Positions 1 through 64,000 of a stretch of 64,000 nt of DNA are shown here, piece by piece. Source of the DNA: Candidatus Tepidifontimicrobium thermophilum (GTDB taxonomy: Bacteria > Sysuimicrobiota > Sysuimicrobiia > Sysuimicrobiales > Sysuimicrobiaceae); the NCBI GenBank assembly GCA_031459915.1, contig JAVKHO010000007.1, positions 32,001-96,000 of the forward strand, given 5' to 3'. The number at the start of each line of letters is the position of its first letter. Position 1 is the first letter of the stretch. Made by a program: the position numbers and the translations under genes. The notes under the pieces are model-generated. The model ran no database searches and was not told where the DNA came from. It saw only the letters and a list, made by a program, of their open reading frames with translations.

Positions 1-1428
1 GGTCTGCTGCCGGCGGGGACCCACGTGCTGGCCGCATGTTCCGGGGGCGCGGATTCCGTCGCCCTGGTGCGCCTGTTGAGCCGGCTGAGCGCACAGGGGC
101 GGTGGAGGCTCAGCGTGGGGCACGTGCACCACGGGCTGCGGACCTCCGCGGACTCGGACGCGGCCCTTGTCGCAGAGCTGGCCCGGCGCCTGCAGCTGCC
201 CTTCTTCCTGCGCCGTCTGGAGGGGCTGGGCGGGGCGAACCTCGAGGCGCGTGCCCGGGCGGCCCGCTACGCGGCTCTGGCGGAGATGGCCCGCGAGGCA
301 GGTGCACAGGCGGTGGCGACGGGGCACACCCTCGACGACCAGGCGGAGACCGTTCTGCTGCGCCTGCTCAGGGGAACCGGGGTGGCCGGGCTGTCGGGCA
401 TCCGGCCCATCCGGCCCCTGGCGCCCGGGATCACCGTGGTCCGTCCCCTCCTGCGGTGCCGGCGGCAGGCCCTGCGGGACTTCCTGAGCCAGGAAGGTGA
501 GGCGTGGAGGGAGGACGAGACCAACGTCGACCCGCGTTACGCCCGCAACCGCGTCCGGACGCGGCTGATGCCGATCCTGGTGGCGGAGAACCCGCGTCTC
601 CCGGAGGCTCTGGCCCACCTGGCGGAGGTGGTGCGGGAGGAGGAGGCGGTGTGGGCGGAGTGGGTCGGCCAGACGTTGCGGCGTATTGCGCGGCCCGCGG
701 AAGGTGGCTGGACGGCGCCGCTGCAGGAGTTCTTGGACCTGCCCGTAGGGCTGCAGCGTCGGGTCCTGCGGGAGCTGGCGGGAAACCTCCCGACGGTTTC
801 CTTCGTTCACGTGGAGGAGGCACGGCGGTTGCTTCGGAGCGGCCGGGCGGGTCAGGAGCTGGTGCTGCCGGGAGGCGCACGGGTGCGGCGGGGGTCGGGT
901 AGCTTCTGGGTGGGCACGCCGGGCGAGGTCAGCAGCCTGCAGCCCGTACCCCTGCCGGTGCCCGGGCGCGCGTGGGTTCCGGACCTGGGCTTGGTGGTGG
1001 AGGCCCGGCTGGGACCCCGGGGCGAGTCCGAGCCCACGGGCCGGTGGGAAGCCGAGCTGGACGAACGGTACGGCACGCAGGACCTGGTGGTGCGCACGCG
1101 CCAGCCCGGCGACCGAATCCGGCTGAGGGTGGGGACCCGCAAGCTGCAGGACCTGCTGGTGGACCTGCGGGTTCCGCGGTGGGAGCGGGACCGTCTCCCC
1201 CTGGTGGCCACCGGCGACGGCGAGGTCCTGTGGGTGGTGGGCTACCGCGTGGCGGACGCGGCGCGTCCCGCGCCCGACGCGGTAGGCTGCCTGCGGTTGA
1301 GGGCGTGGCCCCTGGAGGCAGGGGCTACACTGGAGGCGGGAGCCGCCGATGGTATACTGGGTGAACAACTCCCGGTCGGCCGGGGCGGGCCGGCGCGCGT
1401 GAGGGAAGGGCAGGAGGCGATCCGGTGA
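1..1428 (+). CDS. tilS: tRNA(Ile)-lysidine synthetase (5' end truncated by window)
   Basis: SGGADS PP-loop, [27 protein letters not shown] motifs; frame open from base 1; directly upstream of ftsH. Confidence 0.95.
1350..1358 (+). promoter_or_regulatory. extended -10 element (TGgTATACT), probable ftsH promoter
   Basis: TGn+TATACT about 65 nt upstream of the ftsH start, conspicuous in a very GC-rich context. Confidence 0.55.
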
Positions 1429-3344
1429 CCAACCGGTACGTGCGCAGCCTGGTGGTCTGGGCGCTCGTGGTCGCGGTGGTGCTGTTCGTGCTGGTCCCCA
1501 TGTACCGCAGCACCCGCACCGTGCCCCGGTCCATCGACTTCAGTGAGTTCCTCACCCTCGTGGAGCAGGGCCAGGTGGTGGGGAAGGTAGTGTTCAACGA
1601 GGACAACAGCACCATCACCGGGGAGCGCCGGGACGGCCAGCCCTTCCGCACCACGTACTCCAAGGAGGCCACCCTTCAGATCCAGGCGCTGCTGCGCCAG
1701 AAGGGGATCCCCTTCGCCGTGGAGGCTCCCGCGCGGAACTCCCCGTGGCCGAACCTGCTCAGCAGCTTCCTGCCGCTGCTCCTCATCATCGGGCTGTGGT
1801 TCCTGATGATCCGGCAGGCCCAGTCCGGAAGCAACCAGGCCCTCTCCTTCGGCAAGAGCCGGGCCCGCCTGCACCACGAGTCCAAGCCTAAAGTCACCTT
1901 CGACGACGTGGCCGGGGTGGACGAGGCCAAGGAGGAGCTGCAGGAGATCATCGAGTTCCTCAAGCACCCCAAGAAGTTCCAGGCCCTGGGGGCCAAGATC
2001 CCCCGGGGCGTCCTGCTGGTGGGCCCGCCGGGCTCGGGGAAGACGCTGCTGGCCAAGGCCGTGGCCGGGGAGGCCGGGGTGCCCTTCTTCTCCATCTCCG
2101 GCTCCGAGTTCGTGGAGATGTTCGTCGGGGTGGGGGCCTCGCGGGTACGGGACCTCTTCGACCAGGCGAAGAAGAACGCGCCCTGCCTGGTGTTCATCGA
2201 CGAGATCGACGCGGTGGGTCGCCAGCGGGGCGCGGGGCTGGGTGGGGGCCACGACGAGCGGGAGCAGACCCTGAACCAGCTCCTGGTGGAGATGGACGGG
2301 TTCGATCCCAACGCCGGCATCATCGTGATCGCCGCCACCAACCGCCCCGACATCCTGGACCCGGCGCTTTTGCGCCCGGGCCGGTTCGACCGGCGCATCG
2401 TGGTGGACAACCCCGACACCAAGGGCCGCAGGGCCATCCTGGAGGTGCACCTGCGGGGCAAGCCGCTGGCGGAGGACGTGAACGTGGACGTGCTGGCCAA
2501 GCGGACCCCGGGGTTCTCGGGCGCTGACCTGGCGAACCTCGTGAACGAGGCGGCCCTGCTGGCCGCGCGCCGGAACAAGCGCCGCATCACCATGGCGGAG
2601 TTCGACGAGGCCATCGAGCGGGTCATCGCGGGACCCCAGCGCCGCAGCCGGGTCCTGTCGCAGCGGGAGCGGGAGCTGGTGGCGTTCCACGAAGCCGGAC
2701 ACGCCCTGCTGCGGAAGCTCCTGCCCCACGCGGACCCGCCCCACAAGGTGACCATCGTTTCGCGGGGCATGGCGCTGGGCTACGTGATGGGGATGCCCCC
2801 CGAGGACCGGTACACCCGGACCCGGGCCGAGCTGCTGGACGAGATCACCGTGGCCATGGGCGGCCGGGTGGCGGAGGAGATCGTGTTCGGGGAGGTCACC
2901 ACGGGCGCGGAGAACGACTTCGAGCAGGCCACGGACATGGCGCGCAAGATGGTCACCGACTTCGGGATGTCGGAGAAGCTGGGACCCATGTCCTTAGGCA
3001 AGCGGCACGGGCCCGTGTTCCTAGGAAGGGACCTGGTGGAGAGCCGGAACTACAGCGAGGAGGTCGCGTACGAGATCGACAAGGAGGTCCGGCGGATCAT
3101 CGACGAGTGCTACGGCCGGGCCCGGCAGATCCTGGAGGCGAACCGAGACAAGCTCGAGGTGATCGCCCGGGCACTGCTGGAGAAGGAGTCCCTGGACGCG
3201 GAGGAACTCGAGCGGCTGCTGGCCGGCCAGCCCCTCGACGCGGACTCGCCCACGCCGGGCGCCCTGGAGGTGCAGGCTCCACCGCGGACCGTCCCCGCTC
3301 CGCCCGTGGTCCCCTCCCTGCGCCCCAAGCCGGAGGCCAGTTAA
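1425..3344 (+). CDS. ftsH: ATP-dependent zinc metalloprotease FtsH
   Basis: Two TM segments, Walker [34 protein letters not shown] zinc motif. Confidence 0.98.
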
Positions 3345-3402
3345 GTTCACGGGATCCGCAGCCGCCGAGCTTGGGTGGGCGCCCCCGCCCGGGCGGGCCT
3401 GC

Positions 3403-3978
3403 TCAGGCGGGGGAAGCGGCCAGCACTTCCTCGCCCTTGACCACCCGGACGCCCGCCTGCTCCCACTCCTTGCGCCGCTCGGGCACCTGCTCGGGGTACA
3501 CGGGCCTCGCCGCGTCCTCCACCACCGCGGTGCGGAACCCCGCGCGGGCCGCGTCCAGGGCCGTGGCGTGCACGCAGTAGTCGGTCGCGAGCCCACACAC
3601 GTACACCTCCTCGACCCCGAGGCCCCGCAGCAGGTCCGCCAGGCCCGTCCCCTGGAACCCGGAGTACGCCTCCTGGTCGGGCCGGTACGCCTTCCGGACG
3701 ATGTGGGTGATGGGCTCCCGCCGCAGCTGCGGGTGCAGATCCGCTCCCGGTGTGCCTTGGACGCAGTGAGGCGGCCAAGGGCCTCCGCGGTCCCGGAAGG
3801 ACACGTGGTCCTGCGGGTGCCAGTCCTGCGTGGCCACCACAGGACGGCCCGCGCGCGCAAACGCCTGGGCCAGGGCGTTCACCAGGGGCACGATCCGGTC
3901 TCCCTCCGGCACCGCCAGCGCCCCGCCCGGGCAGAAGTCGTTCTGGAGATCCACCACGATGAGGGCGGCGCGTTCCAC
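3403..3978 (-). CDS. pncA: nicotinamidase/pyrazinamidase (isochorismatase family)
   Basis: VVDLQNDFCPGGAL, DWHP, WPPHCVQGT, GLATDYCV motifs; GTG at 3978 with upstream GGAGG. Confidence 0.92.
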   Translation of the reverse strand: MERAALIVVDLQNDFCPGGALAVPEGDRIVPLVNALAQAFARAGRPVVATQDWHPQDHVSFRDRGGPWPPHCVQGTPGADLHPQLRREPITHIVRKAYRPDQEAYSGFQGTGLADLLRGLGVEEVYVCGLATDYCVHATALDAARAGFRTAVVEDAARPVYPEQVPERRKEWEQAGVRVVKGEEVLAASPA

Positions 3979-4029
3979 CGCGCACCACCTCCCTCCCGTC
4001 TGCCACGCCTCGCGCCTAGAGCTCGCGCC

Positions 4030-4040
4030 TATAGTATACT
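4030..4040. promoter_or_regulatory. overlapping divergent -10 boxes (TATAGT/TATACT on +, TATACT on -)
   Basis: tatagtatact lies between divergent pncA and the 4073 gene. Confidence 0.55.
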
Positions 4041-4072
4041 TCGGTCCGAATCCGACGCCGTGGCGGGGGGAA

Positions 4073-4537
4073 GTGTTGGCGAAGCGCAACCTGAAGGAAG
4101 ACCTGCGACGGCCGGTACTGGTGTACGTGAGCGTGGTGGCCGTGCTGGCCGTCGTCCTGGGCGTGCTGCAGGCCCGGTACGAGGCGGCCCGGCGTCCCCC
4201 CAGCGCGGAGGCGGTGATCCGCAACCTCACCGAGAGCTTCGTGGGTGAGGGCACCGTGCGGTCGGTGCGCCTGCACGGCGGCGTGGCGGAGCTGGAGGTG
4301 GCCATGGACGGGGTCCGGGCCCTGCCCCAGGTCCGTGCGGAGTGGCCGCAGTTCTTCCGCGACGCCACCGACGTGGCCGCGGACCGGCTCTTCAGCCCCC
4401 CGGCACAGATCACGACCCCGGCCCTGGGCGGCCTGGAACAGGTGTCCATCCGCTACACCCTGCAGGGTAAGGAGGTGGCCCGGGGCTCCAAACGGAGGGG
4501 GGACCGCACCGCCACGGTCACCCTCGCTCGGCCGTGA
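4073..4537 (+). CDS. hypothetical membrane-anchored protein
   Basis: N-terminal TM segment (VLVYVSVVAVLAVVLGVL), GC3-biased codons. Confidence 0.7.
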   Translation: MLAKRNLKEDLRRPVLVYVSVVAVLAVVLGVLQARYEAARRPPSAEAVIRNLTESFVGEGTVRSVRLHGGVAELEVAMDGVRALPQVRAEWPQFFRDATDVAADRLFSPPAQITTPALGGLEQVSIRYTLQGKEVARGSKRRGDRTATVTLARP

Positions 4538-4547
4538 GGAGGGGGAT

Positions 4548-4895
4548 GTGTACGCGCTGAACTTCTACTCCAGCGTGTTCGCAGAACAGCTCCGGCAGGG
4601 GCGCAAGACCGCCACCATCCGCCTGGGCGACAAACGGGACAAGTACCGCGAGGGGCAGATCGTGTGGGTCACCGTAGGCCGCCGGTTCGGAGAGCGGCAG
4701 AAGATCTTCTGCGCGGTCATCGACCGAACGGAGTACAAACAGGTGAAAGACCTCACCCCGCGGGAGATCGAGCGGGACCACCCGGAGCTGCGGCGTCACG
4801 AGGACCTGCTGGAGTTCCTGTCGTCCATCTACGGACGGCCCGTGACCCTGGAGGACTGGGTCACGGTGGTACACTTCTCACCGGTTCGGGAGTGA
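4548..4895 (+). CDS. ASCH/PUA-like domain protein
   Basis: GRKTATIR motif (GxKxxTxR); GTG at 4548 after GAGGAGG. Confidence 0.8.
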   Translation: MYALNFYSSVFAEQLRQGRKTATIRLGDKRDKYREGQIVWVTVGRRFGERQKIFCAVIDRTEYKQVKDLTPREIERDHPELRRHEDLLEFLSSIYGRPVTLEDWVTVVHFSPVRE

Positions 4896-5472
4896 CGGGT
4901 TCGATGGGGCGGCCTTCCGGCGGGAGGAGGAACTGCGGAGGGACCGCATCAACGAGGTACACGTCCCCGCTGGCGCGGTAGAAAGCCACCCCGGCCTCGT
5001 GGGCGCGGCGGGCCAGGACCGTCAGGACCACCGGTCGGGGGCTGTGCCGCAGCCCCACCTCCCTGGCTTGCAGGGGGGTGAGGGAGAGGTGCACGAAGCG
5101 GCGCGTACCGGGCCGCAGGCCCTCCGACAGGATGACGGCCACCCGCTCGGGGGCGGTGCCGTGGTACAGCCACTCGGGCGGACGTTGCGGCGCGCCCTCG
5201 GGCTGCACCGGGACGCTGTGTCCGTACAGGGCCCGTATGCGCCCGTCCCGCAGCTCGAACCGGCGGCGCCCCGGCAGCTGCACCACCGCTTCCAGGTCCG
5301 CCGGGGTGGCGTCCTCCCAGCCCCGCTGGCGCCGGACCGCCTCCAGGAGCGCTTCCACCGGGGCCCAGCCGTGCGGGTCCAGGGAAATCCCGAACTCCTC
5401 CGGCTTGTGCCGGAGGATCAGGGACAGCAGCCGGCTCAGGCGCTCGGCACGGGGTCGGTCGACGGCGGCCAT
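4861..5472 (-). CDS. kptA: RNA 2'-phosphotransferase (Tpt1/KptA)
   Basis: LSLILRH, RIRALYGHS, LYHGT, VHLS motifs; ATG at 5472 with AAGGAGG. Confidence 0.92.
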   Translation of the reverse strand: MAAVDRPRAERLSRLLSLILRHKPEEFGISLDPHGWAPVEALLEAVRRQRGWEDATPADLEAVVQLPGRRRFELRDGRIRALYGHSVPVQPEGAPQRPPEWLYHGTAPERVAVILSEGLRPGTRRFVHLSLTPLQAREVGLRHSPRPVVLTVLARRAHEAGVAFYRASGDVYLVDAVPPQFLLPPEGRPIEPVTPEPVRSVPP

Positions 5473-5507
5473 GGCCTCCTTTCCCAGCGTATGATACACG
5501 CGGCGGG

Positions 5508-6413
5508 GTGACGGTGGTGGGCAGGCCGCTGGTGGAGTGCGTTCCGAACGTCAGCGAGGGGCGGCGTTTGGAGGTGATCGAGGAGCTGGCCGAGGCGGTG
5601 CGGTCGACTCCGCACGTGCGGCTGCTGGACTACTCGTGGGACGGGGCCCACCACCGGTCCGTGTTCACCTTCGTGGGGCCGCCCCAGCCGGTGCTGGACG
5701 CGGCCCTGGCGCTGGCCGCGGTGGCCGTCCGGCGGATCGACCTGCGCAGCCACCAGGGGCTGCACCCGCGGATCGGCGCGGTGGACGTGGTGCCCTTCGT
5801 CCCCCTGCGGGGCGTGACCCTGGAGGACTGCGTAGAGCTGAGCCGCGCCTTCGCGAGGGCCTTGTGGGAGCGTCACCGTGTTCCCGTGTACTTCTACGCG
5901 CATTCCGCCGTCCGTCCGGAGCGCCGGTGGTTGCCGAACATCCGGCGCGGGGGATTCGAGGGCCTGCAGTCCACCATCACGGAGCCCGACCGGCACCCGG
6001 ACGTGGGCGAGCCCGCGCTGCACCCCACCGCGGGCGCTACGGCCACCGGCGCGCGGGGGTTGCTGATCGCGTGGAACTTCACCCTGGCCACCGAGGACGT
6101 GCAGGTCGCCCGGACGGTGGCGCGGCGGGTCCGCCAATCCTCGGGAGGGCTGCCGGGGATCCAGGCGGCCGGGTGGGCGCTGCCTCAGGGCGGGGTACAG
6201 GTCTCCGTGAACGTCCTGGACTACCGCACCACACCGCTGCACGTGCTGTACGAGGCGGTCTGCCGGGAGGCCGCGCGGCTCGGCGTGGAGGTCGCCTCCA
6301 CGGAGTTCGTGGGGCTGGTGCCCGCGGAGGCCTTGGCCCAGGTGGCGGCGTGGGCCCTGCGCTCGGCCAACCTGGACGTCCTCCGCGTACTGGAAGCGAG
6401 GCTGGTGGAGTGA
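5508..6413 (+). CDS. ftcD: glutamate formimidoyltransferase
   Basis: ECVPNVSEGRR, HHRSVFT, HPRIGAVDVVPFVP, HPTAGAT motifs. Confidence 0.92.
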   Translation: MTVVGRPLVECVPNVSEGRRLEVIEELAEAVRSTPHVRLLDYSWDGAHHRSVFTFVGPPQPVLDAALALAAVAVRRIDLRSHQGLHPRIGAVDVVPFVPLRGVTLEDCVELSRAFARALWERHRVPVYFYAHSAVRPERRWLPNIRRGGFEGLQSTITEPDRHPDVGEPALHPTAGATATGARGLLIAWNFTLATEDVQVARTVARRVRQSSGGLPGIQAAGWALPQGGVQVSVNVLDYRTTPLHVLYEAVCREAARLGVEVASTEFVGLVPAEALAQVAAWALRSANLDVLRVLEARLVE

Positions 6414-7279
6414 CCGCACAGCAGCTGCGCTGCGGCCGCCGTGCCCTGCGGTTCGGGCACCGGACCCTGGTGATGGGCGTCGTCAACGTGACCCCGGACT
6501 CCTTCAGCGGCGACGGGTTGCTCACCGGGCCGGGGTGGCTGGAGAGGGTGGTGCAGGTGGGCCGGCGGATGGTGGAGGACGGCGCGGACCTGCTGGACGT
6601 GGGCGGGGAGTCCAGCCGGCCCGGTGCCGCGCCCGTGCCCTTGGAGGAGGAGCTGCGGCGGGTGGTGCCGGCGGTGGAGGCGCTGCGGCGGGTGGTGGAC
6701 GTCCCCATCTCCGTGGACACCACCAAGGCGGAGGTGGCACGCCAGGCCCTGCGGGCGGGCGCGGACATGGTGAACGACATCAGCGCCCTCCGGCACGACC
6801 CGGACATGGTCCGGGTCGTAGCGGACTCGGGCTGCGGCGTGGTGTTGATGCACATGAAGGGCACGCCCCAGGACATGCAGCGGGACCCGCGGTACGAGGA
6901 CGTGGTGGCGGAGGTGCGCGACTTCTTGGCGGAGCGGGTGGAGTGGGCGGAACGGCACGGGATCCCCCGCGACCGCATCCTCGTGGACCCCGGCTTCGGG
7001 TTCGGCAAGCGCCCGGAGCACAACCTGGAGCTGGTGAGGAACCTGAGGGCCTTCCGGGAGCTGGGCTGCCCGGTGCTCCTGGGGCCGTCCCGGAAGAGCA
7101 CCATCGGTGTGATCCTGGGCGGGCTGCCGCCCGCGGAACGCGTGGAGGGCACTGCGGCGGTGGTCGCCCTGGCGGTGGCGTGCGGCGTGGACGTGGTGCG
7201 GGTGCACGACGTGCGGGCCATGGCGCGGGTGGTGCGGGTGGCAGACGCGGTGGTGCGGGGCTGGGCACCGGATCGCTAG
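6410..7279 (+). CDS. folP: dihydropteroate synthase
   Basis: VNVTPDSFS, DVGGESSRPG, DPGFGFGK, SRKS, RVHDV; GTGA overlap with ftcD. Confidence 0.96.
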   Translation: MTAQQLRCGRRALRFGHRTLVMGVVNVTPDSFSGDGLLTGPGWLERVVQVGRRMVEDGADLLDVGGESSRPGAAPVPLEEELRRVVPAVEALRRVVDVPISVDTTKAEVARQALRAGADMVNDISALRHDPDMVRVVADSGCGVVLMHMKGTPQDMQRDPRYEDVVAEVRDFLAERVEWAERHGIPRDRILVDPGFGFGKRPEHNLELVRNLRAFRELGCPVLLGPSRKSTIGVILGGLPPAERVEGTAAVVALAVACGVDVVRVHDVRAMARVVRVADAVVRGWAPDR

Positions 7280-7312
7280 CGCGCAATCTCCCGTGTGGCC
7301 CGGGAGGCGGCG

Positions 7313-7696
7313 GTGGATCGCATCGTGCTGAAGGACATGGCTTTTTACGGCTACCACGGGGTTCTCCCCGAGGAGCGGCAGCGGGGCCAGGTGTTCTTCG
7401 TGGACGCAGAGGTGGAGTGCGACCTGCACCCTGCCGGCCACAGTGACGACCTCGCGGACACCCTGGACTACCGGGAGATCTACCGGCGGGTCCAGGCGGT
7501 GCTGCTGGGGCCGCCCAAGGCGCTGCTGGAGGCGGTGGCGGAGGAAGTGGCGCACCGGCTCCTGGAGCTGGACCGGGTGGAGGCCGTCTGCGTGGAGGTC
7601 CGCAAGCCCCACGTGGAGCTGGGAGGGCCGGTGGGATTCGCGGCGGTGCGGGTAAAGCGGCGGCGGCGTCCTCGGGTGGGCCCGTCCGCGGTGTGA
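7313..7696 (+). CDS. folB: dihydroneopterin aldolase
   Basis: FYGYHGVLPEE..GQ, DDLADTLDY, LLEAVAE, KP motifs; GGAGG before GTG 7313. Confidence 0.94.
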   Translation: MDRIVLKDMAFYGYHGVLPEERQRGQVFFVDAEVECDLHPAGHSDDLADTLDYREIYRRVQAVLLGPPKALLEAVAEEVAHRLLELDRVEAVCVEVRKPHVELGGPVGFAAVRVKRRRRPRVGPSAV

Positions 7697-8178
7697 GGCG
7701 CGTGGAAGAGCGGGTGTTCCTCTCACTGGGGTCCAACCTGGGGGAGCGGGAGGCTAACCTGCTCGCGGCCCTTCGCCTGTTGGACGCGGAGGGCGTGCGG
7801 TTGGTGCGCCAGTCCTCCTGGTATGAGACCGAACCCGTCGGCTTCACGGAACAGCCGCCGTTCCTGAACCTCGTGGTGGAAGTCCGCACCGCCCTGGACC
7901 CGCTCGGGCTGCTGCGGTGCGCGCAGCGGGTCGAGGCGGCTTTGGGCAGGGTGCGCGAGGTCCGCTGGGGGCCGCGAACGGTGGACGTGGACCTGGTCCT
8001 GTACGGCCAGCGGGTGGTCCGGACCCCAGAGCTCGTCGTGCCGCACCCCCGCATGCGGGAGCGCGCGTTCGTCCTCGTGCCGCTGTGCGAGATCGCGCCG
8101 GACCTGGTGCTGCCTGACGGGACCCCGGTGGTTGCCCTGTTGCCCGCGGTGGCGGATCAGCGGGTCCAGCGGCGGTGA
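7693..8178 (+). CDS. folK: 2-amino-4-hydroxy-6-hydroxymethyldihydropteridine diphosphokinase
   Basis: LSLGSNLG, RWGPRTVDVD, PHPRMRERAFV. Confidence 0.95.
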   Translation: MRRVEERVFLSLGSNLGEREANLLAALRLLDAEGVRLVRQSSWYETEPVGFTEQPPFLNLVVEVRTALDPLGLLRCAQRVEAALGRVREVRWGPRTVDVDLVLYGQRVVRTPELVVPHPRMRERAFVLVPLCEIAPDLVLPDGTPVVALLPAVADQRVQRR

Positions 8179-8939
8179 GGGAAGGGCCGGTGGAGCTGGA
8201 GCACGTGCAGCGCAACCTCGGCACGCGCTACGTGGGCCGCCGTGTCCATTGGTTCGAGCAGGTGACGTCCACCAACGACGTGGCCCGCAGCCTCGCGGAG
8301 CAGGGGGCCCCGGAGGGGACGGTGGTGCTGGCCCGCACCCAGACGGAGGGCCGGGGAAGGCTCGGAAGGCGCTGGGTCTCCCCGCCGGGCGGCCTGTGGC
8401 TTTCGGTGGTGCTCCGCCCGCTGGCGGCGCCGCACGAGCTGCCGCGCCTCGCGCTGGCGGTAGGGGTAGCGTGCAGCCGCGCCGCGGAGCGCGCCTGCGG
8501 GCTCTCCTTGGGCCTGCGGTGGCCCAACGACCTGGTGGTGGAGGGCAGGAAGGTGGGCGGCATCCTCGTGGAGTCCGGGCCTGAGGTGCGGTGGGTGGTG
8601 GTAGGGGTGGGGATCAACGTGGCCGTGGCTGCAGACCAGCTGCCAGAGGGAGCCACGTCCCTGCAGGAGACCGTCCGAGGGCCGGTGGACCGCGCCGCGC
8701 TACTTCAGGCTCTGCTGTCTGAACTGGAGATCGCCTACGAGCTGTTCCGCGGCGGTGACTGGGCTACCCTCCTGGACTGGTGGCGCCGTAGGTCCACCAC
8801 CCTGGGCCGGCGCGTCCGCGTGTACCTGCCGTCGGGGGTCTACGAGGGCGTGGCGGAGGATGTGGACGAGGACGGCGCGCTGGTCCTGCGGCTTCCGGAC
8901 GGCCGGCGCAAGCGGATCGTGGCAGGGGAGGTGGGCTGA
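8175..8939 (+). CDS. birA: biotin--protein ligase (no N-terminal HTH)
   Basis: STND, QTEGRGRLGRRW, RWPND, KVGGIL, GVGIN. Confidence 0.93.
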   Translation: MREGPVELEHVQRNLGTRYVGRRVHWFEQVTSTNDVARSLAEQGAPEGTVVLARTQTEGRGRLGRRWVSPPGGLWLSVVLRPLAAPHELPRLALAVGVACSRAAERACGLSLGLRWPNDLVVEGRKVGGILVESGPEVRWVVVGVGINVAVAADQLPEGATSLQETVRGPVDRAALLQALLSELEIAYELFRGGDWATLLDWWRRRSTTLGRRVRVYLPSGVYEGVAEDVDEDGALVLRLPDGRRKRIVAGEVG

Positions 8940-8953
8940 AGGGAGGGAAGACG

Positions 8954-9940
8954 ATGTCGGGCATCACTGACGTGGAAGGAGTGGCAGTCGGCCACGCCAC
9001 CCACCGCGAGGCCGCTACGGGCTGCACCGTGGTCCTGTGCGAGGCCGGGGCCACTGCGGGCGTGGAGGTTCGGGGCAGCGCTCCGGGGACCCGCGAGACG
9101 GACCTGTTGCACCCGTTGAACCGGGTCCACCAGGTACACGGCGTCCTCCTGACGGGCGGCAGTGCCTTCGGCCTGGCAGCCGCGGACGGCGTGATGCGGT
9201 ACCTGGAGGAGCGGGGAGCGGGCTACGACGTGGTGGTGGCGAAGGTCCCCATCGTGCCCGCGGCGGTGATCTTCGACCTGTGGCTGGGCCGCCCCGACGT
9301 GCGGCCGGACGCCGCTATGGGCTACGCCGCCTGCCAGCTGGCCTCCAGCGGTCCCGTGGAGGAGGGCAGCGTAGGGGCCGGCACTGGTGCCACCGTGGGC
9401 AAGCTCCTGGGCCCCGCGGGGGCCATGAAGGGCGGGGTGGGCACGTGGAGCGCGGTCCTCCCCGGTGGTCGGGTGGTGGCGGCGCTCGTGGTGGTGAACG
9501 CCGTGGGCGACGTGCTGGCGCCAGACGGTTCGGTGCTGGCCGGCACGCGGGACCCGGCCACGGGAGAGCTGGTAGGCTCGGCAGCGTTGCTGCAGAGCGG
9601 CTACGTCCCGCCTCGGATGCTGGGGCAGAGCACGGTGATCGGGGTGGTGGCCACCAACGTGGCGCTTTCCAAAGTGGAGTGCAACCGGCTGGCGCGGGTG
9701 GCCCACCACGGGCTCGCCCAGGCCGTGTCCCCATCCCACACCACCCTGGATGGCGACACCTTCTTCGCCCTCAGTACGGGTCAGGTGGAGGGAGCCTACG
9801 ACGTGGTGGCGGCTGCAGTCCCGGGGGTGGTGGCGGAGGCGATCCGGCGGGCGGTGCGCACGGCCCGGGGCCTGCACGGCATCCCCGGCCTGGCGGACTC
9901 CGCGGGAACCGGGGGGGGCGAAGCATCGGGCTTGCGGTAA
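8954..9940 (+). CDS. P1/S58 (DmpA-like) peptidase
   Basis: ITDVEGVAVGH, GSAPGTRETD, GGSAFGL, HTTLDGDTFF. Confidence 0.88.
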   Translation: MSGITDVEGVAVGHATHREAATGCTVVLCEAGATAGVEVRGSAPGTRETDLLHPLNRVHQVHGVLLTGGSAFGLAAADGVMRYLEERGAGYDVVVAKVPIVPAAVIFDLWLGRPDVRPDAAMGYAACQLASSGPVEEGSVGAGTGATVGKLLGPAGAMKGGVGTWSAVLPGGRVVAALVVVNAVGDVLAPDGSVLAGTRDPATGELVGSAALLQSGYVPPRMLGQSTVIGVVATNVALSKVECNRLARVAHHGLAQAVSPSHTTLDGDTFFALSTGQVEGAYDVVAAAVPGVVAEAIRRAVRTARGLHGIPGLADSAGTGGGEASGLR

Positions 9941-9966
9941 GCCCGCGGGGCAGTTAGGCTGTTGGC

Positions 9967-10050
9967 GGGCCGGCATCCGACAGGAGCCGGACCCCGGCGA
10001 ACCGACTGCGTCTCGGTCCGTCCGGTACTGGACAAACCAGACTGGAACGG
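9967..10050 (+). ncRNA. pan-motif-like cis-regulatory RNA (tandem hairpins, each with two bulged A)
   Basis: Hairpin 9967-9994 GGG-CCGGC-A-UCC-gaca-GGA-GCCGG-A-CCC; hairpin 10018-10050 CCG-UCCGGU-A-CUGG-acaaa-CCAG-ACUGGA-A-CGG overlapping the SD; upstream of the pantothenate-type S-component and coaX. Confidence 0.7.
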
Positions 10051-10059
10051 AGGTGCAGG

Positions 10060-10848
10060 ATGAACAGGATCCCATCTGCCTCTCCGCAGGCGCGGAGAGG
10101 TTTTCGTTTGGGCGCCCGGGATCTGACCGTGGTAGGGGCGCTGGGGGCGGTGAGCGCGGTGCTGGGCACCGTGCCGGGCCTCGGGTTCATCCCCGCTCCC
10201 ACGCCCGCGGGCGCGGCCACCACCATGCACATCCCGGTCATCCTGGCCGGCCTGGCCCGCGGGCCGCTCGCGGGAGCCCTGGTGGGAGCGGTGTTCGGCT
10301 TCTTCAGCTTCACCCGGGCCACCCTCCCCTTCTTCAAGGACCCCCTGATCGCGTTCCTCCCGCGGCTGCTCATCGGGGTCCTGAGCGCCTACGCCTTCAG
10401 GGCGCTCACGCGCCGGGCCTCGCAGCTGGTGGCGGCGCTGGCGTGTGGGGCCGCAGTGTTCACCGCCCTCGGCCCCGGCGCGGCGGCGTTCGAGGCGGCG
10501 TTCGGAGCCGGCCGGGTCCCGCGGAGCTGGCTGGTGGAGTTGTACCACGCGGTGGCCGCTGCCACCGCTCCCGCCCCGTGGGTGGGGCTGGTGGTGGGGC
10601 TGGTGAGCGCGTTGGCCGCGTACGCGGCGCTGCGGGGGGACGACGCACCCGTGGGCGCGGCGGCGGTGGTGGGGACGTTGACCAACACCGTGGGGGTGCT
10701 GGGCCTCATCGTGCTGCGGTTCCCGGACATGATGCCGCCCGGCGCGGCGTTCCTGGTGGGGGCCACCCACGGCCTTCCGGAGGCGGTGCTGGCGGTGGTG
10801 GTCACCGTTCCCGTGTACCGGGCTCTGCGGTCTGCCCGGCTGGTGTAG
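10060..10848 (+). CDS. ECF transporter S component, probably pantothenate (PanT-like)
   Basis: LGFIP..TTMHIPVIL, PRLLIG, VGTLTNT, GLPEAV motifs; polytopic; adjacent to coaX. Confidence 0.8.
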   Translation: MNRIPSASPQARRGFRLGARDLTVVGALGAVSAVLGTVPGLGFIPAPTPAGAATTMHIPVILAGLARGPLAGALVGAVFGFFSFTRATLPFFKDPLIAFLPRLLIGVLSAYAFRALTRRASQLVAALACGAAVFTALGPGAAAFEAAFGAGRVPRSWLVELYHAVAAATAPAPWVGLVVGLVSALAAYAALRGDDAPVGAAAVVGTLTNTVGVLGLIVLRFPDMMPPGAAFLVGATHGLPEAVLAVVVTVPVYRALRSARLV

Positions 10849-10859
10849 GGGGCTGGATC

Positions 10860-11651
10860 GTGCTTCTGGCCGTCAACGTGAACAACACCCAGATCAAGCT
10901 GGCCGTCTACTCCGACCCCGAGAGGGACGCGCAGCCGCGGGTGCACTGGCGGGTGTCCACGGAGCTGAGGAAGACGGAGGACGAGTACGGGATCCTGTTC
11001 GCCCACCTGTTCGAGCACGCGGGGCTAGGCCTGCGGGACGTGACGGACGTGGCGGTGTCGTGCGTGGTCCCGCCCCTGCTGGACACCATGGAGCGGCTTT
11101 GCGAGCGGTACTTCCGGACGCGGCCGCTGGTGGTGGGGCCCGGCATCCGCACGGGGATGCGGATCCTGTACGAGAACCCGCGGGAGGTGGGCGCGGACCG
11201 CATCTGCAACGCGGTGGCCGCCTTCGCCAAGTACGGCGGACCCAGCGTGGTGTGCGACTTCGGCACGGCCACCACCTTCACCGCGGTCTCCCGGGAGGGG
11301 GACTTCCTGGGTGGGGCCATCGCGCCCGGGATCGGGATCTCCCTGGACGCTCTCGCGGAGCACACCGCGCAGCTGCCCCGCATCGACCTGGAGAAACCGC
11401 GCAGCGCCATCGGCCGGTCCACCGTGGCCGCCATGCAGGCGGGGGTGTACTACGGGTTCGTGGGGCAGGTGGAGGAGATCGTCCGGAGGATCCAGCGGGA
11501 GCTGGGCGAAGCCGTCACTGTGATCGCTACCGGCGGGTGGGCCCGCTTGCTGGCGGAGGAGCTCACGTGCATCCACCACCACGACCCCCTGCTGACCCTG
11601 GAGGGCCTGCGGATCCTGTTCCTCCGCAACCGACGGGCGGAGGCCCGGTAG
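10860..11651 (+). CDS. coaX: type III pantothenate kinase
   Basis: SCVVP, VGADR, DFGTATT, GGAIAPG, ATGG, LTLEGL; N-terminal motif reads NVNNT. Confidence 0.93.
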   Translation: MLLAVNVNNTQIKLAVYSDPERDAQPRVHWRVSTELRKTEDEYGILFAHLFEHAGLGLRDVTDVAVSCVVPPLLDTMERLCERYFRTRPLVVGPGIRTGMRILYENPREVGADRICNAVAAFAKYGGPSVVCDFGTATTFTAVSREGDFLGGAIAPGIGISLDALAEHTAQLPRIDLEKPRSAIGRSTVAAMQAGVYYGFVGQVEEIVRRIQRELGEAVTVIATGGWARLLAEELTCIHHHDPLLTLEGLRILFLRNRRAEAR

Positions 11652-11686
11652 ACGACGGTCCCGTCGGCAGCCGGGGCCCGCCGGCG

Positions 11687-11695
11687 TGGTACATT
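11687..11695 (+). promoter_or_regulatory. extended -10 (TGgTACATT) 6 nt before GTG, probable leaderless promoter
   Basis: TACATT at 11690-11695, start codon at 11702, no SD in between. Confidence 0.5.
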
Positions 11696-11701
11696 GGCGT
11701 C

Positions 11702-12679
11702 GTGAAACGGGTCGTCAGCGTGAGCCTGGGCTCGTCCCGGCGGGACAGCCGCGTGGAGCTGGAGCTGCTGGGCGAGCGGGTGCTTTTGGAGCGGGTGGGG
11801 ACGGACGGCGACCTGCGCCGGTGCGCGCAGCTGCTGGAGTCCCTGGACGGGCAGGTGGACGCCATCGGGCTGGGGGGCATGGACCTCTTCCTGCAGGCGG
11901 GCCGCCGGCGTTACTGCCTCCGGGATGCGGTGCGTCTGGTGCGCCGGGTCCGGCAGACCCCGGTGGTGGACGGAAGCGGGCTCAAGCAGGCGTGGGAGCC
12001 GTACGTGGTCCTCCACTACCTGCCGGAGGTGGTGGGCTACTCCCTGCGGGGCCGCCGGGTGCTGCAGGTGAGCTCTGTGGACCGGTACGGGATGGCGGAA
12101 GCCTTCGACCGTGCGGGCGCTCAGGTGGTGTACGGTGACTTCCTGTTCGCGCTGGGTCTGCCGTTCCCCCTTCGGTCGTTGCGCGCAGTACGCGTCCTGG
12201 CTGCCCTGCTGCTTCCCTTCCTCACCCAGCTGCCGGTCGGGTGGCTGTACCCCACCGGGGTCCGACAGGAGCGTACCACCCCGCGGTACGGGGGGTACTT
12301 CCGCTGGGCCGAGGTGGTGGCGGGGGACTTCCACTTCATCCGCCGGTACATGCCCGACGACCTAAGGGACAAGGTGGTACTGAGCCAGACCCTCACGCGC
12401 CAGGACGTGGAGGAGCTCCGGCGGCGCGGCGTGGCGCTGCTGGTCACCGTGACGCCGGAGATCGGCGGGCGGTCCCTGGGGACCAACGTGTTTCAGGCGC
12501 TGGTGGTGGCGTTCGCGGGCAAGCCTCCGGAGGCCATCGCGCCCGGGGAGTACGTGGAGTGGATGCAGCGCCTGGGCTTCCGCCCGCGGGTGGAGTGGCT
12601 GAACGCCCCGCGCGGGGAGGAGCTGCGCCGCCTGTACGACCGTCAGGCCCACGACGGGGCGGGGGGAAGGACGGCGTAA
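11702..12679 (+). CDS. conserved hypothetical protein (family often labelled quinate 5-dehydrogenase)
   Basis: [38 protein letters not shown] motifs; 3 nt from the next gene. Confidence 0.75.
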
Positions 12680-12682
12680 GCG

Positions 12683-13774
12683 GTGGAGCGTTTCGCCTTC
12701 GTGATCCACCCGCTCCAGGCGGAGGACTTCGCCCGCAAATACCCCTTCACCCGGGCGTTGCCACCGCGGTGGGTAGAGGCGGCCTTCCGGAGGGTGCCGC
12801 CCCTGGTGGTCTCCCACATCACCGGGATCCGCTCCGCGGTGGGGACGCAGGCGGAGGGCTGGTTCATCGGACTGCCCCTCACTCCCCGGGTCCTGCTGGC
12901 CTCGGACCCGGAGTTCGTCTACCGCCGGCTCGTACGCTGTGCGGAGATCGCTCACCGGCTGGGAGCCCGCATCCTGGGGCTTGGGGCCTTCACCAAGATC
13001 GTGGGCGACCGCGGGGTGACGGTGGCCGCGCGGTCGCCCATCCCCGTGACCACGGGCAACTCGTACACCGCCGCCACCGCGGTGGAGGGTGCCCTGGTGG
13101 CCGCGCAGCGGCTGGACATCGTCCCGTCCCGAGCGCGAGCTGCGGTGGTGGGAGCCACGGGCGCCATCGGGGCGGCCTGCGCCCGGCTGCTGGCTCGCCA
13201 GGTGGGGCAGCTGACCCTGGTGGCCCGTGGGCGGGAACGTCTGGAGCAGCTGGCGGACCAGATCCGGGCGGAATCGGCCTGCTCCGTGGAGGCCACGGAC
13301 AGGGTTCGGGAGGCCGTGCGGGAGGCGGACATCGTGCTGACGGTCACCAGCGCCACGACGGTGTTGGTGGAGCCGGAGGACCTGAAGCCGGGCGCGGTGG
13401 TGTGCGACGTGGCCCGTCCCCGGAACGTGTCCCGGGAGGTGTACGCGCGCCGGGACGACGTGCTGGTGCTGGACGGCGGGGTCATCCAGGTCCCGGGGGA
13501 CGTGGACTTCGGACTGGACTTCGGCTTCCCCCCCGGCACCTGCGAGGCGTGCATGGCCGAGACGATGGCGTTGGCCCTGGAGGGCCGGTACGAGTCCTAC
13601 ACCCTGGGGGCAGACGTCCGGCTGGACCGGGTGGAGGAAATCGCCCGCATCGCGCGCAAGCACGGGTTCCGGCTGGCAGGCTTCCGGCGGTTCGAGCGCG
13701 CCATCGGCGACGACGAGGTGGAGCGGATCCGGAAGCGGGCCCGGGGACTGAGCGCGGCGGGGCCCCCGGTTTGA
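12683..13774 (+). CDS. acyl-ACP reductase-like NAD(P)-dependent oxidoreductase
   Basis: [24 protein letters not shown], Rossmann GATGAIG, DVARP, DGG, ACMAETM. Confidence 0.8.
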
Positions 13775-13800
13775 AGGAACCGGAGGCGGCGCCGTATAAT
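13771..13800 (+). promoter_or_regulatory. sigma70-type promoter for greA (TTGAAG-N18-TATAAT)
   Basis: Perfect TATAAT at 13795-13800 and TTGAAG at 13771-13776. Confidence 0.7.
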
Positions 13801-13819
13801 ACGGGAGGAAACAGGGGAC

Positions 13820-13851
13820 GCTGTGGGCGCGGGCCCACGGTGTTTTCTTTT
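13820..13851 (+). terminator. intrinsic terminator-like hairpin in the greA 5' leader
   Basis: GCTGTGGGC-gcgg-GCCCACGGT followed by GTTTTCTTTT, between the promoter and the greA ATG. Confidence 0.65.
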
Positions 13852-13923
13852 CCCGCGGCACGCTTCTTGCCCACGTCCCCTGTGGAGTCCACCGGCGAAA
13901 AGCCGGGACGACCGGGAGACGCT

Positions 13924-14394
13924 ATGGAGAAGGAGACGTTCCTCACCCCGGAAGGGCTCAGGCGGCTCGAGGAGGAGCTGGAGTACCTCAAGACGGTCAA
14001 GCGCAAGGAAGTGGCCGAGCGGATCAAGCAGGCCAAGGCCTTCGGCGACCTGAGCGAGAACTCGGAGTACGAGGACGCGAAGAACGAGCAGGCCTTCGTG
14101 GAGGGCAGGATCCTGGCGCTGGAGCAGCTGCTGCGGAACGCCAAGGTCATCCAGGGGAACGGGGCCTCCGGGGAAGTGGCCGTCGGGTCCAGGGTCCGGG
14201 TCCGGGACCTGGCGAGCGGGGAGGAGTACGAGTACTGGATCGTGGGTTCGGCGGAAGCGGACCCCTCGCAAGCCCGCATCTCCAACGAGTCTCCGGTCGG
14301 GCGCGCCCTGCTGGGGCGGCGTCCGGGAGAGGTGGTGGAGGTGCAGGTGCCTGCGGGGTTCTTGCGGCTGCAGATCACGGGCCTGGGTTCCTAG
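13924..14394 (+). CDS. greA: transcription elongation factor GreA
   Basis: [31 protein letters not shown]. Confidence 0.97.
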
Positions 14395-14419
14395 GCCCTG
14401 GTCCGGTTCTGCACAGCGC

Positions 14420-14452
14420 GGGAGCCGCCGGGCCGCCGGCGGTTCTCTGTTT
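14420..14452 (+). terminator. probable greA terminator
   Basis: GGGAGCCGCCGG-gccg-CCGGCGGTTCTC then TGTTT. Confidence 0.6.
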
Positions 14453-14627
14453 GAGGGCGGCGCGGGAATGACCGTGGCCGGTGGCGGCGTTGGACCGGTG
14501 GCCGGAGGACCCGGGCGCCGGGATCGGGAGGAAGGAGAGGGAGGCCCGGGTTGCGAAACCGTCCAGTGTAAGGAAGGTCGGCAGGACGGAGCTGGAGGGC
14601 GAGAGCGGTAGGGGGCAGCGGATGCCG

Positions 14628-17087
14628 ATGTTCGAGCGGTTCACGGAGCGCGCGCGGCGCGTGATCATCCTGGCCCAGGACGAGGCCAAACGGTTGAATC
14701 ACAGCGCGGTGGGGACCGAGCACATCCTGCTCGGGATCGTTCGGGAAGGCGAGGGGGTGGCCAGCAAGGTCCTGGAGAGCCTGCACATCTCGCCCGAGCG
14801 CATCCGGGCGGAGATCGAGAGCGCCATCGGCCGCGGCGACCGTACCCCGTACGAGGAGGTGACCTTCACCCCGCGTGCCAAGAAGGTGCTGGAGCTCGCG
14901 CTGGACGAGGCGCGGCGGCTCGGTCACAACTACATCGGCACCGAGCACCTGCTGTTGGGACTCATCCGGGAGGGCGAAGGGGTAGCGGCCCGGGTGCTCG
15001 AGGCCATGGGAGCGGATCTCGAACGGGTCCGGGCCCAGGTGGTGTACCTGCTCGGGGAGGAGGGGACGTCCACGTACACACGGCCTTCCAGCAAGACGCC
15101 CACCCTGGACGAGTTCGGCAGGGATCTGACCAAGATGGCCCGGGAGGGCAAGCTGGACCCCGTCATCGGGCGGGAGCGGGAGATCGAGCGGGTCATCCAG
15201 ATCCTCAGCCGGAGGACCAAGAACAACCCGGCCCTCATCGGCGAACCCGGGGTCGGAAAGACCGCCATCGTGGAGGGCCTCGCGCAGCGCATCGTCCGGG
15301 GGGACGTGCCGGAGAGCCTGCGGGGCAAGCGGGTGGTGCAGCTCGACCTTGCGGCTCTGGTGGCCGGCACCAAGTACCGCGGGGAGTTCGAAGAGCGCAT
15401 GAAGAAGGTGATGGACGAGATCCGCAAGGCCCAGGGCGAGGTCATCCTGTTCGTGGACGAGCTGCACACCCTGGTGGGCGCGGGCGCCGCGGAGGGGGCC
15501 ATCGACGCCAGCAACATCCTCAAGCCCGCCCTCGCCCGCGGGGAACTGCAGTGCATCGGGGCCACCACCCTCGACGAGTTCCGGAAGTACATCGAGCGGG
15601 ACGCGGCCCTGGAGCGCCGTTTCGCGCCCATCCTGGTGGCGGAGCCCACGGTGGAGCAGACAGTGGAGATCCTCCGGGGCCTGCGGGAGCGGTACGAGGC
15701 GCACCACGGCGTCCGGATCAGCGACGGCGCCCTCGTGGCCGCGGCCACCCTGGCGGAGAAGTACATCACGGACCGGTTCCTCCCCGACAAGGCCATCGAC
15801 CTGATGGACGAGGCCGCGAGCCGGATCCGGCTGCAGGCCTCCTTCCTGCCCAGCGAGGTCCGGCAGGCCATGGAGCGGGTGGAGAAGACCCGCCGGGAGA
15901 AGGAGGAGGCCATCAAGAACCAGGACTTCGAGCGAGCCGCGCAGCTTCGGGATCGGGAGAAGGCCCTGCGGCAGAAGCTGGAGGAGCTGGAGGCCAGCCG
16001 CCGCAGCCAGCGGGGCCGGGACCTCACCGTGGTCACCGAGGACGACATCGCGGAGATCGTCTCCAGCTGGACGGGCATCCCGGTGACCAAGCTCATGCAG
16101 GAGGAGACCGAAAAGCTCCTCAAGATGGAGGAGAAGCTGCACGAGCGGATCGTGGGCCAGGAGGAGGCGGTGGCGGCGGTGTCCCGGGCGGTCCGCCGCG
16201 CCCGGGCGGGCCTGAAGGATCCCAAGCGGCCCATCGGGTCCTTCATCTTCCTGGGGCCCACGGGCGTGGGCAAGACGGAGCTGGCCCGCGCCCTGGCGGA
16301 GTTCCTGTTCGGGGACGAGAACGCCCTGATCCGCATTGACATGTCGGAGTACAGCGAGCGGCACACGGTCTCACGCCTGGTGGGCGCGCCGCCCGGGTAC
16401 GTGGGCTACGAGGAGGGCGGTCAGCTCACGGAGCAGGTCCGCCGCCGGCCGTACTCGGTGGTCCTGCTGGACGAGATCGAGAAGGCGCACCCGGAGGTCT
16501 TCAACGTCCTGCTGCAGATCCTGGACGACGGTCGGCTCACGGACGCGCAGGGACGGACCGTGGACTTCAAGAACACCGTCCTCATCATGACCAGCAACGT
16601 GGGCGCCCCGCAGATCGAACGGGACGCGCCGGTGTTGGGCTTCCGGGCCACCACGGATGAGCGGGTGGAGCAGCAGCGGGCCTACGAGCGGATGCGGGAC
16701 CTGGTGATGGAGGAGCTCAAGCGGACCTTCCGGCCGGAGTTCTTGAACCGCATCGACGAGATCATCGTGTTCCGGCCGCTCACGAAGGAGCAGATGCACT
16801 CCATCGTCCGGATCCTCCTGGAGCGGGTGCGGCGGGAGCTGCGGGGCCAGGGGATGGAGATCGAGTTCACCGACGCCCTCCGGGAGCTGCTGGTTCAGGA
16901 AGGGTTCGACCCGCAGTACGGCGCCCGGCCCCTGCGGCGGGCCATCCAGCGCCTGGTGGAAGACCCGCTGTCGGACGAGCTGCTGCGCGGCCGGTTCCGC
17001 CAGGGGGACCACGTGGTCGCGGACGTGCGGGACGGCAAGGTGGTCTTCGAAGGGCGGCGGGAGCCCGTGGGCGCGCAGACGGAGTAG
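14628..17087 (+). CDS. clpC: ATP-dependent Clp protease ATP-binding subunit ClpC
   Basis: [12 protein letters not shown], two Clp-N repeats, GEPGVGKT and GPTGVGKT Walker A, UVR-like middle domain; alternative ATG at 14622. Confidence 0.97.
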
Positions 17088-17090
17088 ACC

Positions 17091-17663
17091 CTAGGGAGGG
17101 CCTCCCGGGCTAAGGAGTTCGTCCCGAAGGACCCCGATGTACGGGAGATTCCGGTACAGCTGGCGGTAGTCCAGCCCGTAGCCCACCACGAACCGGTCCG
17201 GTACCTCAAACCCCACGTACGCCAGGGGCAGGTTGGGCGCGATGCGCCGGACCCGCTTGTCCAGCAGGGTACAGATGACCAGGCTGGCAGGCCGGCGCGC
17301 CCGCAGCAGGCGGGTGAGGTAGGCGGCGGTGAGGCCGGTGTCCACGATATCCTCCACCAGGACGACGTGACGGTCGGTGATCTCCTCGTCGAGGTCCTTG
17401 AGCAGCCGGACCGCGCCGGTGGCCGCGTGGCGGGTACCGTAGGCGGCGATGGCCATGAAGTCGATCTCGTGGGGGATGCGCAGGGCCCGGCTGAGGTCCG
17501 AGAGGAAGTACACGGAACCCCGCAGCATGCCCACCAGCAGAGGCCGCAACCCCGCATAGTCGCGCTCCAGCTCGGCTGCCAGCTCCCGCACCCGCCGCTG
17601 GAGGGCGGCCTCGTCGAACAGCACCTCCTGGATGTCCTCGTCCAGACTCCGGAGGGCGCTCAT
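17091..17663 (-). CDS. hpt: hypoxanthine phosphoribosyltransferase
   Basis: VLVEDIVDTGLT PRPP motif, FVVGYGLDY..YRNLPYI. Confidence 0.94.
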   Translation of the reverse strand: MSALRSLDEDIQEVLFDEAALQRRVRELAAELERDYAGLRPLLVGMLRGSVYFLSDLSRALRIPHEIDFMAIAAYGTRHAATGAVRLLKDLDEEITDRHVVLVEDIVDTGLTAAYLTRLLRARRPASLVICTLLDKRVRRIAPNLPLAYVGFEVPDRFVVGYGLDYRQLYRNLPYIGVLRDELLSPGGPP

Positions 17664-18046
17664 GAGGCGCCAGAGCGGGGCGCGGCCGAGGCCGCCGGCG
17701 GCCGCAGGCCGTACTTCAACAGGAGGTTCCGGAAGTCGCGGCCGTAGAAGACCCGGAGGTTCACGTTCGGGTACAGCTGCCGGAGCTTCCGGATCTTGCG
17801 GTTCTTCCGGGTGACCAGGGCCTGCTTGAGGGTCGTCAGCTCGATGTACAGGTCGAAGTCGGGCAGGTAGAAGTCCGGAGTGAAGCGCTCCCGGGGACGG
17901 CCTGCCCGGTCCCAGCTGAGGACGAAGGACCGCGGCTCGTATTCCCACCGGATCCCGTAGAAGTCCAGGATCCGGGCGAACTCCTCTTCCGCGGGGTTGG
18001 CGAACCGCGCGGCCCGCTTGCGTCGGGGGGAGGATGCCGCACCCAT
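17660..18046 (-). CDS. PD-(D/E)xK-fold small protein resembling T7 endonuclease I
   Basis: WEYEP..FTPDFYLP..YIELTT; ATGA overlap with hpt; TATACT on - strand at 18069-18074. Confidence 0.75.
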   Translation of the reverse strand: MGAASSPRRKRAARFANPAEEEFARILDFYGIRWEYEPRSFVLSWDRAGRPRERFTPDFYLPDFDLYIELTTLKQALVTRKNRKIRKLRQLYPNVNLRVFYGRDFRNLLLKYGLRPPAASAAPRSGAS

Positions 18047-18229
18047 GGTCGAGCGCCTGTTCGAAGCCAGTATACGAGCCCCGGCCCGGGGCTGCAACGC
18101 GGTGGGTTTGCCAGGGAGCCGGCGAACGTGGGAGAATAGCGCAGGCGCCCACCTCTCGCGGATCCGTGTTCGGCCCAAAAAGGCAGGGGAGTTACGCCCG
18201 CAGGTCACGGGCGCCGAAGGAGTTGTGCG

Positions 18230-19420
18230 ATGGCGAAGGACAGCTGGCAGCAACTGGTGAAGGAGGCCACGGAACGGCTGCGCAGCCCGGACGCGACGGT
18301 CCGCAGCGACGCGGCCCTCAGCCTGGGCAAGCTGGACGCTCCCGAGGCTCCGGCCCCCGTGGTGGCCGAGGCCATCGACGCCCTCAGCCGGATCCTGGAC
18401 GACCCGGACGAGTACGTGCGCAAGAGCGCGGTCCACGCCCTGGGTCGGCTGCGCGCGAGGGACCCGAGGGCCCTCGAGGGGATCCGCTTCGCCTTGGGGG
18501 ACCGGTCGGAGCAGGTGGTCCAGGAGGCAGTGACCCAGGTCCAGCAGGCGGCGGATGCCGGAGCGGTGGACGGACTCATCCGGGTCCTGGGCCGGCGGGA
18601 GCGCACGCTGCAGAACGCGGCCAGCCAGGCCCTGGTGCGCATCGGCGCACCCGCGGTCCGGCCCCTCCTGGAGACCTTCAAGGACCGGAACCTGCGCCGG
18701 CGCGTGCACAACCAGGTGCTGCGGATCATCGAGGACATCAAGGGCAGGGCAGTGGAGCCCCTGCTGGGTGCCCTGGAGGACGAGAACCAGTACGTGCGGG
18801 CGTACGCGGTGGCGCTGCTCGGGAGGCTGGGGGACGAGCGCGCCGTGGAGCCCCTGGTCCGCCTCTTCCTGACGGACGCCAGGCTGCAGGAGACGGTCGT
18901 GAACACCCTGCCCCGGCTGGAGGAGCGGGGGGTGCTGGAGGCCCCTTCCGGAGACCGGGACGTGCAGCTGCCCAAGGAGGTGGCGGCGGCCTTCCGCAAG
19001 CTGGCGTCCACGCCGGAGGCCCTGCAGGCCCTGCGGGCCGCGGTGGCAGGCGGCAATCCGAAGGTGCGGAAGTTCGCCCTACGCGCCCTCTTCGAGGTGG
19101 AGGGCGCACGGGCCAGGGAGACCCTGCTGGGCCTGCTGAGGGACGAGGACACGGAGGTGCAGCGGCTCGCCATCCGGCTGCTGGGGAAGCTGCACGACAA
19201 GACGGTCATCGAGCCGTTGCTGGCTCTGCTCAAGGGCGCCAACCCGCAGGTGGAGGAGGTGGTGTGGAACACCATCAAGGTCCTCACCGACCTGCGGGAG
19301 TACGAGCAGCTGCGGTCCCGGGTGGCCCGGGAACGGGCGGGAGCACCCGCCCGGCCCACGGTCCGGGTGTTCAAGACCGAGCGCGACGTCTCCCCCGACT
19401 GGTGGCGGGACCAGGACTGA
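18230..19420 (+). CDS. HEAT-repeat (PBS lyase-like) protein
   Basis: Repeated D.d..VR..A..aLG units; AAGGAG RBS. Confidence 0.85.
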   Translation: MAKDSWQQLVKEATERLRSPDATVRSDAALSLGKLDAPEAPAPVVAEAIDALSRILDDPDEYVRKSAVHALGRLRARDPRALEGIRFALGDRSEQVVQEAVTQVQQAADAGAVDGLIRVLGRRERTLQNAASQALVRIGAPAVRPLLETFKDRNLRRRVHNQVLRIIEDIKGRAVEPLLGALEDENQYVRAYAVALLGRLGDERAVEPLVRLFLTDARLQETVVNTLPRLEERGVLEAPSGDRDVQLPKEVAAAFRKLASTPEALQALRAAVAGGNPKVRKFALRALFEVEGARARETLLGLLRDEDTEVQRLAIRLLGKLHDKTVIEPLLALLKGANPQVEEVVWNTIKVLTDLREYEQLRSRVARERAGAPARPTVRVFKTERDVSPDWWRDQD

Positions 19421-19427
19421 GTCCGGC

Positions 19428-19760
19428 ATGCTGGTCTGTTTGGTCACCGCCCCGCACCCGGAGGACGCTCACCGCATCGCCCGGGCCCTGGTGGAAGAAC
19501 GCTTGGCCGCGTGCGTGAACGTGGTCCCGGGGGTGCGGTCGGTGTACCGGTGGCAGGGCGCGGTGGAGGAGGCAGGCGAGGTCCTCCTGGTCGTCAAGAC
19601 CACCCGCGAGCGCTTCCCTGCTCTGCGGGACCGCATCGCCGCCCTGCACCCCTACCAGGTCCCCGAGGTCGTGAGCCTACCCGTGGAGGACGCCCTGGCC
19701 GCCTATCGGGTTTGGGTAGAGGAGTCCGTGGCGGAGGCCGAGTCCCGGCGGGAGGCCTGA
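19428..19760 (+). CDS. cutA: divalent-cation tolerance protein CutA
   Basis: LVEERLAACVN, SVYRWQG, HPYQVPE. Confidence 0.93.
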   Translation: MLVCLVTAPHPEDAHRIARALVEERLAACVNVVPGVRSVYRWQGAVEEAGEVLLVVKTTRERFPALRDRIAALHPYQVPEVVSLPVEDALAAYRVWVEESVAEAESRREA

Positions 19761-19793
19761 CCACCGGCCGGGATCAGGTCGCCTGCTCCACGC

Positions 19794-20585
19794 GTGCGGA
19801 TCCTGGTCACCAACGACGACGGCATCGACTCGGAGGGACTCCACGCCCTCGTGCGGGCCTGCGAGCGCGTGGGGGAGGTGACGGTGGTGGCCCCCCACCA
19901 CGACCGGTCCGCCAGCGGGCATGCCATCACCCTCCACAAGCCCCTGCGGGTGTCGCCCGCGAGGATCCCGGGCTCAGGTGCCGTGGCGTGGGCCGCCACG
20001 GGGACACCCGCGGACTGCGTGCTCCTGGCCGTGTACGGGCTGCTCCCGGCCAGGCCCGAGGTGGTCCTGTGCGGGATCAACCTGGGTCCCAACATCGGAC
20101 ACGACCTGACCTACTCGGGCACAGTCTCCGGCGCCATGGAGGCCGCCATCCTGGGCATTCCCGCCATCGCGGTGTCCCTGGACGCGGAGCGGGACCCTCG
20201 GTACGAGGTGGCGGCCGCCTTCGCGGCCGCGCTGGCCGAGGAGGTGTGCCGGCGGGGGTTCCCTCCGGACGCGCTCCTGAACGTGAACGTGCCGAACCTG
20301 GAGGTGGGGCAGATCCGCGGAGTCCAGGTCACCCGGCAGAGCGCGCGGCGGTACCGCACCCGGCTGGAGCGGCGCACCGACCCCCGCGGCCGGCCGTACT
20401 ACTGGATCGCGGGGGAGCGGACCTCACCGGAGGGAGCAGAACCGGGGACCGATAGCCACGCCCTCAGTCACGGTTTCGTGTCGGTGACCCCTCTGCAGAT
20501 GGACCTGACTTCCCCGGCGCTCGTGTCCGCCCTCGGAGCGTGGGATCTGGACCGCCTCCTCCGGGGAGGATTCCCGACCTACTAG
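19794..20585 (+). CDS. surE: 5'/3'-nucleotidase SurE
   Basis: ILVTNDDG, GTPADCV, GINLGPN, YSGTVSGAME. Confidence 0.96.
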   Translation: MRILVTNDDGIDSEGLHALVRACERVGEVTVVAPHHDRSASGHAITLHKPLRVSPARIPGSGAVAWAATGTPADCVLLAVYGLLPARPEVVLCGINLGPNIGHDLTYSGTVSGAMEAAILGIPAIAVSLDAERDPRYEVAAAFAAALAEEVCRRGFPPDALLNVNVPNLEVGQIRGVQVTRQSARRYRTRLERRTDPRGRPYYWIAGERTSPEGAEPGTDSHALSHGFVSVTPLQMDLTSPALVSALGAWDLDRLLRGGFPTY

Positions 20586-20664
20586 GCCGAACACAGGCCG
20601 AAGAACCCGGGCTTGTGGGCCGGGTTGGCGGCAGACGACGCAGCGGTCGACGGAGCAACGGGCC

Positions 20665-21366
20665 GTGCCCCTCATCGAGCTGGAAGGCGTCTACAAGGTC
20701 TACCCCGGCGGCCGGGTGGCCCTGCGTGACGTTTCCCTCTCCGTGGACGAAGGGGAGTTCGTGTTCCTGGTGGGGCCCACCGGTGCGGGCAAGTCCACCC
20801 TCCTGCGCCTCCTGTACCGGGACGAGCTGCCCACCCGCGGCCGGGTGCGGGTGGCCGGGTGGGACGTGCACCGGCTGCGACCAGCTCAAGTCCCGCTTCT
20901 GCGCCGGCATCTGGGCGTGGTGTTTCAGGACTTCAAGTTGCTTGCGGACCGCACCGTGTACGAGAACGTGGCGTTCGCCCTTCGGGCGGTGGGCACGCCC
21001 CCCGCGTGGATCCCCGCCCGCGTGCGGGCGGCCCTCGAGCTGGTGGGGCTGTGGGAGCGCGCGGACGCGTTCCCCCGTCAGCTCTCGGGCGGAGAGCAGC
21101 AGCGGGCCAGCATCGCCCGTGCCCTGGCGAACCAGCCCCGGATCCTGCTGGCCGACGAGCCCACCGGAAACCTGGATCCCGACACCTCCTGGGACATCGT
21201 GAAGCTGCTTTCGCGGATCAACCTGCGCGGCACCACGGTGGTCATGACCACCCACAACAAGACCGTGGTGGACATCCTGCGGCGTCGGGTGGTGGAACTG
21301 CAGGAAGGGCAGGTGGTCCGGGACGAGGTGTGGGGGAGGTATGCGAAGCCCCGCGCTGTTCCGTGA
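20665..21366 (+). CDS. ftsE: cell division ATP-binding protein FtsE
   Basis: GPTGAGKST, VVFQDFKLL, LSGGEQQR, ADEPTGNLDP. Confidence 0.95.
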   Translation: MPLIELEGVYKVYPGGRVALRDVSLSVDEGEFVFLVGPTGAGKSTLLRLLYRDELPTRGRVRVAGWDVHRLRPAQVPLLRRHLGVVFQDFKLLADRTVYENVAFALRAVGTPPAWIPARVRAALELVGLWERADAFPRQLSGGEQQRASIARALANQPRILLADEPTGNLDPDTSWDIVKLLSRINLRGTTVVMTTHNKTVVDILRRRVVELQEGQVVRDEVWGRYAKPRAVP

Positions 21367-21409
21367 ACGTCCCAAGGCCGTGTCCGGGGCCGGGCGGCCG
21401 GCGCGGAGG

Positions 21410-22306
21410 GTGTCGCGTCTTGAGGCCGCAGTTTCCTCTGTGGCGTTCCTGACCCGCGAGGGTGTGGTGGGGTTCTGGCGGAACGGCCTGATGTCCGTGG
21501 CCGCGGTGAGCTCCATCCTGGCGGCCCTGCTGGCCTTCGGCGGGGCCCTGGTGACCCTGTGGAACCTTCAGGCGGTAGCGGCGCGGGTGGAAGCCCAACT
21601 GGTGGTGGTGGCGTACCTGCGGGGCGGTCTTTCGCCGGCCCAGAGGGAGGGCGCGCGCCGGGCCGCGGAGCGGATCCCCGGCGTCCGGACGGTGTCCTTC
21701 GTCCCTCGGGAGGAGGCGCTGCGCAGGCTTGAAGAGGCCCTGGGCGGGGTGGAGCTGGCGGACGCGGTGAGGCAGAACCCCCTCCCGGACACCCTCGAAG
21801 TGCGGCCCGAGCAGGCCCAGGACCTCCGCCGGGTGGCCGAGGCCCTGCGGTCCGTGCCGGGGGTCGTGGAGGTGACCTACGGGGAGGACGCCACGGACCG
21901 CCTAGTGGGTCTGACCCGCTTGGTCCGGGGTGCGGGCGCGGCGGCTACGGGGGTCCTGGGGGCCGTGTCGGTGGTGGTCAGCACCAACGCCCTGCGGCTG
22001 ACGGTGCTGGCCAGGCAGCAGGAGGTGGAGATCATGCGGCTGGTGGGCGCCACCAGCTGGTTCGTACGCTGGCCCTTCCTGGTGGAGGGGCTGTTACAGG
22101 GGCTGGTGGCCGCGGTGTGCGCGTCCGTGCTGTGGACGGTTTTCTACCCGTGGGCCGTGGCGCGCCTACAGCAGGCGTGGCCTTTCCTCCCCGTGCTACC
22201 GGCCTCCCAGGTCGTCCTGCCCCTGGTGGCGAGCCTGCTGGCCGTCGGCACCGCGGTCGGGCTGTTGGGTGCCGCGGTGTCCGTGAGACGCTTTCTCGCC
22301 CGGTGA
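21410..22306 (+). CDS. ftsX: cell division permease FtsX
   Basis: RNGLMS, NPLP, EVEIMRLVGATSWFVRWPFLVEG; start uncertain. Confidence 0.9.
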   Translation: MSRLEAAVSSVAFLTREGVVGFWRNGLMSVAAVSSILAALLAFGGALVTLWNLQAVAARVEAQLVVVAYLRGGLSPAQREGARRAAERIPGVRTVSFVPREEALRRLEEALGGVELADAVRQNPLPDTLEVRPEQAQDLRRVAEALRSVPGVVEVTYGEDATDRLVGLTRLVRGAGAAATGVLGAVSVVVSTNALRLTVLARQQEVEIMRLVGATSWFVRWPFLVEGLLQGLVAAVCASVLWTVFYPWAVARLQQAWPFLPVLPASQVVLPLVASLLAVGTAVGLLGAAVSVRRFLAR

Positions 22307-23433
22307 ACCTCCGCGTCGTCCCCCTCCTCCTGCTCGCGGCCGCGGTGCTGCTGCCTTCCGGGGGTGCGCACGCGGGCCCGTACCAGGACCGCCGCAGGGA
22401 GCTGGAGCGGGTACGCCAGCAGCTCCAGCGGACGCGGCAGGAGCTGAGGCAGGCCCGCAGGTACGAACGGAGCGTCCTCGGCGAGCTGCAGCGCATCGAG
22501 CAGACGCGGGAGCAGCTGGAGCACGAGCTGCGGGCGCTCGAGGGCCGGCTGCGCACGGTGCGGGCCCGGGAGTCGCTCAGCCGGGTCCGGGAGGCCGCCT
22601 CCCGCAAACGGTTGGACAGCCTCCAGAGCCGTCTGGAGGAGCGGCTGCGGGCCATCCACCGCCGGGGGCGCGCGGGCTACGTGGACGTCCTGCTGGCCTC
22701 CGCGGACTTCCCCACCTTCCTCACGCGGCTCGACTTCCTCGGCCGCCTGGTGCGCCAAGACGCCGAGCTGGTGCGCCAGACAGAAGAGGAGCGGCGGCGC
22801 TGGGAGGCGCTGCGGGACCAGCTGGCGCGGGAGCGGGCGGAGGTAGAGCAGGTCCGGACGGACGTCGCGGAGCGGCGGAGGCTCGTGGCCGAGGAGGAAG
22901 CCCGCAAGCGCGCTCTGCTGGCCCGGGTCCAGAAAGAGCGGGCGGCGTACGAACAGTTGGTGGAAGAGCTGGAGGAGGACTCCCGGAGGCTGGAGGCGCT
23001 ACTCCAGCGGCTGGCGCCCGTCGGGGGAACCGGGTCCGGCCCGCGGTGGCGCCTGGGGTTCGGGCTGGCGTGGCCCGCGCGGGGCGCCATCACCTCCGGT
23101 TTCGGGCTGCGTCGGCACCCCCTGTTCGGGATCGTCCGCCCACACCACGGGGTGGACATCGCCGCGCCGTGGGGGACCCCAGTGCGGGCAGCCGGGGGAG
23201 GGACGGTGGTGTACGCGGGCTGGTTCGGAGGGTACGGTAAACTGGTCGTGGTCGACCACGGTGGCGGTGTGGCCACTCTCTACGGGCACCTGTCCTCCAT
23301 CCTGGTGTCCCTGGGACAGCGGGTCGGTGAGGGCGACCTCGTGGGACGAGTGGGGAGTACCGGGTACAGCACCGGCCCCCACCTGCACTTCGAGATCCGG
23401 GTGAACGGCCGGCCCGTGGACCCACTCCGGTGA
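22303..23433 (+). CDS. EnvC-like coiled-coil M23 peptidase
   Basis: Signal peptide, long coiled coil, HHGVD, YGHL, STGPHLHFE. Confidence 0.9.
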   Translation: MNLRVVPLLLLAAAVLLPSGGAHAGPYQDRRRELERVRQQLQRTRQELRQARRYERSVLGELQRIEQTREQLEHELRALEGRLRTVRARESLSRVREAASRKRLDSLQSRLEERLRAIHRRGRAGYVDVLLASADFPTFLTRLDFLGRLVRQDAELVRQTEEERRRWEALRDQLARERAEVEQVRTDVAERRRLVAEEEARKRALLARVQKERAAYEQLVEELEEDSRRLEALLQRLAPVGGTGSGPRWRLGFGLAWPARGAITSGFGLRRHPLFGIVRPHHGVDIAAPWGTPVRAAGGGTVVYAGWFGGYGKLVVVDHGGGVATLYGHLSSILVSLGQRVGEGDLVGRVGSTGYSTGPHLHFEIRVNGRPVDPLR

Positions 23434-23472
23434 GCCGGGGAGGACACCGCCCACGTCTGTAAGGGGGTCTGG

Positions 23473-24678
23473 GTGATGAAGCGTGGCAACCCGGTGCTGT
23501 CGGGCCTGGCGATCGTGGTGGTGCTGTCCGTGGTGTTCTCCGCGGGGTACGCCCTGGGCCTGCGGCAGGCCTCCGCGGCGGACGCCCGCACGGAGGGGCA
23601 GCGGATGCTGCAGGTCCTGGCAGACCACCTGCAGCGCAGCTACATCCAGCGCAACCTGGATTGGCGGAAGCTGTACGACGGCGCCGCCCGCGGGATGCTG
23701 CAGGCCCTCGACGACCCCTACACCGCCTTTTTCGACGCGCAGGGCTACCGCAGGTTCCGCGAGGACTTCCGGGGCTTCTTCTACGGAGTCGGGATCTTCA
23801 TCGAGAAGAAGGACAGCAGGCTCCTGGTGGTGGCCCCGATTCCGGATACCCCCGCCGCCAAGGCGGGGTTGCGGGCCGGCGACCACATCACCCACGTGGA
23901 CGGAGTCCCCACTCGTGACATGCCCATCGAGGAGGCGGTGGCCCGGATCCGGGGGCCGGAGGGCACCACGGTGCGCCTCCGGATCCAGCGCGGGGACCGT
24001 ACCTTCGAGGTCTCCATCACCCGGGCGCGGATCGAGGTGGTGAGCGTGCAAGGGGAGGAGGCCCTCACCGACGCGGAGCGTCGGGTGGTACGGGATGCGC
24101 AGGCCGCCTACGTACGCATCCTGGCGTTCAACCAAGACACCGCGGAACGGTTCGCCGCGCAACTCCGGCGTGTCGAGGCCCGCAACACCCGCGGGCTTGT
24201 TCTGGACCTGCGCTTCAACCCGGGAGGGCTGGTGGACCAGTGCACCGCGGTGGCGGACTGGTTCGTTCCGAGGGGGCCCATCGTGCACGAGGTGGACCGG
24301 GACGGCCGGACCCGCACGGTAAACGCCACCCCGCGGGAGAAGTACCGCAAGCCCGTGGTGGTGCTGGTGAACGAGGGCACCGCCTCGTGCAGCGAGATCG
24401 TGGCGGGCGCTCTGCAGGACACCGGGGCCGGGGTGCTGGTGGGCCAGCGGACCTTCGGGAAGGGGGTCATCACCACCGTGGTGGACCTGCCCGGGGGCCG
24501 CGGAGCAACCATCACGACCGCCAAGTACCTCACCCCCAAGCGCCGGGACATCCACCGCAAGGGGATCCAGCCGGACGTGCTGGCGGGCGACCGGGTGGAG
24601 GGGAAGACCGACCGCGAGGTGGAGGCCATCCGGCTGGAGCAGCTGCGCAAAGCGGTGGAAGTCCTCCGGAACCGGTGA
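23473..24678 (+). CDS. ctpA: carboxyl-terminal processing protease (S41, PDZ)
   Basis: DDPYT, PDZ domain, LDLRFNPGG, TASCSEI, TFGKG. Confidence 0.92.
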   Translation: MMKRGNPVLSGLAIVVVLSVVFSAGYALGLRQASAADARTEGQRMLQVLADHLQRSYIQRNLDWRKLYDGAARGMLQALDDPYTAFFDAQGYRRFREDFRGFFYGVGIFIEKKDSRLLVVAPIPDTPAAKAGLRAGDHITHVDGVPTRDMPIEEAVARIRGPEGTTVRLRIQRGDRTFEVSITRARIEVVSVQGEEALTDAERRVVRDAQAAYVRILAFNQDTAERFAAQLRRVEARNTRGLVLDLRFNPGGLVDQCTAVADWFVPRGPIVHEVDRDGRTRTVNATPREKYRKPVVVLVNEGTASCSEIVAGALQDTGAGVLVGQRTFGKGVITTVVDLPGGRGATITTAKYLTPKRRDIHRKGIQPDVLAGDRVEGKTDREVEAIRLEQLRKAVEVLRNR

Positions 24679-24681
24679 GCT

Positions 24682-25869
24682 GTGACGAGAACCCGGCCGC
24701 CACGCCGTCGCAGGCGTCCTTCGGGCCCCTGGTTGTGGCTGTTGGCGGTGGCGGGTGCGGTGGCCGGGCTGGCTTTTGCGTGCACGCGGCCGCCGGCGCA
24801 GCGGCCCGCCCAGCTTCCCACGCCCCCGCGCGTGCAGACCTCGACACCGCCGCCGGCACCCGCCGGGTTGGACGCGGAGCCAGAGGCCGCAGCCCTGCGG
24901 GGGAAGGTTTTGGAGGCTCTGCCCGCGGGATCCCGCTGGGAGGCGCTGGGCAGCGAGGCGAGGCAGGACGGCTCCCTCGTCTGGCGGCGGGCCCGTTACC
25001 GGGTCCAGCTGCCGGCCGGCGCCAACGTTAAGGCCGCCACCGGTGCCCTGGTGAAGGCCGCCGAGGACGCAGGCGGAGTCCTGCTGGCCAGCCGTCCGGA
25101 AGGCCGTGGGCAAGTGCTGGAGGTGGGGCTGGAGCACCAGGGCAAGGTCTTGCCTGTGTTGCGGGTCCACCTGCGGCCTTCCGAGGACAAAAGCTCCCCG
25201 CAGGTCCGGGTCGCGGTGGTACTGGACGACGCGGGGATGCGGCTGGACGAGCTTGACCGCGCCCTGAGAGTCGGCCGGCCGTTGACCCTGGCCATCCTGC
25301 CGGGGCTCCCGCACTCGGAGGAACTGGCCCGCAGGGCCCGGCAGGCCGGCCTGGAAGTCCTCCTGCACCTGCCTATGGAACCGGAAGACCCCGAGCTGGC
25401 GTCTCAGTTGGGTGAGCTAGCCGTCCGGGTGGACATGGCGGAGGAGGACATCGTCCGCACCGTAAAGTCCGCCCTGCGGGCTGTACCCGGGGCGGTGGGG
25501 GTCAACAACCACATGGGCTCGAAGGCCACCGCCGATCCGAGGGTGATGAGGGCGGTGCTGCGGGCCCTGCGGGAAGACGGGATGTTCTTCGTGGACTCCC
25601 GCACCACGCCGAAAAGTTCCGCGGAGGTGGTGGCGAAGGAACTGGGGGTGAGGGTGGCCCGGCGTATGGTGTTCCTGGACAACGACCCTTCGCCCGAGGC
25701 GGTCCGGACCCAGATCCGGCAGCTGGTGGAACTCGCGCGACGCCACGGCAGCGCCGTGGCGATCGGGCACGCGAACCGGCCCCACACCGCGGAGGTGCTG
25801 GCGGAGATGGTGCCGGAGATGGAACGCGCGGGGGTCCGGCTCGTACCGGTGGGCGAGCTGGCGCGCTGA
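24682..25869 (+). CDS. divergent polysaccharide deacetylase (YibQ-like)
   Basis: VVLDDAG, LLHLPMEP, NNHMGS, FVDSRT, VFLDN, AIGH. Confidence 0.9.
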   Translation: MTRTRPPRRRRRPSGPWLWLLAVAGAVAGLAFACTRPPAQRPAQLPTPPRVQTSTPPPAPAGLDAEPEAAALRGKVLEALPAGSRWEALGSEARQDGSLVWRRARYRVQLPAGANVKAATGALVKAAEDAGGVLLASRPEGRGQVLEVGLEHQGKVLPVLRVHLRPSEDKSSPQVRVAVVLDDAGMRLDELDRALRVGRPLTLAILPGLPHSEELARRARQAGLEVLLHLPMEPEDPELASQLGELAVRVDMAEEDIVRTVKSALRAVPGAVGVNNHMGSKATADPRVMRAVLRALREDGMFFVDSRTTPKSSAEVVAKELGVRVARRMVFLDNDPSPEAVRTQIRQLVELARRHGSAVAIGHANRPHTAEVLAEMVPEMERAGVRLVPVGELAR

Positions 25870-26069
25870 TCTTCCGGGATGCGGTGGCTACCGGGCCCCG
25901 CGGCGGCGCCGGGAGGAGTGGGGCGAAGGTTAGCGAAGCCTAGGTTGCTGGGTCGGGTCTGCCAGGCTGCAAACGCACGTTCGAAAGGGGGTGAGGTCCG
26001 TAGGGCAACGGAGCCTTCGTACACTCACGTGCGCGTGCACAAAAACTGCCAGCAAGGGGGGCTGATGCG

Positions 26070-27332
26070 ATGAGGAAGGCCAGAGCGACTTGGGCCGTCC
26101 TGGTGGCGGCGCTGGTCGCCGTCACGTCCTGGGCGGTGACCTATGCGGCTCCGGTCCGGATGGGGCCGGTGACGGACGACTGGGGCGTGGTCCGCGTGGC
26201 CCGCGGGCAGCCCATCGTGATCGCGTACTGGCTGGTGGTGGCTGGTCCCGACGCCAGCCTGGGGGTCGACAGCCGGCGCGGGATCGAAATCGCCATCGAC
26301 GACAAGAAGACGGTGGCCGGCCACCCCGTGCGGCTCATCGGAGAGGACACTGGGTGCAACGCGGAGGGCGGCACCACCGCGGCCACCAAGCTCGCCGCCA
26401 ACCGCCAGATCGTGGCTGCCATCGGCAGCAGCTGCTCCAGCGAGGCGGTCCCCGGGGCACCCATCCTGTGCAAGCAGGGCATCGTGACGGTCTCCCCGTC
26501 CAACACCGCGCCCAGGCTCACGGACCCCAAACGGGGCCCGGAGTACGCCTGCTACCTCCGCACTGCCCACAACGACCTGGTGCAGGGGCGGGCCGCCGCG
26601 CAGTTCGTCTACCACGTGTTGGGCGTGCGGCGGGCGGCCACCATCCACGACGGTAGCCCCTACGCGGAGGGGCTGGCGAACGTGTTCGCGGACGTGTTCA
26701 AGCGGCTGGGCGGCACCATCACCTCCCAGGAGGCCGTCTCGCCTACCGACACGGACATGCGTCCCGTGCTGACCCGGATCGCCGCCGGCAGGCCGCAGCT
26801 CATCTACTACCCCATCTTCATCGCCGCGGGCGGGCACATCACCCGCCAGGCGAAGGAAGTGGCGGGACTGGAGAACGTCAAGCTGATGAGCGCGGACGGC
26901 ACCTTCTCCCCGGACTTCTGGAAGGCCGCGGGGGAGGCGGCCCGCGGGGTGTACAACTCCAGCCCGGACCTGTCCGTGGAGGCCCTGGGGCCGAAGTACC
27001 AGCAGTTTTTGGACAAGCACCAGAAGAAGTACGGGGAAAAGCCCTTGAGCGCCTTCCACGCCCACGCCTACGACGCGGCCATGATGATCTTCGCGGCCAT
27101 CGAGAAGGTGGCGAAGAAGGACGCGCAGGGCAACACCTACATCGGCCGCAAGGCCCTACGGGACGCGCTGTTCGCCACCCGGAACTTCCCGGGGATCACC
27201 GGTAACCTCACCTGCAACCCGTACGGCGACTGCGCGGACCCGAAGATCGCCGTCTACCAGACCATCTCCGCGGACCCCGCGAAGTGGAACCCGGGGGTGG
27301 ATCCCAAGAAGGTCTGGTCCATGAAGAGGTAG
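26070..27332 (+). CDS. livK: branched-chain amino acid ABC transporter substrate-binding protein
   Basis: Signal peptide, EDTGC, GSSCS, HAYDAAM; heads the liv operon. Confidence 0.88.
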   Translation: MRKARATWAVLVAALVAVTSWAVTYAAPVRMGPVTDDWGVVRVARGQPIVIAYWLVVAGPDASLGVDSRRGIEIAIDDKKTVAGHPVRLIGEDTGCNAEGGTTAATKLAANRQIVAAIGSSCSSEAVPGAPILCKQGIVTVSPSNTAPRLTDPKRGPEYACYLRTAHNDLVQGRAAAQFVYHVLGVRRAATIHDGSPYAEGLANVFADVFKRLGGTITSQEAVSPTDTDMRPVLTRIAAGRPQLIYYPIFIAAGGHITRQAKEVAGLENVKLMSADGTFSPDFWKAAGEAARGVYNSSPDLSVEALGPKYQQFLDKHQKKYGEKPLSAFHAHAYDAAMMIFAAIEKVAKKDAQGNTYIGRKALRDALFATRNFPGITGNLTCNPYGDCADPKIAVYQTISADPAKWNPGVDPKKVWSMKR

Positions 27333-27343
27333 GCGGCACGGTC

Positions 27344-27380
27344 GAGGGGGCGGGGGAGTCCGCGCTTCCCCCGCCCTCTC
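27344..27380 (+). other. strong GC hairpin after the substrate-binding gene (mRNA stabiliser or partial terminator)
   Basis: GAGGGGGCGGGGGAG pairs with CTTCCCCCGCCCTCTC, followed by CTTT. Confidence 0.6.
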
Positions 27381-27406
27381 CTTTGCTCGGGAGGGAGGTC
27401 GGGAAC

Positions 27407-28483
27407 GTGGCGGCGGGCGCGTTGCGGCGGCCCGTAGCGAGGCGGCTGAACTTCGTGGACGCCTTCCTGTGGGCCTTCCGGCTCGCGGTCATCGTGGTCG
27501 TGGTGTGGGGGACGGTGGGGACCCTGCGCCTGGGCCGGTACACGGGGGAGCAGTGGGTGGACTTCGTGGTCTTCGGCCTCGCCCAGGGAGGGATCTACGC
27601 CCTCATCGCCCTGGGCTACACGATGGTGTACGGCATCCTGCGGATGATCAACTTCGCCCACGGAGAGGTGTTCATGAGCGGGGCCTACACCGCGTACTTC
27701 GTGGCTGCCCCCCTGGCGGCCTCGGGCTTCCTCGACCGGCACCCGATCCTCAGCCTCCTGCTGCTGGTGGCCGTGGCCGCGGCGGTGTCCACGGGGGTCG
27801 CGGTGCTGGTGGAGCGGGTGGCCTACCGGCCCCTGCGCCGGGCTCCGCGCTTGGTGCCCCTCATCACCGCCATCGGCGCTTCCTTCTTCCTCCAGTACGC
27901 GTTCCGGGGCCTGTACGGCTCGGGGTTCAAGGCGTACCCGGAGTTCCAGCTGTTCAAGGGCGAGTGGCAGATCCTGGGGATTGGCGTGTTGCGAACGCAG
28001 GCGGTGGTCCTGGCCAGCGCCGCGGTGCTGATGTTCGCCCTCTACCAGTTCGTGATGCGGACCAAGGTGGGCAAGGCGATGCGGGCGGTGTCCGAGGACA
28101 AGGACGCCGCGGCCCTCATGGGGATCGACGTGGACCGCATCATCGTGCTCACCTTCGCTATCGGGGGAGCCGCAGCGGGGGCAGCAGGGATCCTGTACGC
28201 GCTGGTGTTCAAGCAGGTGCACTTCTTCATGGGGTTCGTGCCAGGGATCAAGGCCTTCACCTCCGCGGTGCTGGGCGGCATCGGGAACATCCCGGGCGCT
28301 ATGCTGGGCGGCCTCTTCCTGGGCGTGGTGGAGTCGGTGGGGCCCGCCCTGTTCCTGGACGGGTTGGGGATCGTGGCGCCCTACCAGCTGAAGGACGTGA
28401 TCGCCTTCACCATGCTGGTCATGGTGCTCATCTTCCGGCCCCAGGGGATCCTGGGCGAGCGCCTCGCGGCTAAGAGGGCGTAG
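27407..28483 (+). CDS. livH: BCAA ABC transporter permease
   Basis: YALIALGYTMVYGILRMINFAHGE, KAFTSAVLGGIG. Confidence 0.93.
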   Translation: MAAGALRRPVARRLNFVDAFLWAFRLAVIVVVVWGTVGTLRLGRYTGEQWVDFVVFGLAQGGIYALIALGYTMVYGILRMINFAHGEVFMSGAYTAYFVAAPLAASGFLDRHPILSLLLLVAVAAAVSTGVAVLVERVAYRPLRRAPRLVPLITAIGASFFLQYAFRGLYGSGFKAYPEFQLFKGEWQILGIGVLRTQAVVLASAAVLMFALYQFVMRTKVGKAMRAVSEDKDAAALMGIDVDRIIVLTFAIGGAAAGAAGILYALVFKQVHFFMGFVPGIKAFTSAVLGGIGNIPGAMLGGLFLGVVESVGPALFLDGLGIVAPYQLKDVIAFTMLVMVLIFRPQGILGERLAAKRA

Positions 28484-28485
28484 CC

Positions 28486-30147
28486 GTGTGGCGTGTGGGG
28501 CTGGTGTTCGGCGCGGTAGCGTGGTTCGTGAGCCTGGTGGGCCTGGTGGAGGCCCTGCACGGCCGGTGGGTGGTGGACGGGGTTCTGTCCGCGGGCCAGG
28601 TGCTCCTCCTGGCGGTCCTGCTGGCCAGCGGCTGGACCGCGGCCCGCCGCTTTTCGGCAAGCCTTGTAGGCCGGCTGTGGGCCGGGCTGCTGGCGGGGGC
28701 GACGGTGGGGTTCTGCGTGGGCCTGCTGGTGTGGCTGCGGTCGCTGGTGGACCTGCGGACCATGTTCGTCAACGCCTCGCCGGCCCTGTTCCAGCTACTT
28801 TCTGGGGGCCAACCGGCGCGGGTGGCCTGGGCAGCCGCCGTGGCCGTTGGCGCAGGGGTGGGCCTCGTGGGTGGTGCGGGCGCGTGCACGCCTGCACGGG
28901 TAGTCCGGCCGATTCTGGTGGGGGCCGCGGCCGCGCTCAGCCTCGCGCTGTTCCAAGAGCTCGTGCTGCTGGTCCTGCAGCCCGAACCCCTCGCGCCGGT
29001 CCGGGACTGGCTGTTCGTGGCAGGCGGGGGACCGACCGCCCAGGGGATCGCGGCCACATTCGCGTTCTCTGCGGCCCTCGCGGCTCTGCGGCAGGCGTCT
29101 TGGGGTCGGGCGGGCAGGGTTGCCCTTCCCCCGAAGGCCCAGCGGGTGCTGTGGAGCTTCGTGGGCGTCCTGTTGCTGGCGGCCCTCCCGATCGCCGGCG
29201 GCCCGTTTGTGGCGCAGGTGCTGGTGATCGTGGGCCTGTACACCCTCATGGGACTGGGGCTTAACCTGGAGGTAGGGCTGGCGGGTCTGCTGGACCTGGG
29301 GTTCGTGGCGTTTTTCGCCATCGGTGCCTACACCGTGGGGCTTCTGACCTCGGTGGGCGATCACGGGATCGCCCACTGGTCCTTCTGGGCGGCAGTCCCC
29401 GTTGCGGTGCTGGTCTCCCTGATCGCGGGCGTGATCCTGGGGATCCCGGTACTGGGGATCCGCGGGGACTACCTGGCCATCGCTACCCTGGGGTTCGGGG
29501 AGATCGTGCGGCTGCTGGTCCTGTCCGACGCCCTGCGGCCTTGGTTCGGCGGATCCCAGGGGGTCCTGGCGATCCCGAAACCGGTGCTGGCGGGCTTCGA
29601 ATTTTCCGGACCGCAGCACCTGTACTACCTGACGGTGGTGGCGTCCGCGGTGGTGGCCTACGTGGCGTGGCGGCTGCAGGACTCCCGGCTGGGCCGGGCC
29701 TGGATGGCCATCCGGGAGGACGAGGACGTGGCGGAGGCGCTGGGGATCAACCTGGTGAGCGTCAAACTCCTGGCGTACGGCCTGGGCGCGGCCTTCGCGG
29801 GCGTGGGAGGGGCCATCTTCGCGGTGATGGTCGGCTCGGTGTTCCCCCACAGCTTCCAGCTGCTGATCTCCATCCAGGTACTGGCCCTCATCATCGTGGG
29901 CGGGATGGGCAGCATCCCCGGGGTGATCGTGGGTTCCGCGGTGCTCATCGGGCTTCCGGAGTTGCTGCGGGAGTTCGGCGAGTTCCGGTTCCTGGTTTAC
30001 GGAGCTGTCCTGGTGGCCATGATGCTGCTGCGGCCCGAGGGGCTGTTGCCCGCGGCGGCCCAGCGGCGGGAGCTGCACGCGGCGGAGGAGGAACCGGCGG
30101 GACTGGCCCGGACGCCCGTGGGTGCGGCCACGGAGGGGGGCGCCTAG
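28486..30147 (+). CDS. livM: BCAA ABC transporter permease with long hydrophobic N-terminal extension
   Basis: GLAGLLDLG, RGDYLAIATLGFGEI, GRAWMAIREDE. Confidence 0.92.
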   Translation: MWRVGLVFGAVAWFVSLVGLVEALHGRWVVDGVLSAGQVLLLAVLLASGWTAARRFSASLVGRLWAGLLAGATVGFCVGLLVWLRSLVDLRTMFVNASPALFQLLSGGQPARVAWAAAVAVGAGVGLVGGAGACTPARVVRPILVGAAAALSLALFQELVLLVLQPEPLAPVRDWLFVAGGGPTAQGIAATFAFSAALAALRQASWGRAGRVALPPKAQRVLWSFVGVLLLAALPIAGGPFVAQVLVIVGLYTLMGLGLNLEVGLAGLLDLGFVAFFAIGAYTVGLLTSVGDHGIAHWSFWAAVPVAVLVSLIAGVILGIPVLGIRGDYLAIATLGFGEIVRLLVLSDALRPWFGGSQGVLAIPKPVLAGFEFSGPQHLYYLTVVASAVVAYVAWRLQDSRLGRAWMAIREDEDVAEALGINLVSVKLLAYGLGAAFAGVGGAIFAVMVGSVFPHSFQLLISIQVLALIIVGGMGSIPGVIVGSAVLIGLPELLREFGEFRFLVYGAVLVAMMLLRPEGLLPAAAQRRELHAAEEEPAGLARTPVGAATEGGA

Positions 30148-30148
30148 C

Positions 30149-30934
30149 GTGGCCATCCTGGTCACCCGGCGGATGACCAAGCGGTTCGGCGGGCTGGTGG
30201 CCATCCGGGCCCTGGACCTGGAGGTGGAGGAGCGGGCGATCCACAGCGTCATCGGCCCCAACGGGGCGGGTAAAACCACCCTGTTCAACTGCGTCACGGG
30301 GTTCTACCGCCCCGACGAGGGCGAGATCTGGTTTGCCGGCCAACGGGTGGACGGCCTGCGGCCGGACGAGATCGCGCACCTCGGGGTCGCCCGTACCTAC
30401 CAGAACATCCGCCTCTTCGCCAACATGACGGCCCTGGAGAACGTGCTGGTAGGGCTGCACATGCACCTGCGGTCCACCTGGGTGGGCGCGGTGCTGGCCA
30501 GCCCCGCGGTGCGTCGGGAGGAACGGTGGGCCCACGCGGAGGCCCGGCGGCTGTTGGAATTCGTGGGGCTCGCCGGCCGGGGGGATCTGCTGGCCCGCAA
30601 CCTGCCGTACGGGGAGCAGCGAAAGCTGGAGCTGGCCCGGGCGTTAGCCACCCGGCCCAAGCTCCTGCTGCTGGACGAGCCCACCGCAGGCATGAACCCC
30701 GCGGAGACCGCGGAGATGATCCAGTTCATCCGGCGCTTGCGGGACGAGCTGGGGATCACCATTCTGCTCATCGAGCACCACATGCGGGTGGTGATGACCA
30801 TCTCGGACCGGGTGACGGTGCTGGACTACGGGGAAAAGATCTCCGAGGGCACACCCGAGCAGGTGCAGAACGACCCGCGGGTCATCGAGGCGTACCTGGG
30901 CACCCGGAAGGTCAAGGCGGAAGCCCTCGGATAA
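30149..30934 (+). CDS. livG: BCAA ABC transporter ATP-binding protein
   Basis: GPNGAGKTT, LPYGEQRKLE, LLIEHHM, VIEAYLG. Confidence 0.94.
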   Translation: MAILVTRRMTKRFGGLVAIRALDLEVEERAIHSVIGPNGAGKTTLFNCVTGFYRPDEGEIWFAGQRVDGLRPDEIAHLGVARTYQNIRLFANMTALENVLVGLHMHLRSTWVGAVLASPAVRREERWAHAEARRLLEFVGLAGRGDLLARNLPYGEQRKLELARALATRPKLLLLDEPTAGMNPAETAEMIQFIRRLRDELGITILLIEHHMRVVMTISDRVTVLDYGEKISEGTPEQVQNDPRVIEAYLGTRKVKAEALG

Positions 30935-30940
30935 AAGACC

Positions 30941-31651
<711 letters not shown>

Positions 31652-31753
31652 ACACCGGTCCGCGGGTTTCCCGGCGTGAAGCGGACGTTACAGGTTTCCG
31701 GTTCCATGGGTCCGCACCGTGCGGTGCACGCCAGGGAGAGGAGGACGGCGACC

Positions 31754-32170
31754 GTGGTCCGGACGATGCTGTTGGCCCTGTTGGTGATGGGGTGGGTAAC
31801 TGCGGGGGTGACCGCGGGCCCCGCACCGCGGGTGATCCGCGTTTCCCTGACCTCGTTCAAGTTCGAGCCCAGCCTGATCCAGCTCCGACAGGGGGAGCGG
31901 GTGGTGCTGGAGCTGGTGAACGAGGACACCCAGCGCCCCCACAACATCGCCTCGGAGCTGTTCAACCACACGGAGCTGGTGGTGCGGGGTGAGTTCCGGC
32001 AGGGCACCACCGCGGACGGCCGCCGGTTCGTGTTCGTGGATGTGGGCAAGCGGGCGGAGGTGGAGTTCACCGTTCCCCGGGTGGCCGCGGGGCAGGTCGG
32101 CTTCATCTGCAGCGTGGGCCAGCACGCGGCTCAGGGCATGACCGGCGCGTTTGTGGTCCGGCCGCCGTGA
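31754..32170 (+). CDS. secreted cupredoxin (type-1 copper) protein
   Basis: Signal peptide, PHNI His plus C-x4-H-x4-M (CSVGQHAAQGM); GAGGAGG RBS. Confidence 0.85.
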   Translation: MVRTMLLALLVMGWVTAGVTAGPAPRVIRVSLTSFKFEPSLIQLRQGERVVLELVNEDTQRPHNIASELFNHTELVVRGEFRQGTTADGRRFVFVDVGKRAEVEFTVPRVAAGQVGFICSVGQHAAQGMTGAFVVRPP

Positions 32171-32298
32171 GCTTCTGACGGGCGGGACAGGCGGGGGAGT
32201 AAGGGAGGGATCGCGGCGACCGCGGTACTAAGCCCGTGACAGAGGTGTGAACCACCCCTCCAGGATGGAGCTCGAGGCGCTCGACGGGAGGTGCGGAG

Positions 32299-32735
32299 AC
32301 GCAGTGGATCGCGGTCGTTGTCCTCGTGGTGGGCCTCGCGACCGCAGGACACGCTTACTACCATCAGCAGCAGCCCGCAGGAGCCGCGGACCGGCCTGGA
32401 AGGTTCAGGCGCGGACGGCGGCCACCCATGCAGGGTTTGCCGCTGGCGGGGACACCATGGGCTACGTGGAGCAACACCTCGGGCACGCCCTCAACTGTAT
32501 CGAGGGCCCTCAGGGACGCAACTTCAACCGGGCCTGGGGCCACGTGTGCGACGGTCAGGGGCAAGGGATCCTCACGGACCTGCGGAATGACCGAGAGGGC
32601 ATGAGCTGGACGTTGGTGGTGGAAGCCGCGGACGAGCTCGCGGTGAAGGGGATCCGAAGCCGCGACCTCGCCCAGCGGAAGAATGCCGCAAGGGGCGTGG
32701 CGGAGCTGCTGCGCCTCGCCGCGGAAGGCCGGTAG
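32299..32735 (+). pseudogene. frameshifted secreted His/Cys-containing hypothetical protein
   Basis: Signal-peptide-like frame QWIAVVVLVVGLATAGHAYY switches near 32390 to the frame AWKVQARTAATHAGFAA..HLGHALNC..C; ACG where a start is expected after GGAGG. Confidence 0.55.
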
Positions 32736-32982
32736 CCCCCTTCCCGACATACAGCAGACCGGCGGCCGCACCGGCACGGCGTACCTGTGGTGGCTCGGGT
32801 GCAGCTTCACCACGGGCGCGCAGGCCCGCCCGCTGGCCCTCCCCCGGGGGAGTCGTCTGGGCACTCCCGCAGGCTCCACGGGCGCTGAGGGGCCGACTTG
32901 CCGGGGGCCCCGGCCGGAGGTCGGCGGTTTTCTGACTTAGGGACCGAAACGGGCCCGGGTGCGTTGGGGCTTCGGAGATCTT

Positions 32983-33058
<76 letters not shown>

Positions 33059-33143
33059 ACGCGTCCAGGATTGTACCACAAGCCGCGTCCGGTGCGGCGC
33101 GTCCAGGGCGTATCATGGAAGCCGGAAGTGGAGGTGGCTGCAG

Positions 33144-33620
33144 GTGGTGGAACCGGGCGCCCCGGCGCCGGATTTTGAGTTGCTGGACCACCAGGGCCAG
33201 CGGGTGCGGCTGCGGGACTTTCAGGGCCGGCGGGTAGTCCTGTACTTCTACCCCAGGGATGGCACCCCAGGCTGTACCCGGGAGGCGTGCTCCTTCCGGG
33301 ACGTGCACGCCAGACTCCAGCGGGCGGGGGCGGTGGTGCTGGGTGTGAGCCCAGACAGCCCGCAGTCCCACGCGCGGTTCCGCGAGCGCTACCGCCTGCC
33401 CTTCCCGTTGCTGTCGGACCCTGAGGGCAAGGTGGCCCAGGCCTATGGGGCGTGGGAGGAGAAGACCCTGTACGGCCGGAAGCGGTGGGGGGTGGCCCGC
33501 ACCACGTTCCTGATCGGTCCCGACGGAAGGGTGGAGCGCGTGTGGCGGCGCGTGAAGCCGGACGGCCACGGGGACGAGGTCCTGGCTGCCCTCAGGGCGG
33601 GCGCGAGGGGGAAGCCGTGA
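33144..33620 (+). CDS. bcp: peroxiredoxin Bcp
   Basis: YFYPRDGTPGCTREAC, GVSPD, ARTTFLI. Confidence 0.94.
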   Translation: MVEPGAPAPDFELLDHQGQRVRLRDFQGRRVVLYFYPRDGTPGCTREACSFRDVHARLQRAGAVVLGVSPDSPQSHARFRERYRLPFPLLSDPEGKVAQAYGAWEEKTLYGRKRWGVARTTFLIGPDGRVERVWRRVKPDGHGDEVLAALRAGARGKP

Positions 33621-35932
33621 GGCACCGGCGGGGTCACCGGGGGTTCAGGGGGCGGTCGGCCTGGGCCGGCTGGGCGGTCCGCGGGCTTGTGGTTCTGGCC
33701 GCGCTGGCGTCCCTGGGCGCGGTGACTTTGGCAGTCCTGCTGAGCTCCCTGCGTGCCAACCTCCCGGACTTGGTGGCCCTGTACCGACCCCCCAGCCAGG
33801 CCACCCGTATCTACGCGGCCAACGGGGAGCTCGTGGCCAGCCTGTACCGGGAGAACCGGGCGTACGTGAGGCTCGCTGAGATCCCGGCGGTGCTCCAGCA
33901 GGCGGTGATCGCCATCGAGGACGAGCGGTTCTACCAGCACCGGGGGGTGGACGTGCGCGGCATCCTCCGCGCCGCGTGGCGCAACTTCACCCGGCAGTCC
34001 GTGGTGGAGGGCGGGAGCACCATCACGCAGCAGCTGGCCCGCAACCTCTTCCTGACGCCCCGGAGGACCTTGGACCGCAAGTTGCAGGAGATCCTCCTGG
34101 CGGTGGAGATCGAGCGCCGGCTGACCAAGGAGGAGATCCTCGAGCGCTACCTCAACCAGGTCTACTTCGGGAACGGCGCCTACGGTGTGGAGATGGCCTC
34201 CCGCCTGTTCTTCGGAAAGAGCGCGCGGGAACTCACCCTCCCGGAAGCGGCCCTTCTGGCGGGAGTCATCCAGGCTCCCTCGCGGTATTCGCCCTTCGAC
34301 AACTTCCCGGCCGCCAAGCGGCGCCAGGAGGTGGTGCTGGACCGCATGGTGGAGCTGGGGTTCCTGCGCCCGGACCAAGCGGAGGCTGCCAAGAAAGCCC
34401 GCCTGCAGGTCAGCCCGGGTCCGAGGAACCTGGGCTTGGTGGGAGTGCGGGCGCCGTACTTCGTTTCGTACTTGCTCCCGTACCTGGTGGAGCGGTACGG
34501 CGAGGACGCGGTGTACAGTGGCGGGCTGCGGGTGTACACGACCCTCGACCCGCGGCTGCAGGCCATCGCGCAGGAGGTGGTCAGCCGGGGAGTCGAGGAG
34601 GCGCGCCGGGCAGGTCTGCGGGTCACCCAGGGAGCCCTGGTGGCGGTGGAGCCCCGAACCGGTCGGATCCTGGCCATGGTCGGGGGGGTGGACTTCCAGC
34701 GATCTCAGTTCAACCGGGCGTGGCAGGCCCGGCGTCAGCCGGGATCCGCCTTCAAACCCTTCATCTACGTGGCGGCGCTGGAACACGGGGTTTCACCCGA
34801 CCGGGTCGTCCTGGACGCGCCGGTGGAGTACCGCATCGCGGGGTGGGGCTACTGGCGACCCAAGAACTACGACGGCACGTACTGGGGCCCGATCCCACTA
34901 CGGGTGGCCCTGGAGCACTCCCGAAACATCCCCGCGGTCCGGATGCTGGTGGAGCTAGGGCCGCAGGCGGTCATCGACACTGCGCGGCGGATGGGGATCC
35001 GCAGTCCCCTGCAGCCGAACCTGTCGCTGGCGCTGGGCACGTCCGAGGTGACGCCCCTGGAGATGGCCTCGGCCTTCGCCACCCTGGCCGCGGGGGGGGT
35101 GTACGCGGAGCCCGTGGCCATCACCCGCGTCCTGGACTCCAGAGGCCGGGTCCTGGAGGAGGTCCAGCCCCACCGGCGGATGGCTCTGCGGCCGGACGTG
35201 GCGTACTTGATGACCGACCTGCTGCGCGGGGTCATCCTGCGCGGCACCGGGCGGGCCGCGGACGTGGGAAGGCCCGCGGCGGGCAAGACGGGTACCACCG
35301 ACGACTACCGCAACGCCTGGTTCGTGGGGTACACGCCGGAGCTGGCGGTCGCGGTGTGGGTGGGCAACGACGACAACAGCCCCACCCACCGGGTGGTGGG
35401 CGGGTCGGTGCCCGCCCGTCTGTGGGCGCGGTTCGTCAAGCGCGCCCTGGCGGGCCGGCCGCCCGCGGACTTCCCAATGCCTGAAGGGGTCGTGCGCGTG
35501 CCCGTGTGCGTGAAGTACGCGGCGGACGGAAGTTGCCAGCAGCAGGGCTGGAGGGCGGTGCTCCGGGGCAGCGAGCCCGCTCCCTCGCCCCCGCCGGAAG
35601 TGCGTCCCACGAATCCGCCGGAGGACGCGACCCTCCAGCCGCAGTCGGTGGTCCTCCTTCAGCCGCAGGACGGAGCCACGGTGACCTCTCCGTTCGTGGT
35701 GGAAGGGCGCGCGGTCCCCGGAGTTCAGGTGAGGTTGGTGGTGGTGCTGGAGGGCGGGCCGGCTCCCGTGAAGGTGGTAGACACAAAGCTCCCCGTCGCC
35801 CCGGACGGGTCCTTCGGGTATACCGTGGAGTCGGCCCTGCGGTTCTCCGGGGCGCGGTACCGCGTCACGGTAGAGGCCACGGGCCCGAGCGGGGCCGCTT
35901 CCACCGCCACCGTGACGGTGCAGGAGAGGTGA
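33617..35932 (+). CDS. class A penicillin-binding protein (PBP1A family)
   Basis: EDERFY, GGSTITQQL, RKLQE transglycosylase motifs; SAFK, SRN, KTGT transpeptidase motifs. Confidence 0.94.
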   Translation: MRHRRGHRGFRGRSAWAGWAVRGLVVLAALASLGAVTLAVLLSSLRANLPDLVALYRPPSQATRIYAANGELVASLYRENRAYVRLAEIPAVLQQAVIAIEDERFYQHRGVDVRGILRAAWRNFTRQSVVEGGSTITQQLARNLFLTPRRTLDRKLQEILLAVEIERRLTKEEILERYLNQVYFGNGAYGVEMASRLFFGKSARELTLPEAALLAGVIQAPSRYSPFDNFPAAKRRQEVVLDRMVELGFLRPDQAEAAKKARLQVSPGPRNLGLVGVRAPYFVSYLLPYLVERYGEDAVYSGGLRVYTTLDPRLQAIAQEVVSRGVEEARRAGLRVTQGALVAVEPRTGRILAMVGGVDFQRSQFNRAWQARRQPGSAFKPFIYVAALEHGVSPDRVVLDAPVEYRIAGWGYWRPKNYDGTYWGPIPLRVALEHSRNIPAVRMLVELGPQAVIDTARRMGIRSPLQPNLSLALGTSEVTPLEMASAFATLAAGGVYAEPVAITRVLDSRGRVLEEVQPHRRMALRPDVAYLMTDLLRGVILRGTGRAADVGRPAAGKTGTTDDYRNAWFVGYTPELAVAVWVGNDDNSPTHRVVGGSVPARLWARFVKRALAGRPPADFPMPEGVVRVPVCVKYAADGSCQQQGWRAVLRGSEPAPSPPPEVRPTNPPEDATLQPQSVVLLQPQDGATVTSPFVVEGRAVPGVQVRLVVVLEGGPAPVKVVDTKLPVAPDGSFGYTVESALRFSGARYRVTVEATGPSGAASTATVTVQER

Positions 35933-35938
35933 GGGGCC

Positions 35939-36685
35939 ATGGCGGGACACTCTAAGTGGCACAACATCCGGATCAAGAAGGAGAAGATGGACAAGGTCCG
36001 CGGTCGGCTGTTCAGCAAGCTGACCCGCGAGATCATCGTGGCTGCGCGGGAGGGCGGCGGGAACCCCGAGACCAACGTGCGGCTGCGCAGCGCCATCGAC
36101 CGTGCGCGGGACGCGGGGATGCCCAACGAGAACATCCAGCGGGCCATCGCGCGCGGGACCGGTGCGGTGAGCGGTGAGCACTACGAGGAGGTCACCTACG
36201 AGGGCTACGGGCCGGGCGGAGTGGCCATCCTGGTCCGGGCCGCCACCGACAACCGGAACCGCACGGCCGCGGAGGTGCGGGCGGTGTTCAACCGGCACGA
36301 GGGCAGCCTAGCGGAAGCCGGGGCGGTGGCGTGGATGTTCGACCTGAAGGGCGTGATCCAGGTGGAGCGGGCCAAGGTGTCGGAGGACGAGCTCATGCTC
36401 CAGGCCCTGGAGGCGGGCGCGGAGGACGTGCGCACCGAGGGGGACACCTACGAGGTCCTGACAGCCCCGGAAGAGCTGGTCCGGGTGCGGGACGCCCTTG
36501 TGAAGGCCGGGATCCCGGTGGCCAGCGCGGAACTGCAACAGGTACCGAAGACCACCGTGCCGCTGACGGGACCGACCGCGGAGCGGGTCCTGCGCCTGCT
36601 GGAAGCCCTGGAGGACCTCGACGACGTCCAGCAGGTGTACGCCAACTTCGACATCCCCGACGAGATCCTGCAGCGGGTCGGGTAG
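35939..36685 (+). CDS. yebC: YebC/PmpR family protein
   Basis: MAGHSKWHNI, YEGYGPGG, DDVQQVY. Confidence 0.96.
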   Translation: MAGHSKWHNIRIKKEKMDKVRGRLFSKLTREIIVAAREGGGNPETNVRLRSAIDRARDAGMPNENIQRAIARGTGAVSGEHYEEVTYEGYGPGGVAILVRAATDNRNRTAAEVRAVFNRHEGSLAEAGAVAWMFDLKGVIQVERAKVSEDELMLQALEAGAEDVRTEGDTYEVLTAPEELVRVRDALVKAGIPVASAELQQVPKTTVPLTGPTAERVLRLLEALEDLDDVQQVYANFDIPDEILQRVG

Positions 36686-36766
36686 GGACGGCCCTTTCCG
36701 GTCCTGGCCCAGGTCCCCGGGGGCCAGAAGGCGTCCGCGCAGGGGTCGTAGAATCCTCGTTCGACG

Positions 36767-37264
36767 ATGGTGGTCGTCGGGCTAGACCCCGGGTTGCGCA
36801 GCACCGGCTACGCGGTGCTGGCGGGGAGCCGCACAGGGCTCGTGGTCCGGGAAGTGGGAGTCCTGCGGGCGAGCGCACCAGACCTTGCAGGTCAACTGCG
36901 CGACCTGTACCGGGAGGCCACCGCCGTGCTGCGAGAGGCCCGGCCCGGGTGGGTCGTTCTCGAGGAGGTGTTCAGCCACCCCCAGCACCCCAGGACCGCG
37001 ATCCTCATGGGGCACGTGCGGGGGGTCCTGTACCTGGCGGCCGCAGAATTTGGAGCGCCGGTACGCGCCCTGACGCCCGCGGAGGTCAAGCAGGCCGTCT
37101 GTGGCAACGGCCGCGCCACCAAGGCCCAGGTGCGGGCTGCCCTGCGGGCCTGCCTGGGGCTGCAGGGCGAGCTGGACGCGCACGCCGCGGACGCCCTCGC
37201 CCTGGCCGCTACGGTGCTGGTACGGTCAGGCTTCCCGCTGAGAGCGCCGGTGGTGGCGAGGTGA
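36767..37264 (+). CDS. ruvC: Holliday junction resolvase RuvC
   Basis: GLDPG, VLEEVF, VKQAVCGNGRATK, ADALA. Confidence 0.94.
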   Translation: MVVVGLDPGLRSTGYAVLAGSRTGLVVREVGVLRASAPDLAGQLRDLYREATAVLREARPGWVVLEEVFSHPQHPRTAILMGHVRGVLYLAAAEFGAPVRALTPAEVKQAVCGNGRATKAQVRAALRACLGLQGELDAHAADALALAATVLVRSGFPLRAPVVAR

Positions 37265-37896
37265 TCGCCTACCTGAAGGGCCGCGTGGTGCAGAGGGGAG
37301 AGGGCACCCTTGTGGTGGAGTGTGGTGGCGTGGGCTACGAGGTCGCCCTGCCGGCGTACCTCGCGGACCAGTGGAACCCACAGGAGGGCGACACCGTGGA
37401 ACTGCACGTTTCGTACCAGGTGAGCGCCAACCACCCCAAGCCCCTGCTGGTGGGGTTCCTGCGCCGGGTCGAACAGGAGTTCTTCGAGCGGTTCATCACC
37501 GTAGACGGGATGGGGCCCACGCGGGCGGTCCGCGCCATGACCCGCCCGGTGTACGAGATCGCGGATGCCATCGAGCGCCGGGACGTGAACTTCCTCAAAC
37601 GCCTCCCGGGTCTGGGCGAACGGACCGCGCAGAAGGTGGTGGCGGCCCTCCACGGCAAAGTGGCCAAGTACGCCCTGCTGCGGGAGGGCCCGGCCCCGAC
37701 GCCCGCTCCGGCGGGCGACTTCCGGGAGGAGGTCCTGGAGGTCCTGACGCGGCAGCTGGGCCACCGGCCCGCGGAGGCGCGCCGGATGGTGGAGGAGGCG
37801 CTGCGCCGCAACCCCCAGGTGGCCAGTGCGGAGGAGCTGTTCCAGGAGGTGTACCGGGCCCAGCGCCGCAGCTCGGGCGGTGAGGAGGAGCCATGA
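37261..37896 (+). CDS. ruvA: Holliday junction branch migration protein RuvA
   Basis: MIAYLKG, GVGYEV, HhH motifs VDGMGP and LPGLGERTA. Confidence 0.92.
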
Positions 37897-38921
37897 GCCG
37901 GGAGCGGTTTTCCAGCACCCAGATCCCCCCGGAGGAGGCGGGATTTTTGCGCCACCTCCGTCCCCGAACCCTGGAGGAGTGCATCGGGCAGGGCAAGGTC
38001 CGCGAGGGGCTGCGCATCGCGATCCAGGCGGCGCGGGCCCGGGGAGAGCCTTTGGACCACATCCTCCTGCACGGGCCGCCCGGACTGGGGAAGACCACCC
38101 TGGCCAACGTGGTGGCCGCGGAGATGGGCGCGAACCTGGTGCAGACCTCGGGGCCCGCCCTGGAGCGGGGGGGTGACCTCATGGGCATCCTGACCAACCT
38201 CGAGTACGGGGACGTGCTGTTCGTGGACGAGATCCACCGCCTGCCGCGGTCCGTGGAGGAGTTCCTGTATCCGGCCATGGAGGACTTCTGCGTGCACTTC
38301 GTCCTGGACCGCGGCGTGCACGCGCGCACGCTCCGGTACACCCTCAAGCCTTTCACCCTCATCGGGGCCACCACCCGCGCGGGCCTGCTCACCTCGCCGC
38401 TGCGGGAGCGCTTCGGGATCTTCTACCACCTGGACTTCTACTCCGAGGACGAGCTCACGCAGCTGGTCCACCGGTCCGCGAGGATCCTGGGCGTGCCGAT
38501 CACCGACGGCGGGGCTCGGGAGATCGCCCGGCGATCCAGGGGGACGCCCCGCGTGGCGAACCGGCTGCTGCGGCGGGTGCGGGACTACTCCCAGGTGCGG
38601 TACGACGGACGCGTGACGGAGGAGGTGGCCCGGGAAGCGTTGGAGTTCGAAGGGGTGGACGAAGCCGGGCTGGACGCGTTCGACCGCGAGCTGCTGCGGG
38701 TCATCGCGGAGGTCTACGGCGGAGGGCCTGTGGGCGTGGAGGCGCTGGCGGCCACCCTCCACGAGGAGGTCGACACCCTCGTGGAGGTGGTGGAGCCCTA
38801 CCTCCTCAAGATCGGCTTCCTCACCCGCACGCCCGCGGGCCGCAGGATCACGCCCGCAGCCTACGCGCACCTGGGTCTTCCGCTTCCCCGCGACGCGCGC
38901 TCGCAGGGTACGCTATTCTAG
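37893..38921 (+). CDS. ruvB: Holliday junction helicase RuvB
   Basis: [44 protein letters not shown]. Confidence 0.97.
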
Positions 38922-38957
38922 GCCGAGCGGCTGCACAGTCCGGAAGGGAGGGAGACC

Positions 38958-39176
38958 ATGACCGAGCTGGGTCGGCTGCTGGTCGTGTTCGGCGTGGTCC
39001 TGGTTCTGGTCGGCTTGTTTTTCCTGCTGGTCCCCCGCGTGACCCTGCCACGCCTGCCCGGGGACATCCTGATCCAGCGGGACGGGTTCACCTTCTACTT
39101 CCCGGTAGTGACCAGTATCGTGATCAGCGTGGTCCTGACCTTGCTCCTGAACGCCCTGTGGTGGGCGAGGCGGTAA
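38958..39176 (+). CDS. DUF2905-like small membrane protein
   Basis: RLPGDI..FYFPVVTSIVIS; usual position after ruvB. Confidence 0.85.
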   Translation: MTELGRLLVVFGVVLVLVGLFFLLVPRVTLPRLPGDILIQRDGFTFYFPVVTSIVISVVLTLLLNALWWARR

Positions 39177-40303
39177 GGCTGTTCCTGGCCGGGCTAGCCG
39201 CGGCGGCGGTCCTGGGGACTCCTGCGGGGCCGGTGGCCGCCCAGCGGGTCCAGCTGGTGCGGGTGGGCCTGCTGGTGGGCCGCCCGGAGGTGGTGCTGAG
39301 CGCGGATGCGCCCCTGCGGGTCCTGGACGTCCAGAGTGACCGGCAGGACCAGCTGTCCCTGGGCGCGTGGGCGTTCCGCGCGGCGCCGGGGGGGATCGAG
39401 GTGCCCGGGGTGGCCCGTTACGGGCCTGTGGTGCGGGTCTCCGCGGAAGGCGACCGGCCCGTGCGGGTGGAGGACAAGCTGCGGGCTTACCGGGGTGTGG
39501 TGGAGCTGCGGCGGGACGCCGTCGGGATGACGGTGGTGAACGAGCTGGACCTGGAGTCGTACCTGTACGGCGTCCTCAAGATGGAGATCAACCCCGCGTG
39601 GCCCGCGGAGGCCGTGAAGGCGCAGGCGGTGGCGGCCAGGACCCTGGCCCTGGCGAGCCTGGGGCGGTTCGCCCGGGAGGGCTACGACGTGCGGGACACC
39701 ACCGACTCCCAGGTGTACGGAGGGGTGACCTTCGAAGACCCGCGGACCACCGCCGCGGTGGACGCCACCCGCAGCCTGGTCCTGGCGTACGGCGGCCAGC
39801 CCATCCTGGCTGTGTATCACGCGGACTCCGGGGGCAGGACGGAATCCAGCGAGAACGTGTGGGGGAGGGCGTACCCGTACCTACGGGGCGTCGAGGACCC
39901 CTACGTCGCGGGTTCGCCGTACGAGCGCTGGACACTGTCGGTGCCGCTTTCGCGCCTGGAGGAGGTCCTGCGGATGGCGGGGCTTCCGGCCCGCGGGCTC
40001 AGCTGGGTGGAGGTGGCGGAGGTCAGCGAGTCGGGACGGGCCCTGCGCGTGCGCTTCGGGGGCGCGGAGGGGACGTGGGAGCTTGCCGGTCACCGGCTGC
40101 GGGCGCTGCTGGGGCCAGACGTCCTCCGCAGTACCCTGTTCACCGTGAGGGTCGAGGGCGGGCTAGCCACCTTCGAAGGCCGTGGGTGGGGCCACGGAGT
40201 GGGGCTGTCGCAGTGGGGCGCGCGAGGGATGGCAATGCGAGGCTGGGACTTCGCCCGCATCCTGCAGTACTACTACACGGGCGTGCAGGTTGCCGCACGG
40301 TGA
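39158..40303 (+). CDS. SpoIID/LytB domain protein
   Basis: LESYLYGV..E, AVKAQAVAART, SQVYGG, GWGHGVGLSQWGA. Confidence 0.92.
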   Translation: MVGEAVRLFLAGLAAAAVLGTPAGPVAAQRVQLVRVGLLVGRPEVVLSADAPLRVLDVQSDRQDQLSLGAWAFRAAPGGIEVPGVARYGPVVRVSAEGDRPVRVEDKLRAYRGVVELRRDAVGMTVVNELDLESYLYGVLKMEINPAWPAEAVKAQAVAARTLALASLGRFAREGYDVRDTTDSQVYGGVTFEDPRTTAAVDATRSLVLAYGGQPILAVYHADSGGRTESSENVWGRAYPYLRGVEDPYVAGSPYERWTLSVPLSRLEEVLRMAGLPARGLSWVEVAEVSESGRALRVRFGGAEGTWELAGHRLRALLGPDVLRSTLFTVRVEGGLATFEGRGWGHGVGLSQWGARGMAMRGWDFARILQYYYTGVQVAAR

Positions 40304-40325
40304 CCGGCTTCGGGGAAACGGGCGT

Positions 40326-40838
40326 CTAAAGTTCCACCCGGACCCAACCCCGGGTGAGCGGCTCCCACTCGTCCAGAGGCCGGCCCATGTAGTCGCGGCC
40401 CTCCACCTTGTAGCCTGCCGCTTCCAGGCGCCGCTTGGCCTCCTGCCAGTACCGGTAGTCCACCTGCCAGGCGCCGCGCCTCAGGGGGTTGGGGTAGGCC
40501 CCCAGCCCTCCCAGGAGCTTGCGGAGGTTCGCCTCCTCTGCAGGGTCTGCCTGGATCTCCACGGCCTGGTTGACGGTCCCCACGGCCACCAGGTTGGGGT
40601 TGGCGGGCGGGCTGATGGGGCTGCCGCCGGGGTTGTGGCTCGCCACGGGCACGGGGACACTGGGAGCCTGGGCGGCTGGCCTAGCCTCCTGCGGCCGCGC
40701 GGCCGCAGGGGCCACTGGCGCCCCGCCTTCCGCCTTCCGGGCCGCCCAACGCGCCTTGGCTTCTTCGATGAGGCGCTTGCGCTCGGCCTCCTTCTGGGGG
40801 TCGTGCGCTACTGTCCTGCGGGGCCGTTCCTCCGCCAC
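40326..40838 (-). CDS. hypothetical protein
   Basis: GTG after GGGAGG, TATAAT on - strand at 40872-40877, plausible composition; start uncertain. Confidence 0.7.
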   Translation of the reverse strand: MAEERPRRTVAHDPQKEAERKRLIEEAKARWAARKAEGGAPVAPAAARPQEARPAAQAPSVPVPVASHNPGGSPISPPANPNLVAVGTVNQAVEIQADPAEEANLRKLLGGLGAYPNPLRRGAWQVDYRYWQEAKRRLEAAGYKVEGRDYMGRPLDEWEPLTRGWVRVEL

Positions 40839-41034
40839 CACGTCCTCCCGCGTACGGTCTGTCCTGAACGCATTATAGGCATGTACCACGCGGACCGCGA
40901 CCACAACGGCCCGTGCTATACTGCAGCCGGCCTCGGGGGTAGGGGTGGCGGCGCCCGGCAACCTTCCAGGAGAACGGCCCCGCGGGGTGGAAGAAGGAGG
41001 GCGAGAGGCCGATGACACAGGTAGGGGAGGCGCG

Positions 41035-41379
41035 ATGATCTTCCTGCAGGCGCAGGGGGCGCAGGGGCAGACCAGCCTCCTGCCCACCCTGATCGTGTGG
41101 GCATTGCTGCTGGTGATGTTCTACGTCCTGCTGATCCGGCCCCAGCAACAGCAGCAGAAGCGGCGGAAGGAGATGCTGAGCAAGCTGCGCAAGGGCGACC
41201 GGGTGGTTACCGTGGGCGGGCTGCACGCCACCATCACGGACGTGCAGGACGACGTCCTGACCCTGGAACTGGCCCCCAACGTCCGCGTGCGGGCGGACCG
41301 CGCCGCCGTGGCGTCCGTGCGGGGCCGGCGGCCGGAGGCGGAGGGCAAGGAACGCGAGGCGAAGGCGAAGTCGGGCTAG
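41035..41379 (+). CDS. yajC: preprotein translocase subunit YajC
   Basis: FYVLLIRPQ, LRKGDRVVTVGGL; TGCTATACT at 40914-40922. Confidence 0.93.
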   Translation: MIFLQAQGAQGQTSLLPTLIVWALLLVMFYVLLIRPQQQQQKRRKEMLSKLRKGDRVVTVGGLHATITDVQDDVLTLELAPNVRVRADRAAVASVRGRRPEAEGKEREAKAKSG

Positions 41380-41401
41380 GCGCTGCTGTGGGGGTGGCGG
41401 G

Positions 41402-42667
41402 ATGTCGGTGGTGCTGGAGGCGGAGCAGGAGAACCCGTTTGAGGCCGTCTGCCGGTGGATCGACCGGGCCTCGGCCATCCTGGGCTACGACGAGTCCACC
41501 AGCAGGCCGTTGAAGCACCCGCGGCGGTGCGTCATCGTCTCCCTGCCGGTGGAGATGGACGACGGGCGAGTGGAGGTGTTCACGGGCTACCGGGTCCAGT
41601 ACGACACCGCCCGGGGGCCGTGCAAGGGCGGGCTGCGCTACCACCCCAACGTGAACCTGGACGAGATGAAGGCCTTGGCCGCGTACATGTCCATTAAGTG
41701 CGCGGTGGTGGACATCCCCTTCGGGGGAGGCAAGGGCGGGGTCGCGTGTGACCCCACGCGGCTGTCGCACCGGGAGCTGGAGCGCATCACGCGACGCTAC
41801 ACCGCGGAGATCTTCGACATCATCGGACCCGACAAGGACATCCCCGCGCCGGACGTGGGTACCAACGCCCAGGTGATGGCGTGGGTGATGGACACCATCT
41901 CCATGAAGCGGGGCTACCTGGAGCCGGGCACCGTGACGGGCAAACCTGTCCCCCTGGGCGGCTCCCGGGGCCGGGAGGAGGCCACGGGACGGGGGATCCT
42001 GGTGGTGGCTCGGGAGGCGTTCGCGCACCTGGGGATGCCCCTGGAAGGAGCCCGGGTGGTGGTGCAGGGGTTCGGCAACGTGGGCTGGAACACCGCCCGT
42101 CTGCTGCACGAAGCCGGGGCCCGGGTGGTGGCGGTCAGCGACGTGCACGGCGGCGTCTACCACCCCGAAGGGTTGGTCCCGCGGCTGGTGCGGGAGCACC
42201 GGGACCGGACGGGGAGCGTCGTGGGCTACCCTGGGGCGCGCACCCTCACCAATTCGGAGCTGCTGGAGCTGGAGTGCGAGTTGCTGGTGCCCGCGGCCAT
42301 CGAGAACCAGATCACGCGGAGCAACGCCCACGCCATCCGCGCCCGGGTGGTGGTGGAGGGTGCGAACGCCCCTACCACGCTGCAGGCCGACGAGATCCTC
42401 CGGCGGCGGGGGGTGTTTGTGGTGCCCGACATCCTGGCCAACGCGGGCGGGGTGGTGGTCAGCTACTTCGAGTGGGTACAGGACCGGTATGGCTACTTCT
42501 GGCGGGAGGACCAGGTGCGCACCCGGCTGGAGGACAAGATGCGGCAGGCCTTCCGGGACGTGATGGAGCTGTCGACCCAGCTGGGGGTAGACCTGCGCAC
42601 GGGCGCGTACTGCCTGGGCGTCCAGCGCATCGTGGAGGCCCGCCGCCTGCGGGGGCTTTATGCCTGA
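41402..42667 (+). CDS. gdhA: glutamate dehydrogenase (Glu/Leu/Phe/Val family)
   Basis: KGGLRYHP, GGGKGG, PAPDVGT, VQGFGNVG, NAGGVVVSYFEW. Confidence 0.93.
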   Translation: MSVVLEAEQENPFEAVCRWIDRASAILGYDESTSRPLKHPRRCVIVSLPVEMDDGRVEVFTGYRVQYDTARGPCKGGLRYHPNVNLDEMKALAAYMSIKCAVVDIPFGGGKGGVACDPTRLSHRELERITRRYTAEIFDIIGPDKDIPAPDVGTNAQVMAWVMDTISMKRGYLEPGTVTGKPVPLGGSRGREEATGRGILVVAREAFAHLGMPLEGARVVVQGFGNVGWNTARLLHEAGARVVAVSDVHGGVYHPEGLVPRLVREHRDRTGSVVGYPGARTLTNSELLELECELLVPAAIENQITRSNAHAIRARVVVEGANAPTTLQADEILRRRGVFVVPDILANAGGVVVSYFEWVQDRYGYFWREDQVRTRLEDKMRQAFRDVMELSTQLGVDLRTGAYCLGVQRIVEARRLRGLYA

Positions 42668-43352
42668 GCCGACCCCTGCCCTGGTCCCCACCCGGGTGAC
42701 GGTGGAGGTGGTCCGGCACGACCCGGAGGTGGCCGCGTACGTGGAGCGGGCCAACGAGTCCCTGGGGGTTCTGGGCTACACGGAGCACGGGGTGCGGCAC
42801 GCGTCCCTCACCAGCCGCATCGCCTACAACATCCTTCGCCGCTTGGGCTACCCCGAGCGGGAGTGCGAGCTGGCAGCCATCGCCGGGTACCTGCACGACA
42901 TCGGCAACCTCGTCAGCCGGCTGAACCATGAGCACACGGGCGCCTTGCTGGCCGGGGCCATCCTGCAGCGGCTGGGGATGGACCCCACGGAGCGGGCGGT
43001 GGTGATGAGCGCCATCGGCAACCACGAGGAGTCCCACGGGCAGCCCGTGAGCCCGGTTGGGGCCGCGGTGATCCTGGCGGACAAGTCGGACGTGCACCGC
43101 AGCCGGGTCCGCAACCCTGACCCCGCCACCTTCGACATCCACGACCGGGTGAACTACGCGGTGGAGCACTCCTTCCTGCGGGTGGACGAGCGGGCCAGGG
43201 AGATCACCCTGGAGCTGACCATCAATACGGAGAAGGCGCCGGTGATGGAGTACTTCGAGATCTTCCTGTCCCGCATGGTCATGTGCCGTCGGGCGGCGGA
43301 GCACCTGGGCTGCGCCTTCAAGCTGCAGATCAACGGGGTCCGGTTCCTGTAG
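42660..43352 (+). CDS. HD-domain phosphohydrolase
   Basis: TEHG..H, LHDIGN, ADKSD motifs. Confidence 0.88.
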   Translation: MPEPTPALVPTRVTVEVVRHDPEVAAYVERANESLGVLGYTEHGVRHASLTSRIAYNILRRLGYPERECELAAIAGYLHDIGNLVSRLNHEHTGALLAGAILQRLGMDPTERAVVMSAIGNHEESHGQPVSPVGAAVILADKSDVHRSRVRNPDPATFDIHDRVNYAVEHSFLRVDERAREITLELTINTEKAPVMEYFEIFLSRMVMCRRAAEHLGCAFKLQINGVRFL

Positions 43353-43365
43353 GCAGCCCGGCCGT

Positions 43366-43394
43366 TTGACGCCCCCCGGCCCGGGGGCTATTCT
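43366..43394 (+). promoter_or_regulatory. sigma70-type promoter of the hem-ccm operon (TTGACG-N17-TATTCT)
   Basis: Near-consensus boxes with 17-nt spacing, ending 16 nt before the hemA ATG; spacer is a GC palindrome. Confidence 0.7.
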
Positions 43395-43410
43395 CGACCC
43401 AGAAATTGCC

Positions 43411-44709
43411 ATGAACATCCTCTGCGTCGGTACCAGTCACCGGACCGCGCCGGTGGAGGTTCGGGAGCGGGTGGCGTTCCTGGAGAGTCGTCTGGGGACG
43501 GCCTCCGCCCTCCTTCGGGCGCGGGAGGGCCTCCACGAGGCGGTCATTCTGTCCACCTGCAACCGCACGGAGGCCTACGTGGTGGCCGAGGACGCCTCCG
43601 TGGGGACCCGCGCGGTCTTGGACTTCTGGTGCGACTACCACGGGCTTGCACCCCGGGAGATGGAGCCCTACGTGTACGCCCTGTGGGGGCTCGAGGCGGT
43701 CCGGCACCTGTTCCGAGTGGCCGCGGGGTTGGACTCCATGATGGTGGGTGAGGTCCAAATCCTCGGCCAGGTGCGGGAGGCCTTCGGCGCAGCCCGCGGT
43801 GCCCGTGCCACCGGCCCGCTGCTGGACGCCCTGTTCCGCCACGCCATCGCCGCGGGCCGCCGGGTCCGGCAGCGCACCGGGATCGAGCGCGGCTCGCTGT
43901 CCGTCCCGGAGGCCGCGGTGGAGCTGGCCCGTCGGCTGTTGGGCGGGCTCGCCGGCCGGCGCGTCCTGGTCCTGGGCGCCGGGGAGATGGCGGAGCTCAC
44001 GGTCCGGCACTTGCTGGAGGCAGGCTGCGGGGCCGTAGTGGTGTGCAACCGCACCCTGGAACACGCCCGCCCGCTGGCGGAGCGGCTGGGCGGGATGGCG
44101 GTGCGGTTCGACGAGCTGGGCAGTTCCCTGGCGCGGGCGGACATCCTGGTGACCTCCACCGCGGCCCCGCACCCGGTAGTGGAGCCGGAGCTGGTGGCGC
44201 AGGCGGTGCAGGGCCGGCGGGAACCGCTGCTCATCGTGGACATCGCGGTGCCCCGGGACGTGCACCCTGCGGTAGGTCAGCTGCCGGGGGTGCGCCTGTT
44301 GAACGTGGACGACCTGCGGGCGGTCAGCGAGGCCGCGCGGCAGGCACGGCAGGCGGAGATCGCACACGCAGAGGGGATCGTGGCGGAGGAATTGGACCGG
44401 TTCGCCGCCTGGCTCCGCTCCCTGAAGGTGGTCCCCCTCATCACCGCCCTGCGCGCCCGCGCGGAGGCGGTCGCGGAGGAAGAATGGCGCAGGGCCCTGC
44501 CCCGCCTCCGCGGGCTGACGGAAGAAGAGCGGGAGGCGGTGCGAGGGCTGCTGCAGTCGGTGGTCAACCGACTGCTGCACGGTCCCATCGTCCGTCTGAA
44601 GGAGATCGCGCGGCGCGAGGACTCGGTGTACGTGGAAGCCGCCCGCACCCTGCTGGGCTTCGAGGTGGACGGGCCTCAGGCTGCGGGAGAGTCCAAAGCC
44701 GGCCGTTGA
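43411..44709 (+). CDS. hemA: glutamyl-tRNA reductase
   Basis: STCNRTE, GEVQILGQV, GAGEM, DIAVPRD. Confidence 0.96.
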   Translation: MNILCVGTSHRTAPVEVRERVAFLESRLGTASALLRAREGLHEAVILSTCNRTEAYVVAEDASVGTRAVLDFWCDYHGLAPREMEPYVYALWGLEAVRHLFRVAAGLDSMMVGEVQILGQVREAFGAARGARATGPLLDALFRHAIAAGRRVRQRTGIERGSLSVPEAAVELARRLLGGLAGRRVLVLGAGEMAELTVRHLLEAGCGAVVVCNRTLEHARPLAERLGGMAVRFDELGSSLARADILVTSTAAPHPVVEPELVAQAVQGRREPLLIVDIAVPRDVHPAVGQLPGVRLLNVDDLRAVSEAARQARQAEIAHAEGIVAEELDRFAAWLRSLKVVPLITALRARAEAVAEEEWRRALPRLRGLTEEEREAVRGLLQSVVNRLLHGPIVRLKEIARREDSVYVEAARTLLGFEVDGPQAAGESKAGR

Positions 44710-45608
44710 CCCTGCGAGTCGGCACCCGGGCCAGCTCCCTCAGCCGGCGTCAGACCGACTGGGTGTTGCAGCTGCTGCGGCGCGCAGACCCCCGACTGCA
44801 ATTCCACGTGGTGCCCGTGCGTACCGCGGGCGATCGTTCTTCCCGGCCCATCGCGGAGCTGGGCGGCGTCGGCTGGTTCACCCGCGAACTGGAGCGGGCC
44901 CTGCTGGAGGGCACCGTGGATCTGGTGGTGCACAGCCTGAAGGATCTCCCCACGGAGACCCCGGGTGGATTGGTGGTGGCCGCGACCCCACCGCGGGAGG
45001 ATGCGAGGGATGCCCTGGTCGGCCGGTGGCCGACTCTGGACGCCCTGCCCCGAGGAGCTCGGGTCGGCACCAGCAGCCCGCGTCGGAGGGCGCAGCTCCT
45101 GGCGTACCGCCGGGACCTGGAGGTCGTACCCCTGCGCGGGAACGTGGACACCCGCTTGCGTAAGGTGGACGCGGGAGAAGTGGAAGCCGCGGTGCTGGCG
45201 GCGGCAGGGCTGGTGCGCGGCGGGTGGGAGGACCGGATCCGGCAGTACCTGGACCCGGAGGTGATGTTGCCGGCTCCCGCGCAGGGGGCGCTGGCCGTGC
45301 AGGTGCGGGAGTCCGACGCCCCGCTGGTGGAACTGACACGCCAGATCGACCACCCGCCCACCCGCGCCGCGGTCCGCGCCGAGCGGGCTTTCCTGAGGGC
45401 CCTGGGAGGCGGCTGCACGCTCCCCGTGGGGGCTCTGGCCACCGTGGAGGGCGACCGGCTGTGTTTGCAGGTGCGGGTGCTGTCGGAGGACGGAAGCCGC
45501 CAGGTGTCCGCGCGGCGCGAGGGGCGGCCGGACGATCCGGAGCGCCTGGGACACGAGGTCGCGGAGGAGGTACGGCCGTTTCTGTCCTTGATGGGAGGCG
45601 GGCCGTGA
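44706..45608 (+). CDS. hemC: hydroxymethylbilane synthase
   Basis: VGTRAS, VHSLKDLP, GTSSPRR, RGNVDTRL, GGC cofactor Cys; TTG start overlapping the hemA stop. Confidence 0.95.
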   Translation: MTLRVGTRASSLSRRQTDWVLQLLRRADPRLQFHVVPVRTAGDRSSRPIAELGGVGWFTRELERALLEGTVDLVVHSLKDLPTETPGGLVVAATPPREDARDALVGRWPTLDALPRGARVGTSSPRRRAQLLAYRRDLEVVPLRGNVDTRLRKVDAGEVEAAVLAAAGLVRGGWEDRIRQYLDPEVMLPAPAQGALAVQVRESDAPLVELTRQIDHPPTRAAVRAERAFLRALGGGCTLPVGALATVEGDRLCLQVRVLSEDGSRQVSARREGRPDDPERLGHEVAEEVRPFLSLMGGGP

Positions 45609-46396
45609 ATAGGGAGCCCGCCCGGCCTCTGGAGGGCCGCACGGTGCTGGTCACGCGGCCGGCGGAGCAGGCGGAAGGCCTCAGGGCCGCGTTGGAAGCC
45701 CTGGGGGCCACCGTGCACGCGGTGCCCGTCATCCGCGTGCTCCCGCCGCAGGACCCCCAGCCCCTCCGGCAGGCGGCCGCCACCCTGCATGCCTACGACT
45801 GGGTGGTGTTCACCAGCCGCAACGGGGTGCGGGCGCTCGCGCAGTGGACAGGCCGAGGTGACGCCCGTTGGCCTGCAGGCCTGCGCGTGGCGTGCATCGG
45901 GCCGGCGACCGCACAGGCGGCACGGCAGCTGGGCTGGCCTGTGCACCTGCAGCCGGCCCGTTACGTGGCGGAGTCCCTGGTGGACTCCTTCCGCCAGCAG
46001 GGAGTCCGCGGGGCGCGGGTGCTGGTGGTGCGCGCCCAGGAGGCCCGGGACGTCCTCCCCGAAGGCCTCCGCGGCCTGGGAGCCCGGGTGGAGGTGGTGG
46101 CCGCCTACCGCACGGAGCCCGCGTACAATGAAGCCGAGCGGCTGCAACAGGTGCTCCGGCGGGGTGTGGACCTAGCCGCGTTCGCCAGCCCCTCCGCGGT
46201 CAGCGCGGCGGTACGGCTGTGCGGTGGCCTGGACCTGCTGCGGTCGGTGCCCGTGGTGTGTATCGGACCAGTGACTGCGTCCGCGGCAGGTCGGGCAGGA
46301 CTGCAGGTGGTGGGGATCGCGCACACCTACACCCAGGAGGGGTTGGTGGAGGCGGTGGTCCGCGTCCTCGTGGCAGGAGGGGAGGGGTCCCAATGA
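45605..46396 (+). CDS. hemD: uroporphyrinogen-III synthase
   Basis: LVTRP, FTSRNGV, CIGPATA, AYRT, FASPSAV. Confidence 0.93.
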   Translation: MNREPARPLEGRTVLVTRPAEQAEGLRAALEALGATVHAVPVIRVLPPQDPQPLRQAAATLHAYDWVVFTSRNGVRALAQWTGRGDARWPAGLRVACIGPATAQAARQLGWPVHLQPARYVAESLVDSFRQQGVRGARVLVVRAQEARDVLPEGLRGLGARVEVVAAYRTEPAYNEAERLQQVLRRGVDLAAFASPSAVSAAVRLCGGLDLLRSVPVVCIGPVTASAAGRAGLQVVGIAHTYTQEGLVEAVVRVLVAGGEGSQ

Positions 46397-47373
46397 GCTT
46401 TCCCGCGTTCCGCAGCAGACGCCTGCGGCGCACGGAGGCGCTGCGGAGGATTTCCCAGGAGGTGGAGCTTTCGCCCCGTCACCTGATCGCGCCCCTGTTC
46501 GTGAAGGAGGGGATTCCGGAACCGCTCCCCATCCCTTCGCTCCCGGGTCAGGTGCAGCACACCCTCCCCAGCCTGGTGAAGGAGGTGGGGGAGCTGGTGG
46601 AGCTGGGCGTGGGTGCGGTGATCCTGTTCGGGATCCCCGCCCACAAGGACGCGGTGGGCAGCGGGGCGTGGGACGAGCAGGGCGTCGTTCAGCGTGCCCT
46701 GCGGACCCTCCGGTCGGAGTTCGGAGACCGGGTGGCGTTGATGGCCGACCTGTGCCTGTGTGAGTACACCGACCACGGCCACTGCGGGGTGCTGGCCGAG
46801 GGGCCGGAGACGGTGGACAACGACCGTACGCTGGAACTGTACGGCCGCATCGCCGCCAGCCAGGCGCGGGCGGGGGCGGACGTGATCGCGCCCAGCGGGG
46901 TCATGGACGGGCAGGTGGCCGCCATCCGGCGCGCCCTGGACGGGGCGGGCTTCCCGCAGGTGGCGATCCTGAGCTACGCGGCCAAGTTCGCCTCCACCTT
47001 CTACGGGCCGTTCCGGGACGCCGCGGAATCTGCCCCGCGGTTCGGCCATCGACGGGCCTACCAGCTGGCGCCGGCGAACCTGCGGGCCGCCCTGCGCCGG
47101 GTGGAGGAGGAGGTGGCGGAGGGTGCGGACGCGGTGATGGTCAAGCCCGCCCTCCCGTACCTGGACGTGGTGCGGGCGGTGCGGGAGCGCTGGGAGGTCC
47201 CCGTGGCCGCGTACTGTGTCAGCGGGGAGTACGCCATGCTGCACGCGGCGGCGCAGCGGGGCTGGCTGGACCTGGAGTCGGCCATGATGGAGGTCCTGCT
47301 GGCCATCCGCCGCGCGGGCGCGGACTGGATCCTCACGTACTTCGCGAAGGACGCTGCACGGCTGCTGCGGTGA
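46393..47373 (+). CDS. hemB: porphobilinogen synthase (Zn type)
   Basis: DLCLCEYTDHGHCG, FYGPFRDA, MVKP, SGEY. Confidence 0.96.
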   Translation: MSFPAFRSRRLRRTEALRRISQEVELSPRHLIAPLFVKEGIPEPLPIPSLPGQVQHTLPSLVKEVGELVELGVGAVILFGIPAHKDAVGSGAWDEQGVVQRALRTLRSEFGDRVALMADLCLCEYTDHGHCGVLAEGPETVDNDRTLELYGRIAASQARAGADVIAPSGVMDGQVAAIRRALDGAGFPQVAILSYAAKFASTFYGPFRDAAESAPRFGHRRAYQLAPANLRAALRRVEEEVAEGADAVMVKPALPYLDVVRAVRERWEVPVAAYCVSGEYAMLHAAAQRGWLDLESAMMEVLLAIRRAGADWILTYFAKDAARLLR

Positions 47374-48650
47374 CGGCTTCGGAGGAACTGTTCCGGCGGG
47401 CCCGGCGCGTGATGCCCGGGGGGGTCAGCAGCCCGGTCCGGGCGTTCCGCGCGGTGGGGGGAAATCCGCCGTTCCTCGTGCGGGGCAACGGCGCGTACGT
47501 GGAGGACGCAGACGGACGGCGCTACGTGGACTGCGTGAACTCCTGGGGGGCGCTGATCCTGGGCCACGCGCACCCGGCGGTGGTGCGGGCAGCGCAGCAG
47601 GCGGTGGCCGACGGGAGCAGCTTCGGCGCGCCCACACCGTGGGAGGTGGAGTTCTGCGAGCGGCTGTGCGCAGCGGTGCCGTCGGTGGAGGCGGTCCGGT
47701 TGGTGAACTCGGGCACCGAGGCGGTCATGAGCGCCCTGCGGGTGGCTCGGGCTGCCACGGGCCGCGAGGGGGTGGTGAAGTTCGATGGCGGCTACCACGG
47801 CCACGCGGACGCCCTGCTGGTGCGCGCGGGTTCGGGGGTGGCCACCTTCGACCTGCCCGACAGCGCGGGGGTGCCGCCCTCGGCGGTGCAGGCCACCGTT
47901 TCCCTTCCGTACAACGACTTGGACGCGGCGCGGGCTTTTTTCGAGCGGCGCGGGCACGAGATCGCGGCGGTGTTGGTGGAGCCCGTGGCGGGCAACATGG
48001 GCACCGTTCCCCCCGAGCCGGGCTTCCTAGAGGGGTTGCGGGAGCTCACGGCCCGTTACGGCGCGCTGCTGGTGTTCGACGAGGTCATCACGGGCTTCCG
48101 GTTGCGGTACGGCGCGGCCCAGGAGGTGTTCGGGGTACGGGCAGACCTCACGTGCCTGGGGAAGGTCATCGGCGGCGGCTTCCCCTTGGCCGCCTACGGC
48201 GGCCGGGCCGACCTCATGCGGCTGGTGGCGCCCGAGGGCCCCGTCTACCAGGCGGGCACCCTCTCGGGAAACCCCGTCGCGGTGCGGGCGGGGCTCGCCA
48301 CCTTGGGGGTGCTGGAAGATGGAGCGGTCTACGCGCGGCTGGAGCACTGGGGCCACGTGCTCGAGGAGGGGTTACAGGACGCGGCCCGGCAGGCGGGCGT
48401 GGAGGTGTGGGTGAACCGAGTGGGCTCCATGCTGACGGTGTTCTTCACGCCGCAGCGGGTGGTGGACTACGCGACGGCCCGCAACTCTGACGCGGCGCGA
48501 TTCGCCCGGTTCTTCCACGGTATGCTGTCCCGAGGGGTGTACCTGCCGCCCTCGCCCTTCGAGGCCTGGTTTCTGTCCGCCGCCCACGGCGAGCAGGAGG
48601 TGGACCGGATCCTCCAGGCGGCCCGGGGGGCGTTCCAGGAGGCCGTATGA
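47370..48650 (+). CDS. hemL: glutamate-1-semialdehyde 2,1-aminomutase
   Basis: PGGVSSPVR, NSGTEA, FDEVITGFR, GKVIGGG, YQAGTLSGNP. Confidence 0.96.
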   Translation: MTASEELFRRARRVMPGGVSSPVRAFRAVGGNPPFLVRGNGAYVEDADGRRYVDCVNSWGALILGHAHPAVVRAAQQAVADGSSFGAPTPWEVEFCERLCAAVPSVEAVRLVNSGTEAVMSALRVARAATGREGVVKFDGGYHGHADALLVRAGSGVATFDLPDSAGVPPSAVQATVSLPYNDLDAARAFFERRGHEIAAVLVEPVAGNMGTVPPEPGFLEGLRELTARYGALLVFDEVITGFRLRYGAAQEVFGVRADLTCLGKVIGGGFPLAAYGGRADLMRLVAPEGPVYQAGTLSGNPVAVRAGLATLGVLEDGAVYARLEHWGHVLEEGLQDAARQAGVEVWVNRVGSMLTVFFTPQRVVDYATARNSDAARFARFFHGMLSRGVYLPPSPFEAWFLSAAHGEQEVDRILQAARGAFQEAV

Positions 48651-49390
48651 GCGGGCGTGTCCTGGTGGTGATGCCCCTGTACAACGAGGAGGCGACCCTC
48701 CAGGAGGTCCTGGAGGCGGTGCTGCACTACGCGCCACCCGGGACGGACGTCTTGGTGGTGGACGACGGCTCCACGGACGGCTCCGCGGAGATCCTGGCCC
48801 GCTTCCCGGAGGTTCGGGTGATCCGCCACCCGGAGAATCGCGGCTACGGCGCCTCCCTCATCGACGGCTTCCGCTACGCCCTCGACCACGGCTACGACGC
48901 AGTGGTCACCATGGACTGCGACGCCCAGCACGAGCCGTACCTGATCCCGGACCTGCTGAGTGCTTTGGAGGACGCGGACATCGTGTCCGGCAGCCGGTAC
49001 CTCCCCGGTTCGTCTCGGGGCCAGGAGCCGCCCCCGGATCGGCTGCGGATCAACCGGGAGGTCACCGAGCGGGTGAACGCGCTCACGGGCTACCGGCTCA
49101 CGGACGCCTTCTGCGGGTTCAAAGCGTATCGGGCCGACGCCCTGCGGCGGATGCAGCTGGACGAGCCCTCCTACGGCATGCCCCTGCAGGTGTGGGTGCA
49201 GGCTGCCCGGTGGGGGCTGCGGGTCCGGGAGATCCCCATCGGTCGCATCTACAAGAACCCCCACCGCCGGTTCTGGGGCGGTCTGGACGACCCGGAGGTC
49301 CGGCTGCGTTACTACCTGCAGGTGCTGGAGCGGGAGGCGGCTCGGTGGCTGCAGCAGCCGGCCTCCAGCGGGGAGGCGGGCGCGCGGTGA
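48647..49390 (+). CDS. family 2 glycosyltransferase (DPM1-like)
   Basis: PLYNE, VDDGSTD, NRGYG, TMDCDAQH, VSGSRY, DAFCGFKAY. Confidence 0.9.
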   Translation: MSGRVLVVMPLYNEEATLQEVLEAVLHYAPPGTDVLVVDDGSTDGSAEILARFPEVRVIRHPENRGYGASLIDGFRYALDHGYDAVVTMDCDAQHEPYLIPDLLSALEDADIVSGSRYLPGSSRGQEPPPDRLRINREVTERVNALTGYRLTDAFCGFKAYRADALRRMQLDEPSYGMPLQVWVQAARWGLRVREIPIGRIYKNPHRRFWGGLDDPEVRLRYYLQVLEREAARWLQQPASSGEAGAR

Positions 49391-50067
49391 AGACGGTCCT
49401 GGTCCTGGCCCCTCACCCCGACGACGCGGAGATCGCCATGGGTGGTACCATGGCCGCGCTGGTGGCGCAGGGCTGGCGGGTGGTGGTGTGCGACCTCACC
49501 GATGGCGAGCCCACCCCGGTGGGCACGCCGGAGCGGCGGCGGCGGGAGGCGGAACGGGCGGCGCGGATTCTCGGCGTGGAGCGCCAGATCCTGGACCTGC
49601 CCAACCGTTTCCTGCTGGACGGGGTGGAGGCGCGCAAGAAGGTGGCTGCGGTGATCCGGGCGGTGCGGCCCGAGTGGCTGTTCGTGCCGTACTGGGAGGA
49701 CGCCCACCCCGACCACGTCCAGGCCGCCACCCTGTGTGAGGCGGCGCGGTTCTACGCCAAGCTGACCCACACGGACATCCCGGGGGAGCCCCACTACCCG
49801 CGCCGGGTCGTGCACTTCTTCTCCACCCACTACCGCATGGTGCGGCGGCCGTCCTTCGTGTTCGACGTGAGCGAGACGCTGGAGCGCAAGATGGAGAGCC
49901 TGCGCGCGTACGAGAGCCAGTTCGGAGTTGAGCGGGGCAACTCCTGGGTCCTGGAGGCGGTGCGGGATGCCGCCCGCTACTTCGGTTCCCTGGTGGGCGT
50001 CTCGTACGGGGAGCCCTTCCTCCTGCGGGAGGAGCTCGGGGTGCGGAACCTGGAGGGGTTAGTGTGA
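49387..50067 (+). CDS. PIG-L/BshB1-like N-acetylglucosaminyl deacetylase
   Basis: APHPDDAE, DLTDGE, HPDH, KMESLRAYESQF, YGEPF. Confidence 0.88.
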   Translation: MKTVLVLAPHPDDAEIAMGGTMAALVAQGWRVVVCDLTDGEPTPVGTPERRRREAERAARILGVERQILDLPNRFLLDGVEARKKVAAVIRAVRPEWLFVPYWEDAHPDHVQAATLCEAARFYAKLTHTDIPGEPHYPRRVVHFFSTHYRMVRRPSFVFDVSETLERKMESLRAYESQFGVERGNSWVLEAVRDAARYFGSLVGVSYGEPFLLREELGVRNLEGLV

Positions 50068-51608
50068 CCGACGTGACCGAGCTGTCCATCCCCACGCGCC
50101 ACGGCGAGGTCCTCTGCACGCCTGAGTTCAGCCGTTGGCTGGAGCTGGCGGAAGCCACCGCCCGGCGGCTGGACGCAGCAAGCGTCTTCGGCCGGCCCCT
50201 GAGCGCTCTGCGGGCGCAGGCCCGGTCCGAGCTCGTGGGACGGGCCCAGGCCCTGCTGGGCCGCTGGGGCTTCGCGCCCCCTGAGGCCTCCCACGGTCCG
50301 TGGGTCGCCACCGGCCACCAGCCCGGCCTGTATCACCCGGGGATCTGGATCAAGACGTGGGCCGTGGACATCTGCGCGGGCCAGGGGGCGACCGGGCTGC
50401 ACGTGGTGGTGGACTCCGACGAGTGCCAGTCCTGGGGTGCCCGAGTCCCGAGGCGGGACGGGACGCTGCAGGGGGTGCAGCGGACCCTCGTGGAGTGCGG
50501 CGACGGTGTTCCCTTCGAGGCGGCCCCGGTACCCGAGGAGGCCCGCTGGCGGGCCTTCTGCGCACAGCTACGGGACGACCTCGGGACCCTCGGTCTCCCG
50601 GAGCTCCTGGAGCGGGTCTCCCGGGCAGAGCAGGCGGGCCTGGAAAGCCTCTCCCGCGCGCGGCACCTGGGCGATTTCGGGGCCGGCCTGCGCAGACGGT
50701 TGGAGACGAAGCACCGGCAGGTCCGCTACTGGGAGGTGACCGTATCCGAGCTGTCGGAGACGCAGGCCTTCGGCCAGTTCGCCGCCTGGATCGCCCAGGA
50801 TGCGGAGCGTTTTCGCGCCTGCCACAACGCGGCCCTGGACGAGTACCGCCGGCAGCAGGGCCTGCGCTCCCCGGCGCAGCCGTTCCCCAACCTACGGCGG
50901 GAAGGCGACTGGGTGGAGTTGCCCTTCTGGCTGGTGCGGGAGGGGAAGCGGCGGCCGGTATTCGTGCGGCCCGGAGCTCCTCCCGTGGTGTTCTGCGAGG
51001 GCAGGCCCGTAGGCGAGCTCACGGACCGTGGGCTGGAGGGCCTGCGCCCCAGGGCCCTCACCCTCACCCTGTTCCTGCGGCTTCTGGTGGCGGATCTGTT
51101 CGTGCACGGCGTGGGAGGCGCGCGCTACGACCGCGTCACCGACCGGGTCCTAGAGGAGTTCTTCGGAGTCACACCGCCGCCCTTCGCGGTCCTCACGGCC
51201 ACCTTCCATCTCCCGCTGGCGCGACACGCAGATCCCCGGGAGGCGTACGGGGCTGCGCAGCGTCTGTGGCTGGACCTGCAGCACAACCCGGACCGCCACC
51301 TGGCCGACCCCGCCCAGGCGCGTCCCCTGGTGGAGGAAAAGTGGCGCTGCATCCGGGCTCTGGAGGCCGCGGACCTGACCCGGTCCGCCCGCCGGGAGCT
51401 CGCCCGGCGCATCCGGGCCATCAACGAGGCTTTGCGGGCCCACGTGCAGGACCGGATCGCTGAAGTGGAGGCGGAGCTGGAGGCGTTGCGGCGGGAGGTG
51501 CAGGAACACGAGGTCGCCGCGGACCGAGGCTACCCCTTCTTCCTGTTCGACCCCGAGGAGGTCTGCGCGCCGTTGCGGGCGCAGGAGGGAGTTCGGTGCG
51601 GCCGCTAG
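50064..51608 (+). CDS. hypothetical protein, remote BshC-like ligase
   Basis: VATGHQPGLYHPGIWIK, VVDSD, FVHGVGGARYD and C-terminal coiled coil resemble BshC motifs and architecture. Confidence 0.6.
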   Translation: MTDVTELSIPTRHGEVLCTPEFSRWLELAEATARRLDAASVFGRPLSALRAQARSELVGRAQALLGRWGFAPPEASHGPWVATGHQPGLYHPGIWIKTWAVDICAGQGATGLHVVVDSDECQSWGARVPRRDGTLQGVQRTLVECGDGVPFEAAPVPEEARWRAFCAQLRDDLGTLGLPELLERVSRAEQAGLESLSRARHLGDFGAGLRRRLETKHRQVRYWEVTVSELSETQAFGQFAAWIAQDAERFRACHNAALDEYRRQQGLRSPAQPFPNLRREGDWVELPFWLVREGKRRPVFVRPGAPPVVFCEGRPVGELTDRGLEGLRPRALTLTLFLRLLVADLFVHGVGGARYDRVTDRVLEEFFGVTPPPFAVLTATFHLPLARHADPREAYGAAQRLWLDLQHNPDRHLADPAQARPLVEEKWRCIRALEAADLTRSARRELARRIRAINEALRAHVQDRIAEVEAELEALRREVQEHEVAADRGYPFFLFDPEEVCAPLRAQEGVRCGR

Positions 51609-52276
51609 ACCCCGTGGTGACGGACGCCCTGGGCCGGCGGTTCGGGGCCGTGGTGGCCCTGCGGGGCGTGGGACTCCGGGTCGGGGAGGGCACGTGTCTG
51701 CTGCTGTTGGGCCCCAACGGGTCCGGCAAGACCACCCTGCTTCGGGTGCTGGCCACGGCCTTGCGCCCTACGGAGGGCCGCGCGTGGGTGTGCGGCTACG
51801 ACGTGGTCTCGGAGGGTCACCGGGTGCGGGAACTGTGCGCTTTCCTGGGGACGTCCCCAGGCGTGTACGCGGGCCTCACCGGGTTCGAGAACCTGTGCCT
51901 GGCCGCGGACCTGTGTGGCCGGCCCCGGCGGCAGGTTGCGGAGCTGCTGGGGTGGGCCGGGCTGGAGCAGGTGGCCCACAGGCTGGTACGCACTTACAGC
52001 CTCGGCATGCGGCGGCGGCTCGCCCTGGCGCGGGTCCGTTTGCAAGAGCCCCGGGTCCTGCTCTTGGACGAGCCCTTCGTGGGTCTGGACGAGGAGGGGA
52101 CCCGGCTGGTGGGCGAGCTGGTGACGGGGATCAAGAAGCAGAAAGGCGCGGTGGTCCTGGCCACCCACGACCGGCACCGCGCCCGGGCCGTGTGCGACGC
52201 GGTGGCAGAACTGGAGTCGGGCACGCTGCTGAGCTCGGGAACCGCGGGGCTCGCAGGAGCAGTGAGCCGGGGATGA
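51596..52276 (+). CDS. ccmA: heme exporter ATP-binding subunit
   Basis: GPNGSGKTT, YSLGMRRR, LLDEPF; heads ccmBCDE. Confidence 0.85.
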   Translation: MRPLDPVVTDALGRRFGAVVALRGVGLRVGEGTCLLLLGPNGSGKTTLLRVLATALRPTEGRAWVCGYDVVSEGHRVRELCAFLGTSPGVYAGLTGFENLCLAADLCGRPRRQVAELLGWAGLEQVAHRLVRTYSLGMRRRLALARVRLQEPRVLLLDEPFVGLDEEGTRLVGELVTGIKKQKGAVVLATHDRHRARAVCDAVAELESGTLLSSGTAGLAGAVSRG

Positions 52277-52926
52277 AGGCATGGCGGCGGGTGGCGGCCG
52301 TGGCCCGCAAGGACCTTCTCCTGGAGTGGCGCGGGCGCGACGCGGTGCTCCCCGCGGGCAGCTTCGGCTTCGCAGTCCTGCTGGTGCTAGGGCTGGTGTC
52401 CGGAGGTGGGGGGGAAGCCGCACCGTCGGCGCTGTGGGTGTCCGTCCTCCTGGCGGCAGTGCTGGCGGCAGGACGCGGTGCGGACCGGGAAGGAGAGGAG
52501 GGGACCCGGGAGGTGCTGCTGCTGTACCCCGGCAGCCGCGAGGACCTGTTCTGGGGAAGGTGGCTGGCTCTGTGCGTGGTGCTGCTGGTCCTGGCTGCGG
52601 GACTGTGGTGCGCGCAGGTTCTCCTGTTTGACGCTCCAACCCGCGGGGCGGGCGTGCTGATCCTGGCGGCCCTGTTGGCTACAGCGGGGCTCGGCGCGGC
52701 GGGCACGTTGCTGGCCGCGCTGGTGGCCCACGTGCGGGCAGGACCGTTGCTGATGCCCCTTCTGTTCCTGCCCGCCACGGTTCCCGTGTTGCTGGCGGGA
52801 GTGCGGCTTTCCGAGACCGCGGCCTCCGGAGCGCCTGCGGGCCCGTGGTGGGGCGTGCTGGTGGTGTTCGACCTCCTGTTTTTGCTGGTGGGCCCCGTCC
52901 TGTTCGAGCTGGTGGTGGAGGGGTAG
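52273..52926 (+). CDS. ccmB: heme exporter permease
   Basis: RKDLLLEWR, E.EEGT, LMPLLFLPATVPVLL. Confidence 0.88.
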   Translation: MKAWRRVAAVARKDLLLEWRGRDAVLPAGSFGFAVLLVLGLVSGGGGEAAPSALWVSVLLAAVLAAGRGADREGEEGTREVLLLYPGSREDLFWGRWLALCVVLLVLAAGLWCAQVLLFDAPTRGAGVLILAALLATAGLGAAGTLLAALVAHVRAGPLLMPLLFLPATVPVLLAGVRLSETAASGAPAGPWWGVLVVFDLLFLLVGPVLFELVVEG

Positions 52927-52928
52927 GC

Positions 52929-53567
52929 TTGCGGGCGTTCGCGGTGGGAGGGACTGCGGCGCTGTTGAGCGTGGGCCTGTTCCTGGCCCTGTGGGGCTCC
53001 CCCCCGGACGCCTACCAGGGCGAGTACGTACGGATCATGTACGTGCACGTCCCTGCGGCGGTAAGCGCCTACGGGGCCGCCGCGGTGGCCTTCGGGGCTG
53101 GTGCCCTGTACCTGTGGCGGCGCGACCGGCGGTGGGACTTCGTCGGGCGCGCGGGCGCGGAGCTAGCGGCCCTGTTCTCCGGGCTGACCCTCCTCACCGG
53201 GATGCTCTGGGGAAAGCCCGTGTGGGGCGTGTGGTGGGCGTGGGACGCCCGGCTGGTCACCACCGCGGTGCTGTTCCTGCTGTACGTGGGCTGCCTGCTG
53301 GTCCGAGATCTCGCGGACGACCCCGAGCGGGGCCGGAGGCTGTCCGCGGCGGTGGCGGTGCTGGCCTTCCTGGACGTGCCGGTGGTCCACTACTCGGTGG
53401 TGTGGTTCCGGACCCTGCACCAGGGCCCGTCCATCAGCCTGCAGGGTGTGAAGTTGGCGCCGGAGTTCCTCCTGCCGCTGGCGGTGAACGCCGTGGCCTA
53501 CCTGGCCCTGCTGAGTGTGCTGCTGGCCGAACGGGCGCGCCTCGCGAGTCTGGAGGGGGAACGTTGA
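52929..53567 (+). CDS. ccmC: cytochrome c biogenesis protein CcmC
   Basis: YVHVP, WWD motif WGKPVWGVWWAWDARL, RTLHQ; TTG start inferred. Confidence 0.93.
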   Translation: MRAFAVGGTAALLSVGLFLALWGSPPDAYQGEYVRIMYVHVPAAVSAYGAAAVAFGAGALYLWRRDRRWDFVGRAGAELAALFSGLTLLTGMLWGKPVWGVWWAWDARLVTTAVLFLLYVGCLLVRDLADDPERGRRLSAAVAVLAFLDVPVVHYSVVWFRTLHQGPSISLQGVKLAPEFLLPLAVNAVAYLALLSVLLAERARLASLEGER

Positions 53568-53692
53568 GCCCCTGGGCGTGGGTACTAACCGCGTACGGCT
53601 GCGCCGCCCTGCTGGTGGGCGTTTACGCCTGGCGCCTGTGGCGCCGCTTGCGGCAGGTGTCCAGGGCCAGGCTGGGAGAGGGGGAGACGTGA
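53564..53692 (+). CDS. ccmD: heme exporter protein CcmD
   Basis: 42 aa, WVLTAYG TM segment plus basic tail, overlapping ccmC and ccmE. Confidence 0.8.
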   Translation: MSPWAWVLTAYGCAALLVGVYAWRLWRRLRQVSRARLGEGET

Positions 53693-54099
53693 AGCGCCTA
53701 CGGCTTGCTGCCGCGGTGTTGCTGGTGGTGGGTTCCCTGGGCTACGTGGTGGCCGGCGGGCTCCGGGAGGCGGTGGTGTACTACGTGACGCCCACGGAGC
53801 TGCAGTCCAGGACCCTGGACCCCCGACGGCCGGTGCGGGTCGGCGGACAGGTAGTACCCGGCTCCCTCCGGCGAGAGGGCGGTGCGCTGCGCTTCGTGCT
53901 GTCCGACGGGCAGGCCCGGCTGCCGGTGCGGTTTGCGGGCAGCGTGGAGGGGCTGCTGGTGGAAGGGCAGGGCGCGGTGGTGGAAGGCCGGCTGGGGCCG
54001 GACGGAACCCTGGAGGCCCGCAGCGTGGTGGTGAAGCACTCGGAGGAGTACACTCCACCCCGCTCTCCGTTGCCACCCGCGGAGCGGAACGCGCCCTGA
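53689..54099 (+). CDS. ccmE: heme chaperone CcmE
   Basis: YYVTPTE, VRVGGQVVPGS, EGQGAVVEG, KHSEEY (HxxxY). Confidence 0.93.
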   Translation: MKRLRLAAAVLLVVGSLGYVVAGGLREAVVYYVTPTELQSRTLDPRRPVRVGGQVVPGSLRREGGALRFVLSDGQARLPVRFAGSVEGLLVEGQGAVVEGRLGPDGTLEARSVVVKHSEEYTPPRSPLPPAERNAP

Positions 54100-54289
54100 G
54101 CCAGCGCGGCTGGCCCGGCGTCCACGGACCGGAAGCGCTTGACGGGCTCGGATCGGGGCACGGAAAATCGTGGCCGGACCTTCACGGAGGGGGCCGAGAG
54201 GCTCCCTCTTTGCGTGTGCAGGCCGAAGAGGAGTCCGGGCATCGGAAGTCAAAAAGACACGCCAGCTCATTTTTGATTCGGGAGGCAGG

Positions 54290-55192
54290 TTGCACCGACG
54301 GCAAGCCGGACCCCTGTGCGGCCGGCGGCCCCGCGGGGGGGCCGGCGGGTTGTTGCTGCTGGTGGCGGCGATTCTCGGCCTCGCGGGCTGCCAGCCGTAC
54401 GTCGGGGTGAGCACCCCCGCCAGGGAGGCCTACCAGCCCCTGGAAGGGTTCGTGGTGCGCATGAACTTCATGCCCCGCAAGCCCAGCGCGGACGAGGGCC
54501 GCAAGATCTACGAGGCGCGCTGCGCGGTGTGCCACGGGCCCGAGGGCCGTGGGGACGGCCCCATGGCGGAGCAGCTGACCGCTCCGGAGAAAAACCCGTA
54601 CACGGACTTCTTGAGCCTGTTCCGCATCCACCCCAAGACCGAGCCGCTGCCGAGTCGGCCCGCCCGCTTCAACAACCTGGACCAGATGCGGTTGAACGCG
54701 CCGTTCGCCCTGTTCGAGACTATCGCCCGGGGCCGGCCCCACACTGCCATGCCCGGCTTCCAGCATCCCGCCTACGGTGCCGTGGATGGGGGTGATCCGC
54801 GCCTTACGGACGAACAGATCTGGGACGTGCTGTTCTGGGAGTGGAGCCGGACCACGAGCCGGGACCGGCTGGCACAGGGAAGGCGGATCTACAACCAGCT
54901 GTGCGCCAGCTGCCACGGGGTGGCGGGCGACGGGAACGGTCCCGAGGCCGCCCGGATCCGCGAGCAGGTGTGGACGTGGGCGCGGGGTGTGGGGCCGGGG
55001 ATCTTCACGGACCGGGACTGGATGGCCTACCGGAAGCCCACGGAGCTGTACCAGAAGATCGCGGAGGGAGTGCAGCGGCGCGGGCTGGAGCTCATGCCCG
55101 CCTACGCGGGCAAGCTCTCGGCGGACCAGATCTGGAGCGTGGTAGAGTACCTGTGGACGTTCGTGTACACGCCGCCGCAGGACCTGCGCTAG
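54290..55192 (+). CDS. diheme c-type cytochrome lipoprotein
   Basis: Lipobox LAGC, CAVCH..AMP and CASCH..LMP; TTG after GGAGG. Confidence 0.88.
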   Translation: MHRRQAGPLCGRRPRGGAGGLLLLVAAILGLAGCQPYVGVSTPAREAYQPLEGFVVRMNFMPRKPSADEGRKIYEARCAVCHGPEGRGDGPMAEQLTAPEKNPYTDFLSLFRIHPKTEPLPSRPARFNNLDQMRLNAPFALFETIARGRPHTAMPGFQHPAYGAVDGGDPRLTDEQIWDVLFWEWSRTTSRDRLAQGRRIYNQLCASCHGVAGDGNGPEAARIREQVWTWARGVGPGIFTDRDWMAYRKPTELYQKIAEGVQRRGLELMPAYAGKLSADQIWSVVEYLWTFVYTPPQDLR

Positions 55193-55220
55193 CTGCGGGT
55201 GCGGCAACGGAGGCGGGGCT

Positions 55221-55865
55221 GTGAACCGTCGGACGTTCCTCAAGGCGCTGAGTGCGGTGCCGGTGCTGGGGGGTCTCGGCGCCTTCCTGGCGCCGGTGCT
55301 GCGCTACCTGAAGCCGAACCTGGAGCCGGGGCTGGGGGTTCCCCAGGGGAAGGTGCCCCCGGACCTCGCGGAGGGGGACCTCCCGAAGGGGGAGCCGCTC
55401 CCCATCGCCACCCTGGAGGAGCTGCGCGAGCCCTGGTCCAGCAAGTTCTTCGTGTTCACCCAGAAGTACCCGCAGTACACGCCGGAGCTGGCCAAGGCGG
55501 CCACGGTCCCCGGGGTGGCCATCAAGCTGCCGTGGAAGTTGAGCTTCCCCGGCTACAAGGCCGGGAAGGAGCCCACGGACATCGTGGTGTTCTCCCGCAT
55601 CTGCCCGCACCTGGGCTGCATCTTCAACTACGTGCCGAACTGGCGGGAGGTCACGGCGGGCTACGGCGGGTACGTGCCGCCGGAGGAACGTCGCCACGGC
55701 CTCATGGCCTGCCCCTGCCACCTGTCCATCTACGACCCCGCGGACCGGGAGGTGCCCGGCCGGGTGCTGTCGGGACCCGCGCCCCGGCCCCCCCGCTACT
55801 TCACCTACGAGATCCGCGACGGGGTCATCGTGGTGACGGGCGCCGAGCCCGGCGGGATCGCCTAG
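55221..55865 (+). CDS. Rieske [2Fe-2S] protein
   Basis: Tat motif NRRTFLK, CPHLGC and CPCH boxes, GPAPRP. Confidence 0.95.
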   Translation: MNRRTFLKALSAVPVLGGLGAFLAPVLRYLKPNLEPGLGVPQGKVPPDLAEGDLPKGEPLPIATLEELREPWSSKFFVFTQKYPQYTPELAKAATVPGVAIKLPWKLSFPGYKAGKEPTDIVVFSRICPHLGCIFNYVPNWREVTAGYGGYVPPEERRHGLMACPCHLSIYDPADREVPGRVLSGPAPRPPRYFTYEIRDGVIVVTGAEPGGIA

Positions 55866-55877
55866 GGAGCCGGAGCG

Positions 55878-57026
55878 ATGTGGGACCGGTTGCGGGAGTG
55901 GTTCCGGGAGCGCAAGGAGAAGCTGGACCTTTTCGACGAGACCCAGGTCGACCGCCAGGACAACCCCCTCTACCTCCTCGGTCAGATCGTGTACTTCGCG
56001 TGGATCGCGGTGGTGGTGAGCGGGATCCTGCTCATGATCTGGTACGAGCCCACCACCCACGGCGCCTACAACTCCATCCTCCGCATCCAGCACGAGGTCC
56101 CCTTGGGCTGGCTGATCCGCGGGGTGCACAAGTACGGCGCGGACATGCTGATCCTCGCCATCACCCTGCGCATCTACCGGATGTACTTCCTGGGCGAGTA
56201 CAAGCGGCCCAACGAGCTGTCGTGGATGATCCTGTTCGGCTCCCTGGTGCTGGCCATGATCTCCGGCCTCACGGGGTACCTGCTGATCTGGAACCAGCGG
56301 GCCTTCTGGGCGGCGAAGGTAGTCCTCACGGTGGCGGTGTACCTGGATGAGCTGCCCCTCATCGGGCAGACGCGGTTCGGCAGCGCCATCGCCTTCGCCT
56401 TCCTGGGTGGGCCCGCGGAAGGGCAGGGGACTCTCACGCGCTTCTACGCCATCCACTTCGGCATCTCGGCCCTGCTGCTGGTGGCGGCGGAGATCTACTT
56501 CTACTTCACCCGGCGGCGCCGGTTCGTGTTGTCCCCCACCGCTTTGGTGATCCTGGCCCTCATGCTGGTGGTCACCAGCTACGTGTTCCCCGCGGAGATG
56601 GGCCGGCGGGCCGACCCCAACCGGACGCCGCTCCCGATCCTTTCCGACTGGTACTTCCTGGCGCTGTACCAGTACGTGAAGTACACCCCGCCCCTGTGGG
56701 CCGGGCTGGGGCCGGGTCTGCTGATCGCGTACGGGATGCTGGTGCCGTTCCTCGACCGCAGTAAGGGCCGCAGGCCGTCCGAGCGCCCCTTCTTCACCGT
56801 GGTGGGAATTATGGCCCTGACCTACTTCCTGGTGTTCACCGCTCTCATCATGTTCAACATCGCCGTGATCGGGAGGGACCCGCACGTGGTCCTGCTGGTC
56901 ACCGCCGCCACCCTGGGTCTGGGCCTGGTGTTGGAGTTCCGTTACCGCCGGCGGAGGAAGCTCGCAGAGGCCGCCGCGCCGGCCCCGGCGCCGCGGGCCG
57001 CGCCGGCCCGGGCGACGGTGGGGTGA
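55878..57026 (+). CDS. cytochrome b (copy 1): bL ligands and Qo-type motifs kept, bH ligands lost
   Basis: RGVH, TGYLLIWNQRAFWA, RFYAIH, PILSDWYFL; second His of helices B and D replaced by Arg and Tyr. Confidence 0.92.
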   Translation: MWDRLREWFRERKEKLDLFDETQVDRQDNPLYLLGQIVYFAWIAVVVSGILLMIWYEPTTHGAYNSILRIQHEVPLGWLIRGVHKYGADMLILAITLRIYRMYFLGEYKRPNELSWMILFGSLVLAMISGLTGYLLIWNQRAFWAAKVVLTVAVYLDELPLIGQTRFGSAIAFAFLGGPAEGQGTLTRFYAIHFGISALLLVAAEIYFYFTRRRRFVLSPTALVILALMLVVTSYVFPAEMGRRADPNRTPLPILSDWYFLALYQYVKYTPPLWAGLGPGLLIAYGMLVPFLDRSKGRRPSERPFFTVVGIMALTYFLVFTALIMFNIAVIGRDPHVVLLVTAATLGLGLVLEFRYRRRRKLAEAAAPAPAPRAAPARATVG

Positions 57027-57030
57027 GGCG

Positions 57031-57294
57031 GTGGAGGCGGTCCGGTTCGGGATGGCTTTCGGCCTGGCGGTAGCAGGCCTGCACGGCACCTGGCAGGCGG
57101 CGCGCCTGGCGTGGGTACAGCCCCAGCCGGAGCGGTGGCTTGTGGCGGCCGGGTGGCTGGCGGTGCTGGTGGTCTCGGCCGCGTGGGCGGGCTACCTGCT
57201 GTACGCCGCGGACCGCCGGGCGGGCCGGGTGCGTCGACGGGTCGCGGTGTACGAGCGCTGGCTGGCTTTCCAGCGAGGCGGGAGGTGGGCGTGA
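57031..57294 (+). CDS. small two-TM membrane protein
   Basis: Two hydrophobic segments, tightly packed in the operon. Confidence 0.7.
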   Translation: MEAVRFGMAFGLAVAGLHGTWQAARLAWVQPQPERWLVAAGWLAVLVVSAAWAGYLLYAADRRAGRVRRRVAVYERWLAFQRGGRWA

Positions 57295-57494
57295 GGGAGC
57301 CAGAGCGCGGCGGCTGGTACCTGGCGGTGGCGGGCTTTCTGGCGGTACTGGCCCTGGCGTGCGTCGGCCTGATGGTGTACGGGGAGTGGTTCGACCGGCG
57401 CCTGGTGGCCTCGGGAGCCGTGGGCGTGCTGCTGGTGCTGTACGCCGTCATCGTGGTGCTGTTCCGCAAGGCGCACCTCACCGCGGAGGACTAG
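57291..57494 (+). CDS. small two-TM membrane protein
   Basis: GTGA overlap, GGAGG RBS, two hydrophobic segments. Confidence 0.7.
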   Translation: MREPERGGWYLAVAGFLAVLALACVGLMVYGEWFDRRLVASGAVGVLLVLYAVIVVLFRKAHLTAED

Positions 57495-57495
57495 G

Positions 57496-58671
57496 GTGTA
57501 CCGGCGGTTGTTGCTGAGCCTGCAGAGTGCCACCCTGCGGTTGGACACCTGGATCAACCGCGTCCTGCCGCAGGACTTCAACCCCCTGTACTACACCGGG
57601 GGGCTGTCGAACCTGTTCCTCACCATCCTGGTGGTGTCGGGGATCCTCATCTTCCTGTACTACGAGCCGAGCCTGGAGGGCGCCTACGCCTCGGTGGAGT
57701 TCCTCACCCGCGACGTGCCCTACGGGGTCGTGTTCCGCGGGATCCACCGCTACGCCGCGGACGCGTACCTGGTGGCCATCCTCCTGCACCTGTTCCGGAA
57801 CTGGTTCACGGACCGCTACCGGGAGGCCCGGGACAGCCAGTGGCTGTCGGGGATGTTCCTGCTGGTGGTGTCGGGCTTCGCGGGCTTCACCGGCTACCTG
57901 TTGGTGTGGGACGAGCGGTCGCAGCTGCTGACGAGCCTCACGGTACAGGCCCTGAGGTCCGTCCCCCTGGTGGGAGACCGGCTCGCCCGGGTATTCCTGG
58001 GGGGCCCCGGGGTGAGCGACACCACCCTGCCGCGGTTCCTGTTCCTCCACGTGGGGCCCGCCATGACCCTGTACGTACTCCTGTGGTGGCACTACGTGCG
58101 CCTCCGCCACCCCAAGATCTGGCCCCCCTCCGTGTGGGTGCTGTTCAGCCTGGGCCTGCTGTTCATCCTCGCTTCCGCCTTGCCCGCCACGAGCGGACGG
58201 CCGGCGCAGCCGGGCGCCTCGCCGGAGGGGTTCGCGGTGGACTGGTTCTTCCTGTGGCCGTACGTGCTGGCCCGCTGGCTGGCGCCCGGTTGGGCCCTGG
58301 CCCTGGTGGTGGCCCTGGTGGCATACGGCATGGTGGTCCCCTACACCCTGCGGGAGACTCCGGAGCAGCGGGGCGTCCGGGCCTTGGGCCAGGCGGTGGT
58401 GGTGGAGGAGAACTGCACGGGCTGCGAGCTGTGCTACTACGACTGCCCGTACAACGCCATCTACATGGTGCCGAGCCCGTACCCGGGGAAGAGCCGGGCT
58501 GCGGCCAACCGGAAGCTGCTGGCAGTGGTGGTGGACTCCCGGTGCGTGGAGTGCGGGATCTGTATCGGCGCCTGCCCCTTCGAGGCCCTGGAGTTGCCGA
58601 GGATGCTGGACAAGGACGTACAGCAGCGCATCCAGCGGGGCGCACGCGCCGCGGCCCCGGTGGGTTCCTGA
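57496..58671 (+). CDS. cytochrome b (copy 2) fused to a 2x[4Fe-4S] ferredoxin domain
   Basis: H-x13-H in helices B and D; CTGCELCYYDCP and CVECGICIGACP at the C-terminus. Confidence 0.92.
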   Translation: MYRRLLLSLQSATLRLDTWINRVLPQDFNPLYYTGGLSNLFLTILVVSGILIFLYYEPSLEGAYASVEFLTRDVPYGVVFRGIHRYAADAYLVAILLHLFRNWFTDRYREARDSQWLSGMFLLVVSGFAGFTGYLLVWDERSQLLTSLTVQALRSVPLVGDRLARVFLGGPGVSDTTLPRFLFLHVGPAMTLYVLLWWHYVRLRHPKIWPPSVWVLFSLGLLFILASALPATSGRPAQPGASPEGFAVDWFFLWPYVLARWLAPGWALALVVALVAYGMVVPYTLRETPEQRGVRALGQAVVVEENCTGCELCYYDCPYNAIYMVPSPYPGKSRAAANRKLLAVVVDSRCVECGICIGACPFEALELPRMLDKDVQQRIQRGARAAAPVGS

Positions 58672-58681
58672 GGCGAGAGCC

Positions 58682-59113
58682 ATGGCGACGGTACCGGATC
58701 GGACCCCGCAGGCGGAGGAGGCAGCCCCCCGGGTCGTGGGGTTCCTGTGCGACTGGGCGGTACGCAGCGAGGGGCTCCTGAGCGCCGACGACACCCTGGT
58801 AGGCATGCCGCATGTCACGGTGATCCGGGTCCCCTGCTCAGGGTTCGTCAAGCCCGGGTGGTTGGAGCTGGCGCTGCGCAGCGGCGCCGCGGGCGCCTTC
58901 GTGTGCGGTTGCCCCATGGGGGACTGCCTCAACCGGGAAGGCAACTGGATCATGGAGGATCGCATCGACCAGCTGCGGAAGCGTTTGAGCCGGCAGAAGG
59001 TGGACCCTGAGCGGGTCGCGTTCTTCGCCTTCGGCCTGCACGAGCGGGAGGACTTCCTGCGCGCGGTGGCGGAGTTCGTGGACCGGGTGCGCGGATCCGG
59101 AGGGAAGCGGTGA
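58682..59113 (+). CDS. MvhD/FlpD-like [2Fe-2S] protein
   Basis: GFLCDW, IRVPCSG, GCPMGDC..REGN, VDPERV. Confidence 0.88.
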   Translation: MATVPDRTPQAEEAAPRVVGFLCDWAVRSEGLLSADDTLVGMPHVTVIRVPCSGFVKPGWLELALRSGAAGAFVCGCPMGDCLNREGNWIMEDRIDQLRKRLSRQKVDPERVAFFAFGLHEREDFLRAVAEFVDRVRGSGGKR

Positions 59114-59226
59114 CGCGGTTTGGCCCGAAACGGTGGAAGACGTACCTGTGGTACGCCCTGTTCTACCTGGTGTTCTTTGCCCTGTTGCTGTTCGTGGCGG
59201 CCTTCGGTCTGGTGGCGGAGGCGTAG
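59110..59226 (+). CDS. 38-aa single-TM membrane protein (below ORF-track cutoff)
   Basis: MTRFGPKRWKTYLWYALFYLVFFALLLFVAAFGLVAEA; GTGA overlap with the MvhD-like gene; GC3-biased codons. Confidence 0.75.
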   Translation: MTRFGPKRWKTYLWYALFYLVFFALLLFVAAFGLVAEA

Positions 59227-59241
59227 CGGAAGGGACACGGG

Positions 59242-60636
59242 ATGCTGGCGTGGATGTTCACCGACGAGCGATGGAGCTCCGTCCGGCGGTTCCTGTACGC
59301 GGGCGCGCTGTGGGGGATCCTGGCGCTGGCCTACGAGGCGCTGGCCGCCGCGCAGCGGGCCTGGCCGCAGGTCCTCGCGGACGTCCCCTGGGTGTCCCAC
59401 GGGCGGGTGGTGGCCACCGGACAGGACCTGTGGGTGTTCGGTTTCCTGTCCCACCTCCTGGTGGGCGCGGCGCTGCGGGTGGTGGGACAGGGCGACCGGG
59501 AGGGGCTGTGGAGCGAGCCCCTCGCGAACCTGAGCCTGTGGCTGTGGACTGTGGCGCAGGTGCTCAGCTGGTGGTGGATCTCCACGGGCTGGACCCGAGG
59601 CCGACCGCTCGGTGAGGCTCCCTGGCCGGTGGACCTGCTCCGGCTAGCGGGCGCGCTGCTTCTGTTGTGGGTGGTTCGCAACACGCTCGTCCGATCTCCC
59701 CGTAGGGACCCCGCGCTGGCCCTGGTGTTCGCGGGCTTCACCGGGCTGCCTCTGGTCCTAGTACTGGGGAAGGGCTTGTTCTGGCCCTTCGACAACCCCT
59801 ACCACGGGATCCTGGACGCTCTGAGCCAGGCGTTCCTGCGGGCAGGCCTGGTCTGGCTATGGGGGGTCCCGCTGGCCGGTGGGGTCTGCCTGTACGTCCT
59901 GTCGGCCCTGACCGGCCGGCGCGGGCTTTCGGAGGGAGTGGGCTTCGCCGCCCTGTTCGGCCTGGTCAGTTTCGGGGCTCTCGCTGGGCCCGCGGAGTTC
60001 GTGTGGGGTCCGGTGCCGTTCTGGGTGCAGACCGTGGGCGCTGTGGCGCAGGGGCTGCTGGTGTTGCCGGTGGCGACGCTGCTCGTGGGTGCCGCGCGGT
60101 CGCTGGAAGGGCACTGGCAGTCCCTCGGGGACCACCCCGGTGTGGTCTTCGTGCTGGCGGGCTGGCTGGCGCTGACCTCCGGCGTGTCTTTGAGCGCGCT
60201 GGCGTCCCTCGTGGGTCCCAGCCGCGTGGTGCACCTCTCCCTGTGGGGAGAGGGGGTGCGGGTTCTGGTGCTGGGCGGCTGTGCCGCGGTGGCCGTGGGG
60301 TGTGCGTACCTGCTGACGCCACACGTGCTGGGACGCTCGCTAGCGAGCCGGGCCCTGGCCTGGCGGCATCTGTGGCTGGTGGTGGTGGCGTGGGCGCTCT
60401 CTGCGCCCGCGCTGCTGCTGGCGGGTCTGAGCCAGGGTGCGGCTTGGGCCACGGGCACGGTGCCCTTCGCTCACGCGGTACAGGCCAGCCGGCCCCTGCT
60501 GGCCGTGGCCTGGGCCGCGGCTCTGCTGGTGTGGGTCGGCCAGGCGGTGTTCGCGTGGAACCTGTTCTTGACCTCAGACTCCGGGGAACCGGTTCCCGCA
60601 GCGGAGCAGGAGCTCCTGCCGGTGGCGGGGTCTTAG
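59242..60636 (+). CDS. degenerate cbb3-type oxidase subunit I (CcoN)-like membrane protein with no metal ligands
   Basis: About 12 TM; SHGRV, TRGRPLGEAPW, GPVPFWVQT, LAWRHLW, GLSQGAAW landmarks align with CcoN; followed by a CcoO-like gene. Confidence 0.75.
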   Translation: MLAWMFTDERWSSVRRFLYAGALWGILALAYEALAAAQRAWPQVLADVPWVSHGRVVATGQDLWVFGFLSHLLVGAALRVVGQGDREGLWSEPLANLSLWLWTVAQVLSWWWISTGWTRGRPLGEAPWPVDLLRLAGALLLLWVVRNTLVRSPRRDPALALVFAGFTGLPLVLVLGKGLFWPFDNPYHGILDALSQAFLRAGLVWLWGVPLAGGVCLYVLSALTGRRGLSEGVGFAALFGLVSFGALAGPAEFVWGPVPFWVQTVGAVAQGLLVLPVATLLVGAARSLEGHWQSLGDHPGVVFVLAGWLALTSGVSLSALASLVGPSRVVHLSLWGEGVRVLVLGGCAAVAVGCAYLLTPHVLGRSLASRALAWRHLWLVVVAWALSAPALLLAGLSQGAAWATGTVPFAHAVQASRPLLAVAWAAALLVWVGQAVFAWNLFLTSDSGEPVPAAEQELLPVAGS

Positions 60637-60671
60637 GAGTGCGCCAGGCGGTGGGTCCTGGAGGTGGTGCG

Positions 60672-61130
60672 GTGAGGGATGCCGTGGGAGCTGTAGGGCG
60701 GCTGGTGGTGGCCGCGGTGGTGTGCGGGTTTGTGGTGACCGCCCTCCTGCCCGCCCTAGATCCTGCGGTCCGGACCGCGCGGGCGGCGCCCCTGTCAGCC
60801 CAGGCGGCGCGGGGGCGGTGGGTGTACGTGAGGGAGGGGTGTGTGGTCTGCCACACCCAGCAGGTGCGAGGGGTGGAGGCCCGGTTCGGCGTGGTGCGCG
60901 CGCCGGGTGACGTGGGGCAGGCTTCAACTGCGGAGCAGTACTCCGGTCAGGACCCCGTGCTGCTGGGTCGGCTGCGCCTAGGGCCGGACCTGTCAAGGGT
61001 AGGGGCGCGTACCTCGGGACAGGAATTGCGGACGGCGCTGCTGTCGGGCACGGGGGGCATGCCCTCGTACCGGTACCTCTCGGACGCGGAGCTGGCTGAC
61101 CTGGTGGCGTACCTGCTGGCGCTGCGGTAG
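60672..61130 (+). CDS. CcoO/FixO-like monoheme cytochrome c
   Basis: GRWVYVREGCVVCHTQQVR, RLGPDLSRVG, MPSY. Confidence 0.88.
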   Translation: MRDAVGAVGRLVVAAVVCGFVVTALLPALDPAVRTARAAPLSAQAARGRWVYVREGCVVCHTQQVRGVEARFGVVRAPGDVGQASTAEQYSGQDPVLLGRLRLGPDLSRVGARTSGQELRTALLSGTGGMPSYRYLSDAELADLVAYLLALR

Positions 61131-61138
61131 GAGGCGAC

Positions 61139-61684
61139 ATGGGAAACGAAACGACCACCGCGAGGCCTTCCCGCTGGCTGCTGGCGCTGTACGTGCTGCT
61201 GCCTTTGTGGGCCCTGGCGTACCTGTTCGTGGCGGGTGGGCTGGTGCAGCCGGAAATCAGGCCGGTGGCGCGGAACGTGGAGGGTGTTTCTGCAGGCACC
61301 GCCGCGGCGCCGGACGGCTCCGAGCACGTGATGGGCATCCTGGCGGTGGTCCCGGAGGACGCCAGGGACGACCAGCCCCCGCGTCCGGTGACGGACGCCA
61401 TGCTGGCCCAGGCGAAGGCCCAGTACGACACCCTGTGCGCGGTGTGCCACGGACCCGAGGGACGCGGGGACGGCCCCGCGGGCGCGGCCCTGAACCCGAA
61501 ACCCCTCAACTTCCACTTCCGGGCCTTTCAGGAACGGATGCCGGTGGGCGCTACCCACTGGGTGATCAAGAACGGCCTGGGCAACACTCCCCGCCGCAGC
61601 GGGATGCCGGCCTTCGGCCAGCTACCGGACGACCAGATCTGGGCCCTGGTGGAGTACGTCCGGCGGCTGGGCCGCCAGCCATGA
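61139..61684 (+). CDS. membrane-anchored monoheme cytochrome c
   Basis: N-terminal TM, CAVCHG..GDGP, GMPAF. Confidence 0.9.
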   Translation: MGNETTTARPSRWLLALYVLLPLWALAYLFVAGGLVQPEIRPVARNVEGVSAGTAAAPDGSEHVMGILAVVPEDARDDQPPRPVTDAMLAQAKAQYDTLCAVCHGPEGRGDGPAGAALNPKPLNFHFRAFQERMPVGATHWVIKNGLGNTPRRSGMPAFGQLPDDQIWALVEYVRRLGRQP

Positions 61685-62658
61685 CGCAGGCCGCGGCAGA
61701 CGCCCTGGCCTCCGCCTACGCCCCGGTTCGCGAGGACCTGGAGCGGCTGCAGGACCTGCTGCGCCAGGAACTGGCGGCCCACGACCCCTTCCTCATGGAG
61801 CTGGTGTCGCATGTGCTGCATACCCGCGGCAAGATGGTGCGGCCGGCCCTGGCGTTCCTGTGCGCGCGCCTGGCAGGAGGGGGAGGGGCGCACCGTGACC
61901 TGGTGGCTGCGGCGGTGGAGCTCATCCACGTGGCCAGCCTCATCCACGACGACGTGATCGACGAGGCCGACCGCCGGCGCGGTCAGGCGACGCCCAACGC
62001 CCGGTGGGGCAACCACGTGGCGGTGTTGCTGGGTGACTACCTGTTCAGCAAGGCCTTCCACCTGCTCTCCCGAGTCGGGCGGGACGACGTGGCGAGCCGG
62101 GTGGCCTTCGCCACCGTGCGCATGAGCCAGGCGGAGCTGCTCCAGGTCAAGTACGGCAACACCCCGCACACGGACGAGTCGGTGTACTTTGCCATCGTGG
62201 AAGGCAAGACCGCCCAGCTGGTGTCCTCCGCGTGCGCGGGAGGGGCGCTGGTGGGGGGAGGGGACGGGGATCTGGCGGAGCGGCTGGGCACCTTCGGGCT
62301 GCACTGGGGCGTGGCCTTCCAGATCACCGACGACACCCTGGATCTCACCAGCGACCCGGAAGTCCTAGGCAAGCCGATTGGCAGCGACGTCCGGGGAGGG
62401 AAGGTCACCCTGCCCTTGATCCACGCGCTCCGCCACGCGGACGAGCAGGGGCGCCGGCGGCTGGAGAAGTGGATCCGGGCAGGCGAGCTGGCCCCGCTCC
62501 GGCACGCCCTGGAGACATCCGGGTCCTTCGCCTACGCCCTGGAGGTGGCCCGGCAGCACGCCCAGCGGGCGCTCCGCATCCTGGAGACACTTCCGGGAGG
62601 GCCGGAGCGTGACAGCTTGGCGGCCCTCACGGAGTTCGTGGTCTCCCGCCGCCACTAG
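61681..62658 (+). CDS. long-chain polyprenyl diphosphate synthase (quinone side chain)
   Basis: GKMVRP, LIHDDVID..RRG, GKTA, FQITDDTLD, GKVTLP. Confidence 0.93.
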   Translation: MTQAAADALASAYAPVREDLERLQDLLRQELAAHDPFLMELVSHVLHTRGKMVRPALAFLCARLAGGGGAHRDLVAAAVELIHVASLIHDDVIDEADRRRGQATPNARWGNHVAVLLGDYLFSKAFHLLSRVGRDDVASRVAFATVRMSQAELLQVKYGNTPHTDESVYFAIVEGKTAQLVSSACAGGALVGGGDGDLAERLGTFGLHWGVAFQITDDTLDLTSDPEVLGKPIGSDVRGGKVTLPLIHALRHADEQGRRRLEKWIRAGELAPLRHALETSGSFAYALEVARQHAQRALRILETLPGGPERDSLAALTEFVVSRRH

Positions 62659-62731
62659 GCCCCATTGGAGGCGTGACCCACCCGGGCGGTCGCCTGGTGG
62701 CGGCCGCGCAGCTCGGGTACACTGCCTCTCG

Positions 62732-63934
62732 GTGGAGGCGGTGCGGCACTGGCTGGACAGCCTGCGGACGCCCCTGGGGAGGGTGCGGGAGGCCATGGTG
62801 TCGTTCGCCGTGGCCACCACCTCGCGTCACCTGGAGGCGTACCGGGAGGTGGTGGTCAGGCGGTGGCGGGCCTCCCTGCAGCGCCGCGTGGCCCGGTACG
62901 CCGAACACCCGGATCTGTCTGACCGCTGGGGGAAGCAGACGGTGGACTTGCTGGTCCAGGTGATGCGGGCCCGGGGCGAGGTGGAGCGGCTGGAGGCCCG
63001 CGACCGGGTCTTCGAGCACGCGCACCGGGTGGCCTCCGAGCAGCTGGAACTGGGGTTCAGCCTGGAGGAGATCCTGCAGGCTCTGAGCCTGCTGCGCAGC
63101 AGCCTGTCCGCCCAAGTGCAGGTGATGCTGAGCCGGCGGCTGTGGGTGGCATTCCCCCCTGACGTGATGCTGGCCACGGAGCGGGTCCACGAGGCCATCG
63201 ACCTGCAGATGCTGGCCATCGGCCAGGCCTACCTGGAGGCCCGGGACCGGGTGATCCGGGAGAAGCAGCGGGACCTGGAGGAGAGCAACGAGAAGCTGCG
63301 GACCCTGCTGCGGGAGATGCACCACCGGATCAAGAACAACCTGCAGACCCTCGCCGACCTCCTGTACCTGGAAGCCCTCGAAGCAGGGGGAGCTGCCCGC
63401 AAGAGCCTCCTGGACAGCATCGGCCGGGTGAAGAGCATCGCCGCGGTGCACCAGATGCTGTCCGCGGACCGCATCGAGGCGGTGGAGGTACGCCGGCTGG
63501 CGGAGCGCATCGGGGAGATCATCGGGCGGGACCTGGTCCGAGCGGGCCGTGCGGTGCGCGTGGAGATCCAGGGTCCGGAGGTGTGGCTGCCGAGCAAACA
63601 GGCCACAGCCCTGGCCCTGGTGCTAAGCGAGCTGATCCACAACGCGCTGGAGCACGCCTTCCCGGACGGGCGCGGGCGGGTGGTAGTGCACCTCGGGCAG
63701 GTGGGCCAGGAGGTGTGGGTGAGGGTCCGGGACGACGGGGTGGGCCTGCCGCCGGATTTCTCCGTGGAGCGGCACGGACACCTGGGCCTGCGTATCGTCC
63801 GGGACCTGGTGAGCCGTGACCTGCGGGGCACCTTCTCCCTTCGCTCGGAGGGCGGGGCGGTGGCGGAGGTGCATTTCCAGGTGCCCGAGGCCGGGGAGGA
63901 AGTGGGGCCGGCGGTCGGGGAGGTGACGGCGTGA
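62732..63934 (+). CDS. soluble sensor histidine kinase (HisKA_2, PdtaS/EutW class)
   Basis: LREMHHRIKNNLQ, ELIHNALEHAF, DDGVG, LGLRIV; no TM; start uncertain. Confidence 0.88.
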   Translation: MEAVRHWLDSLRTPLGRVREAMVSFAVATTSRHLEAYREVVVRRWRASLQRRVARYAEHPDLSDRWGKQTVDLLVQVMRARGEVERLEARDRVFEHAHRVASEQLELGFSLEEILQALSLLRSSLSAQVQVMLSRRLWVAFPPDVMLATERVHEAIDLQMLAIGQAYLEARDRVIREKQRDLEESNEKLRTLLREMHHRIKNNLQTLADLLYLEALEAGGAARKSLLDSIGRVKSIAAVHQMLSADRIEAVEVRRLAERIGEIIGRDLVRAGRAVRVEIQGPEVWLPSKQATALALVLSELIHNALEHAFPDGRGRVVVHLGQVGQEVWVRVRDDGVGLPPDFSVERHGHLGLRIVRDLVSRDLRGTFSLRSEGGAVAEVHFQVPEAGEEVGPAVGEVTA

Positions 63935-64000
63935 AGGACCGTCTGCGCATCCTCATCGCGGACGACGAGGCCATCCGGGTCATGACCCTGAGGACCCAGC
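63931..64000 (+). CDS. response regulator N-terminus (truncated by window)
   Basis: MKDRLRILIADDEAIR; GTGA overlap with the kinase. Confidence 0.8.
   Translation, partial: MKDRLRILIADDEAIRVMTLRTQ

Follow-up and report, generated by a model that had tools for sequence, protein, structure and literature searches.

A conserved operon with two complementary cytochromes b, a Rieske protein and a ferredoxin/MvhD arm: a candidate asymmetric complex III

The operon and its neighbourhood

In the window, by which we mean the whole stretch of 64,000 nucleotides analysed here, eight genes lie on the plus strand at positions 54290..59226, separated by start-to-stop gaps that range from -3 to +29 nt. An earlier note made from the sequence had described these genes, and all eight were found at the place and with the character that it gave them. 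They are listed here with a promoter candidate and the genes that follow:

54139..54168, plus strand: weak sigma-70-like promoter candidate, between ccmE and the cytochrome c gene
54290..55192, plus strand: diheme cytochrome c lipoprotein (two CxxCH, PF00034/PF13442, lipobox LAGC)
55221..55865, plus strand: Tat-exported Rieske [2Fe-2S] protein (TIGR01409, PF00355, TIGR01416)
55878..57026, plus strand: cytochrome b copy 1, B1 (H84/H193 only, R98, 8 predicted TM helices)
57031..57294, plus strand: small membrane protein s1, 87 aa (no Pfam match, position conserved)
57291..57494, plus strand: small 2-TM protein s2, 67 aa (no Pfam match, position conserved)
57496..58671, plus strand: cytochrome b copy 2, B2, with 2x[4Fe-4S] (four His, 6 predicted TM helices)
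58682..59113, plus strand: MvhD/FlpD-like [2Fe-2S] protein (PF02662, 89.9 bits)
59110..59226, plus strand: single-TM peptide of 38 aa, C-terminal end conserved
59242..60636, plus strand: CcoN-like protein lacking the CuB/haem His ligands (PF00115/TIGR00780)
60672..61130, plus strand: CcoO-like monoheme cytochrome c (PF02433)
61139..61684, plus strand: membrane-anchored monoheme cytochrome c (PF13442/PF00034)

The promoter candidate is one match against 0.3 +/- 0.6 in shuffled sequences. The frame of the diheme cytochrome c gene was opened at 54170 by the ORF finder, and the gene has a TTG start preceded by GGGAGG. In the RNA runs, coverage of the operon by contigs of run X1 is even, but a control stretch of the window is covered too, and the raw-read runs yielded 7 and 1 reads. 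In each of 13 inspected loci an s1-like ORF stands between B1 and B2, and the 38-aa TM peptide follows MvhD in 11 of them. The CcoN-like protein of the window has lost all four ligand motifs (the six His of CuB and haems b/b3), which are intact in loci L060, L062 and L064, and to judge from these residues it is likely to be non-catalytic; a His-less CcoN lies downstream of the operon in 20/177 loci, and an intact one upstream in 32/177.

As in canonical complexes, the Rieske protein is Tat-exported and has both cluster boxes, and it is accompanied by a c-type cytochrome, the diheme lipoprotein, which is the likely acceptor of the Rieske protein's electrons. Box II of the Rieske protein carries Ser in 150/150 and Tyr in 137/150 distinct homologues, so that a high-potential cluster is predicted, and the gene lies upstream of B1 in 156 of the 157 loci with room for it. 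The MvhD/FlpD-like protein is the sole copy in the genome; it aligns to 5odc_D (E 8e-17) with the cluster Cys columns retained, and its [2Fe-2S] ligands C23, C52, C77 and C82 (numbering of the homologue alignment) are each kept in at least 97% of 64 homologues. Among the 129 loci with room for it, 128 have its gene downstream of B2.

Haem ligands and quinone sites of B1 and B2

The two cytochromes b, which are the only cytochrome b genes of the window's genome, are complementary in the residues that they retain. The haem helices of B1 contain His at 84 and 193 (the bL pair), while Arg98 and Tyr207 align to the bH ligands of cytochrome b6. Across 315 distinct homologues position 98 is Arg in 298, Lys in 17 and His in none. 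Position 207 is His in 5/314 rows, none of which has the partner His in helix B, and bis-His ligation of bH is therefore impossible in these five as well. Judged by its residues, B1 is a cytochrome b in which only haem bL can be bound. The Qo motifs WNQRAFWA and SDWY were confirmed, and W144, A145, S-D-W and E205 are invariant among the homologues, an invariance that is inflated for those loci that were gathered by patterns derived from B1's own Qo motifs; in homologue sets collected with HMMs the pattern recurs in the core clade, and a divergent subgroup (P0237, P0238 and P0240) has PDWY and an altered cd1 motif. The cd1/ef regions are conserved at 0.84/0.89 in B1 vs 0.53/0.55 in B2. A sequencing error or local decay of B1 was rejected, as the loss of the bH ligands is common to the 315 homologues. 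A salt bridge R98-E205 filling the empty haem pocket was considered and not adopted, as E205 lies two residues before the haem-facing column and within the predicted dimer interface.

B2 has all four haem His (H84, H98, H185 and H199), kept in 144/144, 143/143, 139/139 and 138/138 of the rows with a letter there, among 145 distinct homologues, so that of the two chains only B2 has the four axial His of a canonical cytochrome b (a helix-B bH His occurs in 0/315 B1 homologues). Its motifs WDERSQLL and VDWF were confirmed. Position 145 is Leu, Ile or Val in 141/142 distinct homologues, and at position 144 Trp is never among the commonest letters. The column of position 145 is that of the Gly in the WGQMSFWG motif of reference cytochromes b, which we take to be G158 of R. 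capsulatus. In bc1, replacement of this residue (G158W) is a Qo-killing mutation (PMC4330944). Neither chain thus combines Qo motifs with both haems: B1 has one haem, and in B2 the Qo position is blocked. The reciprocal pattern that the earlier note had read from one operon, with Qo motifs and the bL pair in copy 1 and four His with degenerate Qo motifs in copy 2, is borne out by the residues and recurs in homologous operons across several bacterial phyla.

The Qi side of B2 is equally unusual. In bc1 this site depends on His, Lys and Asp residues; over 204 B1/B2 pairs the Qi-His column of B2 holds Arg, Ser, Thr, Ala, Gln or Asn and no His, the D-E linker is short and lacks Lys-Asp, and Tyr occupies the column of the haem-ci Cys (the CxGG motif, PMC5600118), so that neither the bc1-type nor the b6f-type Qi site is present. 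On the other hand, residues on the N side at the edge of bH are conserved (Y32 in 204/204, W197 in 202/204, R202 in 204/204) and could line a non-canonical menaquinone site. A half-site Q-cycle is an alternative in which the same heterodimer of B1 and B2 would reduce menaquinone at bH' of B2, with the Fe-S arm feeding the second, cytoplasmic electron or acting as a buffer. Besides the conserved N-side residues, it draws on the proposal that ferredoxin electrons enter b6f at centre N (PMC5600118), and the arm would have a role like that proposed for haem ci/FNR in b6f. The absence of the Qi His, of Lys-Asp at the start of helix E and of the haem-ci Cys speaks against it, as do bulky aromatics at B2 columns that presumably correspond to the positions lining the Qi pocket of bc1, and we regard it as unlikely, yet the most serious of the alternatives.

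The 2x[4Fe-4S] domain of B2 spans approximately residues 300-368, with its eight Cys present in all 131 rows that cover them. It follows the sixth TM helix, and TM prediction together with the canonical topology places it on the cytoplasmic side, as the earlier note had assumed, rather than in the periplasm.

Pairing, dimer model and ancestry

Both genes occur in 79/94 genomes of the window's phylum (2+2 have one of them and 11 neither) and in 132/301 genomes of Vampirovibrionia (1+3 with one, 165 with neither). The genomes with a single gene number eight over both surveys, and B1 without B2 is found in 3 of 214 B1-positive genomes. B2 follows B1 in 147/148 loci with room; in the sole exception to this order, and in the case of one stand-alone B1, B2 is encoded elsewhere in the genome. 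A metagenome scan returned close relatives only, with at least 61% identity.

Of the possible dimers of these chains, B1:B2 was the one modelled; it scored 0.70 vs 0.00 for the best of three controls, and the pass mark of this score is reached by 116/157 solved complexes and by 2/215 mismatched pairs. Agreement between the runs extends to at least 96% of contacts, the pLDDT of the partner does not fall below 77, and helices A and D, the canonical dimer face, make up the interface. The heterodimer suggested in the earlier note thus passes in modelling, possibly from the memory of bc1/b6f dimers. Covariation between the chains placed 0/40 top pairs in the predicted interface (204 B1/B2 pairs, effective number 53-134), in an underpowered analysis whose top intra-chain pairs do not resemble fold contacts either.

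Alternatively, B1 and B2 could form separate homodimers that are only co-regulated, B1 with the Rieske protein acting as a one-haem, non-bifurcating quinol:cytochrome c reductase and B2 with MvhD as a transmembrane wire. By the logic of the Q-cycle, a bL haem with no onward acceptor blocks after one turnover, and the bL retained in such a B1 would be a dead end. Moreover, B1 is almost never found without B2, even where the operon is split. The idea gains from the occurrence of B2-like wires without B1 or Rieske protein, from the separate positions of B1 and B2 in the tree described below, from the possible memory of homodimers in the model score and from the loss of a bH ligand in single genes of Pyrobaculum (PMC4122944) and of clade K (PMC5600118). 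We nonetheless consider it the most improbable of the readings discussed here.

The earlier note had also spoken of two copies that have lost reciprocal functions, and this is probably not how they arose. In a tree of 38 selected rows (LG+G4; named members of the PDWF-FeS clade or subfamily H are not among the rows) B2 groups with Rieske-less fusions of cytochrome b, ferredoxin and MvhD with support 100/99, and a single clade of B1 and B2 as sister duplicates is rejected (p-AU 0.0014); a quick tree of 81 rows agrees. The grouping of B1, B2 and the fusions against canonical cytochromes b has support 78/39 and is neither shown nor rejected. The Rieske-less fusions already have the blocked Qo position, and the motifs of B2 are common to them. 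Among 22 long matches MvhD is fused to B2-like proteins in 15, and the fusions cover 91-98% of B2. Because of its grouping with these fusions, B2 is probably a recruited wire rather than a degraded duplicate: a Qo-only cytochrome b would have joined a pre-existing Rieske-less wire. The fusions, which have no Qo site, also keep the N-side residues Y32, W197 and R202, which therefore need not serve a Q-cycle. Identity of the B1/B2 family with clade G' of Dibrova was rejected, as the members listed in the available part of that paper have four His (PMC5600118).

Eight of the 15 Rieske-less fusions end in a cytochrome c (CxxCH), which suggests that such a wire can run in the opposite direction. 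The Fe-S arm might accordingly be an input and the complex a valve for the oxidation of ferredoxin: a cytoplasmic reductant would pass electrons to bH', bL' and bL and from there either to menaquinone at the outer site of B1 or, through that site, to Rieske protein and oxidase. B2 with MvhD is a split form of these fusions, and the transfer from low-potential clusters to haems would be downhill. The ferredoxin domain of B2 and MvhD together match, in the same order, the C-terminal part of the HdrA2 profile, a unit that serves as an input relay in Hdr complexes. However, this direction would dissipate the membrane potential, and it leaves unexplained the strict quinol-oxidation motifs of B1 and the Ser/Tyr Rieske protein in what is the genome's only cytochrome b/Rieske route from menaquinol to cytochrome c; we find it quite improbable.

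Electron route and comparison with known systems

The reading that we prefer, and hold to be about evenly balanced between right and wrong, is that of an obligate B1:B2 heterodimer in which menaquinol is oxidised only at B1 and the low-potential electron leaves via B2 to the cytoplasmic Fe-S arm rather than to a Qi quinone. The genome has MenB above the cut-off with an adjoining UbiA-family gene, and it gave no match to MqnA/D or MqnC of the futalosine pathway. Menaquinol would be bifurcated at the Qo site of B1; one electron would pass through the Rieske protein and the diheme cytochrome c to a haem-copper oxidase, and the other from bL to bL' and bH' and then to the [2Fe-2S] cluster of MvhD and the [4Fe-4S] clusters. 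Protons would be released outside and one charge would cross the membrane. The crossing from bL to bL' is workable, since the engineered cross-inactivated bc1, with G158W in one half and H212N in the other, turns over via a 14 A bL-bL bridge (PMC4330944).

In the cytoplasm the electron would reduce a partner at approximately the level of NAD(P)+ or flavodoxin. By simple arithmetic from assumed values (Rieske +250 to +300 mV, MK -70 mV, membrane potential 150 mV), it would have at best about -390 to -440 mV, and about -240 to -290 mV after crossing the membrane, which is borderline for NAD+ and not low enough for typical ferredoxins; acceptors at the level of NAD(P)+ or higher fit better than ferredoxin-level reduction, which the earlier note had proposed and for which the potential is marginal. 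Menaquinone with a high-potential Rieske protein has been argued to drive reduction of NAD(P)+ in the anammox complexes (PMC12954380). A half-site Q-cycle would escape the energetic strain of an exit through the arm, and ferredoxin may be the cytoplasmic currency of aerobes that lack NuoF. No NAD(P)- or flavin-binding partner was found in any inspected locus, and no NAD(P) oxidoreductase gene stands beside the operon in the window or the listed loci. Under the preferred exit through the arm, a ferredoxin-type complex I could alternatively hand the electron back to menaquinone, in an "extended Q-cycle". A NuoF-family match is absent from 119 of the 132 Vampirovibrionia genomes with B1 and B2 (kin that are not independent), and NuoD is present in 5/5 of those tested; complex I with NuoEFG is complete in the window's genome, and because of this the recycling idea does not fit every carrier. 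Taken as a whole, an obligately asymmetric complex III without a Q-cycle, bifurcating every menaquinol at B1 and sending one electron to O2 and the other through an HdrA-type ferredoxin/MvhD arm to NAD(P)+, to flavodoxin/ferredoxin or to quinone via a NuoEFG-less complex I, is a tentative proposal that falls somewhat short of an even chance.

If true, the enzyme would serve as the principal complex III in a widespread phylum of uncultured bacteria and in the aerobic sister lineage of Cyanobacteria, and the numbers of carriers given above would bear on the respiration of the non-photosynthetic sisters of Cyanobacteria. Whether electrons pass from bL to bL' in normal turnover has been debated with the help of engineered mutants; B1:B2 would need this step each time it turns over and would let nature supply the test. 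Should the Fe-S arm prove to be an exit, quinol-based bifurcation would extend to carriers in the cytoplasm with no Qi site involved, as has to date been proposed for the anammox complexes alone.

The operon of Melainabacteria in which two cytochrome bc proteins accompany a C-family oxidase is already published (Soo et al. 2017, via bioRxiv 10.1101/531145, PMC6349859), and these proteins have been called b6f subunits (PMC6349859). It belongs to the same family, with ccoN, ccoO, cytochrome c, Rieske, B1, B2 and MvhD in the Vampirovibrionia loci; the passages of the citing papers say nothing of missing bH ligands, a blocked Qo site, the Fe-S/MvhD arm or a heterodimer. In the literature searched, where Soo et al. 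2017 is represented by citing passages, we found no description of the B1/B2 asymmetry. A large survey of cytochromes b dropped all sequences that lacked any one of the four His (PMC4122944), and B1 would have been removed by it for this reason.

With canonical bc1, b6f and Firmicute-type bc complexes the operon shares the Rieske protein, the cytochrome c, the bL ligands, a variant of the Qo motif, the predicted A/D-helix dimer face and the cytochrome b fold (best Foldseek match E 6e-10, TM about 0.55). It differs from them in having two dissimilar cytochromes b, of which B1 lacks bH ligands and B2 has a blocked Qo site, neither canonical Qi ligands nor the haem-ci Cys, and a cytoplasmic arm of 2x[4Fe-4S] and MvhD. 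The cross-inactivated bc1 of Rhodobacter (PMC4330944) is alike in that one half lacks bH and the other is bulky at the Qo glycine, which leaves bL to bL' as the only path; B1 and B2, however, are natural, conserved across phyla and drawn from two distant cytochrome b lineages, and the receiving half lacks a canonical Qi site and carries Fe-S centres. With its four His, its 2x[4Fe-4S] domain and the MvhD gene directly behind it, B2 has the make-up of the cytochrome b-4Fe-4S-MvhD proteins, known as the PDWF-FeS clade (Kao and Hunte 2014, PMC4122944) or subfamily H (Dibrova 2017, PMC5600118). In the clusters described in the available passages the Rieske protein is absent and MvhD is fused, whereas in the operon described here MvhD has a gene of its own and the wire goes together with B1, a Rieske protein and a cytochrome c. 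The anammox Rieske/cytochrome b complexes (PMC12954380) resemble our system in menaquinone, a high-potential Rieske protein, a cytoplasmic redox arm and proposed bifurcation to a cytoplasmic acceptor. However, according to the available part of that paper they were treated in modelling as dimers of the usual kind and have a gene for an NAD(P) oxidoreductase, whereas the operons described here encode an asymmetric cytochrome b pair, with no flavoprotein in the inspected loci.

The operon, its neighbours and its distribution

ORF and domain scans of the window recover all eight genes that the earlier note had described, packed tightly on one strand and flanked by genes of cytochrome maturation, respiration and prenyl synthesis:

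51596-54099: ccm cytochrome c maturation genes, immediately 5' of the operon
54290-59226, + strand: the eight-gene operon
55878-57026, + strand: B1, the first cytochrome b
57496-58671, + strand: B2, the second cytochrome b, with a 2x[4Fe-4S] ferredoxin domain
59242-60636: ccoN-like gene after the operon
61681-62658: polyprenyl synthetase, 3' of the operon

By domain scan, the products are a diheme cytochrome c, a Tat Rieske protein, two cytochromes b (34% identical), the second carrying 2x[4Fe-4S], and an MvhD/FlpD protein. For none of the three small ORFs did the scan give a Pfam match. B1 and B2 are the only cytochrome b genes in the window's genome (96% complete), and many genomes of its phylum contain further ones. 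Close homologues are labelled Armatimonadota/Sysuimicrobiota, and in most Sysuimicrobiota-type loci the ccm genes and the polyprenyl synthetase keep their positions. The CcoN-like protein has lost all ligand motifs, including every CuB and haem His motif, yet is full length and kept with ccoO. Among 177 loci, 20 from close relatives have this His-less form 3' of the operon, and 32 others have ccoN with intact ligands upstream; the His-less protein is possibly a non-catalytic scaffold, a remnant of that cbb3 oxidase.

The order cytochrome c, Rieske, B1, two small proteins, B2, MvhD and TM peptide is repeated in loci that bear Sysuimicrobiota/Armatimonadota, Fimbriimonadaceae, Anaerolineae and Melainabacteria labels; one B1 cluster includes Holophagaceae labels too. 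Counted over 177 loci, with those having enough sequence around B1 as denominators, the Rieske gene lies upstream of B1 in 156/157, B2 downstream of B1 in 147/148, and MvhD downstream of B2 in 128/129. There are two exceptions to B1-B2 adjacency, and in both genomes B2 is found elsewhere. At L077, a Vampirovibrionales locus (genome G182), the operon is split, with B1 and B2 on separate contigs and 6.6 kb of other DNA beyond B1. Both genes occur in 79 of the 94 genomes of the window's phylum (one in 4, neither in 11) and in 132 of 301 Vampirovibrionia (one in 4, neither in 165), and B1 in 7/151 genomes of the phylum of locus L062; these counts are descriptive, as related genomes are not independent. 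A vertebrate-type mitochondrial cytochrome b on a 16.7-kb contig (L186, G094:C24 900-2700) is probably a contaminant.

Haem ligands, quinone sites and origin of the two cytochromes

Aligned to cytochrome b6, B1 has Arg98 and Tyr207 at the bH ligand positions. Among 315 distinct homologues (382 rows before de-duplication) the bL ligands are kept (H84 in 314/314, H193 in 315/315), and position 207 is Tyr, Phe or Leu in 305/314 and His in 5/314. Helix-B position 98 is Arg in 298, Lys in 17 and never His, which bears out the loss of the bH pair claimed from the window. On the Qo side, W144, A145 and S-D-W are invariant. In a 50%-clustered library the His-Arg-His pattern belongs to the top-scoring representatives, and four-His cytochromes b start below about 200 bits; P0237, P0238 and P0240 form a divergent sister subgroup with the same Arg-for-His change and a PDWY motif, two of them with a large insert following the first helix. 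E205 (codon 56490-56492), kept in 313/314 homologues, falls in the predicted dimer interface; together with the N-terminal D-L-F-D-E motif and several cytoplasm-side residues it is invariant despite the loss of haem bH. These residues may contact quinone, belong to a proton path or help to dock the Fe-S arm, i.e. the ferredoxin domain of B2 with MvhD.

B2 aligned to cytochrome b6 retains all four His, as the earlier note had it, and these and eight Cys are invariant in the covered rows of 145 distinct homologues. Its position 145 falls in the column of the Gly of the WGQMSFWG segment in mitochondrial-type cytochrome b, presumably Gly158 of R. capsulatus, and is Leu, Ile or Val in 141/142, a bulky replacement in agreement with the degenerate Qo site proposed. 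According to passages on the engineered bc1, G158W kills Qo and H212N takes out the upper branch (PMC4330944). The split pattern was unchanged in 204 distinct B1/B2 pairs after the addition of 80 Vampirovibrionia loci. Complementarity is conserved across homologous operons (315 B1, 145 B2). In columns assigned by known residue roles, B2 has no Qi His among the 204 pairs and no Lys-Asp, a canonical Qi feature, at the start of helix E. The column of the haem-ci Cys, whose motif is CxGG in passages of PMC5600118, holds Tyr. Canonical Qi features are, to judge by these residues, absent from B2.

Fifteen of the 22 longer B2 homologues are cytochrome b-Fd-MvhD fusions, 8 with further CxxCH. They share with B2 the four His, N29, P30, G35, R107, R112, W116, R202, D249 and P282 (15/15 each), and position 145 is bulky in them as well. 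In a tree of 38 rows, with which an 81-row quick tree agrees, B2 and the fusions group with support of 100/99, as does B1 on its own, and a single B1+B2 clade was rejected (p-AU 0.0014). Rejection of that clade and the grouping of the fusions with B2 suggest that B2 probably arrived as a ready-made wire without Qo; as a history, the reciprocal losses of the earlier note probably do not hold. Consecutive segments of the C-terminal part of the HdrA2 profile are matched by the B2 tail and MvhD, in which the cluster Cys are retained.

The predicted heterodimer and its proposed electron path

AlphaFold2 models contain eight long membrane-type helices in B1 (pLDDT 78) and six in B2 (pLDDT 79), followed by the ferredoxin domain, which, given canonical topology, is predicted on the cytoplasmic side where it had been placed; the MvhD sequence has no TM segment. 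Predicted with three haems, B1:B2 scored 0.70 and the highest of three controls 0.00, on a scale whose mark is reached by 116/157 solved complexes and 2/215 mismatched pairs; 96% or more of the contacts recur between runs, and partner pLDDT does not fall below 77. In the predicted interface each chain contributes its helices A and D, the dimer face in bc1/b6f, so the score, although it favours the proposed pairing, may reflect memorisation of these complexes by the model. The cofactor and site motifs of B1 and B2 are complementary, their genes co-occur, and the modelled interface is canonical. We consider separate homodimers very unlikely; a heterodimer in which electrons run through Qo(B1), bL, bL' and bH' (primes denoting B2), like the cross-inactivated Rhodobacter bc1, is quite likely.

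From bH' the electron would pass to the Fe-S arm, because the canonical Qi is absent; for this exit overall we see an even chance. No partner gene for the arm was found in the inspected loci. The same Qi residues bear on the reading in which the arm feeds a non-canonical Qi site, which we hold to be rather unlikely, and use of the arm as an input wire is decidedly improbable. For an exit through the arm, arithmetic with assumed potentials gives a reach of about -240 to -290 mV at 150 mV membrane potential. Acceptors at or above the NAD(P)+ level, or recycling via complex I, are thereby favoured over true ferredoxin.

The host quinone is likely menaquinone, since MenB is over the cut-off beside a UbiA-family gene and the window's genome (G000) has no futalosine pathway markers. 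Elsewhere in it, three genes score highly as haem-copper oxidase subunits; it also has a complex I cluster that includes NuoF, a cluster for a cytoplasmic NiFe hydrogenase in which one subunit is HydG-type and, by inspection, an Hdr-like cluster. On contig G000:C10 (about 39000-52600) Hdr-like, ETF-like and glycine-cleavage-H-like genes are clustered (by inspection), presumably resembling the sulfur-oxidising sHdr system. The full nuo cluster is on C30; a further, incomplete complex-I-like set (nuoB, nuoD and nuoI by inspection; G000:C8 50292-52462) is a possible candidate partner of the arm. A second, degenerate haem-copper-oxidase-like ORF with a weak PF00115 match (G000:C4 87356-88621) lies directly 3' of a B-type-like oxidase. 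A second Rieske copy stands alone, with no cytochrome b adjoining (L001 7871-8776, - strand; G000:C14 about 32870-33775). Its N-terminus differs, it is 85% identical from residue 26 onward, and it has the look of a duplicate that is stray or broken. In box II of the Rieske protein, 150/150 homologues carry Ser and 137/150 Tyr, residues that raise the potential according to passages of PMC12954380. Among Vampirovibrionia with B1 and B2, a NuoF-family match occurs in only 13/132 genomes and NuoD in 5/5 tested, in agreement with the partial complex I noted in passages of PMC6349859.

Comparison with known systems

The B1/B2 asymmetry was not found described in our literature search, which included passages of PMC5600118, PMC6349859, PMC12954380, PMC4330944, PMC7908018, PMC11214002, bioRxiv 531145 and PMC7203096, nor in passages and part of the supplements of PMC4122944; in the main text of PMC11604079 neither 'cytochrome' nor 'Rieske' occurs. 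Several elements are already in print: a III-IV operon of Melainabacteria that encodes two cytochrome bc proteins (Soo et al. 2017, via citing passages, bioRxiv 531145), and, in passages of PMC4122944 and PMC5600118, both cytochrome b-4Fe-4S-MvhD fusions and single cytochrome b lineages without one bH ligand. The two-cytochrome-b system is real, conserved and unusual, and should be regarded as a variant of the Rieske/cytochrome b family that departs from the canonical Q-cycle complex in several of its defining features.
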